Shown here: positions 1 to 25,897 of the stretch, piece after piece
How positions within the stretch are numbered: position 1 is the first letter of the stretch
Layout of the letters: every line of letters begins with the position of its first letter
The notes under the pieces: model-generated
Told to the model about the DNA's origin: nothing
Seen by the model: the letters and a program-made list of their open reading frames with translations, nothing else
Databases searched by the model: none
Translations under genes and position numbers: made by a program
Virus record (IMG/VR): IMGVR_UViG_2698536403_000009
Strand: one strand, 5' to 3'
Origin: a virus
Taxonomy: Duplodnaviria > Heunggongvirae > Uroviricota > Caudoviricetes
Length of the DNA stretch: 25,897 nt

Positions 1-510
1 GTGGCTACGCAGACTGAAGTTGCCAGGCATTTAAGTCTGACCGATCGCCAGCTTCGCAGATTGCAGAAATTGCCGGGTGCCCCGATATCGAATAAGCGAG
101 GGCAACTGGATCTGGATGCCTGGCGCGATTTTTACATATCGTATCTGAGGAGAAGTAAAAACGATGTGCCTGATGGCGATAGCGAAGACGACTATGAGGA
201 GAAATTGCTTATCGCCAGATGGGAACTGACAGCAGAACAGGCTGTTACACAGCAGTTAAAAAATGAGGTGTCAAAAGGAAAACTTATTGACACCGGGTTC
301 TGTATTTTTGCCCTCAGTAAGCTGGCAATGGCGTTATCCAGTACGCTTGATTCCATCCCTTTATCCATGCAGCGACAGTTTCCTGATTTAACACCGCGCC
401 ATCTTGACCATCTGAAAACCCTTATTGCTAAGGGGGCAAATCAGTGTGCGCGGGCAGGGGATAAATTACCGGATTTACTCGATGAATATATCAGAGCAAC
501 AACTGAATAA
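1..510 (+). CDS. nu1: Terminase small subunit (Nu1-like); begins with GTG at window position 1, true start may lie upstream
   Basis: C-terminal half resembles lambda gpNu1 (FCIFALSKLA...LSMQRQFPDL...LLDEYI); N-terminal region looks like the DNA-binding part but is diverged; position immediately upstream of and overlapping the terminase large subunit. Confidence 0.8.
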   Translation: MATQTEVARHLSLTDRQLRRLQKLPGAPISNKRGQLDLDAWRDFYISYLRRSKNDVPDGDSEDDYEEKLLIARWELTAEQAVTQQLKNEVSKGKLIDTGFCIFALSKLAMALSSTLDSIPLSMQRQFPDLTPRHLDHLKTLIAKGANQCARAGDKLPDLLDEYIRATTE

Positions 511-2410
511 TATGGTGGCCGCCGTTTCGGTTGCGCTGCAGCCTCTGGTCAGGGTTGTACCGATGACGGCAGTTGAATGGGCTGACCAGTATTATTATCT
601 GCCTAAAGAATCCTCATACGGTGACGGCGAATGGAAAACGCTGCCGTTCCAGATCGCCATCATGAACAGTATGGGGAATGATCAGATCCGCACTGTTAAT
701 CTGATTAAATCTGCCCGTGTTGGCTATACAAAGATGTTGCTGGGAGTCGCCGGGTATTTTATTGAGCATAAATCCCGAAACAGTCTGCTTTTTCAGCCCA
801 CGGATTCTGCCGCTGAAGATTTTATGAAGTCTCACGTGGAGGCGACGATTCGGGACGTGCCATGCCTGAAAGATCTTTCCCCGTGGCTGGGTCGTAAACA
901 TCGTGACAATACTCTCACGCTGAAACGCTTTTCATCGGGGGTGGGCTTCTGGTGCCTGGGTGGTGCGGCAGCAAAAAACTACCGTGAAAAATCCGTGGAC
1001 GTGGTCTGCTATGACGAACTTTCCTCGTTCGAGCCGGATGTCGAAAAAGAGGGCTCGCCAACCCTGCTGGGGGATAAGCGTATTGAGGGCTCGGTATGGC
1101 CAAAATCCATTCGCGGCTCGACGCCTAAAATAAAAGGCTCCTGCCAGATCGAAAAAGCGGCCAACGAGTCGGCGCATTTCATGCGTTTTTATGTGCCCTG
1201 CCCGCACTGTGGGGAGGCGCAGTATCTGAAATTTGGCGATGAGTCCACGCCTTTTGGCCTTAAATGGGAGAAGGACAGCCCCGAAAGCGTTTTCTACCTC
1301 TGTGAACATCATGGCTGCGTGATCCATCAGTCTGAGCTTGACCAGAGCAACGGGCGGTGGATCTGCGAAAACACGGGGATGTGGACCCGCGACGGTCTGA
1401 CGTTTTTCAGCGCCGCGGATAATGAAATTCCGCCGCCGCGCTCCATCACATTCCATATCTGGACGGCGTACAGTCCGTTCACCACCTGGGTACAGATTGT
1501 CTATGACTGGCTGGATGCACTGAAAGATCCCAACGGCCTGAAAACCTTTGTGAACACCACGCTGGGCGAGACCTGGGAAGAGGCCGTGGGCGAAAAACTC
1601 GATCACCAGGTGCTGATGGATAAGGTTGTGCGTTACACGGCTGCGGTGCCTTCCCGGGTGGTTTATCTGACGGCGGGCATTGACTCGCAGCGAAACCGTT
1701 TTGAGATGTATGTCTGGGGATGGGCTCCGGGAGAGGAAGCCTTTCTGGTGGATAAAATCATCATTATGGGGCGTCCCGATGAGGAAGAGACGCTGTTACG
1801 TGTGGATGTGGCGATCAACAAAAAATACCGCCATGCAGACGGAACCGAAATGACCATTTCCCGTGTCTGCTGGGACACCGGGGGGATCGATGGCGAAATT
1901 GTCTATCAGAGGTCAAAAAAACACGGTGTTTTCCGGGTGCTGCCGGTAAAAGGTGCATCTGTTTATGGCAAGCCGGTGATCACCATGCCAAAAACCCGCA
2001 ATCAGCGGGGCGTGTATCTGTGCGAAGTGGGGACGGACACCGCAAAAGAAATTCTCTATGCCCGTATGAAAGCCGATCCCACGCCTGCGGATGAAGCCAC
2101 GTCGTATGCCATCCGTTTTCCTGATGATCCGGAGATTTTTTCGCAGACAGAGGCGCAGCAACTGGTGGCGGAAGAGCTTGTGGAGAAGTGGGAAAAAGGA
2201 AAGATGCGTCTGCTGTGGGATAACAAAAAGCGGCGTAACGAAGCGCTGGACTGCCTGGTGTATGCCTACGCGGCATTACGTGTGTCCGTGCAACGCTGGC
2301 AGCTTGATCTGGCTGTACTGGCAAAATCCCGGGAAGAAGAGACGACCCGGCCAACCCTGAAAGAACTGGCAGCGAAGCTGTCCGGAGGAGTGAATGGTTA
2401 CAGTCGCTGA
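482..2410 (+). CDS. A: Terminase large subunit
   Basis: Start chosen at ATG 482 (MNISEQQLNN...) by alignment to lambda gpA N-terminus (MNIS...TAVEWAD..YYLPKES); strong similarity along the whole length; overlaps Nu1 stop. The track ORF start at 425 is an upstream in-frame extension. Confidence 0.95.
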   Translation: MNISEQQLNNMVAAVSVALQPLVRVVPMTAVEWADQYYYLPKESSYGDGEWKTLPFQIAIMNSMGNDQIRTVNLIKSARVGYTKMLLGVAGYFIEHKSRNSLLFQPTDSAAEDFMKSHVEATIRDVPCLKDLSPWLGRKHRDNTLTLKRFSSGVGFWCLGGAAAKNYREKSVDVVCYDELSSFEPDVEKEGSPTLLGDKRIEGSVWPKSIRGSTPKIKGSCQIEKAANESAHFMRFYVPCPHCGEAQYLKFGDESTPFGLKWEKDSPESVFYLCEHHGCVIHQSELDQSNGRWICENTGMWTRDGLTFFSAADNEIPPPRSITFHIWTAYSPFTTWVQIVYDWLDALKDPNGLKTFVNTTLGETWEEAVGEKLDHQVLMDKVVRYTAAVPSRVVYLTAGIDSQRNRFEMYVWGWAPGEEAFLVDKIIIMGRPDEEETLLRVDVAINKKYRHADGTEMTISRVCWDTGGIDGEIVYQRSKKHGVFRVLPVKGASVYGKPVITMPKTRNQRGVYLCEVGTDTAKEILYARMKADPTPADEATSYAIRFPDDPEIFSQTEAQQLVAEELVEKWEKGKMRLLWDNKKRRNEALDCLVYAYAALRVSVQRWQLDLAVLAKSREEETTRPTLKELAAKLSGGVNGYSR

Positions 2411-2600
2411 ACTGCAGGTGCTGCGTCAGGCGCGCCTTGATTTATTAACCGGTAAACGGGTGGTGTCTGTCCAGAAAGATGGTCGCAGAATTGAATATAC
2501 GGCAGCTTCTCTGGATGAGCTTAACCGGGCGATCAATGATGCGGAGTCGGTACTGGGGACAACCCGCCGTCGCCGTCGTCCGCTGGGAGTGAGGTTATGA
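2394..2600 (+). CDS. W: Head-tail joining / head completion protein W
   Basis: 68 aa, LLTGKRVVSVQKDGRRIEYTAASL matches lambda gpW; GGAGG RBS; overlaps A stop and B start. Confidence 0.9.
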   Translation: MVTVAELQVLRQARLDLLTGKRVVSVQKDGRRIEYTAASLDELNRAINDAESVLGTTRRRRRPLGVRL

Positions 2601-4189
2601 AACGAACGCCTGTCCTGATTGATGTGAACGGCGTTCCGCTTCGGGAGAGCCTCAGCTACAACGGTGGCGGTGCAGGATTTGGCGGGCAAATGGCAGAGTG
2701 GTTGCCACCCTCGCAGAGTGCCGATGCGGCCCTGCTGCCCGCGTTGCGTCTGGGGAATGCCCGTGCAGATGATCTGGTGCGCAATAACGGAATAGCGGCC
2801 AATGCGGTGGCCCTGCATAAGGATCACATTGTCGGGCATATGTTTCTGATTAGCTACCGTCCGAACTGGCGCTGGCTGGGGATGCGGGAGACCGCGGCAA
2901 AAAGTTTTGTCGATGAGGTGGAGGCGGCCTGGTCAGAATACGCAGAAGGGATGTTTGGTGAGATCGACGTGGAAGGGAAACGCACGTTTACGGAATTTAT
3001 CCGTGAAGGTGTGGGCGTTCATGCGTTTAACGGCGAAATCTTTGTGCAGCCGGTCTGGGATACGGAGAGTACGCAACTGTTTCGTACGCGTTTTAAAGCC
3101 GTGAGTCCGAAACGGGTGGACACGCCAGGACACGGTATCGGGAACCGTTTTCTGCGGGCCGGTGTGGAGGTCGATCGATATGGCCGTGCCGTTGCGTACC
3201 ATATCTGTGAGGATGATTTTCCTCGCTCCGGGAGTGGACGATGGGAACGGATCCCGCGTGAACTACCCACCGGGCGTCCGGCCATGCTGCATATTTTCGA
3301 GCCGGTGGAGGACGGGCAGACCCGTGGAGCCAATCAGTTTTACAGCGTTATGGAACGGCTGAAGATGCTGGATTCCCTGCAGGCAACACAGCTTCAGTCG
3401 GCCATAGTGAAGGCGATGTATGCAGCGACGATTGAAAGTGACCTTGATACCGAAAAGGCCTTTGAATATATCGCCGGTGCGCCGCAGGGGCAGAAGGATA
3501 ATCCGCTTATTAATATTCTGGAGAAGTTCTCCACCTGGTATGACACGAATAGCGTGACGCTGGGCGGTGTCAAAATTCCGCACCTTTTCCCCGGTGATGA
3601 TCTGAAACTTCAGACCGCGCAGGATTCAGACAATGGATTTTCGGCGCTTGAACAGGCGCTGCTGCGGTATATCGCCGCCGGTCTTGGCGTTTCCTACGAA
3701 CAGTTGTCCCGTGATTACTCGAAGGTCAGTTATTCAAGTGCCCGCGCATCCGCCAATGAGTCGTGGCGCTATTTTATGGGGCGGCGAAAATTTATTGCGT
3801 CCCGGCTGGCCACGCAGATGTTTTCCTGCTGGCTGGAAGAGGCACTTCTTCGGGGGATTATTCGTCCGCCACGGGCACGTTTTGATTTTTATCAGGCGCG
3901 ATCAGCCTGGTCACGGGCTGAGTGGATTGGAGCCGGAAGAATGGCCATTGACGGGCTCAAGGAGGTTCAGGAATCAGTGATGCGCATTGAGGCCGGACTG
4001 AGCACGTATGAGAAAGAGCTGGCGCTGATGGGCGAGGATTATCAGGACATTTTCCGCCAGCAGGTCAGGGAATCTGCAGAGCGGGAAAAAGCCGGACTCT
4101 CACGTCCGGTGTGGATAGCGCAGGCGTATCAGCAGCAGATAGCGGAGAGTCGCAGGCCGGAAGAGGAGACAACACCACGTGAGACGTAA
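2597..4189 (+). CDS. B: Portal protein
   Basis: 530 aa, similar to lambda gpB along its length; ATGA overlap with W. Confidence 0.95.
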   Translation: MKRTPVLIDVNGVPLRESLSYNGGGAGFGGQMAEWLPPSQSADAALLPALRLGNARADDLVRNNGIAANAVALHKDHIVGHMFLISYRPNWRWLGMRETAAKSFVDEVEAAWSEYAEGMFGEIDVEGKRTFTEFIREGVGVHAFNGEIFVQPVWDTESTQLFRTRFKAVSPKRVDTPGHGIGNRFLRAGVEVDRYGRAVAYHICEDDFPRSGSGRWERIPRELPTGRPAMLHIFEPVEDGQTRGANQFYSVMERLKMLDSLQATQLQSAIVKAMYAATIESDLDTEKAFEYIAGAPQGQKDNPLINILEKFSTWYDTNSVTLGGVKIPHLFPGDDLKLQTAQDSDNGFSALEQALLRYIAAGLGVSYEQLSRDYSKVSYSSARASANESWRYFMGRRKFIASRLATQMFSCWLEEALLRGIIRPPRARFDFYQARSAWSRAEWIGAGRMAIDGLKEVQESVMRIEAGLSTYEKELALMGEDYQDIFRQQVRESAEREKAGLSRPVWIAQAYQQQIAESRRPEEETTPRET

Positions 4190-5684
4190 TCTTTCACACA
4201 TTATTGCCGCAGCATTCAATGAACCGCTGCTTCTGGAGCCCGCCTATGCGCGGGTTTTCTTTTGCGCGCTCGGGCGCGAGATGGGGGCAGCAAGTCTTTC
4301 GGTACCACAACAGCAGGTACAGTTTGATGCTCCCGGAATGCTGGCTGAAACGGACGAGTACATGGCCGGAGGTAAACGACCAGCCCGTGTTTACAGGGTG
4401 GTGAACGGTATTGCTGTACTGCCGGTGACCGGCACGCTGGTGCACCGGCTGGGGGGTATGCGGCCATTTTCCGGAATGACAGGCTATGACGGTATTGTCG
4501 CCTGTCTTCAGCAGGCAATGGCGGATAGCCAGGTGCGGGGCGTACTGCTGGACATTGACAGTCCGGGCGGGCAGGCCGCCGGCGCGTTTGACTGCGCTGA
4601 CATGATTTACCGCCTCCGTCAGCAGAAGCCGGTCTGGGCACTGTGCAATGACACGGCCTGTTCTGCAGCCATGCTGCTGGCGTCGGCCTGCTCCCGACGG
4701 CTGGTTACCCAGACATCCCGTATCGGCTCCATTGGCGTGATGATGAGCCATGTCAGCTATGCCGGTCATCTGGCGCAGGCCGGTGTGGATATCACGCTGA
4801 TTTACTCAGGGACGCACAAGGTGGATGGCAATCAGTTTGAAGCCTTACCGGCAGAGGTTCGCCAGGACATGCAGCAGCGCATTGATGCGGCGCGCCGGAT
4901 GTTTGCCGAAAAAGTGGCCATGTTTACCGGTCTGTCTGTTGATGCCGTCACGGGAACAGAGGCCGCCGTTTTTGAAGGTCAGTCCGGCATTGATGCCGGG
5001 CTGGCGGATGAATTAGTCAATGCGTCGGATGCCATCAGTGTGATGGCCACGGCGCTGAACAGTAATGTCAGAGGAGGCACTATGCCGCAATTAACTGCAA
5101 CGGAAGCCGCCGCGCAGGAGAACCAGCGAGTGATGGGGATCCTGACATGCCAGGAAGCGAAAGGACGTGAACAGCTTGCCACGATGCTGGCAGGACAACA
5201 GGGCATGAGCGTTGAACAGGCCCGGGCGATTCTGGCCGCGGCGGCACCGCAGCAGCCGGTGGCATCCGCGCAGAGTGAAGCCGATCGCATTATGGCGTGT
5301 GAAGAAGCGAACGGTCGTGAACAACTGGCGGCAACGCTGGCGGCGATGCCGGAGATGACGGTGGAAAAAGCCCGCCCGATCCTGGCGGCTGCACCACTGG
5401 CGGATGCCGGGCCCTCACTTCGTGATCAGATCATGGCCCTGGATGAGGCAAAAGGGGCAGAAGCGCAGGCTGAAAAACTGGCGGCCTGCCCGGGAATGAC
5501 CGTGGAGAACGCCCGGGCTGTGCTGGCTGCGGGATCAGGTAAGGCCGAACCGGTCTCTGCATCCACAACCGCCTTGTTTGAACATTTCATGGCGAATCAT
5601 TCACCGGCAGCGGTGCGGGGTGGCGTGTCACAGACGTCAGCAGACGGTGATGCGGACGTGAAAATGCTCATGGCCATGCCATGA
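4179..5684 (+). CDS. C: Prohead protease / minor capsid protein C (S49 ClpP-like peptidase domain plus C-terminal scaffold-like repeats)
   Basis: GTG start after GAGGAG RBS; N-terminal two thirds resemble lambda gpC (LEPAYARVFFCAL, GIAVLPV.GTLV, SIGVMMSH, IYSGTHKVDGN); 501 aa versus about 439 aa in lambda because of extra C-terminal repeats. Confidence 0.9.
   Translation: MRRNLSHIIAAAFNEPLLLEPAYARVFFCALGREMGAASLSVPQQQVQFDAPGMLAETDEYMAGGKRPARVYRVVNGIAVLPVTGTLVHRLGGMRPFSGMTGYDGIVACLQQAMADSQVRGVLLDIDSPGGQAAGAFDCADMIYRLRQQKPVWALCNDTACSAAMLLASACSRRLVTQTSRIGSIGVMMSHVSYAGHLAQAGVDITLIYSGTHKVDGNQFEALPAEVRQDMQQRIDAARRMFAEKVAMFTGLSVDAVTGTEAAVFEGQSGIDAGLADELVNASDAISVMATALNSNVRGGTMPQLTATEAAAQENQRVMGILTCQEAKGREQLATMLAGQQGMSVEQARAILAAAAPQQPVASAQSEADRIMACEEANGREQLAATLAAMPEMTVEKARPILAAAPLADAGPSLRDQIMALDEAKGAEAQAEKLAACPGMTVENARAVLAAGSGKAEPVSASTTALFEHFMANHSPAAVRGGVSQTSADGDADVKMLMAMP
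5082..5684 (+). CDS. nu3: Nu3-like scaffolding protein, in-frame internal start within C (copy 1)
   Basis: AGGAGG 5 nt upstream of ATG 5082, in frame with C; lambda Nu3 is produced the same way; contains three tandem ~40-aa repeats (I..GREQLA...GMTVE.AR.ILAA). Confidence 0.55.
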   Translation: MPQLTATEAAAQENQRVMGILTCQEAKGREQLATMLAGQQGMSVEQARAILAAAAPQQPVASAQSEADRIMACEEANGREQLAATLAAMPEMTVEKARPILAAAPLADAGPSLRDQIMALDEAKGAEAQAEKLAACPGMTVENARAVLAAGSGKAEPVSASTTALFEHFMANHSPAAVRGGVSQTSADGDADVKMLMAMP

Positions 5685-5720
5685 AGTCAGTGCTGACCAT
5701 CAATATGAGGTTTTAACAAA

Positions 5721-6068
5721 ATGGTGACGAAAACCATCACTGAACAGCGTGCGGAAGTACGTATTTTTGCCGGTAATGATCCGGCTCATACCGCCACAGG
5801 CAGCAGCGGGATTTCTTCTGCAACACCGGCTCTGACGCCCCTGATGCCGGATGAAGCCACCGGGAAACTGGTGGTCTGGGATGGACAGAAAGCCGGTAGT
5901 GCGGTTGGCATACTGGTACTGCCGCTTGAAGGCACAGAGACGGTGCTGACCTATTACAAGTCGGGGACCTTTGCGACGGAGGCAATCCGCTGGCCTGACA
6001 GTGTGGATGAACACAAAAAGGCAAATGCCTTTGCCGGTACAGCCCTGAGTCACGCGGCTCTGCCGTAA
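5721..6068 (+). CDS. D: Head decoration protein D (copy 1)
   Basis: 115 aa; NDPAHTATG...TPLM...KLVVWDG...GILV...YYKSGTF matches lambda gpD. Confidence 0.9.
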   Translation: MVTKTITEQRAEVRIFAGNDPAHTATGSSGISSATPALTPLMPDEATGKLVVWDGQKAGSAVGILVLPLEGTETVLTYYKSGTFATEAIRWPDSVDEHKKANAFAGTALSHAALP

Positions 6069-6125
6069 CACGTTATCAGGCCACCATGGCGGCCTGACTG
6101 ATTTCTGAATGAAAGGAACTGATTT

Positions 6126-6413
6126 ATGGGATTGTTTACGACCCGCCAGTTACTCGGTTATACCGAACAAAAAGTGAAATTCCGTGCGCTGTTTCTGGAG
6201 CTGTTTTTCCGCCGTACGGTGAATTTCCACACCGAAGAGGTGATGCTGGACAAAATTACCGGAAAAACGCCGGTGGCGGCCTATGTCTCCCCGATCGTTG
6301 AAGGAAAAGTGCTTCGCCATCGCGGTGGTGAAACCCGCGTGTTACGTCCATACTGCTGGACATTGACAGTCCGGGCGGGCAGGCCGCCGGCGCGTTTGAC
6401 TGCGCTGACATGA
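6126..6413 (+). pseudogene. Truncated major capsid gene fragment (E'), first ~75 codons fused out of frame to C sequence
   Basis: First 75 residues identical to the intact E at 7934; homology to E stops at 6349, then the frame runs into C-derived sequence and terminates at 6413. Confidence 0.8.
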
Positions 6414-7492
6414 TTTACCGCCTCCGTCAGCAGAAGCCGGTCTGGGCACTGTGCAATGACACGGCCTGTTCTGCAGCCATGCTGCTGGCGTCGGCCTGCT
6501 CCCGACGGCTGGTTACCCAGACATCCCGTATCGGCTCCATTGGCGTGATGATGAGCCATGTCAGCTATGCCGGTCATCTGGCGCAGGCCGGTGTGGATAT
6601 CACGCTGATTTATGCCGGGGCGCACAAGGTGGATGGCAATCAGTTTGAAGCGTTGCCGGCAGAGGTTCGCCAGGATATGCAGCAGCGGATTGATGCGGCG
6701 CACCGGATGTTTGCCGAAAAAGTGGCGATGTATACCGGGTTGTCTGTGGATGCGGTCACGGGAACAGAGGCCGCCGTTTTTGAAGGTCAGTCCGGCATTG
6801 AGGCCGGGCTGGCGGATGAATTAATCAATGCGTCGGATGCCATCAGTGTGATGGCCACGGCGCTGAACAGTAATGTCAGAGGAGGCACTATGCCGCAATT
6901 AACTGCAACGGAAGCCGCCGTGCAGGAGAACCAGCGAGTGATGGGGATCCTGACATGCCAGGAAGCGAAAGGACGTGAACAGCTTGCCACGATGCTGGCA
7001 GGACAACAGGGCATGAGCGTTGAACAGGCCCGGGCGATTCTGGCCGCGGCGGCACCGCAGCAGCCGGTGGCATCCGCGCAGAGTGAAGCCGATCGCATTA
7101 TGGCGTGTGAAGAAGCGAACGGTCGTGAACAACTGGCGGCAACGCTGGCGGCGATGCCGGAGATGACGGTGGAAAAAGCCCGCCCGATCCTGGCGGCTGC
7201 ACCACTGGCGGATGCCGGGCCCTCACTTCGTGATCAGATCATGGCCCTGGATGAGGCAAAAGGGGCAGAAGCGCAGGCTGAAAAACTGGCGGCCTGCCCG
7301 GGAATGACCGTGGAGAACGCCCGGGCTGTGCTGGCTGCGGGATCAGGTAAGGCCGAACCGGTCTCTGCATCCACAACCGCCTTGTTTGAACATTTCATGG
7401 CGAATCATTCACCGGCAGCGGTGCGGGGTGGCGTGTCACAGACGTCAGCAGACGGTGATGCGGACGTGAAAATGCTCATGGCCATGCCATGA
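6350..7492 (+). pseudogene. 5'-truncated copy of C (lacks N-terminal ~120 codons and its start); contains an intact Nu3-like ORF
   Basis: Homologous to C from codon ~122 onward; no upstream start or RBS in frame (the track ORF 6410 starts at an internal Met). Confidence 0.75.
6890..7492 (+). CDS. nu3: Nu3-like scaffolding protein (copy 2)
   Basis: Same AGGAGG-ATG start as copy 1 at +1808 offset; intact to the stop at 7492. Confidence 0.5.
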   Translation: MPQLTATEAAVQENQRVMGILTCQEAKGREQLATMLAGQQGMSVEQARAILAAAAPQQPVASAQSEADRIMACEEANGREQLAATLAAMPEMTVEKARPILAAAPLADAGPSLRDQIMALDEAKGAEAQAEKLAACPGMTVENARAVLAAGSGKAEPVSASTTALFEHFMANHSPAAVRGGVSQTSADGDADVKMLMAMP

Positions 7493-7528
7493 AGTCAGTG
7501 CTGACCATCAATATGAGGTTTTAACAAA

Positions 7529-7876
7529 ATGGTGACGAAAACCATCACTGAACAGCGTGCGGAAGTACGTATTTTTGCCGGTAATGATCCGGCTCATACC
7601 GCCACAGGCAGCAGCGGGATTTCTTCTGCAACACCGGCTCTGACGCCCCTGATGCCGGATGAAGCCACCGGGAAACTGGTGGTCTGGGATGGACAGAAAG
7701 CCGGTAGTGCGGTTGGCATACTGGTACTGCCGCTTGAAGGCACAGAGACGGTGCTGACCTATTACAAGTCGGGGACCTTTGCGACGGAGGCAATCCGCTG
7801 GCCTGACAGTGTGGATGAACACAAAAAGGCAAATGCCTTTGCCGGTACAGCCCTGAGTCACGCGGCTCTGCCGTAA
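7529..7876 (+). CDS. D: Head decoration protein D (copy 2)
   Basis: Protein identical to copy 1. Confidence 0.85.
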   Translation: MVTKTITEQRAEVRIFAGNDPAHTATGSSGISSATPALTPLMPDEATGKLVVWDGQKAGSAVGILVLPLEGTETVLTYYKSGTFATEAIRWPDSVDEHKKANAFAGTALSHAALP

Positions 7877-7933
7877 CACGTTATCAGGCCACCATGGCGG
7901 CCTGACTGATTTCTGAATGAAAGGAACTGATTT

Positions 7934-8962
7934 ATGGGATTGTTTACGACCCGCCAGTTACTCGGTTATACCGAACAAAAAGTGAAATTCCGTGCGCTGT
8001 TTCTGGAGCTGTTTTTCCGCCGTACGGTGAATTTCCACACCGAAGAGGTGATGCTGGACAAAATTACCGGAAAAACGCCGGTGGCGGCCTATGTCTCCCC
8101 GATCGTTGAAGGAAAAGTGCTTCGCCATCGCGGTGGTGAAACCCGCGTGTTACGTCCGGGCTACGTCAAGCCCAAACACGAATTTAATTACCAGCAGGCG
8201 GTTGAGCGCCTTCCTGGTGAAGATCCGGCTCAGCTGAACGACCCGGCCTACCGTCGTCTGCGTATCATTACCGATAACCTCAAACAGGAAGAGCACGCCA
8301 TTGTCCAGGTGGAAGAAATGCAGGCGGTGAATGCCGTGCTGTATGGCAAATACACCATGGAAGGGGATCAGTTTGACACGGTTGAGGTGGATTTCGGGCG
8401 CTCTGAAGGAAATAACATTGAGCAGGCTGACGGTAAAAAATGGTCTGAGCAGGACCGTGATACGTTTGATCCGACGCATGATATTGACCTCTACTGCGAT
8501 CAGGCCAGCGGCCTTGTGAATATCGCCATTATGGACGGTACGGTCTGGCGTCTGCTGAATGGCTTTAAGCTGTTCCGCGAAAAACTGGATACCCGTCGCG
8601 GCTCAAATTCACAACTCGAAACGGCAGTGAAAGATCTGGGCGCAGTGGTGTCCTTCAAGGGGTATTACGGCGATCTGGCCATTGTGGTGGCGAAAACGTC
8701 TTATGTGGCAGAGGACGGTACCGAAAAACGTTATCTGCCGGAGGGCATGCTGGTGCTGGGGAATACGGCGGCAGAGGGGATTCGTTGCTATGGAGCCATT
8801 AAGGATGCACAGGCGTTGTCTGAAGGAGTGGTGGCTTCTTCCCGTTACCCGAAACACTGGCTGACCGTGGGCGATCCGTCCTGTGAATTCACCATGACGC
8901 AGTCCGCTCCGCTGATGGTGCTGCCGGATCCTGATGAGTTTGTGGTGGTACAGGTGAAATAA
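7934..8962 (+). CDS. E: Major capsid protein E (intact copy)
   Basis: 342 aa; similar to lambda gpE throughout (YVSPIV.G.V...GG, PGYVKPKHE, DPAYRR.RII, RRGSNS.LETAVKDLG, SAPLM.L.DPDEFV); AAGGA RBS. Confidence 0.95.
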   Translation: MGLFTTRQLLGYTEQKVKFRALFLELFFRRTVNFHTEEVMLDKITGKTPVAAYVSPIVEGKVLRHRGGETRVLRPGYVKPKHEFNYQQAVERLPGEDPAQLNDPAYRRLRIITDNLKQEEHAIVQVEEMQAVNAVLYGKYTMEGDQFDTVEVDFGRSEGNNIEQADGKKWSEQDRDTFDPTHDIDLYCDQASGLVNIAIMDGTVWRLLNGFKLFREKLDTRRGSNSQLETAVKDLGAVVSFKGYYGDLAIVVAKTSYVAEDGTEKRYLPEGMLVLGNTAAEGIRCYGAIKDAQALSEGVVASSRYPKHWLTVGDPSCEFTMTQSAPLMVLPDPDEFVVVQVK

Positions 8963-8970
8963 TCCGTGAG

Positions 8971-8999
8971 CGGGGGCGAAATGCCCCCGTGTCTTTTTT
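8971..8999 (+). terminator. Intrinsic terminator-like hairpin after E
   Basis: 7-bp GC stem cgggggc/gcccccg (8971-8977 / 8983-8989), loop gaaat, followed by tgtcttttttc. Confidence 0.55.
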
Positions 9000-9013
9000 C
9001 ACAGGAGGCTGAG

Positions 9014-9397
9014 ATGGCAACAAAAGAAGAAAATCTGAATCGTCTTCGTCAACTGGCTGGCCTGCTGGGGCGCGAGGCGGATATGTCGGGGAGTGCTGCG
9101 GATATTGCTCAACGTGTGTCTGAGTGGGAAGAGGAGCTTGCTGTTTCCCCGGAGGGCATTATGCACTCTGATGAGAGCGGGGCTGATCAAAATCACACAG
9201 ACGATGGTGAGCAGTTGAACAACACGGATGCTCCGGATGATGTTAAAGCCGTCCGGGTACGGAAGTGCCTGCAAGTAATGGGGTATTGCCCGGAGACAGG
9301 TCGTCCCGTTGAGCTGGCGTTACGGGGTATGCGTGTTCTGGTGCCATCATCACTGGCAACGGCCATGATACAGCACGGAACGGCTGAATATGCGTGA
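9014..9397 (+). CDS. FI: DNA packaging protein FI
   Basis: Start ATG 9014 after AGGAGG; acidic middle region and position between E and FII as in lambda; weaker sequence match than neighbours. Confidence 0.8.
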   Translation: MATKEENLNRLRQLAGLLGREADMSGSAADIAQRVSEWEEELAVSPEGIMHSDESGADQNHTDDGEQLNNTDAPDDVKAVRVRKCLQVMGYCPETGRPVELALRGMRVLVPSSLATAMIQHGTAEYA

Positions 9398-9743
9398 TTT
9401 TCAGAATGCCTTTGATGCTGCCCTTGCCGGGGTGGACAGTACGATCGTTGAAGTGATGGGGATCCGTGCGCAGTTCACCTCCGGAGCACAACGTGGCGGC
9501 GAAGTTCAGGGGGTTTTTGACGATCCGGAGTCGCTGGGTTTTGCCGGTGGCGGGGTCCGTATTGAAGGAAGCAGCCCGTCATTATTTGTGCGGACGGATA
9601 CGGTGCGTGCCGTGCGGCGTGGTGACACGCTGACCATTAACGGCGAGATGTTCTGGGTGGATCGTGTTTCTCCGGATGACAGGGGAAGCTGTTATCTCTG
9701 GCTCAACCGTGGGCAACCCCCCGCAGTTAACCGGCGACGATAA
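9390..9743 (+). CDS. FII: Head-tail joining protein FII
   Basis: 117 aa; GVFDDPE...GSSPSLFVRTD.VR..RRGDTLTI....FWVDRVSPDD.GSC.LWL.RG.PPAVNRRR matches lambda gpFII. Confidence 0.9.
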   Translation: MRDFQNAFDAALAGVDSTIVEVMGIRAQFTSGAQRGGEVQGVFDDPESLGFAGGGVRIEGSSPSLFVRTDTVRAVRRGDTLTINGEMFWVDRVSPDDRGSCYLWLNRGQPPAVNRRR

Positions 9744-9758
9744 ACGCAGGGTGAAATT

Positions 9759-10334
9759 ATGGCGATAAAAGGGCTTGCTCAGGCGATTGATAATCTGAGC
9801 CGGGTTCGTAAAAACGCCATTCCGGCGGCTTCAGCAATGACGATTAACCGCGTGGCCACAACGGCGATTAATCAGTCTTCATCACAGGTTGCCCGGGAAA
9901 CCAGGGTGAGACGGAAACTGGTAAAGGAACGGTCCAGACTGAAACGGGCCACGGTCAGAAATCCGAATGCAAAAATTATCGTTAACCGCGGTGATCTTCC
10001 TGTGATTAAGCTGGGGATCAGAATGCTGGGGCGTCGTCCGGACAGCATACTCAAAGCCGGTCAGCATCGTTATCAGCGGGCATTTATCCAGCGATTAAAT
10101 AATGGGCGCTGGCATGTTATGCAACGTCTTCCCCAGGCCAGATATGAGAAGGGCAATGACGACAAGGGCAGGAAAAAGCGTAATCGCCTTCCTATTCAGG
10201 TGGTGAAAATCCCGATGGCGGCCCCACTGAAACAGGCGTTTGATGAAAACGTTGACCGTATCCGGCGTGAACGTCTGCCCGGAGAACTGGCATACGCGCT
10301 GAAACAACAGCTGAGGATTGCGATAAAACGATGA
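9759..10334 (+). CDS. Z: Minor tail protein Z
   Basis: 191 aa; MAIKGL.QA..NLSR...INRVA...VARET.VRRKLVKER.RLKRATV...GRWHVMQR...IPMA.PL...RIRRERLP.EL.YAL matches lambda gpZ. Confidence 0.9.
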   Translation: MAIKGLAQAIDNLSRVRKNAIPAASAMTINRVATTAINQSSSQVARETRVRRKLVKERSRLKRATVRNPNAKIIVNRGDLPVIKLGIRMLGRRPDSILKAGQHRYQRAFIQRLNNGRWHVMQRLPQARYEKGNDDKGRKKRNRLPIQVVKIPMAAPLKQAFDENVDRIRRERLPGELAYALKQQLRIAIKR

Positions 10335-10726
10335 AACATACTGATATCCGTGCGGCAGTGCTGGATGCACTCGAGCAGCATGAACACGGGGCGACGCTGT
10401 TTGATGGTCGCCCCGTTGTTTTTGACGAAGAGGATTTTCCTGCGATCGCGGTTTATCTGACGGATGCAGAGTATACCGGTGAAGAGCTGGATGCAGATAC
10501 CTGGCGGGCCACACTGCATATTGAGGTGTTTTTACCGGCACAGGTACCGGATTCGGAGCTGGATTCGTGGATGGAAAGCCGGATTTATCCGGCGATGACC
10601 GCGATCCCGGCACTGGCAGGACTGATTACCACGATGGTTACGCAGGGCTATGAGTATCGTCGTGATGACGATATGGCGTTATGGAGTTCTGCAGATCTGA
10701 CTTATTCCATTACATACGAGATGTGA
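10331..10726 (+). CDS. U: Minor tail protein U (tail terminator)
   Basis: 131 aa, nearly colinear with lambda gpU ([44 protein letters not shown]). Confidence 0.9.
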
Positions 10727-10733
10727 GGACGAT

Positions 10734-11486
10734 ATGGCAACACCAAATCCCCTTGAGCCGGTAAAAGGTGCCGGTACCACTCTGTGGGTTTATAACGGCA
10801 AGGGTGACGCCTATGCAAACCCGTTGTCAGACGATGACTGGCAGCGACTGGCTAAGGTGAAGGATCTGACGCCGGGCGAGATGACGGCAGAATCCTACGA
10901 TGATAACTATCTGGATGATGAAGACGCGGACTGGACCGCGACCGGGCAGGGTCAGAAATCTGCGGGTGACACCAGTTTTACGCTGGCCTGGAAGCCGGGA
11001 GAGGAAGGTCAGAAAGGGCTTATAGGCTGGTTTGAAAGCGGGGATGTGCGGGCCTATAAAATCCGTTTTCCGAACGGCACGGTGGATGTGTTTCGTGGCT
11101 GGGTCAGCAGTATCGGTAAGGCCGTGACGGCGAAAGAAGTGATCACCCGCACGGTGAAAGTGACCAACGTGGGCAAACCTTCTGTAGCGGAAGAACGCAG
11201 CAAAATTACGCCGGTCACTGCGATTAAGGTGACGCCGACATCCGGTACGGTGGCAAAAGGGAAAACAACCACCCTGACGGTTTCTTTTGAGCCGGAAAGT
11301 GCAACCGACAAGACGTTCAGAGCGGTTTCCGCCGATCCGTCGAAAGCCACCATTAGTGTGAAAGATATGACAATTACGGTAAACGGCGTGGCGACAGGTA
11401 AGGTGCAGATCCCTGTGGTGAGCGGAAATGGTCAGTTCGCCGCAGTGGCTGAAGTCACCGTTACTGAAGCGGGCGCTGCAGGGTAA
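10734..11486 (+). CDS. V: Major tail protein V
   Basis: 250 aa; [71 protein letters not shown] matches lambda gpV. Confidence 0.95.
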
Positions 11487-11499
11487 ACGGAGGTCATAC

Positions 11500-11931
11500 A
11501 TGTTTCTGAAAACAGAACAATTTGAATATAACGGTGTGTCCGTCACGCTTTCCGAATTGTCTGCGCTGCAGCGTATTGAGCATCTTGCCCTCCTGAAACG
11601 GCGTGCAGAACAGGCAGAATCCAGCGGCAACCTGCAGGTAAGCGTGGAAGATCTCGTCAGAACCGGCGCGTTTCTGGTGGCGATGTCCCTGTGGCATAAC
11701 CATCCGCAGAAAACGGGGTCACCGTCAATGAATGAGGCTGTGATGCAGATTGAGCAGGAAGTCCTGACCACCTGGCCTGCGGATGCCATTGCCCGGGCGG
11801 AAAATGTGGTGTTGCGTCTGTCCGGGATGAGCGGGCCTGTTCATGTGGATACGGATATTACCGAAGTGGCGAAAAATAACGCGCTGACTGATGATGATTT
11901 TTCTGCGGGAAAGTCTTCGACGGCGAGCTGA
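11500..11931 (+). CDS. G: Tail assembly chaperone G
   Basis: Start ATG 11500 after ACGGAGG; MFLKTE.FE.NGV.VTLSELSALQRIEHLAL.KR.AEQAES matches lambda gpG; the track ORF 11428 extends upstream into V. Confidence 0.9.
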   Translation: MFLKTEQFEYNGVSVTLSELSALQRIEHLALLKRRAEQAESSGNLQVSVEDLVRTGAFLVAMSLWHNHPQKTGSPSMNEAVMQIEQEVLTTWPADAIARAENVVLRLSGMSGPVHVDTDITEVAKNNALTDDDFSAGKSSTAS

Positions 11932-12371
11932 ATTTTGCCCTCAGACTGGCGCGTGAGATGGGGAGGCCTGACTGGCGCGCCATGCTTGCCGGGATGACAT
12001 CCACCGAATATGCCGACTGGCGACATTTTTACCGCATGCATTATTTTCACGATACCCAGCTGGATATGCATTTTTCCGGGCTGACGTACGCTGTACTCAG
12101 CCTGTTTTTTTGCGATCCGGATATGCATCCCTCTGATTTCAGTCTGCTTGCCCCCCGGCGTGAGGAAGCGCAGACGGAGATGCCGGATGAGGAAAAAATG
12201 CTGATGCAGAAAGCGGCAGGACTTGCCGGAGGCGTCCGGTTTGGTGGGGACGGAGGGCGTGAGATTTTATCGTCTGCGGATGTGGCGGATGTCAGCGAGG
12301 ATGATGTCGCATTAATGATGGCTTCAGCGGGGATTTCCGGAGGTGTGAGATATGTCCCAGCCGGTTGGTGA
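11500..12371 (+). CDS. T: Tail assembly protein G-T fusion produced by programmed -1 ribosomal frameshift (T-frame part 11910-12371)
   Basis: Slippery heptamer G_GGA_AAG at 11907-11913 in the G frame, the same site as lambda G-T; the -1 frame downstream encodes KVFDGEL.FAL.LAREMGRPDWRAMLAGM.STEYADW similar to lambda gpT. Confidence 0.8.
11907..11913 (+). promoter_or_regulatory. G-T -1 frameshift slippery site (GGGAAAG)
   Basis: X_XXY_YYZ heptamer in G frame, followed in the -1 frame by a T homolog. Confidence 0.8.
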
Positions 12372-14931
12372 TCTTGTTATTGACCTGAGTCTGGATGCGG
12401 TCCGTTTCGATGAGCAGATGAGCCGGGTAAGGCGTCATTTTTCCGGACTGGAGACTGACGCCAGAAAAACCGCCAGTGCTGTTGAACAGGGCCTGAGCCG
12501 CCAGGCGTTGGCTGCACAAAAAGCCGGGATTTCCGTCGGGCAGTATAAAGCGGCCATGCGAACCCTGCCCGCACAGTTTACGGATATCGCCACGCAGCTT
12601 GCCGGTGGTCAGAATCCCTGGCTGATCCTGCTGCAACAGGGCGGTCAGGTGAAGGACTCCTTCGGCGGGATGATCCCCATGTTCAGGGGACTTGCCGGTG
12701 CGATCACCCTGCCGATGGTCGGGGTCACCTCGCTGGCGGTGGCGACAGGTGCGCTGGCGTACGCCTGGTACCAGGGGGATTCCACGCTTTCAGCGTTTAA
12801 TAAAACCCTGGTTCTTTCCGGTAATCAGTCCGGACTGACTGCCGATCGCATGCTGACGCTCTCCAGAGCCGGACAGGCCGCAGGGCTGACGTTTAACCAG
12901 GCGAGTGAGTCACTGGCAGCCCTGGTGAATGTCGGTGTGCGTGGTGGTGAACAGTTTGATGCCATCAACCAGAGTGTCGCGCGTTTTGCTTCTGCATCCG
13001 GTGTGGAGGTGGACAAGGTTGCAGAGGCTTTCGGAAAACTGACCACCGACCCGACGTCGGGGCTGATGGCGATGGCGCGCCAGTTCCGTAACGTGACGGC
13101 AGAGCAGATTGCGTATGTTGCGCAGCTGCAGCGTTCCGGTGATGAGGCCGGGGCCTTACAGGCGGCGAACGATGCTGCCACGAAAGGCTTTGATGAGCAG
13201 ACCCGTCGCCTGAAAGAAAACATGGGGACACTGGAGACCTGGGCGGATAAAACAGGGAAGGCATTCAAATCGATGTGGGATGCCATTCTGGATATCGGTC
13301 GTCCTGAGTCCTCAGCGGATATGCTCGCCAGTGCACAGAAGGCATTTGATGAGGCGGATAAAAAATGGCAGTGGTACCAGAGCCGGAGCCAGCGCCGGGG
13401 AAAAACCGCCTCTTTTCGTGCGAACCTTCAGGGTGCATGGGATGACCGGGAAAATGCCCGTCTGGGGCTGGCAGCGGCCACGCTGCAGTCGGATATGGAA
13501 AAAGCCGGTGAACTGGCCGCCAGGGACCGGGCCGAACGGGACGCATCACAGCTGAAGTATACCGGAGAGGCGCAGAAGGCGTATGAGCGTCTGCTGACGC
13601 CGCTGGAGAAATATACCGCCCGTCAGGAAGAACTGAATAAGGCCCTGAAAGACGGGAAAATCCTGCAGGTGGATTACAACACGCTGATGGCGGCGGCGAA
13701 AAAGGATTATGAATCGACGCTGAAAAAGCCGAAGTCGTCAGGAGTCAAAGTGTCAGCCGGTGAGCGCCAGGAAGACCGGGCACATGCTGCCCTGCTGGCG
13801 CTTGAAACTGAGCTCCGGACGCTGGAAAAACACAGCGGTGCGAATGAGAAAATCAGCCAGCAGCGTCGCGATTTATGGAAAGCGGAAAATCAGTATGCGG
13901 TCCTGAAAGAGGCAGCCACGAAACGGCAGTTATCTGAGCAGGAAAAATCCCTGCTGACCCATGAGAAAGAGACGCTGGAGTACAAACGCCAGCTGGCTGA
14001 GCTGGGAGACAAAGTTGAACACCAGAAACGGCTGAATGAGCTGGCACAGCAGGCTGCGCGGTTTGAACAGCAGCAGAGTGCGAAGCAGGCGGCAATCAGC
14101 GCAAAAGCCCGCGGACTCACCGACCGTCAGGCGCAGCGGGAGTCGGAAGAGCAGCGCCTTCGTGACGTGTACGGTGATAATCCGGATGCGCTGGCGAAGG
14201 CCACATCTGCACTGAAGAACACCTGGTCTGCGGAGGAGCAGCTTCGTGGAAGCTGGATGGCCGGTCTGAAGTCCGGCTGGGGCGAGTGGGCAGAAAGTGC
14301 GACGGACAGTTTTTCGCAGGTTAAAAACGCGGCCACGCAGACCTTTGACGGTATTGCACAGAATATGGCGGGGATGCTGACCGGCAGCGAACAGAACTGG
14401 CGTGGTTTCACCCGTTCCGTGCTCTCCATGCTGACAGAGATTTTTCTGAAGCAGGCCATGGTGGGGATTGTCGGGAGTATTGGCAGCGCCATGGGTGGTG
14501 CTTTCGGTGGTGGGGCGTCTGCCTCCACGGGGACGGCCATTCAGGCTGCGGCGGCGAACTTCCATTTTGCGACCGGAGGATTTACGGGAACCGGTGGCAA
14601 ATATGAGCCAGCGGGGATTGTTCACCGTGGTGAATTTGTCTTCACGAAGGAGGCAACCAGCCGGATTGGCGTAGGAAATCTTTACCGGCTGATGCGCGGC
14701 TATGCCACCGGTGGTTATGTCGGTGGCACCGGAAGTCCGGCGCAGATGCGGCGTTCAGAGGGTATCAGATTTGAGCAGAACAACAACGTGGTGATTCAGA
14801 ACGACGGTATCAACGGACAGGCGGGGCCGCAGCTGATGAAGGCGGTGTATGACATGGCCCGCAAGGGGGCACAGGATGAACTCCGGCTGCAGTTGCGTGA
14901 TGGCGGTATGTTATCAGGGAGCGGTGGATGA
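12352..14931 (+). CDS. H: Tail tape measure protein H
   Basis: 859 aa, colinear with lambda gpH (N-term PVGDLV.DLSLDA.RFDEQM.RVRRHFSG; C-term KYEPAGIVHRGEFVFTKEATSRIGVGNLYRLMRGYATGGYVG). Confidence 0.95.
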   Translation: MSQPVGDLVIDLSLDAVRFDEQMSRVRRHFSGLETDARKTASAVEQGLSRQALAAQKAGISVGQYKAAMRTLPAQFTDIATQLAGGQNPWLILLQQGGQVKDSFGGMIPMFRGLAGAITLPMVGVTSLAVATGALAYAWYQGDSTLSAFNKTLVLSGNQSGLTADRMLTLSRAGQAAGLTFNQASESLAALVNVGVRGGEQFDAINQSVARFASASGVEVDKVAEAFGKLTTDPTSGLMAMARQFRNVTAEQIAYVAQLQRSGDEAGALQAANDAATKGFDEQTRRLKENMGTLETWADKTGKAFKSMWDAILDIGRPESSADMLASAQKAFDEADKKWQWYQSRSQRRGKTASFRANLQGAWDDRENARLGLAAATLQSDMEKAGELAARDRAERDASQLKYTGEAQKAYERLLTPLEKYTARQEELNKALKDGKILQVDYNTLMAAAKKDYESTLKKPKSSGVKVSAGERQEDRAHAALLALETELRTLEKHSGANEKISQQRRDLWKAENQYAVLKEAATKRQLSEQEKSLLTHEKETLEYKRQLAELGDKVEHQKRLNELAQQAARFEQQQSAKQAAISAKARGLTDRQAQRESEEQRLRDVYGDNPDALAKATSALKNTWSAEEQLRGSWMAGLKSGWGEWAESATDSFSQVKNAATQTFDGIAQNMAGMLTGSEQNWRGFTRSVLSMLTEIFLKQAMVGIVGSIGSAMGGAFGGGASASTGTAIQAAAANFHFATGGFTGTGGKYEPAGIVHRGEFVFTKEATSRIGVGNLYRLMRGYATGGYVGGTGSPAQMRRSEGIRFEQNNNVVIQNDGINGQAGPQLMKAVYDMARKGAQDELRLQLRDGGMLSGSGG

Positions 14932-15257
14932 AAACCTTTCGCTGGAAAGTGAAGCCGGATATGGAGGTGAACTCGCAGCCGTCGGTGCGTGAAGTGCGTT
15001 TTGGTGACGGGTACTCACAGCGTATGGCGGCAGGGCTGAATGCTGACCTGAAAACATACAGGGTGACGCTTTTCGTGACCCGGGAGGAGGCCCGGCATCT
15101 GGAAGCGTTCCTGGCAGAGCACGGTGGCTGGAAGGCATTTTTGTGGAAGCCACCCTATGCATACCGGCAGATAAAGGTGACCTGTGCCGGGTGGTCTGCG
15201 CGGGTCGGGATGTTGCGCGTTGAGTTCAGCGCGGAGTTTAAGCAGGTGGTGAACTGA
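14928..15257 (+). CDS. M: Minor tail protein M
   Basis: 109 aa, position and size as lambda gpM; ATGA overlap with H. Confidence 0.9.
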   Translation: MKTFRWKVKPDMEVNSQPSVREVRFGDGYSQRMAAGLNADLKTYRVTLFVTREEARHLEAFLAEHGGWKAFLWKPPYAYRQIKVTCAGWSARVGMLRVEFSAEFKQVVN

Positions 15258-15955
15258 TGCAGGATATTCACGAAGAAAGCCTGAACGAGTCGGTTAAATC
15301 AGAGCAGTCACCGCGGGTGGTGCTCTGGGAAATTGACCTGACGGTGCAGGGTGGTGAGCGGTATTTTTTCTGCAATGAGCTGAATGAAAAAGGGGAGGCG
15401 GTTACCTGGCAGGGGCGGCAATATCAGGCATACCCGATTGACGGCAGTGGCTTTGAGATGAACGGGAAGGGCAGCAGTGCCCGCCCGTCGCTGACGGTGT
15501 CGAATCTGTTCGGTCTGGTCACCGGGATGGCGGAGGACCTGCAGAGCCTGGTGGGGGCCACGGTGGTCCGCCGCCGGGTGTATGCCCGTTTTCTGGATGC
15601 GGTGAATTTTGTGGCGGGCAATCCGGAAGCGGACCCGGAGCAGGAGCTGAGCGACCGCTGGGTGGTGGAGCAGATGTCAGAGCTGACGGCCATGACAGCC
15701 TCGTTTGTGCTGGCAACACCGACGGAGACGGACGGAGCGCTGTTTCCCGGTCGCATTATGCTGGCGAATACCTGTATGTGGACCTACCGCTCTGATGAGT
15801 GTGGTTACACGGGCGGGGCTGTGGCGGATGAGTTCGATAAACCCACCACCGATATCCGTAAGGACAGATGCAGCAAGTGCATGCGCGGGTGTGAGATGCG
15901 CGGCATGGTGGCTAATTTTGGCGGTTTCCTTTCCATTAATAAACTTTCGCAGTAA
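15257..15955 (+). CDS. L: Minor tail protein L
   Basis: 232 aa, same size as lambda gpL; C-terminal Cys cluster (CMWTYRSDECGYTGG...CSKCMRGC) typical of gpL. Confidence 0.9.
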   Translation: MQDIHEESLNESVKSEQSPRVVLWEIDLTVQGGERYFFCNELNEKGEAVTWQGRQYQAYPIDGSGFEMNGKGSSARPSLTVSNLFGLVTGMAEDLQSLVGATVVRRRVYARFLDAVNFVAGNPEADPEQELSDRWVVEQMSELTAMTASFVLATPTETDGALFPGRIMLANTCMWTYRSDECGYTGGAVADEFDKPTTDIRKDRCSKCMRGCEMRGMVANFGGFLSINKLSQ

Positions 15956-15965
15956 ATCCCGGTTT

Positions 15966-16709
15966 ATGACACAGACTGAATCAGCGATTCTGGCGCATGC
16001 CCGGCGGTGTGCGCCTGCGGAGTCGTGCGGCTTCGTGGTGAGAACGCCGGAGGGGGAGCGGTATATCCCTTGTGTGAATATCTCTGCAGAGCCGGAGGCG
16101 TATTTTCGTATTGCACCGGAAGACTGGCTGCGGGCAGAGATGCAGGGGGAGATTGTGGCACTGGTCCACAGTCATCCCGGTGGTCTGCCCTGGCTGAGCG
16201 AGGCCGACCGGCGGCTGCAGATAAAAAGTGCACTGTCCTGGTGGCTGGTCTGCCGGGGGGAAATTCATAAATTCCGCTGTGTGCCACATCTGACAGGACG
16301 GCGCTTTGAGCACGGGGTGACGGACTGTTACACGCTGTTCCGGGATGCCTACCATCTGGCGGGAATTGATATGCCGGATTTTGAGCGTGAGGATGACTGG
16401 TGGCGCAACGGTCAGAACCTTTACCTGGACAATATGGCGGTCACCGGCTTTTACCGGGTGCCCCTGTCCTCTGCACAGGCGGGCGATATCCTGCTGTGCT
16501 GCTTTGGCGCATCGGTGGCCAATCATGCCGCCATTTACTGCGGCAACGGTGAACTGCTTCACCATCTGCCTGAACAACTGAGTAAACGGGAGAGGTATTC
16601 CGAAAAATGGCAACGACGAACGCATTCTGTCTGGCGTCACCGCCACTGGCACGCATCTGCCTTCACGGGGATTTACAACGATTTGGCCGCCGCCTCAGCC
16701 TGTATGTGA
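15966..16709 (+). CDS. K: Tail assembly protein K
   Basis: Start ATG 15966 (MTQTESAILAHARRCAPAESCGFVV, nearly identical to lambda gpK N-terminus); the track ORF 15705 is an upstream extension overlapping L. Confidence 0.9.
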   Translation: MTQTESAILAHARRCAPAESCGFVVRTPEGERYIPCVNISAEPEAYFRIAPEDWLRAEMQGEIVALVHSHPGGLPWLSEADRRLQIKSALSWWLVCRGEIHKFRCVPHLTGRRFEHGVTDCYTLFRDAYHLAGIDMPDFEREDDWWRNGQNLYLDNMAVTGFYRVPLSSAQAGDILLCCFGASVANHAAIYCGNGELLHHLPEQLSKRERYSEKWQRRTHSVWRHRHWHASAFTGIYNDLAAASACM

Positions 16710-17287
16710 ACACGGCAGCGGAAGCCATCCGGGCGCTGTCGTTACAGGTGCCCGGATTTCGCCGTCAGATGAACGAAGGGTGGTACCAGATACGTATTGC
16801 CGGTGATGACACGGCACCGGAGGCGGTGTACGCCCGTCTTCACGAACAGCTGGGTGAGGGAACGGTCATCCACATTGTGCCGCGACTGGCCGGGGCCGGA
16901 AAGGGTGGACTGCAGATTGTGCTGGGGGCGGCAGCCATCGTGGGGTCGTTCTTCACTGCCGGAGGCTCGATGGCGTTATGGGGTACAGCCCTGAGTGCCG
17001 GTGGTTTTTCTGCCACCACGATGCTGTTTTCACTGGGTGCCAGTATGATTCTGGGCGGTGTGGCCCAGATGCTGGCCCCGAAGGCAAAAACACCGGATTA
17101 CCGCGCAACGGATAACGGCAGACAGAACACGTATTTTTCGTCACTGGACAACATGATTGCCCAGGGTAACCCGATGCCGGTGCCTTACGGGGAAATGCTG
17201 GTTGGCTCCCGCCGTATATCCCAGGACATCAGCACCCGTGATGAAGGCGGGGGCGGAACGGTCGTGGTTATCGGGCGACAGGGATAA
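16607..17287 (+). CDS. I: Tail assembly protein I
   Basis: 226 aa; ARICL.GDLQRFGRR, IHIVPR.AGA..GG, NTYFSSLDNM.AQGN as lambda gpI; overlaps K by ~100 bp as in lambda. Confidence 0.9.
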   Translation: MATTNAFCLASPPLARICLHGDLQRFGRRLSLYVNTAAEAIRALSLQVPGFRRQMNEGWYQIRIAGDDTAPEAVYARLHEQLGEGTVIHIVPRLAGAGKGGLQIVLGAAAIVGSFFTAGGSMALWGTALSAGGFSATTMLFSLGASMILGGVAQMLAPKAKTPDYRATDNGRQNTYFSSLDNMIAQGNPMPVPYGEMLVGSRRISQDISTRDEGGGGTVVVIGRQG

Positions 17288-17291
17288 AACA

Positions 17292-17326
17292 TAAAAAAAT
17301 CCCGCAGTGATCGCGGAGCTGCGGGG
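17292..17326 (-). terminator. Intrinsic terminator oriented for the minus strand
   Basis: Stem cccgcag/ctgcggg (17301-17307 / 17319-17325), 11-nt loop; on the minus strand the hairpin is followed by atttttttat (plus 17291-17300). Confidence 0.5.
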
Positions 17327-17390
17327 ACAGACAAATGAAGATCAATGTTAAGGAGTTGTTTTTGTTACTCGGGCAAAAAAACACTAACGC
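17292..17390 (-). ncRNA. Candidate small RNA (~100 nt) in the I-J intergenic insert
   Basis: Sigma70-like promoter on the minus strand (-35 TTCACA = plus 17419-17424; 16-bp spacer; -10 TATAAT = plus 17397-17402) followed ~100 nt downstream by the intrinsic terminator at 17292-17326; no plausible ORF on that strand. Confidence 0.3.
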
Positions 17391-17396
17391 AGCGAA

Positions 17397-17424
17397 ATTA
17401 TAAGCGCCACAGTCAGTGTGTGAA
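17397..17424 (-). promoter_or_regulatory. Putative sigma70 promoter (TTCACA-16-TATAAT) on the minus strand
   Basis: Perfect -10 hexamer, 5/6 match at -35, 16-bp spacer; lies in the AT-rich insert between I and J. Confidence 0.35.
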
Positions 17425-17496
17425 AATGTGAAGATATTCAGAATTTTTATGCCATTACCGGTTTTAACCAACAGGATTATCGGTGGGCATGAAAGA

Positions 17497-17530
17497 AAAC
17501 CCCGGTATCTGCTGATACCGGGGTTTCTCT
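17497..17530. terminator. Perfect 13-bp inverted repeat hairpin with U-rich flanks on both strands (bidirectional terminator-like)
   Basis: aaaccccggtatc (17497-17509), loop tgct, gataccggggttt (17514-17526); followed on plus by ctcttt and on minus by tctttc. Confidence 0.5.
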
Positions 17531-17629
17531 TTAGCATGGCAGAAATGTGTTTCATGCTTTTCGGGCGAAGGATATCCGACTTCTGTACGGAATGGCAAGT
17601 GGCGGTTAATTTATTCAGGGGAAGGCTGT

Positions 17630-20600
17630 ATGGGAAAAGGTGGCGGTAAGGCACACACGCCTCGTGAGGCGAAGGATAATCTCAAATCCACGCAGATGAT
17701 GAGCGTGATTGATGCGATTGGTGAGGGACCGATAGAAGGCCCGGTGAAAGGCCTGCAGAGTATTCTGGTGAACAAAACCCCGCTGACGGGCACGGACGGT
17801 AATCCCGTGATACACGGTGTGACCGCGGTCTGGCGTGCCGGGGAGCAGGAGCAGACACCACTGGAAGGCTTTGAGTCCTCCGGAGCTGAAACCGGACTGG
17901 GCGTGGAAGTGACGAAGGCAAAGCCGGTAACGCGCACCATTACATCCGCGAACATTGACCGCCTGCGGGTCACCTTCGGGGTGCAGTCACTGTTGGAGAC
18001 CACCTCAAAGGGCGACCGTAATCCCTCTTCTGTCCGGCTGCTGATTCAGTTGCAGCGTAACGGTAACTGGGTGACGGAAAAGGATGTCACCATTAACGGC
18101 AAGACCACCTCACAGTACCTGGCGTCGGTGATTCTGGATAATCTGCCTCCCCGTCCTTTTAACATCCGGATGGTCCGGGAGACAGCGGACAGCACCCCGG
18201 ACCAGCTGCAGAATAAGACGCTCTGGTCGTCATACACCGAAATCATCGATGTGAAACAGTGCTACCCGAACACGGCGATTGTGGGGCTGCAGGTGGATGC
18301 GGAGCAGTTTGGCGGTCAGCAGATGACGGTGAACTACCATATCCGCGGTCGCATCATCCAGGTGCCGTCAAACTATGACCCGGAAAAACGCACTTACAGC
18401 GGCATCTGGGACGGCAGCCTGAAACCGGCATACAGCAATAACCCGGCCTGGTGTCTGTGGGACATGCTGACCCACCCGCGCTACGGAATGGGAAAACGCC
18501 TGGGGGCGGCGGATGTTGACAAGTGGGCGCTGTATGCCATCGGGCAGTACTGCGACCAGACGGTCCCGGATGGTTTCGGGGGCACAGAGCCGCGGATGAC
18601 CTTTAATGCGTACCTGTCACAACAGCGTAAGGCGTGGGACGTTCTCAGTGATTTCTGCTCGGCGATGCGCTGTATGCCGGTATGGAACGGCCAGACGCTG
18701 ACGTTCGTTCAGGACCGCCCGTCGGATGTGGTGTGGCCGTACACCAACTGCGATGTGGTGGTGGATGATAACGGCGTGGGGTTTCGCTACAGCTTCAGCG
18801 CCCTGAAGGACCGCCACACGGCGGTGGAGGTGAATTACACCGACCCGCAGAACGGCTGGCAGACCTCCACGGAACTGGTGGAAGACCCGGAAGCCATACT
18901 GCGCTACGGGCGCAACCTGCTGAAGATGGATGCGTTCGGTTGCACCAGTCGCGGTCAGGCCCACCGTGCCGGGCTGTGGGTGATAAAGACCGGACTGCTG
19001 GAAACGCAGACGGTGGATTTCACGCTCGGGTCACAGGGGCTGCGTCACACACCCGGTGACATTATTGAAATCTGTGATAACGACTATGCCGGGACCCTGA
19101 CCGGCGGACGTGTCCTGTCCATCGATGCCGCCAGCCGCACCCTGACGCTGGACCGTGAGGTGACACTGCCGGAGACCGGTGCCGCCACGGTGAACCTGAT
19201 TAACGGCAGCGGTAAGCCGGTGAGTGTGGACATCGCCGCACACCCCGCGCCGGACCGGATACAGGTCAGTACCCTGCCTGATGGTGTGGAGACATACGGT
19301 GTATGGGGACTCTCCCTGCCGTCACTGCGTCGTCGCCTGTTCCGCTGTGTCTCCATCCGGGAAAACACGGACGGCACCTTTGCCATCACGGCGGTGCAGC
19401 ACGTACCGGAAAAAGAAGCCATCGTGGATAACGGGGCCAGCTTTGAGCCACTGTCCGGTTCGCTGAACAGCGTCATCCCGCCGGCTGTGCAGCACCTGAC
19501 GGTGGAGGTGAGCGCGGCTGACGGTCAGTATCTGGCGCAGGCGAAATGGGACACGCCGCGGGTGGTGAAGGGTGTGCGCTTCAGTCTGCGCCTGACCAAC
19601 GGAAGCGGAGAAGACAGCCGTCTGGTGACCACCGCCATCACTGCGGATACAGAGCATCGTTTCAGTGGTCTGCCGCTCGGGGAATACACCCTGACAGTCA
19701 GGGCAATTAACAGTTATGGCCAGCAGGGGGAACCGGCCACCACCACGTTCAGGATTAATGCACCTGCGGTACCCGCCACGATTGAGCTGACACCGGGCTA
19801 TTTTCAGATAACAGCGGTCCCGCGTCTTGCGGTGTATGACCCGACGGTACAGTTTGAATTCTGGTTCTCCGAAAAACGCATCACGAACACGGCACAGGTG
19901 GAAAAATCTGCCCGTTATCTGGGGACCGGCAGTCAGTGGACTGTCCAGGGGAGCCGGATTAAGCCGGGGACGGATTTCTGGTTTTATGTGCGCAGCGTCA
20001 ATCTGGTGGGCAAGTCTGCGTTTGTGGAAGCCAGCGGGCAGGCCAGTAATGATGGTGAAGGGTATCTGGAAATTTTCCGGGAAAAAATAGGAAAACTGCA
20101 TCTGGCTCAGGGGCTGTGGGAGCTGATAGACAACAGCCAGCTTGCGGATGAGATGGCGGAGATGAAGACCACCATCACCGAAACCCGCAATGAAATCACA
20201 CAGACGGTCAGTAAAACGCTGGAAGACCAGAGCGCCACCATTCAGCAGATACAGCGCGTGCAGAAGGACACAAATGATGACCTTGCTGCACTTTACATGC
20301 TGAAGGTACAGAAAACAAAAAATGGCATACCCTATGTTGCCGGTATTGGAGCGGGGATTGAGGATACTGATGGCCAGCCCCTGAGCAACATACTGCTGCT
20401 GGCTGACCGTATTGCGATGATTAACCCGGAGGACGGCAACACCACGCCGTTATTTGTGGCGCAGGGGAATCAGCTGTTCATGAACGATGTGTTCCTGAAG
20501 CGGCTGTTTGCGGTGAGTATCACCTCGTCCGGCAATCCCCCGACGTTTTCCCTGACGCCGGAGGGCAGGCTGACCGCAAGAAATGCTGATATCAGCGGTA

Positions 20601-21103
20601 ACGTGAATGCGAATTCCGGGACGCTCAACAACGTCACGATTAACGAGAACTGTCGGGTTCTGGGAAAACTGTCCGCGAACCAGATTGAAGGCGATCTCGT
20701 TAAAACAGTGGGCAAAGCTTTCCCCCGGGATTCCCGTGCACCGGAGCGGTGGCCATCAGGGACCATTACCGTCAGGGTTTATGACGATCAGCCGTTTGAC
20801 CGGCAAATTGTTATTCCGGCGGTGGCATTCAGCGGCGCTAAACATGAGAGAGAGCATACTGATATTTACTCCTCATGCCGTCTGATAGTGCGGAAAAACG
20901 GTGCTGAAATTTATAACCGTACCGCGCTGGATAATACGCTGATTTACAGTGGCGTTATTGATATGCCTGCCGGTCATGGTCACATGACGCTGGAGTTTTC
21001 GGTGTCAGCATGGCTGGTAAATAACTGGTATCCCACAGCAAGTATCAGCGATCTGCTGGTTGTGGTGATGAAAAAATCCACAGCAGGTATCAGTATCAGC
21101 TGA
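17630..21103 (+). CDS. J: Tail tip / host specificity protein J
   Basis: 1157 aa, colinear with lambda gpJ ([22 protein letters not shown]...); last ~150 aa differ substantially from lambda. Confidence 0.95.
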
Positions 21104-21121
21104 ATTTTATAACCCAGAACG

Positions 21122-21148
21122 GGCGTCAGAAATGACGCCTTTTTTATT
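21122..21148 (+). terminator. Intrinsic terminator after J
   Basis: Stem ggcgtca/tgacgcc (21122-21128 / 21133-21139), loop gaaa, then ttttttatt. Confidence 0.6.
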
Positions 21149-21169
21149 GCAGAAAAGCGAGAGGTAATT

Positions 21170-21769
21170 ATGCGTAAACTTTATGCAGCCATTTTGTCCG
21201 CAGCCATTTGTCTGACCGTATCCGGTGCGCCTGCATGGGCGTCTGAGCAGCAGGCCACGCTGAGCGCGGGGTATCTTCATGCCCGGACGAACGCTCCCGG
21301 TAGCGATAATCTTAACGGGATTAACGTGAAATACCGTTATGAGTTTACGGACACACTGGGGATGGTGACGTCGTTCAGCTATGCAGGAGACAGGAATCGC
21401 CAGCTGACCCATTACAGCGATACCCGCTGGCATGAAGATTCCGTTCGTAACCGCTGGTTCAGCGTAATGGCGGGGCCGTCTGTGCGCGTGAATGAATGGT
21501 TCAGCGCGTATGCGATGGCGGGTGTGGCTTACAGCCGTGTGTCGACTTTCTCCGGGGATTATCTCCGCGTAACTGACAACAAGGGGAAAACGCACGACGT
21601 GCTGACCGGAAGTGATGACGGTCGCCACAGCGACACCTCTCTGGCGTGGGGAGCTGGCGTGCAGTTTAACCCGACCGAATCCGTGGCCATTGATATTGCT
21701 TATGAAGGCTCCGGCAGTGGCGACTGGCGCACTGACGGTTTCATCGTGGGTGTCGGTTATAAATTCTGA
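21170..21769 (+). CDS. lom: Lom / Ail-family outer membrane beta-barrel protein (moron)
   Basis: 199 aa with signal peptide (MRKLYAAILSAAICLTVSGAPAWA), alternating beta-strand pattern, C-terminal ...GVGYKF; position between J and stf as lambda lom. Confidence 0.9.
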   Translation: MRKLYAAILSAAICLTVSGAPAWASEQQATLSAGYLHARTNAPGSDNLNGINVKYRYEFTDTLGMVTSFSYAGDRNRQLTHYSDTRWHEDSVRNRWFSVMAGPSVRVNEWFSAYAMAGVAYSRVSTFSGDYLRVTDNKGKTHDVLTGSDDGRHSDTSLAWGAGVQFNPTESVAIDIAYEGSGSGDWRTDGFIVGVGYKF

Positions 21770-21795
21770 TTAGCCAGGTAACACAGTGTTATGAC

Positions 21796-21822
21796 AGCCC
21801 GCCGGTTCAGGCGGGCTTTTTT
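21796..21822 (+). terminator. Intrinsic terminator after lom
   Basis: 8-bp stem agcccgcc/ggcgggct (21796-21803 / 21810-21817), loop ggttca, then tttttt. Confidence 0.65.
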
Positions 21823-21833
21823 GTGGGGTGAAT

Positions 21834-22283
21834 ATGGCAGTAAAGATTTCAGGTGTACTGAAAGACGGCACAGGAAAACCGGTACAGAACTGCACAATCC
21901 AGCTGAAAGCAAAACGTAACAGTACCACGGTGGTGGTGAACACGGTGGCCTCTGAAAATCCGGATGAAGCCGGTCGTTACAGCATGGACGTTGAGTACGG
22001 TCAGTACAGCGTCATTCTGTTGGTGGAGGGCTTCCCGCCGTCACATGCCGGGACCATCACCGTGTATGAAGATTCTCAACCCGGTACGCTGAATGATTTT
22101 CTCGGTGCCATGTCGGAGGATGACGTCCGGCCGGAGGCACTGCGTCGTTTTGAACTGATGGTGGAAGAAGCGGCGCGTCACGCTGAGGAGGCGAAGAAGA
22201 ATGCCGGAGAGGCGGAGACGTCCGCGAGGAATGCCGGCATATCAGCCAGTCAGGCATCAATGCGTCGGATGCCATCAGTGTGA
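21834..22283 (+). pseudogene. stf: Side tail fiber stf, N-terminal fragment (~141 codons of stf then 8 junk codons and stop)
   Basis: MAVKISGVLKDGTGKPVQNCTIQLKA.RNSTTVVVNTV.SENPDEAGRYSMDVEYGQYSVIL nearly identical to lambda Stf N-terminus; homology ends at ~22256 where C-derived sequence begins. Confidence 0.8.
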
Positions 22284-23053
22284 TGGCCACGGCGCTGAAC
22301 AGTAATGTCAGAGGAGGCACTATGCCGCAATTAACTGCAACGGAAGCCGCCGTGCAGGAGAACCAGCGAGTGATGGGGATCCTGACATGCCAGGAAGCGA
22401 AAGGACGTGAACAGCTTGCCACGATGCTGGCAGGGCAACAGGGCATGAGCGTTGAACAGGCCCGGGCGATTCTGGCCGCGGCGGCACCGCAGCAGCCGGT
22501 GGCATCCGCGCAGAGTGAAGCCGATCGCATTATGGCGTGTGAAGAAGCGAACGGTCGTGAACAACTGGCAGTTACGCTGGCGGCGATGCCGGAGATGACG
22601 GTGGAAAAAGCCCGCCCGATCCTGGCTGCTTCACCGCAGGCGAATGCCGGACCATCACTCCGTGATCAGATCATGGCCCTGGATGAGGCAAAAGGGGCTG
22701 AGGCGCAGGCTGAACAGCTGGCTGCCTGCCCGGGAATGACCGTGGAGAGCGCCCGGGCTGTGCTGGCTGCGGGATCAGGTAAGGCAGAACCGGTCTCTGC
22801 ATCCACAACCGCCCTGTTTGAACATTTCATGGCGAACCATTCACCGGCTGCGGTCCAGGGGGGCGTGTCACAGGCGTCAGAAGACGGTGATGCGGACGTG
22901 AAAATGCTCATGGCCATGCCATGAAGTCAGTGCTGAACATCAATACGAGGTTTTAACAATATGGTGACGAAAACCATCACTGAACAGCGTGCGGAAGTAC
23001 ATATTTTTGCCGGTAATGATCCGGCTCACACCGCCACAGGCAGCAGCGGGATT
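22256..23053 (+). repeat. Inserted head-gene cassette (third, diverged copy): last ~22 codons of C, complete Nu3-like ORF with RBS, C-D intergenic, first ~31 codons of D
   Basis: Homology to 5016-5815 / 6824-7623 starts at tcaatgcgtcggatgcc (22256) and ends after ggcagcagcgggatt (23053); roughly 3-5% diverged from copies 1 and 2 (my estimate from protein differences and a few DNA mismatches). Confidence 0.8.
22322..22924 (+). CDS. nu3: Nu3-like scaffolding protein (copy 3, diverged), embedded within the stf locus
   Basis: Intact ORF with AGGAGG RBS; about 10 aa substitutions relative to copies 1 and 2. Confidence 0.5.
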   Translation: MPQLTATEAAVQENQRVMGILTCQEAKGREQLATMLAGQQGMSVEQARAILAAAAPQQPVASAQSEADRIMACEEANGREQLAVTLAAMPEMTVEKARPILAASPQANAGPSLRDQIMALDEAKGAEAQAEQLAACPGMTVESARAVLAAGSGKAEPVSASTTALFEHFMANHSPAAVQGGVSQASEDGDADVKMLMAMP

Positions 23054-23392
23054 CCGCAGCGAAGACATCCGAGACGAACGCGAAAGCGTCGGAAACCAGC
23101 GCAGAATCCTCAAAAACGGCTGCCGCATCGTCCGCCAGTTCGGCGGCGTCATCGGCATCATCTGCGTCTGCTTCAAAAGATGAGGCGACCAGACAGGCGT
23201 CAGCAGCGAAGGGCAGCGCCACGACGGCATCCACGAAGGCGACAGAGGCAGCTGGCAGTGCGACGGCGGCAGCTCAGAGCAAAAGTACGGCGGAATCCGC
23301 GGCAACGCGCGCTGAGACAGCGGCAAAACGGGCAGAGGATATTGCATCCGCCGTGGCGCTTGAGGATGCGAGCACGACGAAAAAGGGGATAG
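22961..23392 (+). pseudogene. D' fragment: first ~31 codons of the head decoration gene fused out of frame to stf sequence (Arg-rich junk tail)
   Basis: [31 protein letters not shown] matches D N-terminus; after 23053 the frame reads stf DNA out of frame. Confidence 0.7.
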
Positions 23393-23979
23393 TTCAGCTC
23401 AGCAGTGCGACTAACAGCACTTCCGAGTCACTGGCGGCAACGCCAAAAGCCGTTAAGGCCGCGTATGAGCTGGCTAACGGGAAATACACCGCACAGGATG
23501 CAACGACAGCACAGAAAGGGATAGTTCAGCTTAGCAACGCGACCAACAGCACATCTGAAATGCTGGCGGCAACGCCAAAGTCGGTAAAGGCAGCCTATGA
23601 CCTTGCTACGGGGTCTGCCGGTGATCATACTCATGGTAATGGTATTCGTTGGCCAGGAGGCGGCGGTTCTGCGTTAGCATTTTATGATGGCGGTGGGTTC
23701 ACTTATGTCCAGGATTCACAGTATCAAGTAAGCCCGGGGACTTCTTCCCGTAGATCGTATTATCAACGTATTCAGACACAGTCAGCAGGTGCTCATACCC
23801 ACTCGCTGTCTGGTACTGCAGCAAGTTCTGGCGCACATGCACATACTGTAGGTATTGGTGCGCATACGCACTCCGTTGCGATTGGTTCACATGGACACAC
23901 CATCACCGTTAACGCTGCTGGTAACGCGGAAAACACCGTCAAAAACATCGCATTTAACTATATTGTGAGGCTTGCATAA
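23053..23979 (+). pseudogene. stf: Side tail fiber stf, C-terminal portion (Ala/Ser-rich shaft plus His-rich tip domain); no start codon of its own upstream of GTG 23353
   Basis: Frame 1 from ~23053 encodes ...[41 protein letters not shown]... and C-terminus [61 protein letters not shown], matching the lambda Stf C-terminus. Confidence 0.8.
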
Positions 23980-24563
23980 TGGCATTCAGAATGAGTGAAC
24001 AAGCACGGACCATAAAAATTTATAATCTGCTGGCCGGAACTAATGAATTTATTGGTGAAGGTGACGCATATATTCCGCCTCATACAGGTCTGCCAGCAAA
24101 CAGTACCGATATTGCACCACCAGATATTCCTGCTGGCTTTGTGGCTGTTTTCAACAGTGATGAGGCATCGTGGCATCTCGTTGAAGACCATCGGGGTAAA
24201 ACGGTTTATGACGTAGCGTCAGGGGACGAGTTATTTATTTCTGAACTCGGTCCGTTACCGGAAAATGTTACCTGGTTATCGCCGGAAGGGGAGTTTCAGA
24301 AGTGGAACGGCACAGCCTGGGTGAAGGATACGGAAGCAGAAAAAATGTTCCGGATCCGGGAGGCGGAAGAAACAAAAAACAACCTGATGCAGGTAGCCAG
24401 TGAGCATATTGCGCCGCTTCAGGATGCTGCAGATCTGGAAATTGCAACGGAGGAAGAAACCTCATTGCTGGAAGCCTGGAAAAAGTATCGGGTGTTGCTG
24501 AACCGTGTTGATACATCAACTGCACCTGATATTGAGTGGCCTACGAACCCTGTCAGGGAGTAA
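23979..24563 (+). CDS. tfa: Tail fiber assembly protein Tfa
   Basis: 194 aa, same size as lambda Tfa; TAATG overlap with stf stop; conserved C-terminal [24 protein letters not shown]. Confidence 0.9.
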
Positions 24564-24612
24564 TCATTGGGATTATGCCGCAGCACGTCTTAAGCAAGAA
24601 CGTGCTGCGGTT
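24402..24612 (+). repeat. Direct repeat (3' end of tfa plus hairpin), left copy
   Basis: About 85% identical to 25451-25662 (gagcatattgcg...gatgctgcagatctggaaattgcaacggaggaagaa...cgtgctgcggtt). Confidence 0.8.
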
Positions 24613-24627
24613 GGATGCTATTTTTTC
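24578..24627 (+). terminator. Hairpin with downstream T-run after tfa (weak terminator-like)
   Basis: 10-bp stem ccgcagcacg/cgtgctgcgg (24578-24587 / 24601-24610), 13-nt loop, then ttggatgctattttttcc; overlaps the 3' end of the minus-strand methyltransferase gene. Confidence 0.35.
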
Positions 24628-25286
24628 CCTGAAGCGGAAAACATTACTACAGTACCTTGAACCTTGGTTTTAACATTCTCGAAATGCTCTGAGAGTATAT
24701 GTGTTAAGCCTTCTTCGGAATCTTTTGTGTTTGAAAAGATGCCTTTCTGATTGTAAATGCGCATCAGTTTTTGACCGAAGCTATTGTGCACAACTCCATC
24801 GCCAAGAATTGTGGCTCCGTATAGAGTTCCATCGTCAGTTAAGGCCTGCGCCGCATTGCGTATTACACAGCTTTTTGTAGATATATTTCCAGGCAGGCAG
24901 TGAAGAAGGTAAAACATGGAAATGGAATCAAATTGACCATGTAACGCCGCGGGATAAGGTTCAAAAACATCATGGCTAATTTTATGTTTAATTTTTGATT
25001 CCCCAGCCCTTGTAGATGCCGCGTTCAGGCTAGCTTCGTTCAAATCCATTAAAGATATCAGACTACTCTCAGGTACGTGAGTAAGGTAAAACCCAGTTCC
25101 AACACCAATATCCAGATGGTTGTTACCTACATGTTCCAGAAAGTGTGGAAGAAGGTGTTCCTTTGTAGGACATCCCCATGCAAGCCGATTTGATACTCCC
25201 AAAACCCACCAGTCATAAAGCTTTAGGGTAAGTGGTGTGTAAATTTTAGCCCCATCATCTGTGTTTTTTTTCATTGATTTCACCAT
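24618..25286 (-). CDS. Class I SAM-dependent methyltransferase (moron; substrate unknown). Likely true start at the second Met (25274) which has a GGTGA RBS
   Basis: Minus-strand ORF of 222 aa; glycine-rich motif I LDIGVGTGFY followed by acidic LMDLN (motif II-like) and DSISMFYLLHCLP; lower GC than flanking phage genes. Confidence 0.75.
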   Translation of the reverse strand: MVKSMKKNTDDGAKIYTPLTLKLYDWWVLGVSNRLAWGCPTKEHLLPHFLEHVGNNHLDIGVGTGFYLTHVPESSLISLMDLNEASLNAASTRAGESKIKHKISHDVFEPYPAALHGQFDSISMFYLLHCLPGNISTKSCVIRNAAQALTDDGTLYGATILGDGVVHNSFGQKLMRIYNQKGIFSNTKDSEEGLTHILSEHFENVKTKVQGTVVMFSASGKK

Positions 25287-25342
25287 GTTATAGTTTTATT
25301 TGTGAATTAAATCAATTATGGCGATGAATTACAAGGGGTTAA

Positions 25343-25612
25343 ATGCTGCCGCAGCATAGCGATATTGAAATAGCCTGGTATGCTTCGATACAGCAGGAGC
25401 CGAATGGCTGGAAGACCGTCACCACACAGTTCTACATCCAGGAATTCAGTGAGTATATTGCGTCACTGCAGGATGCTGTAGATCTGGAAATCGCAACGGA
25501 GGAAGAAAGATCGTTGCTGGAGGCATGGAATAAATATCGGGTATTGTTGAATCGTGTTGATACATCAACTGCACCTGATATTGAGTGGCCTGCAAATCCT
25601 GTCAGGGAGTAA
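25343..25612 (+). CDS. Tfa-like protein fragment (tail fiber assembly C-terminal domain only)
   Basis: 89 aa; C-terminal 50 aa ([48 protein letters not shown]) ~85% identical to the Tfa C-terminus, N-terminal part unrelated; AAGGGG RBS. Confidence 0.65.
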
Positions 25613-25662
25613 TCATTGGGATTATGCCGCAGACACGTCGTATGCAGGAACGTGCTGCGGTT
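25451..25662 (+). repeat. Direct repeat (tfa 3' end plus hairpin), right copy
   Basis: See left copy 24402-24612. Confidence 0.8.
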
Positions 25663-25726
25663 AGTTTGTGAGCTTTCGATAGTGGTTGTTATTTTTGCCC
25701 TTATTTGTTCCGGAGGCCATGGTTCA

Positions 25727-25897
25727 ATGGTCCGTCTGCCCCCTGTGGTGATGTCAGCAAAATCAGCCACTGCGCGAACCACAATAGCCCGGGAAGATGC
25801 TGAAGATCACCAGGTAAAGCTATCAGCGCAGAAACTGGAAGAACTGCTCGCATCAATGGTTAAGGATGAGGTTGATCGCAATGATGGGATTTATTGA
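25727..25897 (+). CDS. Hypothetical small protein (56 aa), stop codon coincides with the window end
   Basis: ATG 25727 preceded by GGAGG at 9-nt spacing; charged, helix-prone sequence (KLSAQKLEELLASMVKDEV); no recognisable homology. Confidence 0.3.
   Translation: MVRLPPVVMSAKSATARTTIAREDAEDHQVKLSAQKLEELLASMVKDEVDRNDGIY

What the first reader, a model, noticed from the sequence alone, without database searches (positions are those of the whole stretch)
4542..8157. 1808-bp tandem duplication inside the head-gene cluster creates an E'-C' fusion and extra copies of Nu3 and D
The segment covering the 3' 1.1 kb of C, gene D and the first 224 bp of E occurs twice in direct tandem (4542-6349 and 6350-8157), so the order is C, D, E'(truncated)-C'(5'-truncated), D, E. 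One intact copy of C, D and E remains, so the phage could still be functional, but the scaffold (Nu3) and decoration (D) genes are doubled and a chimeric E-C junction ORF exists (6126-6413). Lambda capsid assembly depends on fixed stoichiometry (established), so a stable duplication here would be unusual; alternatively it is a collapsed-repeat assembly artefact.
Basis: seen in the sequence. Interest (0 to 1): 0.6.

Follow-up and report, generated by a model that had tools for sequence, protein, structure and literature searches.

The report
False duplication at a scaffold gap
The apparent 1.8-kb tandem duplication of phage head genes comes from two overlapping contigs of a draft E. coli assembly being placed end to end across an unsequenced single-N gap, so it is an assembly artefact and not a feature of the phage.

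Summary
The repeat is in the window as described: 4542-6349 and 6350-8157, 1808 bp, 19 mismatches. The window is contig CYBH01000014.1 of draft assembly GCA_001285345.1. It differs from the deposited record at only two positions in 25.9 kb, 6350 and 22256. Both read A in the window and N in the record. Position 6350 is the duplication junction. Both novel junctions are therefore scaffold joins that were never sequenced.

All 19 differences between the copies are sites where copy 2 carries the allele of a second, deleted prophage remnant ("R", next to the trp operon). Copy 2 switches back to the intact prophage's allele inside an 81-bp stretch the two prophages share. No comparator has that haplotype. 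The same prophage in another assembly (L009) is colinear and single copy. The junction is absent from 5,426 complete E. coli genomes, 50,697 phage records, IMG/VR and the GTDB representatives.

What is really there is one ordinary phage-21-type head/tail module, a false join, and a genuine old remnant prophage. This is not a real feature and is of low interest. The N-to-A substitution in the window hid the gaps.

The parts
1..6349 (+). Contig A of the scaffold: left arm of an intact lambdoid prophage P with phage-21-type head genes. Genes are Nu1 1-510, A 482-2410, W 2394-2600, portal B 2597-4189, protease/scaffold C 4179-5684 with nested Nu3 5082-5684, decoration protein D 5721-6068, and the first 75 codons of major capsid gene E 6126-6349.
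   Evidence: Identical to the deposited contig CYBH01000014.1. Pfam labels Phage_Nu1, GpA_ATPase, gpW, Phage_portal_2, Peptidase_S49, HDPD and Phage_cap_E. 95% identical to phage 21 and 98% to phage 204576. The C haplotype is identical to L009 and L011.
4542..6349 (+). Copy 1 of the 1808-bp repeat, which is the 3' end of contig A. It carries the authentic allele of prophage P.
   Evidence: Zero mismatches to L009 and L011 over 4610-5810.
6350..6350 (.). Scaffold gap: N in the deposited record, A in the window. This is the supposed duplication junction. It is also a site where P (G) and the remnant R (A) differ.
   Evidence: one of only two differences between the window and the record. The N is present in each separately fetched stretch of the contig that covers this site (L003, L010).
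6351..8157 (+). Copy 2 of the repeat, which is the 5' end of contig B. Positions 6351-6921 carry the remnant R allele at all 18 variable sites. Positions 6922-7002 are identical in P and R. From 7003 onward the allele is P again. This is a chimeric contig end that overlaps contig A.
   Evidence: The exact haplotype is found in none of 11 comparator loci.
8158..22255 (+). Remainder of contig B: the rest of E (full gene 7934-8962), FI, FII, Z, U, V, G, T, H, M, L, K, I, J (17630-21103), lom (21170-21769) and the first ~140 codons of side tail fibre stf (from ~21834). It ends in the middle of stf.
   Evidence: Pfam labels. Colinear with L009 and L001. The stf N-terminal part is 99.7% identical, up to its last base, to intact stf genes that continue beyond that point.
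22256..22256 (.). Second scaffold gap: N in the deposited record, A in the window. It is again a P(G)/R(A) variable site.
22257..23053 (+). Third partial copy of the head segment. It is the genuine sequence of remnant prophage R: the 3' part of C with Nu3 (22322-22924) and the first 31 codons of D (22961-23053).
   Evidence: 99.97-100% identical to the trp-adjacent remnant in L005, L006 and L007. 96% identical to copies 1 and 2 and 97% to phage 21.
23053..23054 (+). Real, old deletion junction D'/'stf of remnant R. It has 2-nt microhomology and is out of frame. The ORF 22961-23392 is a by-product of this junction.
   Evidence: The same 143-aa ORF and flanks occur in at least 4 other assemblies and one Logan contig.
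23054..25897 (+). Right end of remnant R: stf 3' part (23353-23979), tfa (23979-24563), a minus-strand methyltransferase (24618-25286) and a tfa fragment (25343-25612). In the contig it leads on to yciE/F/G and the trp operon.

Best explanation
The tandem duplication is a false duplication made by the assembly. The strain carries at least two lambdoid prophages with about 96% identical phage-21-type C/Nu3/D genes. One is an intact prophage P. The other is a deleted remnant R next to the trp operon. In the short-read assembly this repeat broke the locus into contigs. Contig A ends at window 6349, inside E. Contig B begins at 6351, inside C, so the last 1807 bp of A and the first 1807 bp of B are the same stretch of P. 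The first 571 bp of contig B were built from R-derived reads, which leaves 18 mismatches in the overlap. Because of those mismatches the overlap was not merged. The scaffolder placed the two contigs end to end with a single N between them. A second single-N join at 22256 attaches the end of contig B, in the middle of stf, to contig C, which starts inside R's C gene. In the window both N's appear as A, so the joins look like continuous sequence. The real locus is a single-copy C-D-E head cluster. No E'-C' junction, extra Nu3 or D gene, or stf/C junction exists in the DNA. Shown: the N's, the overlap, the allele pattern, and the single-copy state of relatives. Inferred: which program step produced the unmerged overlap.
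For: (1): across 25.9 kb the window differs from the deposited contig at only two positions, 6350 and 22256, both N in the record. These are exactly the two non-homologous breakpoints. The chance of that coincidence is about 3e-9. (2): all 19 differences between copy 1 and copy 2 are sites where copy 2 has R's allele (identical in L005, L006, L008). From 7003 on, copy 2 equals copy 1 (P) and R differs at about 30 sites. The switch lies in an 81-bp stretch identical in P and R. That haplotype is seen in none of 11 comparators. (3) Both N sites are themselves P(G)/R(A) differences, so contigs B and C each start one base after a P/R SNP, where an assembly graph branches. (4): the same prophage in GCA_025337365.1 (L009, 99.3-99.7% identical) is colinear with a single copy. 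Window 214-6349 maps to L009 2036-8171 and window 6351-12091 maps to L009 6365-12105, so the same 1807 bp of L009 are used twice. All 19 phage records covering the region are also single copy. (5) The junction is absent from 5,426 complete E. coli genomes, the GTDB representatives and IMG/VR. The junction ORF is on record only from this one contig. (6) There is no microhomology at either join. The stf N-terminal sequence matches intact stf genes up to the last base before the N. (7) Short contigs from other draft assemblies begin inside C and end inside E. One ends within 5 bp of the 6349-equivalent position. This shows the segment behaves as a repeat node in other short-read assemblies too. 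(8) A widely used Velvet, SSPACE and GapFiller pipeline is described by its own authors as greedy and able to make false joins at N gaps (PMC5320598). GapFiller extends contig ends base by base and closes a gap only if the overlap and size criteria are met (PMC3446322).
Against: I could not look at reads or coverage, so the single-copy state in this particular strain is inferred, not observed. I could not verify which assembler or scaffolder made GCA_001285345.1. That a single N marks a non-positive gap with no detectable overlap rests on my own knowledge of SSPACE and Velvet conventions. I found no passage stating it. A plain de Bruijn assembler would not normally output the same 1236 identical bases twice, so a later extension or repeat-resolution step has to be assumed. 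The A in the window equals R's allele at both N sites. That could mean the window came from a gap-filled version of the record and not from a blind N-to-A conversion. This would not create a sequenced junction.
Confidence: 0.94

Rival explanations
1. There is a real tandem duplication of C'-D-E' in prophage P, made by illegitimate recombination. The assembler simply failed to read through its junction. A later gene conversion from remnant R changed the 5' 570 bp of copy 2.
For: The order C, D, E', C', D, E with one intact copy of each gene is what a tandem duplication would give. The scaffolder did place the contigs in this order, so some read pairs linked them. Tandem duplications in lambda are known from classical genetics (my own knowledge).
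Against: The junction is N, not sequence. A real novel junction produces unique k-mers that assemble easily. The conversion tract would have to begin exactly at the duplication junction and end in the same 81-bp shared stretch where an assembler would switch paths. A second unrelated non-homologous junction in the same contig is also an N. No other genome or assembly has the junction. L009 is single copy.
Confidence: 0.03
2. The strain has a third prophage H whose C gene naturally combines an R-like 5' patch with a P-like 3' part. Contig B is the true sequence of H, wrongly scaffolded after contig A. On this reading the join is still false, but copy 2 is real DNA from elsewhere in the genome.
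For: A natural haplotype of this kind exists in other genomes. L015-L020 carry the R-like patch and a mostly P-like remainder, and they encode the same 360-aa C' product.
Against: Those natural haplotypes differ from copy 2 at 5195 (G, not A) and 5574 (C, not T). Copy 2 is identical to copy 1 over the whole 1236 bp from 6922 to 8157, and contig B is colinear with L009, a relative of P, to at least 12091. So H would have to be an exact second copy of P's right arm. Nothing else in the window calls for a third copy.
Confidence: 0.03

Closest known systems
False duplications at gaps and contig ends in draft assemblies (e.g. Ko et al. 2022, Genome Biol 23:205, PMC9516828; false joins noted for SSPACE and GapFiller in Page et al. 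2016, PMC5320598)
   Same: Two copies of one locus flank an assembly gap. The copies differ by alleles of a paralogous sequence. The duplication inflates gene counts (here extra Nu3, D, and C' and E' fragments). It is single copy in better or independent assemblies.
   Different: The published cases are mostly heterozygous haplotypes in vertebrate genomes. Here the second 'haplotype' is a paralogous prophage remnant in a haploid bacterium, and the gap is a single N that the window shows as A.
Phage 21 / lambda head-gene module (Nu1-A-W-B-C/Nu3-D(shp)-E-FI-FII)
   Same: Gene order, sizes and sequence match (95% DNA identity to phage 21, OL657228 and M81255, over the head region). The Nu3 scaffold frame is nested in the protease gene C, with its own RBS and ATG.
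   Different: Nothing of note once the overlap is merged. The merged locus is colinear with phage 21, phage 204576 and L009.
Genuine tandem duplications in phage lambda (classical dup mutants; own knowledge)
   Same: The apparent head-to-tail arrangement with a novel joint.
   Different: A genuine duplication has a sequenced novel joint and initially identical copies. Here the joint is an N, and the copies differ by a paralogue's alleles.

Membership tests
Assembly artefact: unmerged contig overlap / false duplication at a scaffold join | A gap character, not sequence, at the novel junction in the source record | tested here: met
   Window 6350 is N in CYBH01000014.1. The second odd junction, 22256, is also N. 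These are the only two differences in 25.9 kb.
Assembly artefact: unmerged contig overlap / false duplication at a scaffold join | The sequence left of the gap (suffix) and right of the gap (prefix) are the same locus | tested here: met
   4543-6349 against 6351-8157: 1807 bp, 99.0% identical, ungapped. Both map to the same 1807 bp of L009.
Assembly artefact: unmerged contig overlap / false duplication at a scaffold join | Differences between the copies trace to a paralogous repeat in the same genome | tested here: met
   All 19 differences equal the allele of remnant R, which is present in the same contig at 22257-23053 and in L005, L006 and L008.
Assembly artefact: unmerged contig overlap / false duplication at a scaffold join | Single copy in independent assemblies of the same element, and junction absent elsewhere | tested here: met
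   L009 is single copy. 19 phage records are single copy. No junction hit in complete E. coli genomes, GTDB representatives or IMG/VR. The junction ORF is on record only from this contig.
Assembly artefact: unmerged contig overlap / false duplication at a scaffold join | No reads span the junction, and read depth fits one copy | not testable with these tools
Genuine tandem duplication by illegitimate recombination | A contiguous, sequenced novel joint | tested here: not met
   The joint is N in the deposit.
Genuine tandem duplication by illegitimate recombination | Copies identical, or diverged evenly along their length | tested here: not met
   18 of 19 differences fall in a 309-bp patch, there are none in the remaining 1236 bp, and all match a paralogue.
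Lambda / phage 21 head module | S49 protease C with nested scaffold Nu3, HDPD-type decoration protein, lambda E-type major capsid protein, in that order after the portal gene | tested here: met
   Pfam PF01343, PF02924, PF03864 and PF05136 on the called genes. 95% DNA identity to the annotated phage 21. Nu3 has an RBS and ATG at 5082 and a 200-aa frame.

The most novel reading that the evidence does not exclude
The isolate really carries a 1.8-kb tandem duplication in the head operon of a phage-21-like prophage, with doubled scaffold and decoration genes. Its joint merely failed to assemble, and copy 2 was later converted by the neighbouring remnant.
Probability: 0.03. Interest if true: 0.3.

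Novelty: not a real feature. Interest (0 to 1): 0.04.

Why it matters
Biologically it does not matter. The locus is an ordinary single-copy phage-21-type head cluster, and nothing here bears on capsid stoichiometry.

The value is methodological. (1) The window shows A where the source record has N, so scaffold gaps are invisible to a reader of raw sequence, and each gap can pass for a recombination junction. Two such cases occur in this one window. (2) Draft E. coli assemblies with several lambdoid prophages produce false gene gains of this kind. Here they are an extra Nu3, an extra D, a C' fragment, an E' fragment, and a truncated stf fused to head genes. Gene catalogues have already taken these up as called proteins: the 95-aa and 360-aa ORFs are on record.

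Tried and rejected
- **Real duplication present in relatives.** I searched the 201-bp junction in complete E. coli genomes and the 5.1-kb region in phages. I also searched a 30-mer of the junction in the GTDB representatives and in IMG/VR. There were no hits, and every relative was single copy.
- **The third copy as a known stf variant.** No record covers lom-stf-C'-D'-stf-tfa. Only the right half, the D'/stf deletion, is shared with other assemblies. The left join is an N.
- **Random or sequencing-error divergence between the copies.** Rejected, because every difference equals the R allele.
- **Copy 2 as the natural 'H' haplotype seen on short contigs L015-L020.** It is close but differs at 5195 and 5574, so I kept it only as a minor rival.
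- **A published statement that a single N marks a non-positive gap in SSPACE or GapFiller output.** I did not find one. This point stays as my own knowledge.
- **Rfam scan of the window.** It returned only IS009 inside tfa, which has no bearing on the finding.
Full report
**Observation.** The window contains a direct tandem repeat of 1808 bp, at 4542-6349 and 6350-8157. It covers the last 1143 bp of the protease/scaffold gene C (4179-5684) with the nested Nu3 frame (5082-5684), the decoration gene D (5721-6068), and the first 224 bp of the major capsid gene E (6126-6349). An intact E follows at 7934-8962.

Several details differ from the finding.
- The two copies differ at 19 positions: 4542, plus 18 sites in 4805-5113. 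The remaining 1236 bp are identical.
- The 95-aa ORF 6126-6413 is not an in-frame E-C fusion. It reads 75 codons of E, then 20 out-of-frame codons, then stops.
- A third partial copy of the same segment lies at 22256-23053. It holds the 3' part of C with Nu3 and the first 31 codons of D. It sits inside the side-tail-fibre gene, is 96% identical to copies 1 and 2, and is 97% identical to phage 21.

**Source of the window.** A look-up of the junction ORF identified the window as NCBI draft assembly GCA_001285345.1, contig CYBH01000014.1 (134 kb). Window position 1 corresponds to contig position 253. I aligned the window to two stretches of that contig fetched independently (L003 and L004). Exactly two differences appeared in 25.9 kb. 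Window 6350 and window 22256 are A in the window and N in the deposited record. The N at 6350 is also in L010, a separate fetch of the same contig. Position 6350 is the junction of the tandem duplication. Position 22256 is the left edge of the third copy. The chance that the only two N's land on the only two non-homologous breakpoints is about 3e-9. Both novel junctions are therefore scaffold joins. The scaffold has three pieces: contig A runs to 6349, contig B covers 6351-22255, and contig C starts at 22257.

**Why the contigs overlap and why the copies differ.** The D'-stf ORF at the right edge of the third copy (22961-23392) occurs in at least four other E. coli assemblies and one Logan contig. 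There it belongs to a deleted prophage remnant, R, with the order A-W-B'-C-D'/'stf-tfa-methyltransferase, lying next to yciE/F/G and the trp operon. Window 22256-25897 is 99.97-100% identical to those remnants. Contig C is therefore genuine R sequence. The D'/stf junction at 23053 is a real old deletion, with 2-nt microhomology and out of frame.

At all 19 sites where copy 1 and copy 2 differ, copy 2 carries R's base. L005, L006 and L008 agree at every one of these sites. From 7003 onward copy 2 is identical to copy 1, while R differs from both at about 30 sites. The switch falls inside 5114-5194 (copy 2: 6922-7002), an 81-bp stretch identical in all three copies.

Copy 1's haplotype is identical to the same prophage in two other samples, L009 and L011. 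Copy 2's exact haplotype is seen in none of 11 comparators. A similar natural haplotype on short contigs L015-L020 differs from it at 5195 and 5574.

The two N positions are themselves sites where P has G and R has A. Contigs B and C therefore each begin one base after a P/R SNP, which is where a k-mer graph branches.

**Relatives.** The same prophage in GCA_025337365.1 (L009, 99.3-99.7% identical) is colinear and has one copy. Window 214-6349 aligns to L009 2036-8171, and window 6351-12091 aligns to L009 6365-12105. The same 1807 bp of L009 thus serve both copies. All 19 phage records that cover the region span about 3.29 kb where the window has 5.10 kb. These include phage 21 and phage 204576.

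The junction is absent from 5,426 complete E. coli genomes, from the GTDB species representatives and from IMG/VR. The junction ORF is on record only from this contig.

The stf N-terminal sequence that ends at 22255 is 99.7% identical, to its last base, to intact stf genes that simply continue past that point, for example in strain E110019. Neither join shows microhomology.

In other short-read assemblies the same C-to-E segment comes out as separate 1.2-2.5 kb contigs. One of them ends within 5 bp of the position equivalent to 6349. The segment therefore acts as a repeat node in other short-read assemblies as well.

**Mechanism.** Three things are shown: two contigs with a 1807-bp, 99.0%-identical suffix/prefix overlap separated by one N; the paralogue-allele chimera at the start of contig B; and a second abutting join by one N.

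The rest is inferred. The strain has an intact prophage P and a remnant R that share C/Nu3/D at about 96% identity. The graph broke at P/R differences, and contig ends were extended or resolved through the repeat. The start of contig B followed R-derived reads and then crossed into P through the 81-bp shared stretch. The 18 mismatches prevented merging of the overlap. The scaffolder then abutted the contigs with a placeholder N.

This matches how the authors of a common Velvet, SSPACE and GapFiller pipeline describe its risks: 'greedy algorithms... can lead to false joins', with gaps of N between joined contigs (PMC5320598). It also matches GapFiller's base-by-base extension from each gap edge with majority voting at allelic differences (PMC3446322). 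I could not confirm that this assembly was made with that pipeline. I also found no published statement of the single-N convention, so that point rests on my own knowledge. False duplications at gaps and contig ends that inflate gene counts are a documented class of error (PMC9516828).

**What is really there.** After the overlap is merged, the window holds three things:
- about 20.4 kb of an ordinary lambdoid prophage with a phage-21-type head module and lambda-type tail genes, Nu1 through the first ~140 codons of stf;
- a false join;
- the right end of the trp-adjacent remnant R.

**Rivals.** A real duplication with an unassembled joint plus a gene-conversion tract is possible in principle. 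It requires three coincidences. The conversion tract would have to start exactly at the joint. It would have to end in the one stretch where an assembler would switch paths. A second, unrelated N join would have to sit in the same contig. I give this 3%.

A third prophage carrying copy 2's haplotype would make copy 2 real DNA from another part of the genome, but the tandem arrangement would still be false. I also give this 3%.

**Verdict.** The headline interpretation is not supported. This is not a real feature, and I score interest at 0.04.

Noticed in passing
window 6350 and 22256: The window shows A where the deposited record (CYBH01000014.1) has N. Scaffold gaps are therefore invisible in the raw window and look like recombination junctions. 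In both cases A also happens to be the remnant prophage's allele, so a gap-filled version of the record cannot be excluded as the source.
   Followed up: yes
window 22256-23053: A third partial copy of C/Nu3/D sits inside the side-tail-fibre gene and was not in the finding. It is genuine sequence of a deleted prophage remnant next to the trp operon. Its left edge is a scaffold N.
   Followed up: yes
window 23053 (ORF 22961-23392); L005-L008: A real deletion fuses codon 31 of D to the 3' part of stf, out of frame and with 2-nt microhomology, removing E through the stf N-terminus. It is shared by at least 4 independent E. coli assemblies and one Logan contig. It is therefore an old, vertically inherited cryptic prophage at the yciE-trp locus. 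Some carriers also have a B'-C deletion (73-aa and 483-aa ORFs in L005-L007).
   Followed up: partly
window 17288-17629: A spacer of about 340 bp lies between tail genes I and J, which are adjacent in lambda. It contains a strong GC-rich hairpin with T and A runs on either side (17492-17532), which looks like a bidirectional terminator. Part of the spacer (17451-17626) has no counterpart in phage 204576. It may be the remnant of a moron.
   Followed up: no
window 24322-24520: There is an Rfam IS009 hit (223.8 bits, gathering score 117) on the + strand, inside the 3' part of the tail-fibre-assembly gene tfa.
   Followed up: no
window 24387-24612 and 25436-25662: An 88%-identical direct repeat of the tfa 3' end flanks a minus-strand class I SAM methyltransferase (24618-25286). 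The second copy is a tfa fragment (25343-25612). The same layout is annotated in many complete E. coli genomes.
   Followed up: no
L015-L020 (short contigs of other draft assemblies): A natural recombinant C haplotype exists in other strains, remnant-like in 4805-5195 and P-like afterwards. The C-to-E segment often comes out as an isolated 1.2-2.5 kb contig. This shows that these head genes are a general assembly-breaking repeat in E. coli with several prophages.
   Followed up: partly
phage collection hit MT713136.1 (H22): Aeromonas phage AP1 (254 kb) holds a 245-bp stretch 95.5% identical to this E. coli head region, in an unannotated part near the end of the record. This may be contamination or a chimera in that record.
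   Followed up: no

What the first reader, a model, noticed from the sequence alone, without database searches (positions are those of the whole stretch)
4800..6918. Patch of ~18 substitutions in otherwise identical tandem copies (mosaic / gene-conversion signature)
Copy 1 (4800-5110) and copy 2 (6608-6918) differ at about 18 positions over ~310 bp, giving seven aa changes (S/A, T/A, R/H, F/Y, D/E, V/I, A/V), while the rest of the 1808-bp unit looks identical by eye. A recent in-situ duplication would be uniformly identical, so one copy has probably exchanged a patch with a related prophage elsewhere in the genome, or the contig mixes reads from two prophages.
Basis: seen in the sequence. Interest (0 to 1): 0.45.

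Follow-up and report, generated by a model that had tools for sequence, protein, structure and literature searches.

The report
Scaffold join mimicking a tandem duplication
The two "tandem copies" are overlapping contig ends from two different prophages of one E. coli draft genome, joined by a scaffolder across a single unknown base, so the 18-substitution patch is the ordinary allelic difference between those prophages and not gene conversion.

Summary
An offset of 1808 nt aligns 4543-6349 with 6351-8157. There are exactly 18 mismatches, all at 4805-5113, and they give the seven amino-acid changes listed.

The duplication itself is not real. The window is NCBI draft contig CYBH01000014.1 (GCA_001285345.1). 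In that record, window positions 6350 (the "junction") and 22256 are single N. The window shows A at both.

The contig is therefore three pieces joined across 1-N gaps. Deleting 6350-8157 gives 0 mismatches in 7,503 nt to a natural single-copy phage-21-like prophage (L005).

The divergent stretch of copy 2 (6351-6921) belongs to a second element, a deleted prophage remnant next to trpA. Its left half is on another contig of the same assembly, CYBH01000071.1, which ends 87 nt into the repeat. Its right half is window 22257-25897. Joining contig 71, window 6438-6824 and window 22257-25897 gives 6,964/6,964 identity to the same remnant in another strain.

The gene-conversion reading is not. This is an artefact of low interest.

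The parts
1..6349 (+). Scaffold piece a. It is the left part of an intact phage-21-like prophage ('alpha'): Nu1 1-510, terminase A to 2410, W 2394-2600, portal 2597-4189, S49 protease/scaffold C-Nu3 4179-5684, decoration protein 5721-6068, and the first 224 nt of major capsid gene E from 6126.
   Evidence: Pfam hits on the called genes. 96.6% identity to phage 21. Identical to the single-copy natural locus L005 once 6350-8157 is removed.
4805..5113 (+). Patch, alpha allele, in C codons 209-312.
   Evidence: All 18 sites, including the rare 4812 variant, match the single-copy natural prophage L005. The best match in complete genomes is 99.7%.
6350..6350 (.). Single-N scaffold gap in the source record (contig position 6602). 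The window shows it as 'A'. This base is the supposed duplication junction.
   Evidence: Base-by-base comparison of the window with the NCBI record.
6351..6921 (+). Head of scaffold piece b. It is C-gene nt 365-935 of the deleted remnant prophage ('beta*') and carries the second patch allele at 6613-6921.
   Evidence: 0 mismatches to the remnant in L167/L168/L169 and to L001. The first 87 nt repeat the end of contig CYBH01000071.1. The reconstruction is 6964/6964 identical. The allele matches many complete genomes at 100%.
6922..7002 (+). An 81-nt stretch identical in alpha and beta*. Somewhere inside it, piece b switches from beta* sequence to alpha sequence.
   Evidence: Site 5113 (window 6921) carries the beta* allele. 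Site 5195 (window 7003) carries the alpha allele, and the remnant has G there.
7003..22255 (+). The rest of piece b is alpha prophage again: the 3' end of C, D, full E 7934-8962, tail genes, J 17630-21103, lom 21170-21769, and the N-terminal part of the side tail fibre gene from 21834. The stretch 7003-8157 is the same DNA as 5195-6349, written twice.
   Evidence: 0 mismatches between the two stretches. L005 runs straight from 6349 into 8158. Piece b ends one base before a natural A/G polymorphism in the tail-fibre gene.
22256..22256 (.). Second single-N scaffold gap in the source record (contig position 22508). The window shows it as 'A'.
22257..25897 (+). Scaffold piece c. It is the right half of the beta* remnant: C nt 839-1506, the first 31 codons of D, tail fibre C-terminus, tail fibre assembly gene and a methyltransferase (minus strand). 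In the source contig it is followed by yciE/F/G and trpA.
   Evidence: 3642/3642 identical to JHRU01000012.1 over 22256-25897.
23053..23054 (+). Genuine old deletion junction inside the remnant, joining D nt 93 to the middle of the tail fibre gene.
   Evidence: The 143-aa ORF that spans it is found with exactly the same sequence on 8 contigs from several assemblies.

Best explanation
The window is a scaffold of three contig pieces from a short-read draft E. coli assembly. The genome carries two related lambdoid elements. One is an intact phage-21-like prophage (alpha). The other is a deleted remnant (beta*) next to trpA that keeps the C protease/scaffold gene.

The two C genes are identical over long stretches and differ at scattered sites, which include 4542, the 18 patch sites and 5195. 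The assembler produced one contig that runs through alpha's C, D and the start of E and ends at 6349. It produced a second contig that starts at the first shared base after the 4542 difference, follows beta* reads through the patch, and then follows alpha reads from an 81-nt identical stretch onward.

The two contigs overlap by 1,807 nt. The scaffolder placed them head to tail with one N between them instead of merging them. That created an apparent 1,808-nt tandem repeat whose only differences are the alpha-versus-beta* alleles. The same happened at 22256, where the remnant's right half was attached after alpha's tail-fibre gene.

Shown directly: the two Ns, the identity of each piece, and the presence of the remnant's left half on another contig of the same assembly. 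Inferred: which program did this, and why piece b switches element.
For: 1. The source was identified as GCA_001285345.1, contig CYBH01000014.1. Window 6350 and 22256 are single N there, and these are the only differences found between window and record.
2. Removing 6350-8157 gives 0 mismatches in 7,503 nt to the natural single-copy locus L005. All matches in 1,863 E. coli genomes and 19 phage records span a single copy.
3. The junction is contiguous in none of 5,426 complete E. coli genomes. Its 31-mer, read with A at 6350 as in the window, has no exact match in the genome, viral or metagenome contig collections.
4. Contig CYBH01000071.1 of the same assembly carries the remnant's left half and ends at C coordinate 4629. 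It overlaps the start of piece b by 87 nt.
5. Contig 71 + window 6438-6824 + window 22257-25897 is 6964/6964 identical, without gaps, to the contiguous remnant in JHRU01000012.1. It is 99.97% identical to CYBX01000015.1.
6. Pieces b and c start exactly one base after sites where alpha and beta* differ (4542 and 5016). Assembly-graph repeat nodes begin at such positions.
Against: The left side of the first join (6349) does not coincide with any polymorphism or mosaic boundary in the 83 natural loci examined. Why piece a stops there is therefore unexplained.

Piece b changes from beta* to alpha inside only 81 identical nt. The 87-nt contig overlap hints at a k-mer longer than that, and a pure single-k de Bruijn assembler should then not make that switch. 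The assembly pipeline is unknown and no paper was found. No reads were available.
Confidence: 0.9

Rival explanations
1. A real in-situ tandem duplication of C'-D-E' in the prophage, followed by gene conversion of about 300-770 nt of one copy from a related prophage.
For: The 18 differences are tightly clustered and the rest of the unit is identical. Both alleles are natural haplotypes, and the patch sites are reshuffled among natural prophages.
Against: The junction base is an N, so no sequenced molecule joins the copies. The junction is found nowhere else. The distinctive tract of copy 2 fits exactly between two other pieces of a remnant prophage in the same assembly. A second identical-looking N join lies in the same contig.
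Confidence: 0.03
2. The scaffold joins are artefacts, but the switch from beta* to alpha inside piece b (between 6921 and 7003) is a genuine recombinant C gene. The genome would then hold a real beta*/alpha hybrid element in addition to alpha and beta*.
For: The switch lies within only 81 identical nt, whereas the 87-nt overlap between contig 71 and piece b suggests a longer k-mer. Homologous exchange among lambdoid prophages is common, and the natural haplotypes are highly shuffled.
Against: Two left ends (alpha, contig 71) and two right ends (alpha tail genes, remnant right half) already account for every piece. A hybrid would need a third copy of the left part that is not seen. The remnant reconstructs perfectly without it.
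Confidence: 0.06
3. Both joins are real illegitimate recombination junctions with 1-nt microhomology between the incoming phage and the resident remnant, and the N is a coincidental low-quality base.
For: If the N is read as the remnant's allele, each junction has a 1-nt match (C at 6349; A at 22256, which natural tail-fibre genes also have).
Against: Two isolated Ns fall exactly at the two anomalous joins. Both right-hand pieces begin immediately after alpha/beta* differences, which would happen by chance about 0.2-0.6% of the time. The flows do not balance once contig 71 is counted.
Confidence: 0.01

Closest known systems
False tandem duplications created when a scaffolder abuts overlapping contig ends (negative estimated gap, minimal N placeholder)
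   Same: A single N sits at the join. The sequences on each side are redundant. Collapsing the repeat restores the natural gene order. The right-hand contigs start at repeat boundaries.
   Different: The two overlapping ends are not pure copies of one locus. The head of the second contig was assembled from a different prophage, and that produces the patch. From my own recollection, not checked here, SSPACE writes a single 'n' when contigs seem to overlap but no overlap is found. The pipeline used for this assembly is unknown.
Head-gene module of phage 21 / lambda (C-Nu3 S49 protease-scaffold, D/SHP decoration protein, E major capsid protein)
   Same: Same gene order, 96.6% nucleotide identity to phage 21, and Pfam hits PF01343, PF02924 and PF03864.
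   Different: Nothing functional differs. The true locus is single-copy.
Mosaicism and gene conversion among co-resident lambdoid prophages of E. coli
   Same: Two related elements in one genome share long identical stretches interrupted by allelic blocks. In the natural population, the 18 patch sites fall into about 16 different haplotypes among 83 loci.
   Different: No exchange between the two elements of this genome needs to be invoked. The alpha copy equals an unrearranged natural prophage, and the beta* tract equals the unrearranged remnant.

Membership tests
Real tandem duplication with a converted patch | A sequenced, continuous junction between the end of copy 1 and the start of copy 2 | tested here: not met
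   The junction base is N in the source record.
Real tandem duplication with a converted patch | The junction is reproducible in independent sequences | tested here: not met
   0 of 5,426 complete E. coli genomes hold it contiguously. There is no exact match in three contig collections. The junction ORF is on record only for this contig.
Real tandem duplication with a converted patch | Doubled read depth and junction-spanning reads | not testable with these tools
   No read data are available.
Scaffolding artefact (overlapping contigs abutted) | A gap character at the join in the deposited record | tested here: met
   Single N at contig positions 6602 and 22508.
Scaffolding artefact (overlapping contigs abutted) | Removing the redundancy restores a known natural arrangement | tested here: met
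   0 mismatches in 7,503 nt to L005 after deleting 6350-8157.
Scaffolding artefact (overlapping contigs abutted) | The foreign-looking tract is accounted for by another element of the same genome | tested here: met
   Contig 71 + 6438-6824 + 22257-25897 is 6964/6964 identical to the remnant in JHRU01000012.1.
Scaffolding artefact (overlapping contigs abutted) | Contig ends lie at assembly-graph branch points | tested here: inconclusive
   The starts of pieces b and c (4543, 5017) and the end of piece b (22255) lie next to polymorphic sites. The end of piece a (6349) does not.
Phage 21/lambda-type head module | S49 protease-scaffold, decoration and major capsid genes in that order, downstream of terminase, W and portal | tested here: met
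   Precomputed Pfam hits and gene order. Annotated matches in phages and genomes.

The most novel reading that the evidence does not exclude
The switch from remnant-type to intact-phage-type sequence inside the second piece (6921 to 7003) could be a real recombinant C gene. That would mean an intact phage-21-like prophage and a resident deleted remnant have exchanged sequence in this strain. Less likely still, the head-to-tail arrangement physically exists.
Probability: 0.06. Interest if true: 0.25.

Novelty: not a real feature. Interest (0 to 1): 0.05.

Why it matters
It has little biological importance. Its value is as a caution. A clustered-substitution "gene conversion signature" between apparent tandem repeats in a draft genome can be produced entirely by a scaffolder joining contigs from two co-resident prophages. 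Turning N into A when windows are prepared hides the one character that would have given this away. Scans of draft assemblies should keep or flag N positions.

Tried and rejected
1. I first read the base at 6350 as a 1-nt filler. I then read it as the natural 4542-A variant (24 of 83 natural loci). On that reading I built template-switch and homology-facilitated illegitimate-recombination models in which copy 2 began with remnant DNA. Both were dropped when the base proved to be N in the source.

2. I tried to infer the assembler's k-mer from the overlap between contig 71 and the window. The 87-nt overlap, or 89 nt counting the two adjacent bases, is compatible with several assemblers and decides nothing.

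3. I looked for a natural polymorphism or mosaic boundary that would explain why piece a ends at 6349. None was found.

4. I tried three times to fetch the rest of the L005 contig with the tape-measure, tail-fibre and J proteins.

5. A literature search for the assembly accessions found nothing. Two scaffolding papers did not document the single-N convention.

6. Tandem Repeats Finder reports nothing, because the period exceeds its 500-nt limit.

Full report
**Observation.** A gapless self-comparison at offset 1808 aligns window 4543-6349 with 6351-8157. There are 18 mismatches, all between 4805 and 5113, and none in the remaining ~1,500 nt. The other eleven are synonymous. Clustering this tight is far beyond chance (about 2e-12). 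The repeat finder also showed a third partial copy at 22256-23053.

**What the region is.** The window is the head and tail region of a phage-21-like lambdoid prophage of E. coli. The genes run in this order:
- terminase, W and portal;
- S49 protease/scaffold (the lambda C/Nu3 equivalent);
- decoration protein and major capsid protein;
- tail genes, J and lom;
- the start of the side tail fibre gene.

This rests. Every matching record among 1,863 E. coli genomes and 19 phage records spans 2,214 nt, which is one copy. A 300-nt probe across the copy boundary is contiguous in none of 5,426 complete genomes. The 31-mer across the boundary, read with A at 6350 as in the window, is absent from the genome, viral and metagenome contig collections.

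**Both patch alleles are natural.** The copy-2 allele matches many complete genomes at 100%. The copy-1 allele matches at 99.7%. Among 83 natural loci the 18 sites occur in about 16 different combinations, so this stretch of the gene is reshuffled in nature. One natural locus, L005 from IMG/VR, is single-copy. It is identical to the window once the second copy is removed: 0 mismatches in 7,503 nt, including all 18 copy-1 alleles.

**The source and the second element.** Looking up the 95-aa ORF that crosses the copy boundary identified the window as NCBI draft contig CYBH01000014.1 of assembly GCA_001285345.1, positions 253 onward.

Looking up the ORF that crosses the right end of the third copy found the same ORF on eight contigs. 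On the four long contigs examined, this one included, it lies next to yciE/F/G and trpA. In the three sister assemblies (CYBX01000015.1, CYFI01000034.1, JHRU01000012.1) it is part of a deleted prophage remnant with this structure:
- a truncated terminase gene and W;
- a portal gene lacking the equivalent of 2737-4237;
- a C gene;
- 31 codons of the decoration gene fused to the middle of a tail fibre gene.

Window 22256-25897 is 3642/3642 identical to that remnant. The distinctive part of copy 2 (6351-6921) also matches it without a mismatch.

The same assembly as the window has a separate 5,159-nt contig, CYBH01000071.1. It carries the remnant's left half and stops at C coordinate 4629, 87 nt into the repeat. 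Joining contig 71, window 6438-6824 and window 22257-25897 gives a sequence that is 6964/6964 identical, without gaps, to the contiguous remnant in JHRU01000012.1.

**The decisive point.** A base-by-base comparison of the window with the NCBI record shows only two differences in the parts compared (1-16413 and 16961-25897). Window 6350 and window 22256 are 'N' in the record and 'A' in the window. These are exactly the two anomalous joins. The deposited contig is therefore a scaffold of three pieces: 1-6349, 6351-22255, and 22257 onward. The pieces are joined across one-base gaps.

Pieces two and three begin one base after sites where the two elements differ (4542 and 5016), as repeat nodes of an assembly graph do. 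Piece two ends one base before a natural A/G polymorphism in tail fibre genes.

**Explanation.** The genome holds an intact prophage (alpha) and a remnant (beta*) whose C genes share long identical stretches.
- Piece one is alpha up to E nt 224.
- Piece two starts in the shared stretch after site 4542. It follows the remnant's reads through the patch. From the 81-nt identical stretch 6922-7002 onward it follows alpha.
- The tail of piece one and the head of piece two therefore overlap by 1,807 nt.

Instead of merging them, the scaffolder set them head to tail with one N. The "tandem duplication" is this redundancy. The "patch" is the difference between the two elements' C genes. The identity of the remainder reflects the same alpha DNA written twice. 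The third copy is simply the remnant's own C gene, attached after alpha's tail fibre gene by the second N join.

**Remaining loose ends.** The end of piece one (6349) does not sit at any polymorphism or mosaic boundary seen in natural loci. The switch of piece two from remnant to alpha within 81 nt is hard to reconcile with the longer k-mer hinted at by the 87-nt contig overlap. I could not identify the assembly pipeline. These points leave a small chance (about 6%) that a genuine hybrid C gene exists in this strain. The chance that the head-to-tail arrangement is physical is smaller still.

**Verdict.** The gene-conversion reading is not. Interest is low.

Noticed in passing
window 6350 and 22256: Both positions are 'N' in the deposited NCBI record but 'A' in the window. 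Ambiguous bases were turned into A when the window was prepared, which hides scaffold gaps from a sequence-only reader. The stretch 16414-16960 was not compared with the record.
   Followed up: yes
window 22257-25897; L251, L252, L253, L254: A deleted lambdoid prophage remnant sits next to yciE/F/G-trpA and is conserved at 99.97-100% over the aligned 5-7 kb in four E. coli assemblies. It has two internal deletions: the portal gene (equivalent of 2737-4237) and the decoration gene nt 93 joined to mid tail fibre (23053|23054).
   Followed up: partly
L170 (Logan SRR18080539_82): This contig has the same decoration-gene/tail-fibre deletion junction but an intact portal gene and a full-length C gene. 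The tail-side deletion therefore appears older than the portal deletion.
   Followed up: no
window 22961-23392: A 143-aa ORF is called as a gene in several assemblies. It consists of 31 codons of the decoration gene followed by an Arg/Pro-rich stretch that looks like an out-of-frame reading of tail fibre sequence. It is probably not a real protein.
   Followed up: partly
window 24387-24583 and 25436-25632: Direct repeats of 197 nt at 88% identity flank a minus-strand methyltransferase gene (24618-25286). They overlap tail-fibre-assembly-like ORFs (23979-24563 and 25343-25612).
   Followed up: no
window 23363-23481 and 23495-23613: Two adjacent 119-nt direct repeats at 76% identity lie inside the tail fibre C-terminal ORF.
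   Followed up: no
window 4805-5113 compared with L001-L084: In natural prophages the 18 patch sites occur in about 16 haplotypes among 83 loci, with visible sub-blocks. This part of the S49 protease gene is a genuine recombination mosaic at the population level.
   Followed up: partly
window 6921-7003: Scaffold piece b changes from remnant-type to intact-phage-type sequence within 81 identical nt. How the assembler made this switch is unexplained.
   Followed up: partly

Follow-up and report, generated by a model that had tools for sequence, protein, structure and literature searches.

A triple-module scaffold region of phage 21 type in the prohead protease gene of an Escherichia lambdoid prophage

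The C-terminal part of the gene C equivalent in the stretch of DNA analysed here (25,897 nucleotides, IMG/VR record IMGVR_UViG_2698536403_000009; hereafter the window) is, as far as its sequence tells, the ordinary Nu3-equivalent part of a phage 21-type prohead protease/scaffold gene, carried by a lambdoid prophage in an Escherichia draft genome. It contains three consecutive related modules, and such a triple-module scaffold is already known, the modules being annotated as Tri boxes in the phage 21 head operon (M81255). We consider it highly probable that the region is a phage 21-type scaffold built of three old and diverged modules, which would offer multivalent contacts within the procapsid. 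Because the triple repeat is the normal, annotated state at phage 21-type loci and occurs in about a third of E. coli genomes, it has to be regarded as ordinary; the Tri-box annotation is three decades old, and its presence is of little significance for the window. What deserves attention is the module itself, a well-conserved and confidently predicted domain that has no entry in the curated libraries and makes a modest target for work on lambda-like head assembly.

The protease/scaffold gene and its three modules

The window covers the late region, with the head and tail genes, of a lambdoid prophage. Its gene C equivalent encodes an S49 prohead protease that continues into a scaffold region at its C terminus: Peptidase_S49 (Pfam PF01343) matches residues 146-293 (E = 5e-35, 121 bits for a cut-off of 24.9), the PHROG 53 head maturation protease aligns with the protein from end to end (E = 1e-228), and PHROG scaffold families match it in three stretches. 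The portal gene (2597-4189) lies on one side and the decoration and major capsid genes on the other, as in lambda; the ORF list and the Pfam labels of the genes called in the source contig give the head-gene order terminase, W, portal, C/Nu3, D, E. All the hallmarks of a lambda-type gpC/Nu3 pair are found here, i.e., the S49 domain, a nested in-frame start with its ribosome binding site (RBS), the gene order and the module. The internal AGGAGG-ATG pointed out in the first-pass annotation is indeed in place (Table 1), as annotated for phage 21 gene 6, lambda nu3 being nested likewise, and by analogy with the phage 21 and lambda annotations a 200-aa scaffold protein would be made from it.

Table 1. 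Features of the protease/scaffold gene and of the additional copies of its scaffold segment, in coordinates of the window.
Feature	Position	Strand	Details
Gene C equivalent (phage 21 gene 5)	4179-5684	+	501 aa, GTG start; from the ORF list and its translation
AGGAGG Shine-Dalgarno	5072-5077	+	Read from the sequence; 4 nt ahead of the internal ATG, which is in frame
Nu3-like nested scaffold ORF (phage 21 gene 6 equivalent)	5082-5684	+	200 aa, in the frame of C
Module R1	5127-5243	+	C residues 317-355; phage 21 "Tri1 box"; HMM domain 75.8 bits
Module R2	5277-5393	+	C residues 367-405; phage 21 "Tri box"; HMM domain 70.4 bits
Module R3	5418-5534	+	C residues 414-452; phage 21 "Tri3 box"; HMM domain 65.9 bits
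C-terminal tail	5535-5681	+	Conserved helix LFEHFMANH (nt 5559-5600) and terminal DADVKMLMAMP motif
Second copy (middle of C, Nu3, D, start of E)	6351-8157	+	99.0% identical to 4543-6349, gap-free
Second Nu3-like ORF	6890-7492	+	Within the second copy
Third copy	22257-23053	+	96% identical to 5017-5813; inside the side-tail-fibre gene; runs from the last portion of the protease part to about codon 31 of D
Third Nu3-like ORF, whole	22322-22924	+	Within the third copy

Exactly three modules of about 39 aa each are found in the C-terminal 200 aa of C, joined by short Ala/Pro/Gln-rich linkers and followed, after R3, by a conserved tail. They display the pattern I-[LM]-x-C-x-E-A-K-G-R-E ... P-G-M-T-V ... 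I-L-A-A-A-P, and their pairwise local alignments, with 19-22 identical positions out of 34-36 aligned, score 81-103, whereas shuffles average 23-24 (z = 12.8-17.9). In ungapped register, R1, R2 and R3 are 50-58% identical to one another; a MAFFT alignment of the three opened a 3-residue gap, but the 30-sequence alignment shows the ungapped register to be the correct one. A module HMM, built from the modules, refined on homologs and run with all HMMER filters off, detects three domains here (66-76 bits) as against one in lambda gpC (69 bits, residues 360-398). The first-pass annotation, which had described three modules of about 40 aa and had given a single one for lambda gpC/Nu3, was therefore right on both points, and the lambda sequence that it quoted is correct. 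As for the tail, its positions F166 and M170 are nearly invariant (alignment A1), and its motifs are recognisable in lambda too (ALDRLMQG...DLLNTPV).

The same annotation had proposed to examine one module by HMM or structure prediction, and the latter gives a three-helix unit. Modelled by AlphaFold2 from 30 module sequences, a single module reaches a mean pLDDT of 86.6 and a pTM of 0.64, with helices at model residues 2-14, 22-29 and 36-45; the invariant positions are mostly small or hydrophobic core residues, together with the charged EAKGRE turn. When the 200-aa scaffold was modelled with 18 homologs, three separate helical units (pLDDT about 70-80) were predicted with low-confidence linkers between them, as well as two tail helices of low confidence (Nu3 residues 160-173 and 190-196); the pTM of 0.27 for the whole scaffold region fits an arrangement of beads on a string. 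No predicted viral structure matches the module well outside S49 prohead proteases, the good matches being those of Salmonella phage 37, Synechococcus virus S-ESS1 and an uncultured siphovirus (query-normalised TM 0.79-0.80, rmsd 1.0-1.1 Å, identity 30-42%). The module is thus an appendage, typically C-terminal, that S49 prohead proteases have conserved in phages of very different hosts. Searches of the PDB found nothing similar: Foldseek with the single-module model gave no hit at E <= 0.001 and no scaffold protein among its hits, a sequence search with the 200-aa scaffold gave chance matches to the Lac repressor only, and Foldseek with the whole-region model is meaningless, as that model is a string of beads. 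Neither Pfam nor NCBIfam, both of which were scanned, holds a model that covers the module.

Copy number, spread and age of the modules

The number of modules in homologs was surveyed, as the first-pass annotation had also proposed, by an exhaustive comparison of the whole protein with 1.84 billion cluster representatives (50%-identity clusters), counting modules in the 122 proteins of at least 400 aa among the best 150 hits. The module was found in 90 of these 122 full-length representatives: 89 have one, 32 have none detected and a single one has three (P0096, 59% identical). One module is, thus, the norm of the family, as in lambda. Nearer to the window, tblastn of the 200-aa ORF against phage genomes returned 21 records, all but one of which cover at least 97% of the query; they correspond to E. 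coli lambdoid phages at 89-99% identity and to Gifsy-1 at 56.5%. The DNA of 5082-5684 is present in 1865 of 5426 complete E. coli genomes (34%, counted at a coverage of at least 80%, nearly all matches being at least 95% identical) and occupies up to five places in one genome. Three modules also occur in homologs from E. albertii, Shigella flexneri and Trabulsiella guamensis, in Salmonella Gifsy-1-like proteins, and in four proteins of 44-55% identity (P0055, P0066, P0068 and P0076). A search of genome contigs with the protease part found 6 close loci only, and querying homologous proteins with the module alignment returned short fragments only, which added nothing. Taken together, these homologs present the three modules as the fixed state of one clade, that of phage 21 and Gifsy-1, which is very abundant in enterobacteria.

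Departures from three were met in the homolog search with the 200-aa query, which returned mostly partial proteins and is not an unbiased survey. Three proteins (P0013, P0019 and P0022) are 2-module forms with in-frame deletions whose junctions fall in register between modules, and a 4-module form comes from E. coli (P0025, 48 member sequences). Modules 2-4 of the latter are 83-89% identical to one another, which points to a recent local expansion in that protein. The expanded array had been called an unusual variable in the first-pass annotation: this stands for the family, in which one module is the norm and 2- and 4-module relatives exist, and it does not for phage 21-type loci, where three modules are ordinary. 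It had also been considered that three modules might be common in the clade and present in lambda as well; the former is the case, whereas lambda has only one.

How old the triplication is can be judged from the match of each module with its counterparts in other genera. Compared with the first modules of five other 3-module proteins, R1 shows 78-83% identity; the figure falls to 64-67% for those of the two most distant proteins (P0066 and P0076). In clustering, R1 joins the first modules of every 3-module relative as well as the single modules of lambda-type proteins, and it is the counterpart (ortholog) of the single module of lambda. The nearest relatives of R2 are the second modules of Salmonella homologs (72-78% identical), and those of R3 are Salmonella third modules (56-67%, from 56% in P0043 to 67% in P0028). 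This position-wise matching across genera indicates a triplication older than the split of these lineages. Within the window, the modules are 55-63% identical at the nucleotide level, and where two modules have the same residue, its codon is also shared in only 41-47% of cases. Tandem Repeats Finder (TRF) reported no array with the period of the module, and a DNA tandem repeat or contingency locus was rejected on these grounds, i.e., the lack of a TRF array and the low nucleotide identity. Kept at the protein level, the triple repeat is not a recent duplication of DNA, nor is it a signal in the DNA. Most probably, the module was triplicated in an ancestor of the phage 21/Gifsy-1 clade, and the copies were then maintained position by position by selection on the protein.

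Two other readings of the repeats have to be weighed against these data. The array could be a recent and unstable expansion, a hypervariable tandem array that changes by slippage or unequal crossing-over and whose copy number is strain-specific; the 2-module and 4-module forms are indeed found among close relatives. However, 2-module forms are seldom met (1-3 member sequences apiece), 1865 complete E. coli genomes share the same 3-module form, and the modules of the window have diverged from one another in protein and in codon usage to the point that each is nearer to its same-position Salmonella counterpart than to its neighbours. At the present locus, we regard an unstable array as largely refuted already and, overall, as very improbable. 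Even less credence, indeed hardly any, can be given to the idea that the repeats act as DNA or RNA signals (protein-binding sites or RNA structures), with the protein repetition as a by-product. M81255 does mark the boxes on the DNA, as repeat_region features, with a function stated as unknown that leaves room for such a role, and a later phage 21 annotation has CII-site pattern matches in the region; these are, however, bare pattern matches on the opposite strand. Besides, the nucleotide identity between modules is about the same as their amino acid identity, synonymous positions have drifted, the fold is kept in phages of unrelated hosts with different DNA, and a shared nucleotide motif kept at synonymous sites across Salmonella and E. 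coli is absent here.

Additional copies of the scaffold segment in the window

The scaffold segment recurs twice in the window (Table 1), and the first-pass annotation had described it as duplicated and transplanted. The recurrence is there in the sequence, but both additional copies start at an N of the source record, and they are probably artefacts of scaffolding or assembly. Indeed, the window is identical to contig CYBH01000014.1 (draft assembly GCA_001285345.1) except at positions 6350 and 22256, which read "N" there and are the exact left edges of the two additional copies. The simplest reading is that one genome had two or three nearly identical lambdoid prophages, whose contigs the scaffolder strung together with gaps of a single N; beside it can be set the observation that one E. 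coli genome may carry up to five copies of the segment. Neither arrangement, that of the second copy or that of the third, was found in the 5426 complete E. coli genomes or in IMG/VR. We also weighed a genuine tandem duplication or transplant of the Nu3-D segment, but with an N at each left edge it was not retained as the likeliest reading.

The copies are set apart from one another by natural allelic variation. Phage 21-type residues are found in copies 2 and 3, the third copy is nearer to the phage 21 allele than the first copy is, and the exact protein of the third copy sits in a normal Nu3-D-E context in other assemblies. Other contigs carry a 360-aa "C-prime": three of them begin inside C (L012, L014 and L016) and two differ upstream (L013 and L015), and the E-to-C junction is in none of these five. 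The right edge of the third copy (codon ~31 of D running into stf, 23053/23054) lies inside a contig and could be a true junction left by a deletion in a different, defective prophage. One has to keep in mind that these large "duplications" begin at single-N scaffold gaps, and later readers of the record should not take them as biology.

Proposed role and comparison with known scaffolds

In lambda, Nu3 is the head scaffold and is gone before packaging. Its reported partners are Nu3 itself, the protease C, the portal B and, from two-hybrid assays, the capsid protein E (PMC3224144). A scaffolding function, that is, procapsid assembly followed by proteolytic removal, is inferred for the 200-aa protein by carrying over this literature on lambda Nu3, along with titles cited in PMC9295703. 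The protease and the scaffold have the module and the tail in common, so that these shared parts are their obvious means of entering the procapsid. Most likely, the module would be a protein-contact unit that places both proteins inside the assembling procapsid, its partners being the major capsid protein, the portal and/or other scaffold molecules, and three modules would make each chain multivalent. The protease would then break down the chain, possibly within the Ala-rich ILAAAP linkers, and the chain would leave the shell. To see candidate cleavage sites in the ILAAAP module ends is speculation; the lambda portal is annotated as processed after an Ala. The conserved tail may provide a second contact, or the main one.

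Capsid targeting could lie with the tail instead of the modules; we counted this point against our explanation, and it leads to another reading of the same protein, in which the modules are passive spacers or oligomerisation units whose number sets the length or bulk of the scaffold, and the tail alone targets the capsid interior. C-terminal targeting peptides occur in other HK97-fold systems, and they speak for this reading, as do the tail motifs conserved between lambda and the phage 21-type clade and the almost equal length of the nested scaffolds (201 aa in lambda, 200 aa here) despite their differing make-up. The reported self-association of Nu3 (PMC3224144) goes in the same direction. 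Nevertheless, it is the module, not the tail, that is the most widely conserved part of the scaffold across the family, and the conserved charged EAKGRE patch suggests a specific interface; passive spacers are a possibility to be reckoned with, though an unlikely one. On the side of the multivalent-contact scaffold that we prefer, a more general proposal would be that the modules form an uncatalogued three-helix domain family acting as the procapsid-docking unit of S49 proteases from enterobacterial to cyanobacterial phages, with the copy number tuning the valency between scaffold and capsid. Stated so broadly, we rather doubt it; if it were true, the number of modules (mostly 1; 2, 3 or 4 in the phage 21/Gifsy-1 clade) would affect the rate or fidelity of assembly. 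Lambda gpNu3 is described as intrinsically disordered in the title of Medina et al. 2011, as cited in PMC9295703; going by that title, the description fits poorly with a confidently folded module, and it was also counted against our explanation.

Among known scaffolds, that of P22 offers a functional analogy only, in that it too has a small helical unit close to its C-terminal end. The coat-binding helix-turn-helix of P22 gp8-type scaffolds is C-terminal, and the scaffold is removed before DNA packaging; it is recycled, not degraded, and has no protease fusion. A P22-like coat-binding helix-turn-helix was rejected for the module, as there is no sequence or fold match in the PDB.

Lambda gpC/gpNu3 has the architecture and the gene order of the window. 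The protease part (60% identity), portal (61%), capsid protein (61%) and D (49%) are much better conserved between the two than the scaffold part, which, at 27% identity, has diverged far more than any other piece of the head cluster. The tails are similar, whereas a stretch of about 70 residues rich in Ser/Thr/Ala/Gln precedes the one module of lambda, where a lead-in of about 15 residues precedes the three modules here. The Gifsy-1-type gpC of Salmonella and other enterobacteria is closer, with three modules at equal positions, 56-66% identity over the scaffold and a conserved tail; it differs by its linkers and by a longer C-terminal extension (IPGT...).

The closest system is that of phage 21, whose Tri boxes were reportedly first described by Smith and Feiss (Gene, 1993). 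In M81255, gene 5 (501 aa) contains the nested gene 6 with its RBS and, inside gene 6, three repeat features named "Tri1 box", "Tri box" and "Tri3 box" and noted "function unknown; putative"; once translated, these boxes are the three modules. The complete phage 21 genome, OL657228, dates from 2022 (PMC9119081) and names the two products "capsid protease/scaffolding protein" and "scaffolding protein". In both records, gp5/gp6 has the same layout as in the window, with a 501-aa protein, a nested 200-aa ORF and an equal position of the RBS, in the same gene order (portal, C, shp(D), capsid); over the scaffold part, phage 21 and the window are 95.5% identical and differ by allelic substitutions only.

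Extra head-gene copies and N positions in the source record

The two additional copies of head-gene sequence, namely the 1.8-kb "tandem duplication" (6351-8157) and the Nu3-D fragment lying within the tail-fibre gene (22257-23053), are probably scaffolding artefacts. Sequence comparison showed that contig CYBH01000014.1 (GCA_001285345.1) is identical to the window save at positions 6350 and 22256, where the window has an "A" and CYBH01000014.1 an "N"; the left edge of the duplication coincides exactly with the first of these N positions, and that of the Nu3-D fragment, just as exactly, with the second. The junctions of both extra copies were found neither in 5426 complete E. coli genomes nor in IMG/VR.

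At the other end of the Nu3-D fragment (23053/23054), the decoration gene D breaks off after about 31 codons, and the 3' part of stf, the side-tail-fibre gene, follows directly. This join sits within a contig, with no N, and the sequence shared there amounts to at most 2 nt. The join could mark a genuine deletion, from D through the 5' part of stf, in a second prophage that is itself defective and had its contig wrongly scaffolded into this place.

The tail-fibre gene and its surroundings

We compared window positions 21828-23979 with the intact tail-fibre gene (2976 nt) of L010 (NZ_CP042336.1), a related prophage. Two internal stretches of L010 (1586-2299 and 2862-3837 in its own coordinates) are missing from the window stf, the second of which has repeats internal to the fibre gene on either side. 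Direct repeats in the distal tail-fibre ORF of the window encode repeated peptide units ('[24 protein letters not shown]').

Repeats and other features located in the window
Feature	Position	Strand	Size and identity	Location
Imperfect palindrome	17492-17532		~41 nt, 90% self-complementary	Gap between I-like gene and J
Two direct repeats	23363-23613		~100-119 nt, 76-80% identical	Inside distal tail-fibre ORF
Direct repeat	24398-24612 and 25447-25662		216 nt, 89% identical	
SAM-dependent methyltransferase gene	24618-25286	−		Between the two 216-nt repeat copies

The 216-nt repeat corresponds to the 3' end of tfa, the tail-fibre assembly gene, and to a second, partial copy of it, and the methyltransferase gene looks like a cargo gene inserted beside these duplicated tfa ends. 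Further upstream, the palindrome occupies the gap that separates the end of the I-like gene (17287) from the start of J (17630).

Module number in the scaffold protein

The number of scaffold modules varies naturally in E. coli, from four in the homologues P0025/P0079, a form with 48 member sequences in which modules 2-4 are near-identical, to two in the homologues P0013, P0019, and P0022, which are rare in-frame deletions with their junctions in register between modules.

The first-pass annotation had described three such repeats where lambda has one, and the comparison with lambda Nu3 bears this out. The nested scaffold proteins are of nearly the same length, 200 aa at window positions 5082-5684 and 201 aa in lambda (2633-3238 of the lambda locus L003), but they are built differently: three modules make up the former, whereas the latter consists of a long Ser/Thr/Ala/Gln-rich lead-in followed by one module. 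Identity between window and lambda is only 27% over the scaffold part, as opposed to 49-61% for the neighbouring head proteins.

Follow-up and report, generated by a model that had tools for sequence, protein, structure and literature searches.

Which genetic element separates the tail genes I and J in this lambdoid prophage DNA? The stretch that we analyzed, a sequence of 25,897 nucleotides assigned to the Caudoviricetes (IMG/VR record IMGVR_UViG_2698536403_000009) and hereafter called the window, contains 342 bp between the two genes (positions 17288-17629). A preliminary description, made from the sequence alone, proposed that these 342 bp carry a self-contained unit of promoter, RNA and terminator on the minus strand, antisense to the late operon. 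The proposal was right, in that the unit is 99% identical to pasB of E. coli E2348/69; the feature is real and its first interpretation essentially correct, but the sRNA was already known. We estimate at about 90% the probability that positions 17288 to approximately 17450 constitute the gene for PasB, an Hfq-dependent, trans-acting base-pairing sRNA of lambdoid prophages.

The spacer between I and J and its identity with pasB

The spacer is AT-rich, as described, with a GC content of 43.6% as compared to 55.4% for the window as a whole. The accompanying statement that I and J abut in phage lambda was mistaken, since a gap of 60 bp separates them there (I ends at 15444 and J starts at 15505). 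The existence of a long spacer thus stands, but it is imprecise to refer to all 342 bp as an insert relative to lambda. The minus-strand sigma-70 promoter is present at the proposed location, as is the minus-strand hairpin followed by seven T residues (stem CCCGCAG/CTGCGGG, T7 at 17299-17293). In a region of 1.3 kb, three promoter-like sites were identified, as compared to 0.7 expected from shuffled sequences. The coordinates of all features are listed in Table 1.

PasB (pathogenicity-associated sRNA B) is one of five prophage sRNAs identified in the EPEC strain E2348/69 (Pearl Mizrahi et al., 2021; PMC8550237). It is encoded on the minus strand of NC_011601.1 (1466343..1466261, 83 nt) in prophage PP6, between E2348C_1436 and E2348C_1437, and the published Northern probe is AATCCCGCAGTGATCGCGGAGCT (PMC8550237, Table S6). 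This probe has an exact match at positions 17298-17320 of the window. Coordinates were transferred by alignment, in which a position in the NC_011601.1 record equals the position in the window plus 1448968. Of the 83 nt of PasB, 82 are identical, and the sole mismatch, at 17349, corresponds to PasB position 27. A difference at position 27 also distinguishes PasB from PasB-2 (Zhu, Shabalina and Storz, 2026; bioRxiv 10.64898/2026.05.13.724894), and the window copy appears to be the position-27 variant of PasB, as described for PasB-2.

Between the end of I and about 17450, the two sequences differ only at 17349 and at one position near 17444, and neither the promoter nor the terminator is affected. 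The E2348/69 gene is likewise located between a tail assembly gene and gpJ, in the same slot of a lambdoid prophage and on the same strand as the window copy, antisense to I and J. The two loci differ on the J side: the E2348/69 spacer is 240 bp long and contains another hairpin, whereas the window has 342 bp with a 13-bp bidirectional hairpin.

PasB has been reported to be embedded in the phage structural operon, often with IS009 nearby (Zhu et al., 2026). A full-length IS009 (RF02111, Rfam, 223.8 bits) was identified downstream in the window, at 24322-24520 on the plus strand, which resembles the reported flanks of PasB. A second IS009 copy with 89% identity is located about 1 kb further downstream, in the tail-fibre region (approximately 25447-25662). 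The window also contains a tandem duplication of 1807 bp in the head-gene region (portal protease/scaffold, decoration), at 4543-6349 and 6351-8157 with 99% identity, and a third, partial copy of this repeat (22256-23053, 798 bp, 96% identity) downstream of J and lom. Either a genuine rearrangement or an artefact of the assembly could account for the tandem duplication.

A search of the spacer against Rfam yielded no family at the gathering thresholds, nor at E <= 10; weak matches to SSRC34_2, STnc310, CopA and others were far below threshold and all fell on terminator-like hairpins. Among 5426 complete genomes of E. coli, 1612 contain a match to the spacer, and among the matches listed no feature was annotated underneath it in the RefSeq records of E. 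coli.

Table 1. Features of the I-J region (window positions; strand and basis as available).
Feature	Position	Strand	Basis or remark
Tail assembly gene I	16607-17287		PHROGs and RefSeq annotation of an identical locus
Conserved pasB module (terminator, RNA body, promoter, upstream dyad)	17288..17450	-	Alignment with E2348/69
PasB sRNA, literature-annotated, 83 nt	17293..17375	-	Coordinates transferred via alignment with E2348/69
Predicted primary transcript, 98 nt, G17390 to end of U7	17293..17390	-	Predicted start 7 nt after the -10
Intrinsic terminator (7-bp stem CCCGCAG/CUGCGGG, 11-nt loop, U7 tail)	17293..17325	-	Sequence and fold
Candidate seed AACUCCUUAACAUUGAUCUUCAU, C/U-rich, with anti-Shine-Dalgarno-like CUCCUU	17334..17356	-	Conservation and predicted accessibility
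Sigma-70 promoter (-35 TTCACA 17424-17419, 16-bp spacer, -10 TATAAT 17402-17397)	17397..17424	-	11/12 consensus positions
CRP-like dyad TCTGA-N6-TCACA	17427..17442	.	Invariant half-sites; centre about -44.5 from the predicted start
Alternative cassette upstream of J, outside pasB	17451..17629	.	Similarity to E2348/69 stops at about 17450
Bidirectional terminator-like hairpin, perfect 13-bp stem	17497-17509/17514-17526	both	Folding
Central tail fibre/tail tip gene J	17630-21103		PHROGs and RefSeq annotation of an identical locus

Conserved and variable elements of the module

Using the left 158 bp of the spacer as the query in a sensitive blastn search, matches were obtained at 5507 places in 1809 of these 5426 genomes. 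A single genome has as many as 10 such places, and the identities to the window ranged from 100% down to about 73%. The module was also found in 147 phage records, most of which represent Stx1- and Stx2-converting phages. The taxonomic range is narrow, in that an exact-pattern scan of one genome per species recovered E. albertii only, plus two contigs from other species that are probably assembly contaminants. Both of these consist of E. coli lambdoid tail DNA: NZ_JBHTEB010000006.1 (Streptomyces flavalbus, 3408 bp) is 95.8% identical to positions 16159-19572 of the window, and NZ_FWPT01000051.1 (Parendozoicomonas haliclonae) is 460 bp long.

We aligned 21 I-J spacers, which comprised 19 non-redundant module sequences and 17 distinct predicted RNAs of 90-99 nt. 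In the relatives examined, the unit was always located in exactly the I-J slot. Such a comparison across lambdoid prophages had been suggested in the preliminary description, and it shows that the promoter and the terminator are kept in the relatives while the 5' body of the RNA has diverged, with only 5 of 28 positions invariant. The elements kept across the 19 sequences are the half-sites of the dyad, the -10 hexamer, GCGTTA at the predicted +1, AAUCUUC in the middle of the RNA, and the arms and U-tail of the terminator. This is the conservation pattern that would be expected of an expressed sRNA gene rather than of a coding sequence or of decaying DNA.

At the promoter, 18 of the 19 relatives keep a -10-like hexamer (TATAAT, AATAAT or TATCAT) at an unchanged place in the alignment, and the remaining one has a weakened form, GATAAA. 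The spacer of the promoter has diverged (3 of 21 positions invariant), and GCGTTA at predicted positions +1 to +6 is nearly invariant. The ends of the 83-nt PasB were taken from read coverage together with an approximate size on Northern blots (PMC8550237), and the published 5' end, at 17375, lies 15 nt further downstream than the promoter would predict. An alternative promoter for a 5' end at 17375 was rejected, as no hexamer with A2 and T6 is present at the right distance. It is possible that the coverage-based end is imprecise, or that the RNA is processed or trimmed at its 5' end after the U7 run. For the window locus, an RNA of 83-98 nt is predicted, depending on the start site.

The arms of the terminator (17325-17319 and 17307-17301) are strongly conserved, with all 14 positions of the 3' arm and U-tail and 6 of 7 positions of the 5' arm invariant. 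The U7 tail ends 6 nt from the stop codon of I. None of the 11 loop positions is invariant, and the loop varies in length from 4 to 16 nt among the relatives; in one of them 14 nt of the loop have been deleted, yet a 6-bp terminator stem with a tetraloop remains. The stem is invariant and thus offers no substitutions in which covariation could be seen. The predicted fold of the whole RNA was no more stable than that of shuffled sequences (z = -0.9 and -0.8). The case for an RNA gene accordingly rests not on folding energy but on the presence of a promoter and a terminator, on the conservation of both, and on the published experiments.

Within the candidate seed, 10 of 23 positions are invariant, including AUCUU. 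The mean predicted unpaired probability of R-AUCUU over the 17 variants was 0.80, as compared to 0.42-0.63 for the whole RNAs. Its position agrees with the proposal, based on conservation, that the seed of PasB is located just upstream of the terminator (Zhu et al., 2026). Because no common target motif was found for PasB in the original study (PMC8550237), conservation and predicted accessibility are the two grounds on which this putative seed is put forward.

The dyad TCTGA-N6-TCACA adjoins the -35 hexamer. Its half-sites are invariant in the 19 non-redundant relatives, and the central 6 bp occur in five forms. The dyad agrees with the CRP core TGTGA-N6-TCACA at 9 of 10 positions, with a single mismatch, and in TCTGA-N6-TCACATTT the right half and its flank match CRP perfectly. 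Since 0.84 matches of this quality are expected by chance per window, it is the conservation pattern and not the match that provides evidence for the dyad. Invariant halves around a variable centre are the pattern of a site for a dimeric factor, and CRP is suggested as a lead for the identity of this factor. In CRP-dependent promoters of class I or II, the site is centred at -41.5, or at -61.5, -71.5 and so on, and the dyad, with its centre at about -44.5, is thus not at a canonical activating position. PasB levels were higher in static overnight LB than in glucose-containing DMEM, and the CRP-repressed Spot 42 showed the opposite pattern (PMC8550237). The difference between LB and DMEM is compatible with control by CRP, though an effect of stationary phase or of low oxygen would explain it just as well.

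The right-hand part of the spacer behaves differently. The window cassette of approximately 180 bp is present in 1446 genomes, where it is almost always at least 99% identical. Strain EE72d and E. albertii have it with 100% identity, beside a different pasB allele. The J-side cassette recombines independently of pasB, and the spacer is a mosaic. The perfect 13-bp hairpin noted in the preliminary description is present, and its A-rich and U-rich flanks lengthen the stem to about 20 bp, with folding z-scores of -6.3 (plus strand) and -6.1 (minus strand). It is not, as had been suggested, an insulator within the conserved unit, but belongs to the swappable cassette. E2348/69 and most relatives do not have this cassette; their 240-bp spacers instead contain the hairpin GGCACCC-CGGA-GGGTGCC, which is followed by the U-rich tract TTGTTTTTGTG, and resembles a terminator, on the late-sense strand only, and in which a compensatory change from C:G to T:A as well as single-mismatch intermediates were observed. 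Because the 240-bp spacers hold a different hairpin at this place, a hairpin between the pasB promoter and J is a constant feature, and shielding of pasB from antisense read-through fits only the bidirectional hairpin of the window. A weak promoter-like site on the minus strand (TTGCCA-18-TATCCT, 17569-17598, 9 of 12 matches) was identified about 35 nt upstream of the hairpin at 17497-17526. Together, this site and the hairpin could delimit a second RNA of about 70 nt within the J-side cassette.

Diverged alleles in O157 Sakai

The O157 strain Sakai contains three homologous sRNAs, EcOnc22, EcOnc23 and EcOnc24, in prophages Sp15, Sp14 and Sp11, respectively, which are about 85 nt long on Northern blots and are destabilised in a delta-hfq mutant (Tree et al., 2014; PMC4104026). 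On NC_002695.2, the coordinates of all three fall inside I-J spacers, on the strand opposite to the tail genes, and the I-J spacers of Sp15, Sp14 and Sp11 all carry one diverged allele of the PasB family. Other diverged alleles are 73-82% identical to the module in the window.

Taken at face value on NC_002695.2, the Hfq CRAC peak of EcOnc22 is located upstream of the pasB-like promoter. To calibrate the coordinates, we used AsxR, which is placed by Rfam at 1268629-1268681 on NC_002695.2 as compared to the published 1268494-1268542, a shift of about +135 that also reproduces the stated distance of 282 bp between AsxR and stx2B. With this shift, the CRAC peak of EcOnc22 covers the body of the PasB homolog. 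The shift was calibrated at 1.27 Mb and appears to be similar at 2.2-2.9 Mb. In the same record, copies of STnc100 are located downstream of both stx1B and stx2B. The RNA predicted from the Sakai allele is 91 nt long, as compared to the observed size of about 85 nt.

Based on the coordinate calibration, the diverged PasB paralog in the I-J spacers of Sakai very probably corresponds to EcOnc22/23/24. It resembles PasB in its I-J slot, its orientation against the late genes, the dyad, the position of the -10, the AAUCUUC motif, the terminator and the dependence on Hfq, but has another 5' half of the RNA and another promoter spacer, with AATAAT as the -10 and a poor -35. No EHEC homolog of PasB is given in Table S6 of PMC8550237, and the EcOnc names are absent from the main text of Zhu et al. 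(2026). We infer the equivalence ourselves, as neither study states it.

The AgvB and AsxR anti-sRNAs (RF02702, RF02703) are likewise short, Hfq-binding sRNAs in the late region of lambdoid prophages and, like PasB, belong to families in which the 5' part varies and the 3' part is conserved. They differ in that they are 51-60 nt long, share no sequence similarity with PasB and are encoded at a moron site downstream of pR', where a convergent pair of sRNAs is located, whereas PasB is encoded in the tail operon. No match to RF02702 or RF02703 was obtained in the spacer of the window even at E <= 10, which places PasB outside these families. An activity of PasB as a sponge is unsupported, as its RIL-seq partners are mRNAs and no sRNA partner was counted.

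Function of PasB and other readings of the spacer

In E2348/69, PasB was detected by RNA-seq, Northern blot and RIL-seq, its size on the Northern blot agrees with the RNA-seq coverage, and its stability depends on Hfq, with log2 fold changes between the delta-hfq mutant and the wild-type of -6.8 in DMEM and -2.4 in static LB (PMC8550237). In total, 37 RIL-seq partners were identified, of which 30 were CDS or 5'UTR and none was an sRNA, and by the number of partners PasB ranked 15th among all RNAs in E2348/69 (PMC8550237). Chimeric fragments numbered 1820 in overnight static LB as compared to 258 in exponential DMEM, and PasB was the second RNA in 99-100% of them (PMC8550237), a position that is the signature of an Hfq-bound regulatory sRNA. 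Expression, approximate size, dependence on Hfq and RIL-seq behaviour have thus been demonstrated in published work on a locus with 99% identity to that of the window; the start site, the seed and the regulator at the dyad are predictions of the present analysis. No physiological phenotype of PasB has been reported in the literature.

In our preferred reading, transcription of PasB would begin at the sigma-70 promoter of the unit, with a predicted start near 17390, run leftward and antisense to the tail operon, and stop at the intrinsic terminator, where the U7 tail ends at 17293, to yield an RNA of 83-98 nt. The terminator hairpin and the U-tail would bind Hfq, and the conserved, C/U-rich and mostly single-stranded stretch just upstream of the terminator would pair with host and accessory mRNAs, in their 5'UTRs or their coding regions, chiefly when cultures are stationary or static. 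The pasB unit resembles the morons of lambdoid phages (bor and lom in lambda) in that it is AT-rich, is inserted among late genes, has a promoter and a terminator of its own and is expressed from the prophage, but it is non-coding and antisense to the late operon.

Alternatively, the spacer might act mainly in cis on the tail operon, either through pairing of PasB with the I-J mRNA, which could alter the processing of this mRNA or the expression of J, or through a hairpin in the late-sense transcript that could terminate or stabilise transcripts, with effects in trans being secondary. Starting 6 nt beyond the stop codon of I, PasB is perfectly complementary to the late transcript, and its confinement to exactly the I-J slot is in line with such a role, as is the hairpin that every relative keeps between the pasB promoter and J, which in the 240-bp spacers is followed by a U-rich tract in the late sense only and shows a compensatory change from C:G to T:A. 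Yet the late operon is silent in a lysogen, where PasB is abundant and has 37 trans partners on Hfq, and no data link PasB to the expression of tail genes. In lambda, Q-modified RNA polymerase reads through intrinsic terminators, and a late-sense terminator would therefore not limit J during lytic growth. We consider it unlikely that the spacer acts mainly in cis, although roles of PasB in cis and in trans are compatible and not mutually exclusive.

It is highly improbable that the spacer encodes a protein, whether as a coding moron or as a type I toxin-antitoxin pair in which the minus-strand RNA serves as the antitoxin to the product of a 22-codon ORF. This ORF is present on the plus strand at 17335-17403, as described, fully antisense to the RNA, with a plausible Shine-Dalgarno-like GGGGA 8 nt upstream, and within it a single codon differs from E2348/69, by a synonymous change (GTT to GTG). 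As a gene it does not hold up, since the ATG is lost in several relatives: the start codon is ACG in PhiR5_1, JLK-2012 and EE72d, and it is deleted in SF-468, UTAK-6 and OkiPb, while the frame encodes a different product of 31 amino acids in the YYZ-2008 group. The peptide is not hydrophobic and has no match in Pfam, and conservation tracks the features of the RNA and not the codons. The claim that the approximately 100 nt downstream of the minus-strand promoter contain no credible ORF was upheld. In the spacer, the ORFs of 128 amino acids on the minus strand and of 77 and 22 amino acids on the plus strand were rejected as candidates, having no match in Pfam or PHROG, and the shortest of them is not conserved.

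That the spacer is a decaying recombination remnant of lambdoid tail modules, with promoter- and terminator-like sequences that arose by chance, is scarcely credible: the spacer is a mosaic whose halves recombine independently, and simple consensus patterns do match by chance, but at least 17 variants show selective conservation of the functional elements, which contradicts the decayed remnant named as an alternative in the preliminary description, the module is present in one third of the complete E. coli genomes and in intact Stx phages, and expression of the PasB RNA has been published.

To the known PasB, the present analysis adds at least 17 variants of the slot, the link to EcOnc22-24, the conserved dyad, the independent J-side cassette and the gap in Rfam and RefSeq. 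A tentative and rather doubtful extension is that the I-J slot holds a single hypervariable superfamily of sRNAs, comprising PasB, EcOnc22-24 and at least 12 other alleles, with as many as 10 copies in a genome, which share the invariant CRP-like dyad and a 3' end with AAUCUUC and the terminator and have had their 5' halves swapped by recombination. If so, co-resident prophages would deliver related regulators that respond to catabolites or stationary phase and have different target ranges, and these sRNAs would, upon induction, have a second role in cis at the junction of I and J in the tail mRNA.

The PasB module is present in about one third of the complete E. coli genomes, including those of ExPEC and EHEC, and in Stx phages, yet it is unannotated at the RefSeq loci examined. 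Its recovery from the raw sequence shows that a reading of promoter-terminator architecture can find real prophage sRNAs. The link to EcOnc22-24, the catalogue of alleles, the dyad and the J-side cassette provide handles for working out the role of PasB.

What the first reader, a model, noticed from the sequence alone, without database searches (positions are those of the whole stretch)
21834..23979. Side-tail-fiber gene stf is split by an inserted copy of the C-tail/Nu3/D-head cassette; excising ~796 bp would restore the reading frame
stf runs normally for ~141 codons, then at 22256 switches into sequence homologous to the 3' end of C, a complete Nu3-like ORF with its own RBS (22322-22924), the C-D intergenic region and the first 31 codons of D. 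At 23053 the sequence returns to stf (Ala/Ser-rich shaft and His-rich tip), but in a different frame and without a start codon. Removing 22257-23052 (junctions ambiguous by 1 bp) would rejoin the stf halves in frame into a ~450-aa Stf. The insert has no transposase or terminal inverted repeats and is 3-5% diverged from the two head-region copies, so it probably comes from a different but related prophage. Either this prophage lost side tail fibers by acquiring a scaffold cassette, or the contig is chimeric.
Basis: seen in the sequence. Interest (0 to 1): 0.75.

Follow-up and report, generated by a model that had tools for sequence, protein, structure and literature searches.

The report
Scaffold gap, not an stf insertion
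The apparent head-gene cassette inside the tail-fibre gene is an assembly artefact: its left edge is a one-base "N" scaffold gap in the public record, shown as "A" in the window, which joins a full prophage to a separate decayed prophage.

Summary
The sequence is as described. stf codons 1-141 end at 22255/6. A 796-798 bp copy of the C-tail/Nu3/D' region follows (96% identical to the head-region copies). From 23053 stf resumes in another frame.

The window is E. coli draft scaffold CYBH01000014.1 (GCA_001285345.1). It differs from that record at two bases only, 6350 and 22256. Both are N in the record and A in the window. These are the two novel joints: stf|C, and the E'|'C joint of the apparent 1.8-kb tandem duplication.

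Everything right of 22256 matches a cryptic prophage remnant beside yciE/yciF/trp, seen in at least five other assemblies. There the C gene runs on intact upstream, and D codon ~31 is fused to stf codon ~355 by an old ~15-kb deletion. The 474 bp that precede the "insert" in those remnants sit at window 6351-6824. Both Ns fall on sites that differ between the two prophage alleles.

The two stf halves are different alleles. They are contiguous in none of 5,426 complete E. coli genomes.

Verdict: not a real insertion, and of low interest. The D'|'stf deletion joint is real but ordinary.

The parts
1..6349 (+). Contig a of the scaffold. It carries the full lambdoid prophage P1 genes Nu1, A, W, B, C/Nu3, D and the first 224 bp of E.
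   Evidence: Gene calls and Pfam. It is the P1 allele, with 106 mismatches in 3,291 bp against the remnant allele of L009.
6350..6350 (.). Single-N scaffold gap in the public record, shown as 'A' in the window. It is the joint of the apparent 1,808-bp tandem duplication.
   Evidence: L010 position 6602 = n. It is one of only two differences between the window and the record. It corresponds to C position 4542, a G/A difference between P1 and the remnant allele.
6351..7002 (+). 5' end of contig b: a C-gene segment carrying the remnant (P2) allele. Bases 6351-6824 are the true upstream neighbour of 22257.
   Evidence: 100% identical to L006-L009, with the first mismatch at 7003. [6351-6824]+[22257-25897] is 100% identical to a contiguous stretch of L007.
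7003..22255 (+). Rest of contig b, P1 allele: Nu3 3' part, D, E, FI, FII, Z, U, V, G/T, H, M, L, K, I, J, lom and the first 141 codons of stf.
   Evidence: 7003-8157 is identical to 5195-6349 of contig a.
21834..22255 (+). stf N-terminal domain (PF08400) of the O157 Sp-prophage allele. Its real continuation is not in the window.
   Evidence: 100% identical over 22100-22256 in hundreds of genomes (623 records had a best match of at least 99%). Those alleles continue as a 437-aa Stf with unrelated sequence.
22256..22256 (.). Single-N scaffold gap in the public record, shown as 'A' in the window. This is the 'left junction' of the finding.
   Evidence: L004 position 10423 = n. It corresponds to C position 5016/6824, a G/A difference between P1 and the remnant allele.
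22257..23052 (+). Start of contig c: the C 3' end, the Nu3 ORF (22322-22924), the spacer and D codons 1-31 of the cryptic remnant prophage P2.
   Evidence: 0-1 differences from L006-L009 and L013, where it is preceded by the rest of C. 99.9% identical to intact prophages in other E. coli.
23052..23053 (+). Real deletion joint D'|'stf. D codon ~31 is fused to stf codon ~355 with 'TT' microhomology. About 15 kb is lost (E through J, lom and the stf 5' third).
   Evidence: It lies inside contiguous sequence. The fusion ORF 22961-23392 is found on 8 contigs from other assemblies and on an IMG/VR contig.
23053..23979 (+). stf C-terminal remnant (PF03406 repeats and His-rich tip) with no start codon of its own.
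   Evidence: 99.5-100% identical to NZ_CP019005 stf from codon ~355 on.
23979..24563 (+). tfa, the tail fibre assembly gene of the remnant.
   Evidence: PF02413. 100% identical to L001.
24618..25286 (-). SAM-dependent methyltransferase at the right end of the remnant.
   Evidence: Annotation of L001.

Best explanation
The 'insertion' is a scaffolding and gap-filling artefact in a short-read draft genome that carries two related lambdoid elements.

P1 is a full late region, Nu1 through stf. P2 is a cryptic remnant beside yciE/yciF/trp, with the order ...C-Nu3-D'|'stf-tfa, in which an old ~15-kb deletion fused D codon ~31 to stf codon ~355. P1 and P2 share a C-Nu3-D region that is 96-100% identical.

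The scaffold is three contigs joined by two single-N placeholders: a (1-6349), b (6351-22255) and c (22257 onward). Contigs b and c both begin with P2-allele sequence. Each stops leftward exactly at a base that differs between P1 and P2, which is a branch point of the repeat. Contig b then crosses from the P2 to the P1 allele inside an 81-bp stretch identical in all copies.

Placing b between a and c creates two illusions: a 1.8-kb tandem duplication, and a head cassette inside stf. The window's 'A' at 6350 and 22256 is a substitute for N.

Shown: the Ns, the identities, the SNP coincidence and the recurrence of P2.
Inferred: the assembler behaviour (SSPACE/GapFiller-type extension stopping at ambiguous bases), and that P1 and P2 are not physically adjacent.
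For: 1. The window and the public record differ only at 6350 and 22256, both N in the record.
2. 22256-25897 is 99.97-100% identical to remnants in L006, L007 and L008 (1,221 bp shared with the shorter L009) and in IMG/VR L013. All of these have the C gene upstream, not stf.
3. [6351-6824]+[22257-25897] (4,115 bp) is 100% identical to one contiguous stretch of L007, whose base at the N site is A.
4. 6351-7002 is 100% the remnant allele. All 18 differences between copy 1 and copy 2 are sites where copy 2 equals the remnant.
5. Both Ns sit on P1/P2 polymorphic sites (4542 and 5016), and each is followed by a run identical in both alleles (262 bp and 96 bp). With about 3% SNP density, the chance of both coinciding is about 0.001.
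6. Neither N-joint exists elsewhere.
   - 0 of 5,426 complete E. coli genomes carry either.
   - The exact fusion ORFs occur only on the source contig.
   - The left-junction pattern is absent from the GTDB representative genomes and from IMG/VR.
7. The stf halves are different alleles and are never contiguous.
8. GapFiller extends base by base from the gap edges and stops on ambiguous 'allelic' overhangs. Its unclosed gaps lie mainly in repeats (PMC3446322). SSPACE and GapFiller are greedy and can make false joins (PMC5320598).
Against: - I could not see the reads or the rest of the assembly, so the true neighbour of stf codon 141 and the read-pair links that made the scaffolder join b to c are unknown.
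- I could not confirm which assembler produced GCA_001285345.1 (one search found no paper).
- A scaffolder normally needs several read pairs to join b's 3' end to c. Some real proximity or sequence sharing is therefore not excluded, for example a P1 stf shaft resembling the remnant's 'stf.
- No complete genome carries the P2 remnant, so there is no finished reference for this lineage.
Confidence: 0.92

Rival explanations
1. Real rearrangement hidden behind the N. P1 and the remnant P2 are physically adjacent, for example as tandem prophages at the same site. An illegitimate deletion then fused P1 stf codon ~141 to the 3' end of P2's C gene, and the assembler merely failed to call one base.
For: The scaffolder joined b to c, which normally requires linking read pairs (PMC5320598). 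The remnant locus is a known lambdoid integration region: a full prophage occupies it in NZ_CP019005.
Against: The N lies exactly on a P1/P2 SNP site, and so does the other N. The 474 bp that precede 22257 in all other remnants are present in this genome too, misplaced at 6351-6824, so P2's C gene is not truncated at that point. The junction is found nowhere else. It would also need a second improbable event (the E'|'C joint) with the same properties.
Confidence: 0.05
2. A 796-bp C-tail/Nu3/D' fragment from another prophage inserted into an intact ~450-aa stf, and precise excision would restore the gene.
For: Deleting 22257-23052 gives an open 450-codon frame with a plausible Ala/Ser-rich joint. 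The fragment is a natural allele, 99.9% identical to other prophages.
Against: - The left joint is an N.
- The right joint pre-exists in remnants that have no stf N-terminus.
- The two halves are different stf alleles, and in the 25 best complete-genome matches they lie 642 bp apart.
- An in-frame result has a 1-in-3 chance and depends on counting the N as one base.
- There are no terminal repeats, target duplication or transposase.
Confidence: 0.01
3. The single Ns are genuinely ambiguous base calls inside continuous, read-supported sequence from a mixed or heterogeneous culture, so both joints are real.
For: A lone N can in principle be an ambiguity code rather than a gap.
Against: Sequence homology changes completely at each N (E to C, and stf to C). 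The sequence right of each N is the allele of another element whose true upstream sequence is known. Neither joint is seen in any other dataset.
Confidence: 0.02

Closest known systems
False joins and unclosed one-base gaps from short-read scaffolding and gap filling in repeats (SSPACE/GapFiller-type pipelines; PMC3446322, PMC5320598)
   Same: Single-N placeholders sit between contigs. Contig ends stop at sites where two repeat copies differ. Redundant sequence lies on both sides of a gap. The affected region is a multi-copy prophage module.
   Different: I could not verify the software used for this assembly. The reason the scaffolder linked the stf end of contig b to contig c is not established.
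Cryptic lambdoid prophage remnants of E. coli with internal deletions (e.g. Rac, Qin, e14; from general knowledge)
   Same: The real element here (P2) keeps packaging and head genes plus the stf 3' end and tfa. It lost E through J by one deletion joint with 2-bp microhomology. It is fixed at one chromosomal site (yciE/yciF/trp) in several isolates, and some copies carry a second B'|'C deletion.
   Different: The specific D'|'stf joint is absent from 5,426 complete genomes. It is a lineage-restricted remnant, not one of the named K-12 elements.
Loss of side tail fibres in laboratory lambda by a frameshift in stf (Hendrix and Duda 1992; recalled from memory, not checked here)
   Different: Nothing here shows that P1's stf is inactivated. 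Its 3' part is simply missing from the scaffold.

Membership tests
Insertion that disrupts a gene (cassette or mobile element in stf) | Both insert-target junctions are present in continuous sequence | tested here: not met
   The left junction is an N in the source record. Only the right junction is continuous.
Insertion that disrupts a gene (cassette or mobile element in stf) | The flanks are the two halves of one target allele, and the empty site exists in relatives | tested here: not met
   The flanks are different stf alleles. In the 25 best complete-genome matches the halves lie 642 bp apart, never contiguous.
Insertion that disrupts a gene (cassette or mobile element in stf) | Hallmarks of mobility (terminal repeats, target-site duplication, transposase or integrase) | tested here: not met
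   No terminal inverted or direct repeats beyond chance matches. The ORFs are the C tail, Nu3 and D' only.
Scaffolding or assembly artefact | Gap character at the novel joint in the deposited record | tested here: met
   N at record positions equal to window 6350 and 22256. These are the only differences from the window.
Scaffolding or assembly artefact | The sequence beside the gap belongs to another repeat copy whose true neighbour is known and is present elsewhere in the scaffold | tested here: met
   [6351-6824]+[22257-25897] is 100% identical to a contiguous stretch of L007 (alignment A1).
Scaffolding or assembly artefact | Contig ends coincide with branch points between repeat copies | tested here: met
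   Both Ns fall on P1/P2 SNP sites (4542 and 5016). Each is followed by a run identical in both alleles.
Scaffolding or assembly artefact | No read or read pair spans the joint | not testable with these tools
Cryptic prophage remnant with an internal deletion (the D'|'stf joint) | The joint lies in continuous sequence and recurs in independent assemblies at the same chromosomal site | tested here: met
   The fusion ORF is on 8 contigs, including another project and a Logan assembly. All the long ones are followed by tfa, a methyltransferase, yciE/yciF and trp. It is also on IMG/VR L013. There are no Ns in L006-L009 or L013.
Lambda-type side tail fibre Stf | N-terminal phage_tail_N domain and C-terminal fibre repeats, followed by tfa | tested here: met
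   PF08400 on 21834-22283, PF03406 on 23353-23979 and PF02413 on tfa. However, the two parts come from different elements.

The most novel reading that the evidence does not exclude
The scaffold order is correct and the N hides a real illegitimate joint. An incoming lambdoid phage would then sit next to the old remnant, with a deletion fusing its stf codon ~141 to the remnant's C gene. That would give a composite prophage with three Nu3/D copies and no side tail fibre.
Probability: 0.05. Interest if true: 0.25.

Novelty: not a real feature. Interest (0 to 1): 0.05.

Why it matters
It matters mainly as a caution. Two striking structural anomalies in this window, a triplicated scaffold/decoration cassette and a split tail-fibre gene, both vanish once one sees that two bases shown as 'A' are N placeholders in the deposited scaffold. 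Windows cut from draft assemblies should keep or flag gap characters. Any novel junction should be checked against the source record before it is read as biology. The real biology left is routine: a lineage-restricted cryptic lambdoid remnant with a D-to-stf deletion, and a second, apparently complete, lambdoid late region whose stf 3' end is unassembled.

Tried and rejected
- Looked for the whole structure, the left joint, the right joint and the tandem-duplication joint in 5,426 complete E. coli genomes. None was found.
- Looked for a contiguous 'restored' stf. In the 25 best matches the halves are always 642 bp apart.
- Looked for terminal repeats or a target duplication around the 'insert'. 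Only chance-level matches were found.
- Tested whether copy 3 might be artificially mutated. It is not: it is 99.9% identical to natural prophages and its differences are biased to third codon positions.
- Considered a real tandem duplication by unequal crossover. Rejected because its joint is an N and its right arm starts with the other element's allele.
- Searched the paper library for the assembly accession to identify the assembler. Nothing was found.
- Scanned the GTDB representative genomes for both junctions. There were no hits, which is uninformative for the right junction because that collection has one genome per species.
- Could not retrieve the other contigs of the source assembly, because look-ups are limited to proteins encoded in the window.

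Full report
**1. What the window shows**

The window is the late region of a lambdoid prophage: Nu1, A, W, B, C/Nu3, D, E ... H, M, L, K, I, J, lom, stf, tfa.

A self-comparison gives three copies of the C 3' end / Nu3 / D region:
- 4543-6349 and 6351-8157 abut head to tail. They are 1,807 bp long with 18 mismatches.
- 22256-23053 lies inside stf. It is 798 bp long and 96.0% and 95.9% identical to the other two.

stf opens at 21834 and reads 141 codons to 22256. Then come the last 8 codons of C, a 200-codon Nu3-like ORF (22322-22924), the C-D spacer and about 31 codons of D. From 23053 the Ala/Ser-rich shaft and His-rich tip of Stf continue in frame +1 to 23979. Deleting 22257-23052 gives an open 450-codon frame.

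**2. Where the window comes from, and the two hidden Ns**

An exact-protein look-up of the stf-N/C-tail fusion ORF returned one contig only: CYBH01000014.1 of E. coli draft assembly GCA_001285345.1. The look-up flagged that the locus does not translate to the query.

Comparing the record with the window base by base gives exactly two differences, at window 6350 and 22256. Both are 'N' in the record and 'A' in the window.
- 22256 is the 'left junction' of the finding.
- 6350 is the joint of the apparent tandem duplication.

The deposited sequence is therefore a scaffold of three contigs joined by one-base gap placeholders: a (to 6349), b (6351-22255) and c (22257 onward). Neither novel joint was ever sequenced. 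The frame arithmetic of the finding counts a gap character as one base.

**3. The right junction is real, but it belongs to another element**

The D'-'stf fusion ORF (22961-23392) is found on 8 contigs. These include GCA_001283665.1 (L006), GCA_001265625.1 (L007, a different project), GCA_001283785.1 (L008) and a Logan assembly of SRR18080539 (L009). The junction 39-mer also hits an IMG/VR contig (L013). None of these loci contains an N.

In all of them the context is a decayed prophage: (lysis genes)-A-W-B or B'-C-Nu3-D'|'stf-tfa-methyltransferase, followed by yciE, yciF and the trp operon. There are no tail genes and no stf N-terminus.

Window 22256-25897 is 100% identical to L007 and 99.97% identical to L006, L008 and L013. 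The joint fuses D codon ~31 to the position of codon ~355 of the intact allele in NZ_CP019005, with 'TT' microhomology. About 15 kb is missing (E through J, lom and the 5' third of stf). This is an ordinary illegitimate deletion in a cryptic prophage, called P2 below. No complete E. coli genome of 5,426 carries it, so it is lineage-restricted.

**4. The sequence that should precede the 'insert' is elsewhere in the same scaffold**

In L006-L009 the C gene continues upstream of the position of 22257. That upstream sequence is identical to window copy 2 at all 18 sites where copy 1 and copy 2 differ (alignment A1).

- Window 6351-7002 is 100% identical to the remnant allele. The first mismatch is at 7003.
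- [6351-6824]+[22257-25897] (4,115 bp) is 100% identical to one contiguous stretch of L007, whose base at the N site is A.

So the 5' end of contig b is really the upstream neighbour of contig c. Contig b then switches from the P2 allele to the allele of the full prophage (P1). The switch falls inside the 81 bp (6922-7002) that are identical in all three copies. From 7003 on, contig b equals contig a (5195-6349) exactly.

The 'tandem duplication' is therefore two overlapping representations of one locus that were not merged. The 'insert in stf' is the start of the P2 contig placed after the end of the P1 contig.

**5. Both Ns sit on branch points of the repeat**

- Window 6350 corresponds to C position 4542. 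P1 has G there and the remnant allele has A. The next 262 bp are identical in both alleles.
- Window 22256 corresponds to position 5016/6824, again G in P1 and A in P2. The next 96 bp are identical in both.

With about 3% divergence between the alleles (106 differences in 3,291 bp), the chance that two arbitrary positions both fall on such sites is about 0.001.

This pattern is expected if contig ends were extended leftward until the reads disagreed. GapFiller fills gaps one overhang base at a time from each edge. It applies a 0.7 majority rule at 'allelic' positions. It closes a gap only if the two extensions overlap and the length fits. Its open gaps are mainly in repeats, where alternatives have equal ratios (PMC3446322). 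The Sanger prokaryote pipeline that uses SSPACE and GapFiller states that both are greedy and can make false joins (PMC5320598). That this assembly came from such a pipeline is my inference. I found no paper naming the accession.

**6. The two stf halves never belonged together**

The last 157 bp before the N are 100% identical to the stf of O157-type Sp prophages in hundreds of genomes (623 records had a best match of at least 99%). Those alleles continue from the equivalent of 22257 with unrelated sequence (...SQAEENAANADTS...). They encode a ~437-aa Stf plus a small C-terminal-domain protein.

The part from 23053 on is the allele of NZ_CP019005 (99.5-100%). The N-terminal third of that allele is only 88% identical to the window, and only as far as 22183.

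A 400-bp query made from the 'restored' joint finds both halves in 288 genomes. In the 25 best matches they are two pieces 642 bp apart. An in-frame result is a 1-in-3 coincidence.

**7. The joints are absent elsewhere**

- No complete E. coli genome holds the whole structure, the E'|'C joint or the stf|C joint.
- The exact fusion ORFs occur only on the source contig.
- A 38-mer across the left joint, with the N as a wildcard, is absent from the GTDB representative genomes and from IMG/VR.

**8. What remains uncertain**

I could not see the reads or the other contigs of the assembly. Three things therefore stay open:
- where P1 lies on the chromosome;
- how its stf really continues;
- which read pairs led the scaffolder to place c after b.

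A real P1-P2 fusion hidden behind the N cannot be formally excluded. It would require P2's C gene to be both truncated at 22257 and present upstream of it in the same genome. It would also require two independent breakpoints to fall on allele-specific SNPs. I give it about 5%.

**9. Verdict**

The feature is not real, and interest is low. What is real is an unremarkable, lineage-restricted cryptic prophage with a D-to-stf deletion.

Noticed in passing
window 4543-8157 (joint at 6350): An apparent 1,808-bp tandem duplication of C 3'/Nu3/D/E'. All 18 mismatches lie in 4805-5113. Its joint is the other single N of the public record, and its right arm starts with the remnant prophage's allele. It is the same scaffolding artefact, not a duplication.
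   Followed up: yes
window 6922-7002: Contig b changes from the remnant (P2) allele to the full-prophage (P1) allele inside an 81-bp stretch identical in all three copies. The contig itself is therefore chimeric at a short shared repeat.
   Followed up: yes
L006/L007/L008/L013 versus L009 (window-equivalent 2737-4237): Most copies of the remnant carry a second deletion of about 1.5 kb that fuses B' to C. The Logan contig L009 has full-length B and C. The remnant therefore exists in at least two stages of decay.
   Followed up: partly
window 23363-23613 and 23606-23612: The stf 3' part has two 132-bp '[23 protein letters not shown]' repeat units (76-80% identical). It lacks about 325 codons present in the otherwise identical allele of NZ_CP019005. 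The break lies at the end of a repeat unit, which looks like an in-frame repeat-mediated deletion.
   Followed up: partly
window 24398-24612 and 25447-25662: A 216-bp piece of tfa is repeated at 89% identity on the far side of an oppositely oriented methyltransferase gene (24618-25286). In NZ_CP019005 the second copy is annotated as a partial, frameshifted tail fibre assembly pseudogene.
   Followed up: no
window 24322-24520 (+): Rfam family IS009 (RF02111) matches at 223.8 bits, full length, inside the tfa coding sequence.
   Followed up: no
window 17318-17628: The 311 bp between I and J have no similarity to the sodC moron that occupies this position in an O157-type relative (L011). The segment carries a strong hairpin followed by a T-run (17492-17532). 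On the minus strand it has an 11/12 promoter-like site (17424-17397) and a terminator-like hairpin (17317-17301).
   Followed up: partly
window 21796-21826: A strong intrinsic-terminator-like hairpin (8 pairs, 7 of them G-C, followed by TTTTTTG) lies between lom and the stf start. stf would therefore need its own promoter or read-through.
   Followed up: no

Follow-up and report, generated by a model that had tools for sequence, protein, structure and literature searches.

The window analysed here, a stretch of 25,897 nucleotides from a virus of the Caudoviricetes (IMG/VR record IMGVR_UViG_2698536403_000009), carries near its right end a cassette made up of the 3' end of tfa with a hairpin, the opposite-strand gene ybcY, a predicted sigma-70 promoter, and what we read as the remnant of a second tfa gene, in this order (Table 1). 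The tfa gene shares 92% nucleotide identity with orf-194 of lambda.

Table 1. Features of the ybcY cassette and its surroundings, with positions in the window.
Feature	Position	Strand	Basis or remark
tfa, intact lambda-type tail fibre assembly gene	23979-24563	+	194 aa; Pfam Caudo_TAP E 1e-44
Left direct repeat R1	24387-24612		final 59 codons of tfa and hairpin
Stretch identical between R1 and R2, 35 bp	24549-24583 (R2 counterpart 25598-25632)
Hairpin HP1	24577-24611		fold energy; common 3' end of tfa (+) and ybcY (-)
ybcY, class I SAM-dependent methyltransferase	24618-25286	-	222-aa ORF
ybcY promoter, TTGATT-17-TATAAC (predicted)	-35 at 25315-25310, -10 at 25292-25287	-	consensus scan, sequence read
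Second consensus match, TTAACC-16-CATAAT	25342-25315	-	consensus scan
tfa' (tfaX-like), 89-codon ORF	25343-25612	+	Caudo_TAP, tblastn
Right direct repeat R2	25436-25662		cassette-type to 25567; from 25568 lambda-type tfa 3' end and hairpin
Hairpin HP2	25626-25661		-24.1 kcal/mol, z -2.47
Non-coding conserved flank 3' of hairpin	25662-25690		lambda HP2, SPF_0923, HK97, mEp460, Stx phages
DUF4376 / tail-fibre-like pseudogene remnant, continuing past window end	25709-25897	+	RefSeq of UTI89, 55989, EFF60; PHROG 7703, 1141

The initial annotation assigned the minus-strand gene to the class I SAM-dependent methyltransferases, and the HMM search it had proposed confirmed this, with the 222-aa ORF passing the Pfam gathering cut-offs of four methyltransferase families, namely Methyltransf_12 (37.5 bits, cut-off 30), Methyltransf_23 (29.0, 27), Methyltransf_25 (27.7, 27), and Methyltransf_11 (24.6, 21.2); the fold was also recovered by modelling, as described below. 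The product matched PHROG 2132 over 218/218 positions (E 4e-157), the record of phage PhiR26_1 notes its own copy as YbcY, and the ybcY core of the window showed 98.9% nucleotide identity over 823 bp to the copy in the DLP12 prophage of K-12. Judged from these matches, the gene is a near-identical ybcY, a small methyltransferase cargo gene that is common and already annotated. Its true start is probably M5 at 25274, giving a protein of 218 aa, in view of the 218-aa length of the homologues and of a -10 box lying directly against the first ATG. The gene has a GC content of 0.41 (GC3 0.36) as against 0.50-0.63 in the upstream tail genes, in agreement with the lower GC pointed out earlier. In an alignment of 89 homologues, residues D59, G61, G63, and G65 of motif I (LDIGVGTG, residues 58-65) were invariant, as was the acidic D81 (LMDLN) at the end of strand 2 (76-81 in the model), and in total 47 columns did not vary, among them those of the SAM motifs and of putative pocket residues. 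A DinI-family fragment annotated upstream of ybcY in RefSeq (IAI39) was not seen in the three minus-strand frames of the window.

The gene has its own sigma-70 promoter, predicted in the window by identity to that of K-12. Identical hexamers are listed in a genomic SELEX study of RNA polymerase binding in K-12, which assigns them to ybcY as a constitutive RpoD promoter; the spacer concerned carries an HNS mark and has ybcY and tfaX as divergent neighbours (PMC3946193). At the other end of the gene, 7 nt past its stop codon, HP1 folds with -28.6 kcal/mol (z -4.35) when read on the plus strand and with -25.4 kcal/mol (z -4.40) when read on the minus strand. A U-rich tract follows it on the plus strand only; for ybcY, whose strand has none, HP1 is a putative terminator at most. 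In lambda and SPF_0923, both bases of a C-G pair in the HP1 stem are changed, to A-T, and the stem still pairs; the hairpin occurs in more than 150 lambdoid phage records. The 34-nt core of HP2 (GCCGCAG...CTGCGG) is that of the second lambda copy at lambda 24161-24219, to which it is identical in the alignment.

The cassette had been described as bracketed by direct repeats of about 210 bp and about 85% identity, each comprising the last ~50 tfa codons and a hairpin. These repeats are real, with a likeness far above chance, but their extent is slightly larger, at 226 bp and 88% identity overall (227 columns at 88.5% in blastn) and with ~59 codons of tfa. They consist of a block of 197 nt with 88% identity (24387-24583 versus 25436-25632) and a block of 29 nt with 90% identity (24584-24612 versus 25634-25662), separated by a one-base indel in the hairpin. 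The accompanying claim that the right repeat copies the adjacent tfa 3' end did not hold, as it is instead the 3' part of a divergent second tfa. The tfa' ORF covers only positions 75-130 of the Caudo_TAP profile (56/131), and its likeness to other Tfa proteins in tblastn runs from residue ~18-27 (for lambda, residue 27 at ~25421) to the end, while its first ~20-26 codons are found only together with the cassette. Tandem duplication of R1 as the source of R2 was rejected because the repeats differ by 12%, the protein homology reaches upstream of the DNA repeat, and the remnant moves with the cassette, which it accompanies even beside unrelated upstream genes. In the window, tfa' has an open frame whose entire length matches PHROG 2341; in relatives, it carries a 7-bp deletion (2G7b and IAI39) or a TGA stop (K-12), and the RefSeq annotations of UTI89 and 55989 treat it as a pseudogene. 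We therefore read tfa' as what probably remains of a divergent second tfa that has lost its 5' part, moves together with the cassette, and is in decay. Moreover, similarity of PhiR26_1, 2G7b, and IAI39 to R2 ends at 25567/25568, and the segment of R2 that follows (25568-25597) agrees neither with the DLP12-type cassette nor with strain EFF60, which calls for more than a single recombination event.

As initially proposed, the cassette occupies the slot equivalent to the lambda b-region, between tfa, the last late gene, and att, where lambda holds ea47. Like ybcY, ea47 lies on the minus strand directly past tfa and the hairpin, and is bounded on its far side by a second hairpin copy and the conserved flank, whereas it encodes an unrelated 410-aa protein and no tfa remnant accompanies the second hairpin. 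Any partner genes had been expected to lie beyond the window end, but near-identical prophages show there the DUF4376 remnant followed after ~300 bp by attR (an ompW fragment), or, in the phage form, attP-int-xis after the cassette. Comparison of related prophages revealed the repeat-flanked unit to be present or absent as a block. Strain EFF60 carries the same prophage at ompW with tfa, the hairpin, and the DUF4376 remnant directly joined, representing an exact empty site, whose left part is of R1 type and right part of R2 type, with the switch inside the 35-bp identical stretch and the junctions thus within the repeats. In SPF_0923, the slot is empty and sitDCB follows (SitB being incomplete because the stretch shown ends within it); the ybcY cassette is absent from both lambda and SPF_0923. 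The same arrangement as in the window is present in the defective prophage DLP12 of K-12, whose gene order is tfaD-ybcY-tfaX, with a tfa fragment, minus-strand ybcY, a tfa' fragment, and the same divergent promoter spacer. In DLP12, however, ybcY is frameshifted, tfa is 5'-truncated, and tfa' has its stop, whereas ybcY and tfa are intact in the window; the cassette is followed in DLP12 by appY-ompT-envY and in the window by HP2, the DUF4376 remnant, and then, going by the relatives, attR at ompW.

The interpretation of ybcY as a moron, a concept reportedly put forward by Hendrix and Juhala, stands up well, as the cassette has its own (predicted) promoter, a differing base composition, and a presence or absence among otherwise collinear phages, including lambda, which is without it. 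The same features, together with a location at a module boundary, are shared by the morons lom and bor, which encode envelope proteins with known phenotypes; unlike these, YbcY shows no evident signal peptide and is an enzyme of cytoplasmic type. The locus is likely a self-contained ybcY moron cassette of lambdoid prophages, situated between tfa and the attachment site and moved by homologous recombination. This reading draws together the established anatomy of the cassette, the methyltransferase fold, the difference in composition, the presence or absence with junctions in the repeats, the purifying selection on the protein family, and the lack of a conserved partner gene. Gain and loss of the cassette would proceed by homologous recombination between conserved tfa 3' ends and hairpins, either through a Campbell-type single crossover of an excised circle or through unequal crossover between phage genomes, and the reverse event, a crossover between R1 and R2, would give a 1.05-kb deletion. 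Insertion and deletion are both compatible with the present data on the polymorphism. The three states of the slot (empty, ea47, and ybcY) provide a clean example of moron exchange via recombination at conserved boundary sequences. From the prophage, ybcY would be transcribed independently of the late operon and damped by H-NS, and the 218-aa protein may need no partner to act on a substrate that every enterobacterial cell contains.

At a threshold of at least 95% identity, the ybcY core was present in 3844 of 5426 complete E. coli genomes (71%), at 4893 places, and the full block of tfa, ybcY, tfa', and flank in 1126 genomes; ybcY also occurs in the cultured temperate phages 2G7b and ev243 and the PhiR series. 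As a ybcY of PHROG 2132 with this distribution, the gene is not new, and its finding here matters little in itself, given that annotations of the gene and of its position between tfa sequences exist for K-12 and for thousands of genomes. Nonetheless, ybcY ranks among the commonest cargo genes of E. coli prophages, is retained in a minimal prophage remnant, and has a natural null in K-12. That remnant, in strain Nissle, is reduced to int'-tfa'-ybcY-ompT with a few hundred bases on either side; the int and tfa fragments beside ybcY have decayed and the second-tfa remnant is lost, with ybcY intact. Homologues sharing 56-68% identity stand alone amid unrelated neighbours in Salmonella, Enterobacter, Yersinia, Citrobacter, Aeromonas, Erwinia, and one Pasteurellaceae genome, often next to IS elements, plasmid genes, or prophage-remnant cargo. 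Among nine homologues across genera, no shared neighbours hinting at a pathway and no adjacent restriction genes were found.

An unlikely but still the most serious alternative is that ybcY is a neutral, decaying passenger that persists in a recombination-prone and rarely purged corner of the prophage. The K-12 frameshift and the clusters of truncated proteins (445 members of 161 aa and 30 of 130 aa), by which ybcY is dispensable in some lineages, would fit such a passenger, as would the H-NS mark on its promoter spacer (PMC3946193) and the lack of an effect of a K-12 ybcY mutant in the single assay found in the literature, the mutated gene being already frameshifted. The dN/dS ratio of 0.17 against the Nissle allele is of little help in this respect, as it stems from just five synonymous and three nonsynonymous differences and few sites differ between E. 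coli alleles, so that within-species values are poorly determined. Against the Enterobacter homologue, however, the ratio was 0.11, and this family-wide value of ~0.1, together with the invariant columns and SAM motifs, shows the YbcY protein family to be under purifying selection. Furthermore, the 222-aa form has 6589 members, far above the main truncated form, the gene is intact amid decayed flanks in Nissle, and the adjoining tfa' decays whereas ybcY does not.

The proposed structure prediction likewise recovered a methyltransferase fold. The AlphaFold model built with the 89-sequence alignment (a single-sequence model with a pLDDT of 33 was set aside) displayed one domain of 218 aa with a seven-stranded alpha/beta fold and no target-recognition domain. 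Its top Foldseek match was PmtA (PDB 8YS9; E 3e-12, TM 0.63-0.67), a search of viral folds in BFVD returned generic methyltransferases only, and no DNA methyltransferases were among the top structural or profile matches. In modelled fold and in profiles, YbcY thus resembles methyltransferases of small molecules, lipids, and quinones and not those of DNA; the lipid or quinone reading is nevertheless weak, with sub-threshold similarities as its basis, because the list of structural neighbours is flat. The R-type PmtA of PDB 8YS9 shares with YbcY a class I methyltransferase fold in one domain of ~210 aa, as well as two N-terminal helices that lie above the active site (PMC11446283). An invariant Tyr-x-x-Trp in the N-terminal helix of YbcY (Y24, W27) recalls Tyr10 and Trp13 of Rt-PmtA, and the invariant or nearly invariant Y24, H129, S121, and H167 are candidate counterparts of PmtA Tyr10, His117, Ser120, and His147. 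Although 59 of the 89 family members gave a weak match to the NCBIfam PmtA profile NF045882, YbcY itself scored 15.7 bits (E 0.0098) against a curated cut-off of 390 bits, and the best E-value in the family (1.5e-7) was also far short of the cut-off; membership in PmtA was ruled out on these scores. Rather than DNA, the substrate of YbcY would most likely be a small and possibly lipid-soluble molecule, for which quinones, phospholipid head groups, and xenobiotics come into question, and ybcY would then serve as a lysogenic-conversion or fitness gene, not in a virion or restriction-related function. No functional study was found in the literature on ybcY or on prophage or moron methyltransferases beside tail fibre assembly genes; ybcY is mentioned there in a promoter table, in a description of the ompT context, and in the negative mutant result.

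A bolder extension, which we regard as improbable, is that YbcY is a lysogenic-conversion enzyme methylating a membrane-associated host molecule (PE head group or quinone), and that the tfa end and hairpin are at the same time a dedicated landing pad at which cargo such as ybcY and ea47 is swapped by homologous recombination. If true, envelope or respiratory chemistry in most strains of E. coli would be changed by their prophages once H-NS silencing is lifted. Comparably low is the probability of a single-gene anti-phage or superinfection-exclusion factor, for instance one modifying an envelope receptor or a metabolite needed by incoming phages. The location in a classic lysogenic-conversion slot beside att, the wide occurrence in prophages, and the envelope-related cargo of the region (lom upstream; ompT or sitABCD in relatives) are consistent with such a role, whereas a PADLOC search yielded no significant defence family (best E 0.009), members of the family also exist as chromosomal singletons far from phages, and no experimental hint was found in the literature.

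Slightly less probable again is a nucleic-acid methyltransferase, either an anti-restriction orphan DNA enzyme or an RNA enzyme reprogramming translation. Orphan DNA methyltransferases (Dam-like, C5) do occur in temperate phages without a partner endonuclease, and share with YbcY the SAM-dependent Rossmann fold; YbcY, however, lacks motif IV and the target-recognition domain. Direct reading of the 222-aa sequence found no (D/N/S)PP(Y/F/W), PP dipeptide, PCQ, or ENV, bearing out the absence of DPPY/NPPY and PCQ motifs remarked on earlier, and the structural, PADLOC, and neighbourhood results above, with no homologue beside restriction genes, also argue against this function. A tail-fibre role, with Stf or Tfa as the target of YbcY or with the 89-aa tfa' product as an alternative chaperone, is suggested by the tfa sequence on both flanks and the open, fully PHROG-matched tfa', and is highly improbable given that ybcY lies on the opposite strand with its own predicted promoter, is retained without tail genes in Nissle and K-12, and is missing both in lambda and in the EFF60 prophage, which matches otherwise, and that tfa' is disrupted in 2G7b, IAI39, and K-12, covers under half of Caudo_TAP, and begins with codons that occur with the cassette only.

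Finally, the Rfam family IS009 (RF02111) matched the window at 24322-24520 with 223.8 bits (gathering threshold 117) and at 25366-25569 with 113.3 bits, slightly under the threshold. Because both matches fall in tfa coding or remnant sequence, this 'sRNA' family appears to model a tfa coding stretch, and protein-coding conservation can explain the matches.

The end of the window is the right arm of a lambda-like prophage, and the minus-strand ORF directly after tfa (see the table of features) has a GC content of 0.41 and a GC3 of 0.36, against 0.50-0.63 upstream. As the initial annotation described, this low-GC ORF is bracketed by direct repeats, although the repeats proved ~15 bp longer than first described. 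Each contains the ~59 final tfa codons and a stable stem-loop (left, -28.6 kcal/mol, z -4.35; right, -24.1 kcal/mol, z -2.47). The pair aligned as 197 nt at 88% identity and 29 nt at 90%, with a one-base indel inside the hairpin (88.5% over 227 columns). The encoded protein exceeded the gathering thresholds for four general class I methyltransferase families in Pfam, and a confident AlphaFold model from an 89-homologue alignment (pLDDT 90.3, pTM 0.87) predicted a fold of seven strands with two N-terminal helices, both agreeing with the proposed class I SAM-dependent methyltransferase; motif I (LDIGVGTG) and the acidic D81 were invariant among the 89 homologues. PHROG 2132 ("unknown function") matched the full length (E 4e-157), one phage record labels the same gene "putative uncharacterized protein YbcY", and DNA identity to the copy in K-12 derivatives was 98.9%. 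There, ybcY lies in the DLP12 remnant with a tfa fragment on either side, followed by appY-ompT-envY, the arrangement named tfaD-ybcY-tfaX. The 823-bp core (repeats left out) was present at no less than 95% identity in 3844 of the 5426 complete E. coli genomes (one to four places in each, 4893 altogether), and the full 1.9-kb block of tfa, ybcY, tfa' (a tfaX-like ORF) and flank in 1126 genomes, among them UTI89, S88, APEC O1 and 55989, as well as in cultured temperate phages. Given these matches and this occurrence, the feature is real, common and already annotated: it is the known ybcY cassette, not a new one, ybcY being carried by most E. coli strains. The initial reading was thus supported overall, with corrections concerning the identity of the gene as ybcY, the nature of the right repeat and the supposed partner genes.

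Features of the prophage right arm, the ybcY cassette and related segments (window coordinates unless indicated)
Feature	Coordinates	Strand	Remarks
Right arm of lambda-like prophage	window end		J, lom, side tail fibre gene, tfa
Head protease/scaffold segment, two copies	4543-5813; 6351-7621		~1.27 kb each
stf (side tail fibre gene)	21828-23979		interrupted
stf N-terminal domain ORF	21828-22283		Pfam phage_tail_N
Insert in stf	22256-23053		798 bp
tfa	23979-24563		Pfam Caudo_TAP, E 1e-44
Direct repeats	24387-24612; 25436-25662		flank ybcY
Short ORF over tfa stop	24536-24673	+	45 codons
Stretch identical in both repeats	24549-24583; 25598-25632		35 bp
ybcY	24618-25286	minus	222 aa, directly after tfa
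ybcY promoter	25315-25287	minus	TTGATT-17-TATAAC
Second promoter candidate	25342-25315		consensus scan
tfa'	25343-25612	+	89 codons
Hairpin element	25622-25690		
Hairpin element, lambda (NC_001416)	22575-22612; 24161-24219		

The right repeat had been taken for a copy of the adjacent tfa, a view that the ORF tfa' contradicts. It covers no more than the final 56 of the 131 Caudo_TAP positions, its likeness to other Tfa proteins starts at about residues 18-27 (residue 27 for lambda), upstream of the start of the DNA repeat, and its first ~20-26 codons are restricted to cassette-carrying records. Relatives carry damaged versions, with a 7-bp deletion in the temperate phage 2G7b and in E. coli IAI39 and a TGA stop in K-12. 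Since the domain is partial, the first codons are confined to the cassette and lesions occur in relatives, tfa' appears to be what is left of a second, decaying tfa carried along with ybcY. In phages PhiR26_1 and 2G7b and in IAI39, likeness to the window stops at 25567/25568 and the loci run on into an alpha/beta hydrolase gene and ompT; the window's copy of tfa' is itself recombinant, with a lambda-type tfa end. Because the left tfa piece is also merely a fragment in 2G7b and IAI39, both cassette arms behave as portable homology.

The slot after tfa was seen in three states: empty, holding ea47 (lambda) and holding ybcY (the window). In lambda, tfa is followed by a hairpin, minus-strand ea47 and a second hairpin, and in the window by a hairpin, minus-strand ybcY, tfa', a hairpin and flank; the 34-nt core of the second lambda hairpin (GCCGCAG...CTGCGG) is identical in alignment to the right hairpin of the window, and the same conserved flank follows. 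In E. coli EFF60, the same prophage occupies the same ompW site and reads tfa-hairpin-DUF4376' (a pseudogene remnant) with the cassette absent; a synthetic empty-site query aligned to it in a single piece at 99.1%. The slot is likewise empty in Salmonella phage SPF_0923, which has neither ybcY nor ea47 directly after tfa and the hairpin. The repeat-flanked unit is therefore present or absent as a block, as had been anticipated, and the gene is not universal at this position. The EFF60 sequence follows the left repeat up to 24548 and the right repeat from the hairpin on, which places its switch inside the stretch identical in both. A crossover between the two repeats deleting the cassette would yield exactly the EFF60 structure; Campbell-type homologous insertion of a circularised cassette would fit the two structures equally well. 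In SPF_0923, the minus-strand manganese/iron transporter genes sitD, sitC and sitB come next (L018, 3085-5657; SitB cut at the stretch end), representing another cargo at the same boundary.

The hairpin with ~30 nt beyond it is a conserved non-coding element of lambdoid phages, present in 156 phage records (HK97, mEp460, HK106, 2H10 and many Stx-converting phages among them), usually single-copy and placed where the tail gene block ends; the two copies in lambda bracket ea47. Pairing is retained between phages through a compensatory C-G to A-T double change, and the element may be a late-operon terminator or a recombination boundary. A weak CssrB match lies over the hairpin (32.6 bits, threshold 76). 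Rfam IS009 (RF02111, an annotated RNA gene) matched both tfa 3' ends, at 24322-24520 above its threshold of 117 bits (223.8 bits) and at 25366-25569 with 113.3 bits; since the model coincides with tfa coding sequence, it may represent conserved sequence of a gene or pseudogene instead of an RNA. The short ORF covering the tfa stop, hairpin and ybcY 3' end, a hypothetical protein in RefSeq (WP_001309429.1) annotated 'nucleocapsid protein' in K-12 derivatives, is probably a spurious gene call.

Placement in the equivalent of the lambda b region was borne out, with tfa on one side and attR or integrase/excisionase genes beyond. Partner genes had been expected past the window end, and none was found in UTI89, 55989 or phage-form record 204576: in the two strains the block is followed only by the DUF4376 remnant, truncated ompW (attR) and yciE-trp, and in the record by an integrase (Arm-DNA-bind and Phage_integrase domains) and excisionase. 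The cassette thus makes up essentially the whole b region in these prophages. Homologues at 56-68% identity (Salmonella, Enterobacter, Yersinia, Citrobacter, Aeromonas, Erwinia and one Pasteurellaceae genome) occur singly among unrelated neighbours, in IS-flanked settings, on plasmid-like contigs or among prophage-remnant cargo such as sodC, dinI and sopA. Judging from these neighbourhoods and the downstream context, YbcY would evidently act without partners. In Citrobacter braakii (L025-L027, 5001-10657), a 68%-identical homologue adjoins torS. The cluster around it, which also contains sodC, dinI and genes for a transthyretin-like protein and a SopA-type effector, resembles the cargo end of a degraded Gifsy-like prophage.

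Compared with the Enterobacter homologue, ybcY had a dN/dS ratio of 0.11; for the Nissle allele the ratio was 0.17, calculated from just 5 synonymous and 3 nonsynonymous differences. Together with the 47 alignment columns that are invariant in the family, these values point to purifying selection. In Nissle, ybcY is intact and the prophage is down to int'-tfa'-ybcY-ompT. The K-12 gene is frameshifted and truncated protein clusters also exist, so ybcY is dispensable despite this selection. A table from K-12 genomic SELEX gives hexamers identical to those read immediately upstream of the ORF as a constitutive RpoD promoter for ybcY; its entries for this locus also give the promoter spacer an HNS mark and list ybcY and tfaX as divergent neighbours (PMC3946193). 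Since homologues are 218 aa long and the first ATG directly adjoins the -10 box, YbcY likely starts at M5 (25274), with a very short leader. The hairpin lies 7 nt past the ybcY stop and, as the U-tract is absent on that strand, is only a putative ybcY terminator.

Upstream, the stf insert is a third copy, 96-100% identical to 5017-5813 and 6824-7621, of a segment comprising the 3' end of the S49 head protease gene and the start of the head decoration gene. After the insert, the C-terminal part of stf continues in a different frame (open from ~23020), with residues ~543-912 of UTI89 Stf missing as well. Because none of the 5426 complete E. coli genomes had a place covering at least 80% of 21900-23400, the junction is unique to its source and reflects a rare rearrangement or else a chimeric assembly. 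The doubled head protease/scaffold segment, whose copies lie 1808 bp apart and each match the stf insert at 96%, resembles a recent tandem-like duplication or an artefact of assembly, the two compared 300-nt blocks being 99-100% identical.
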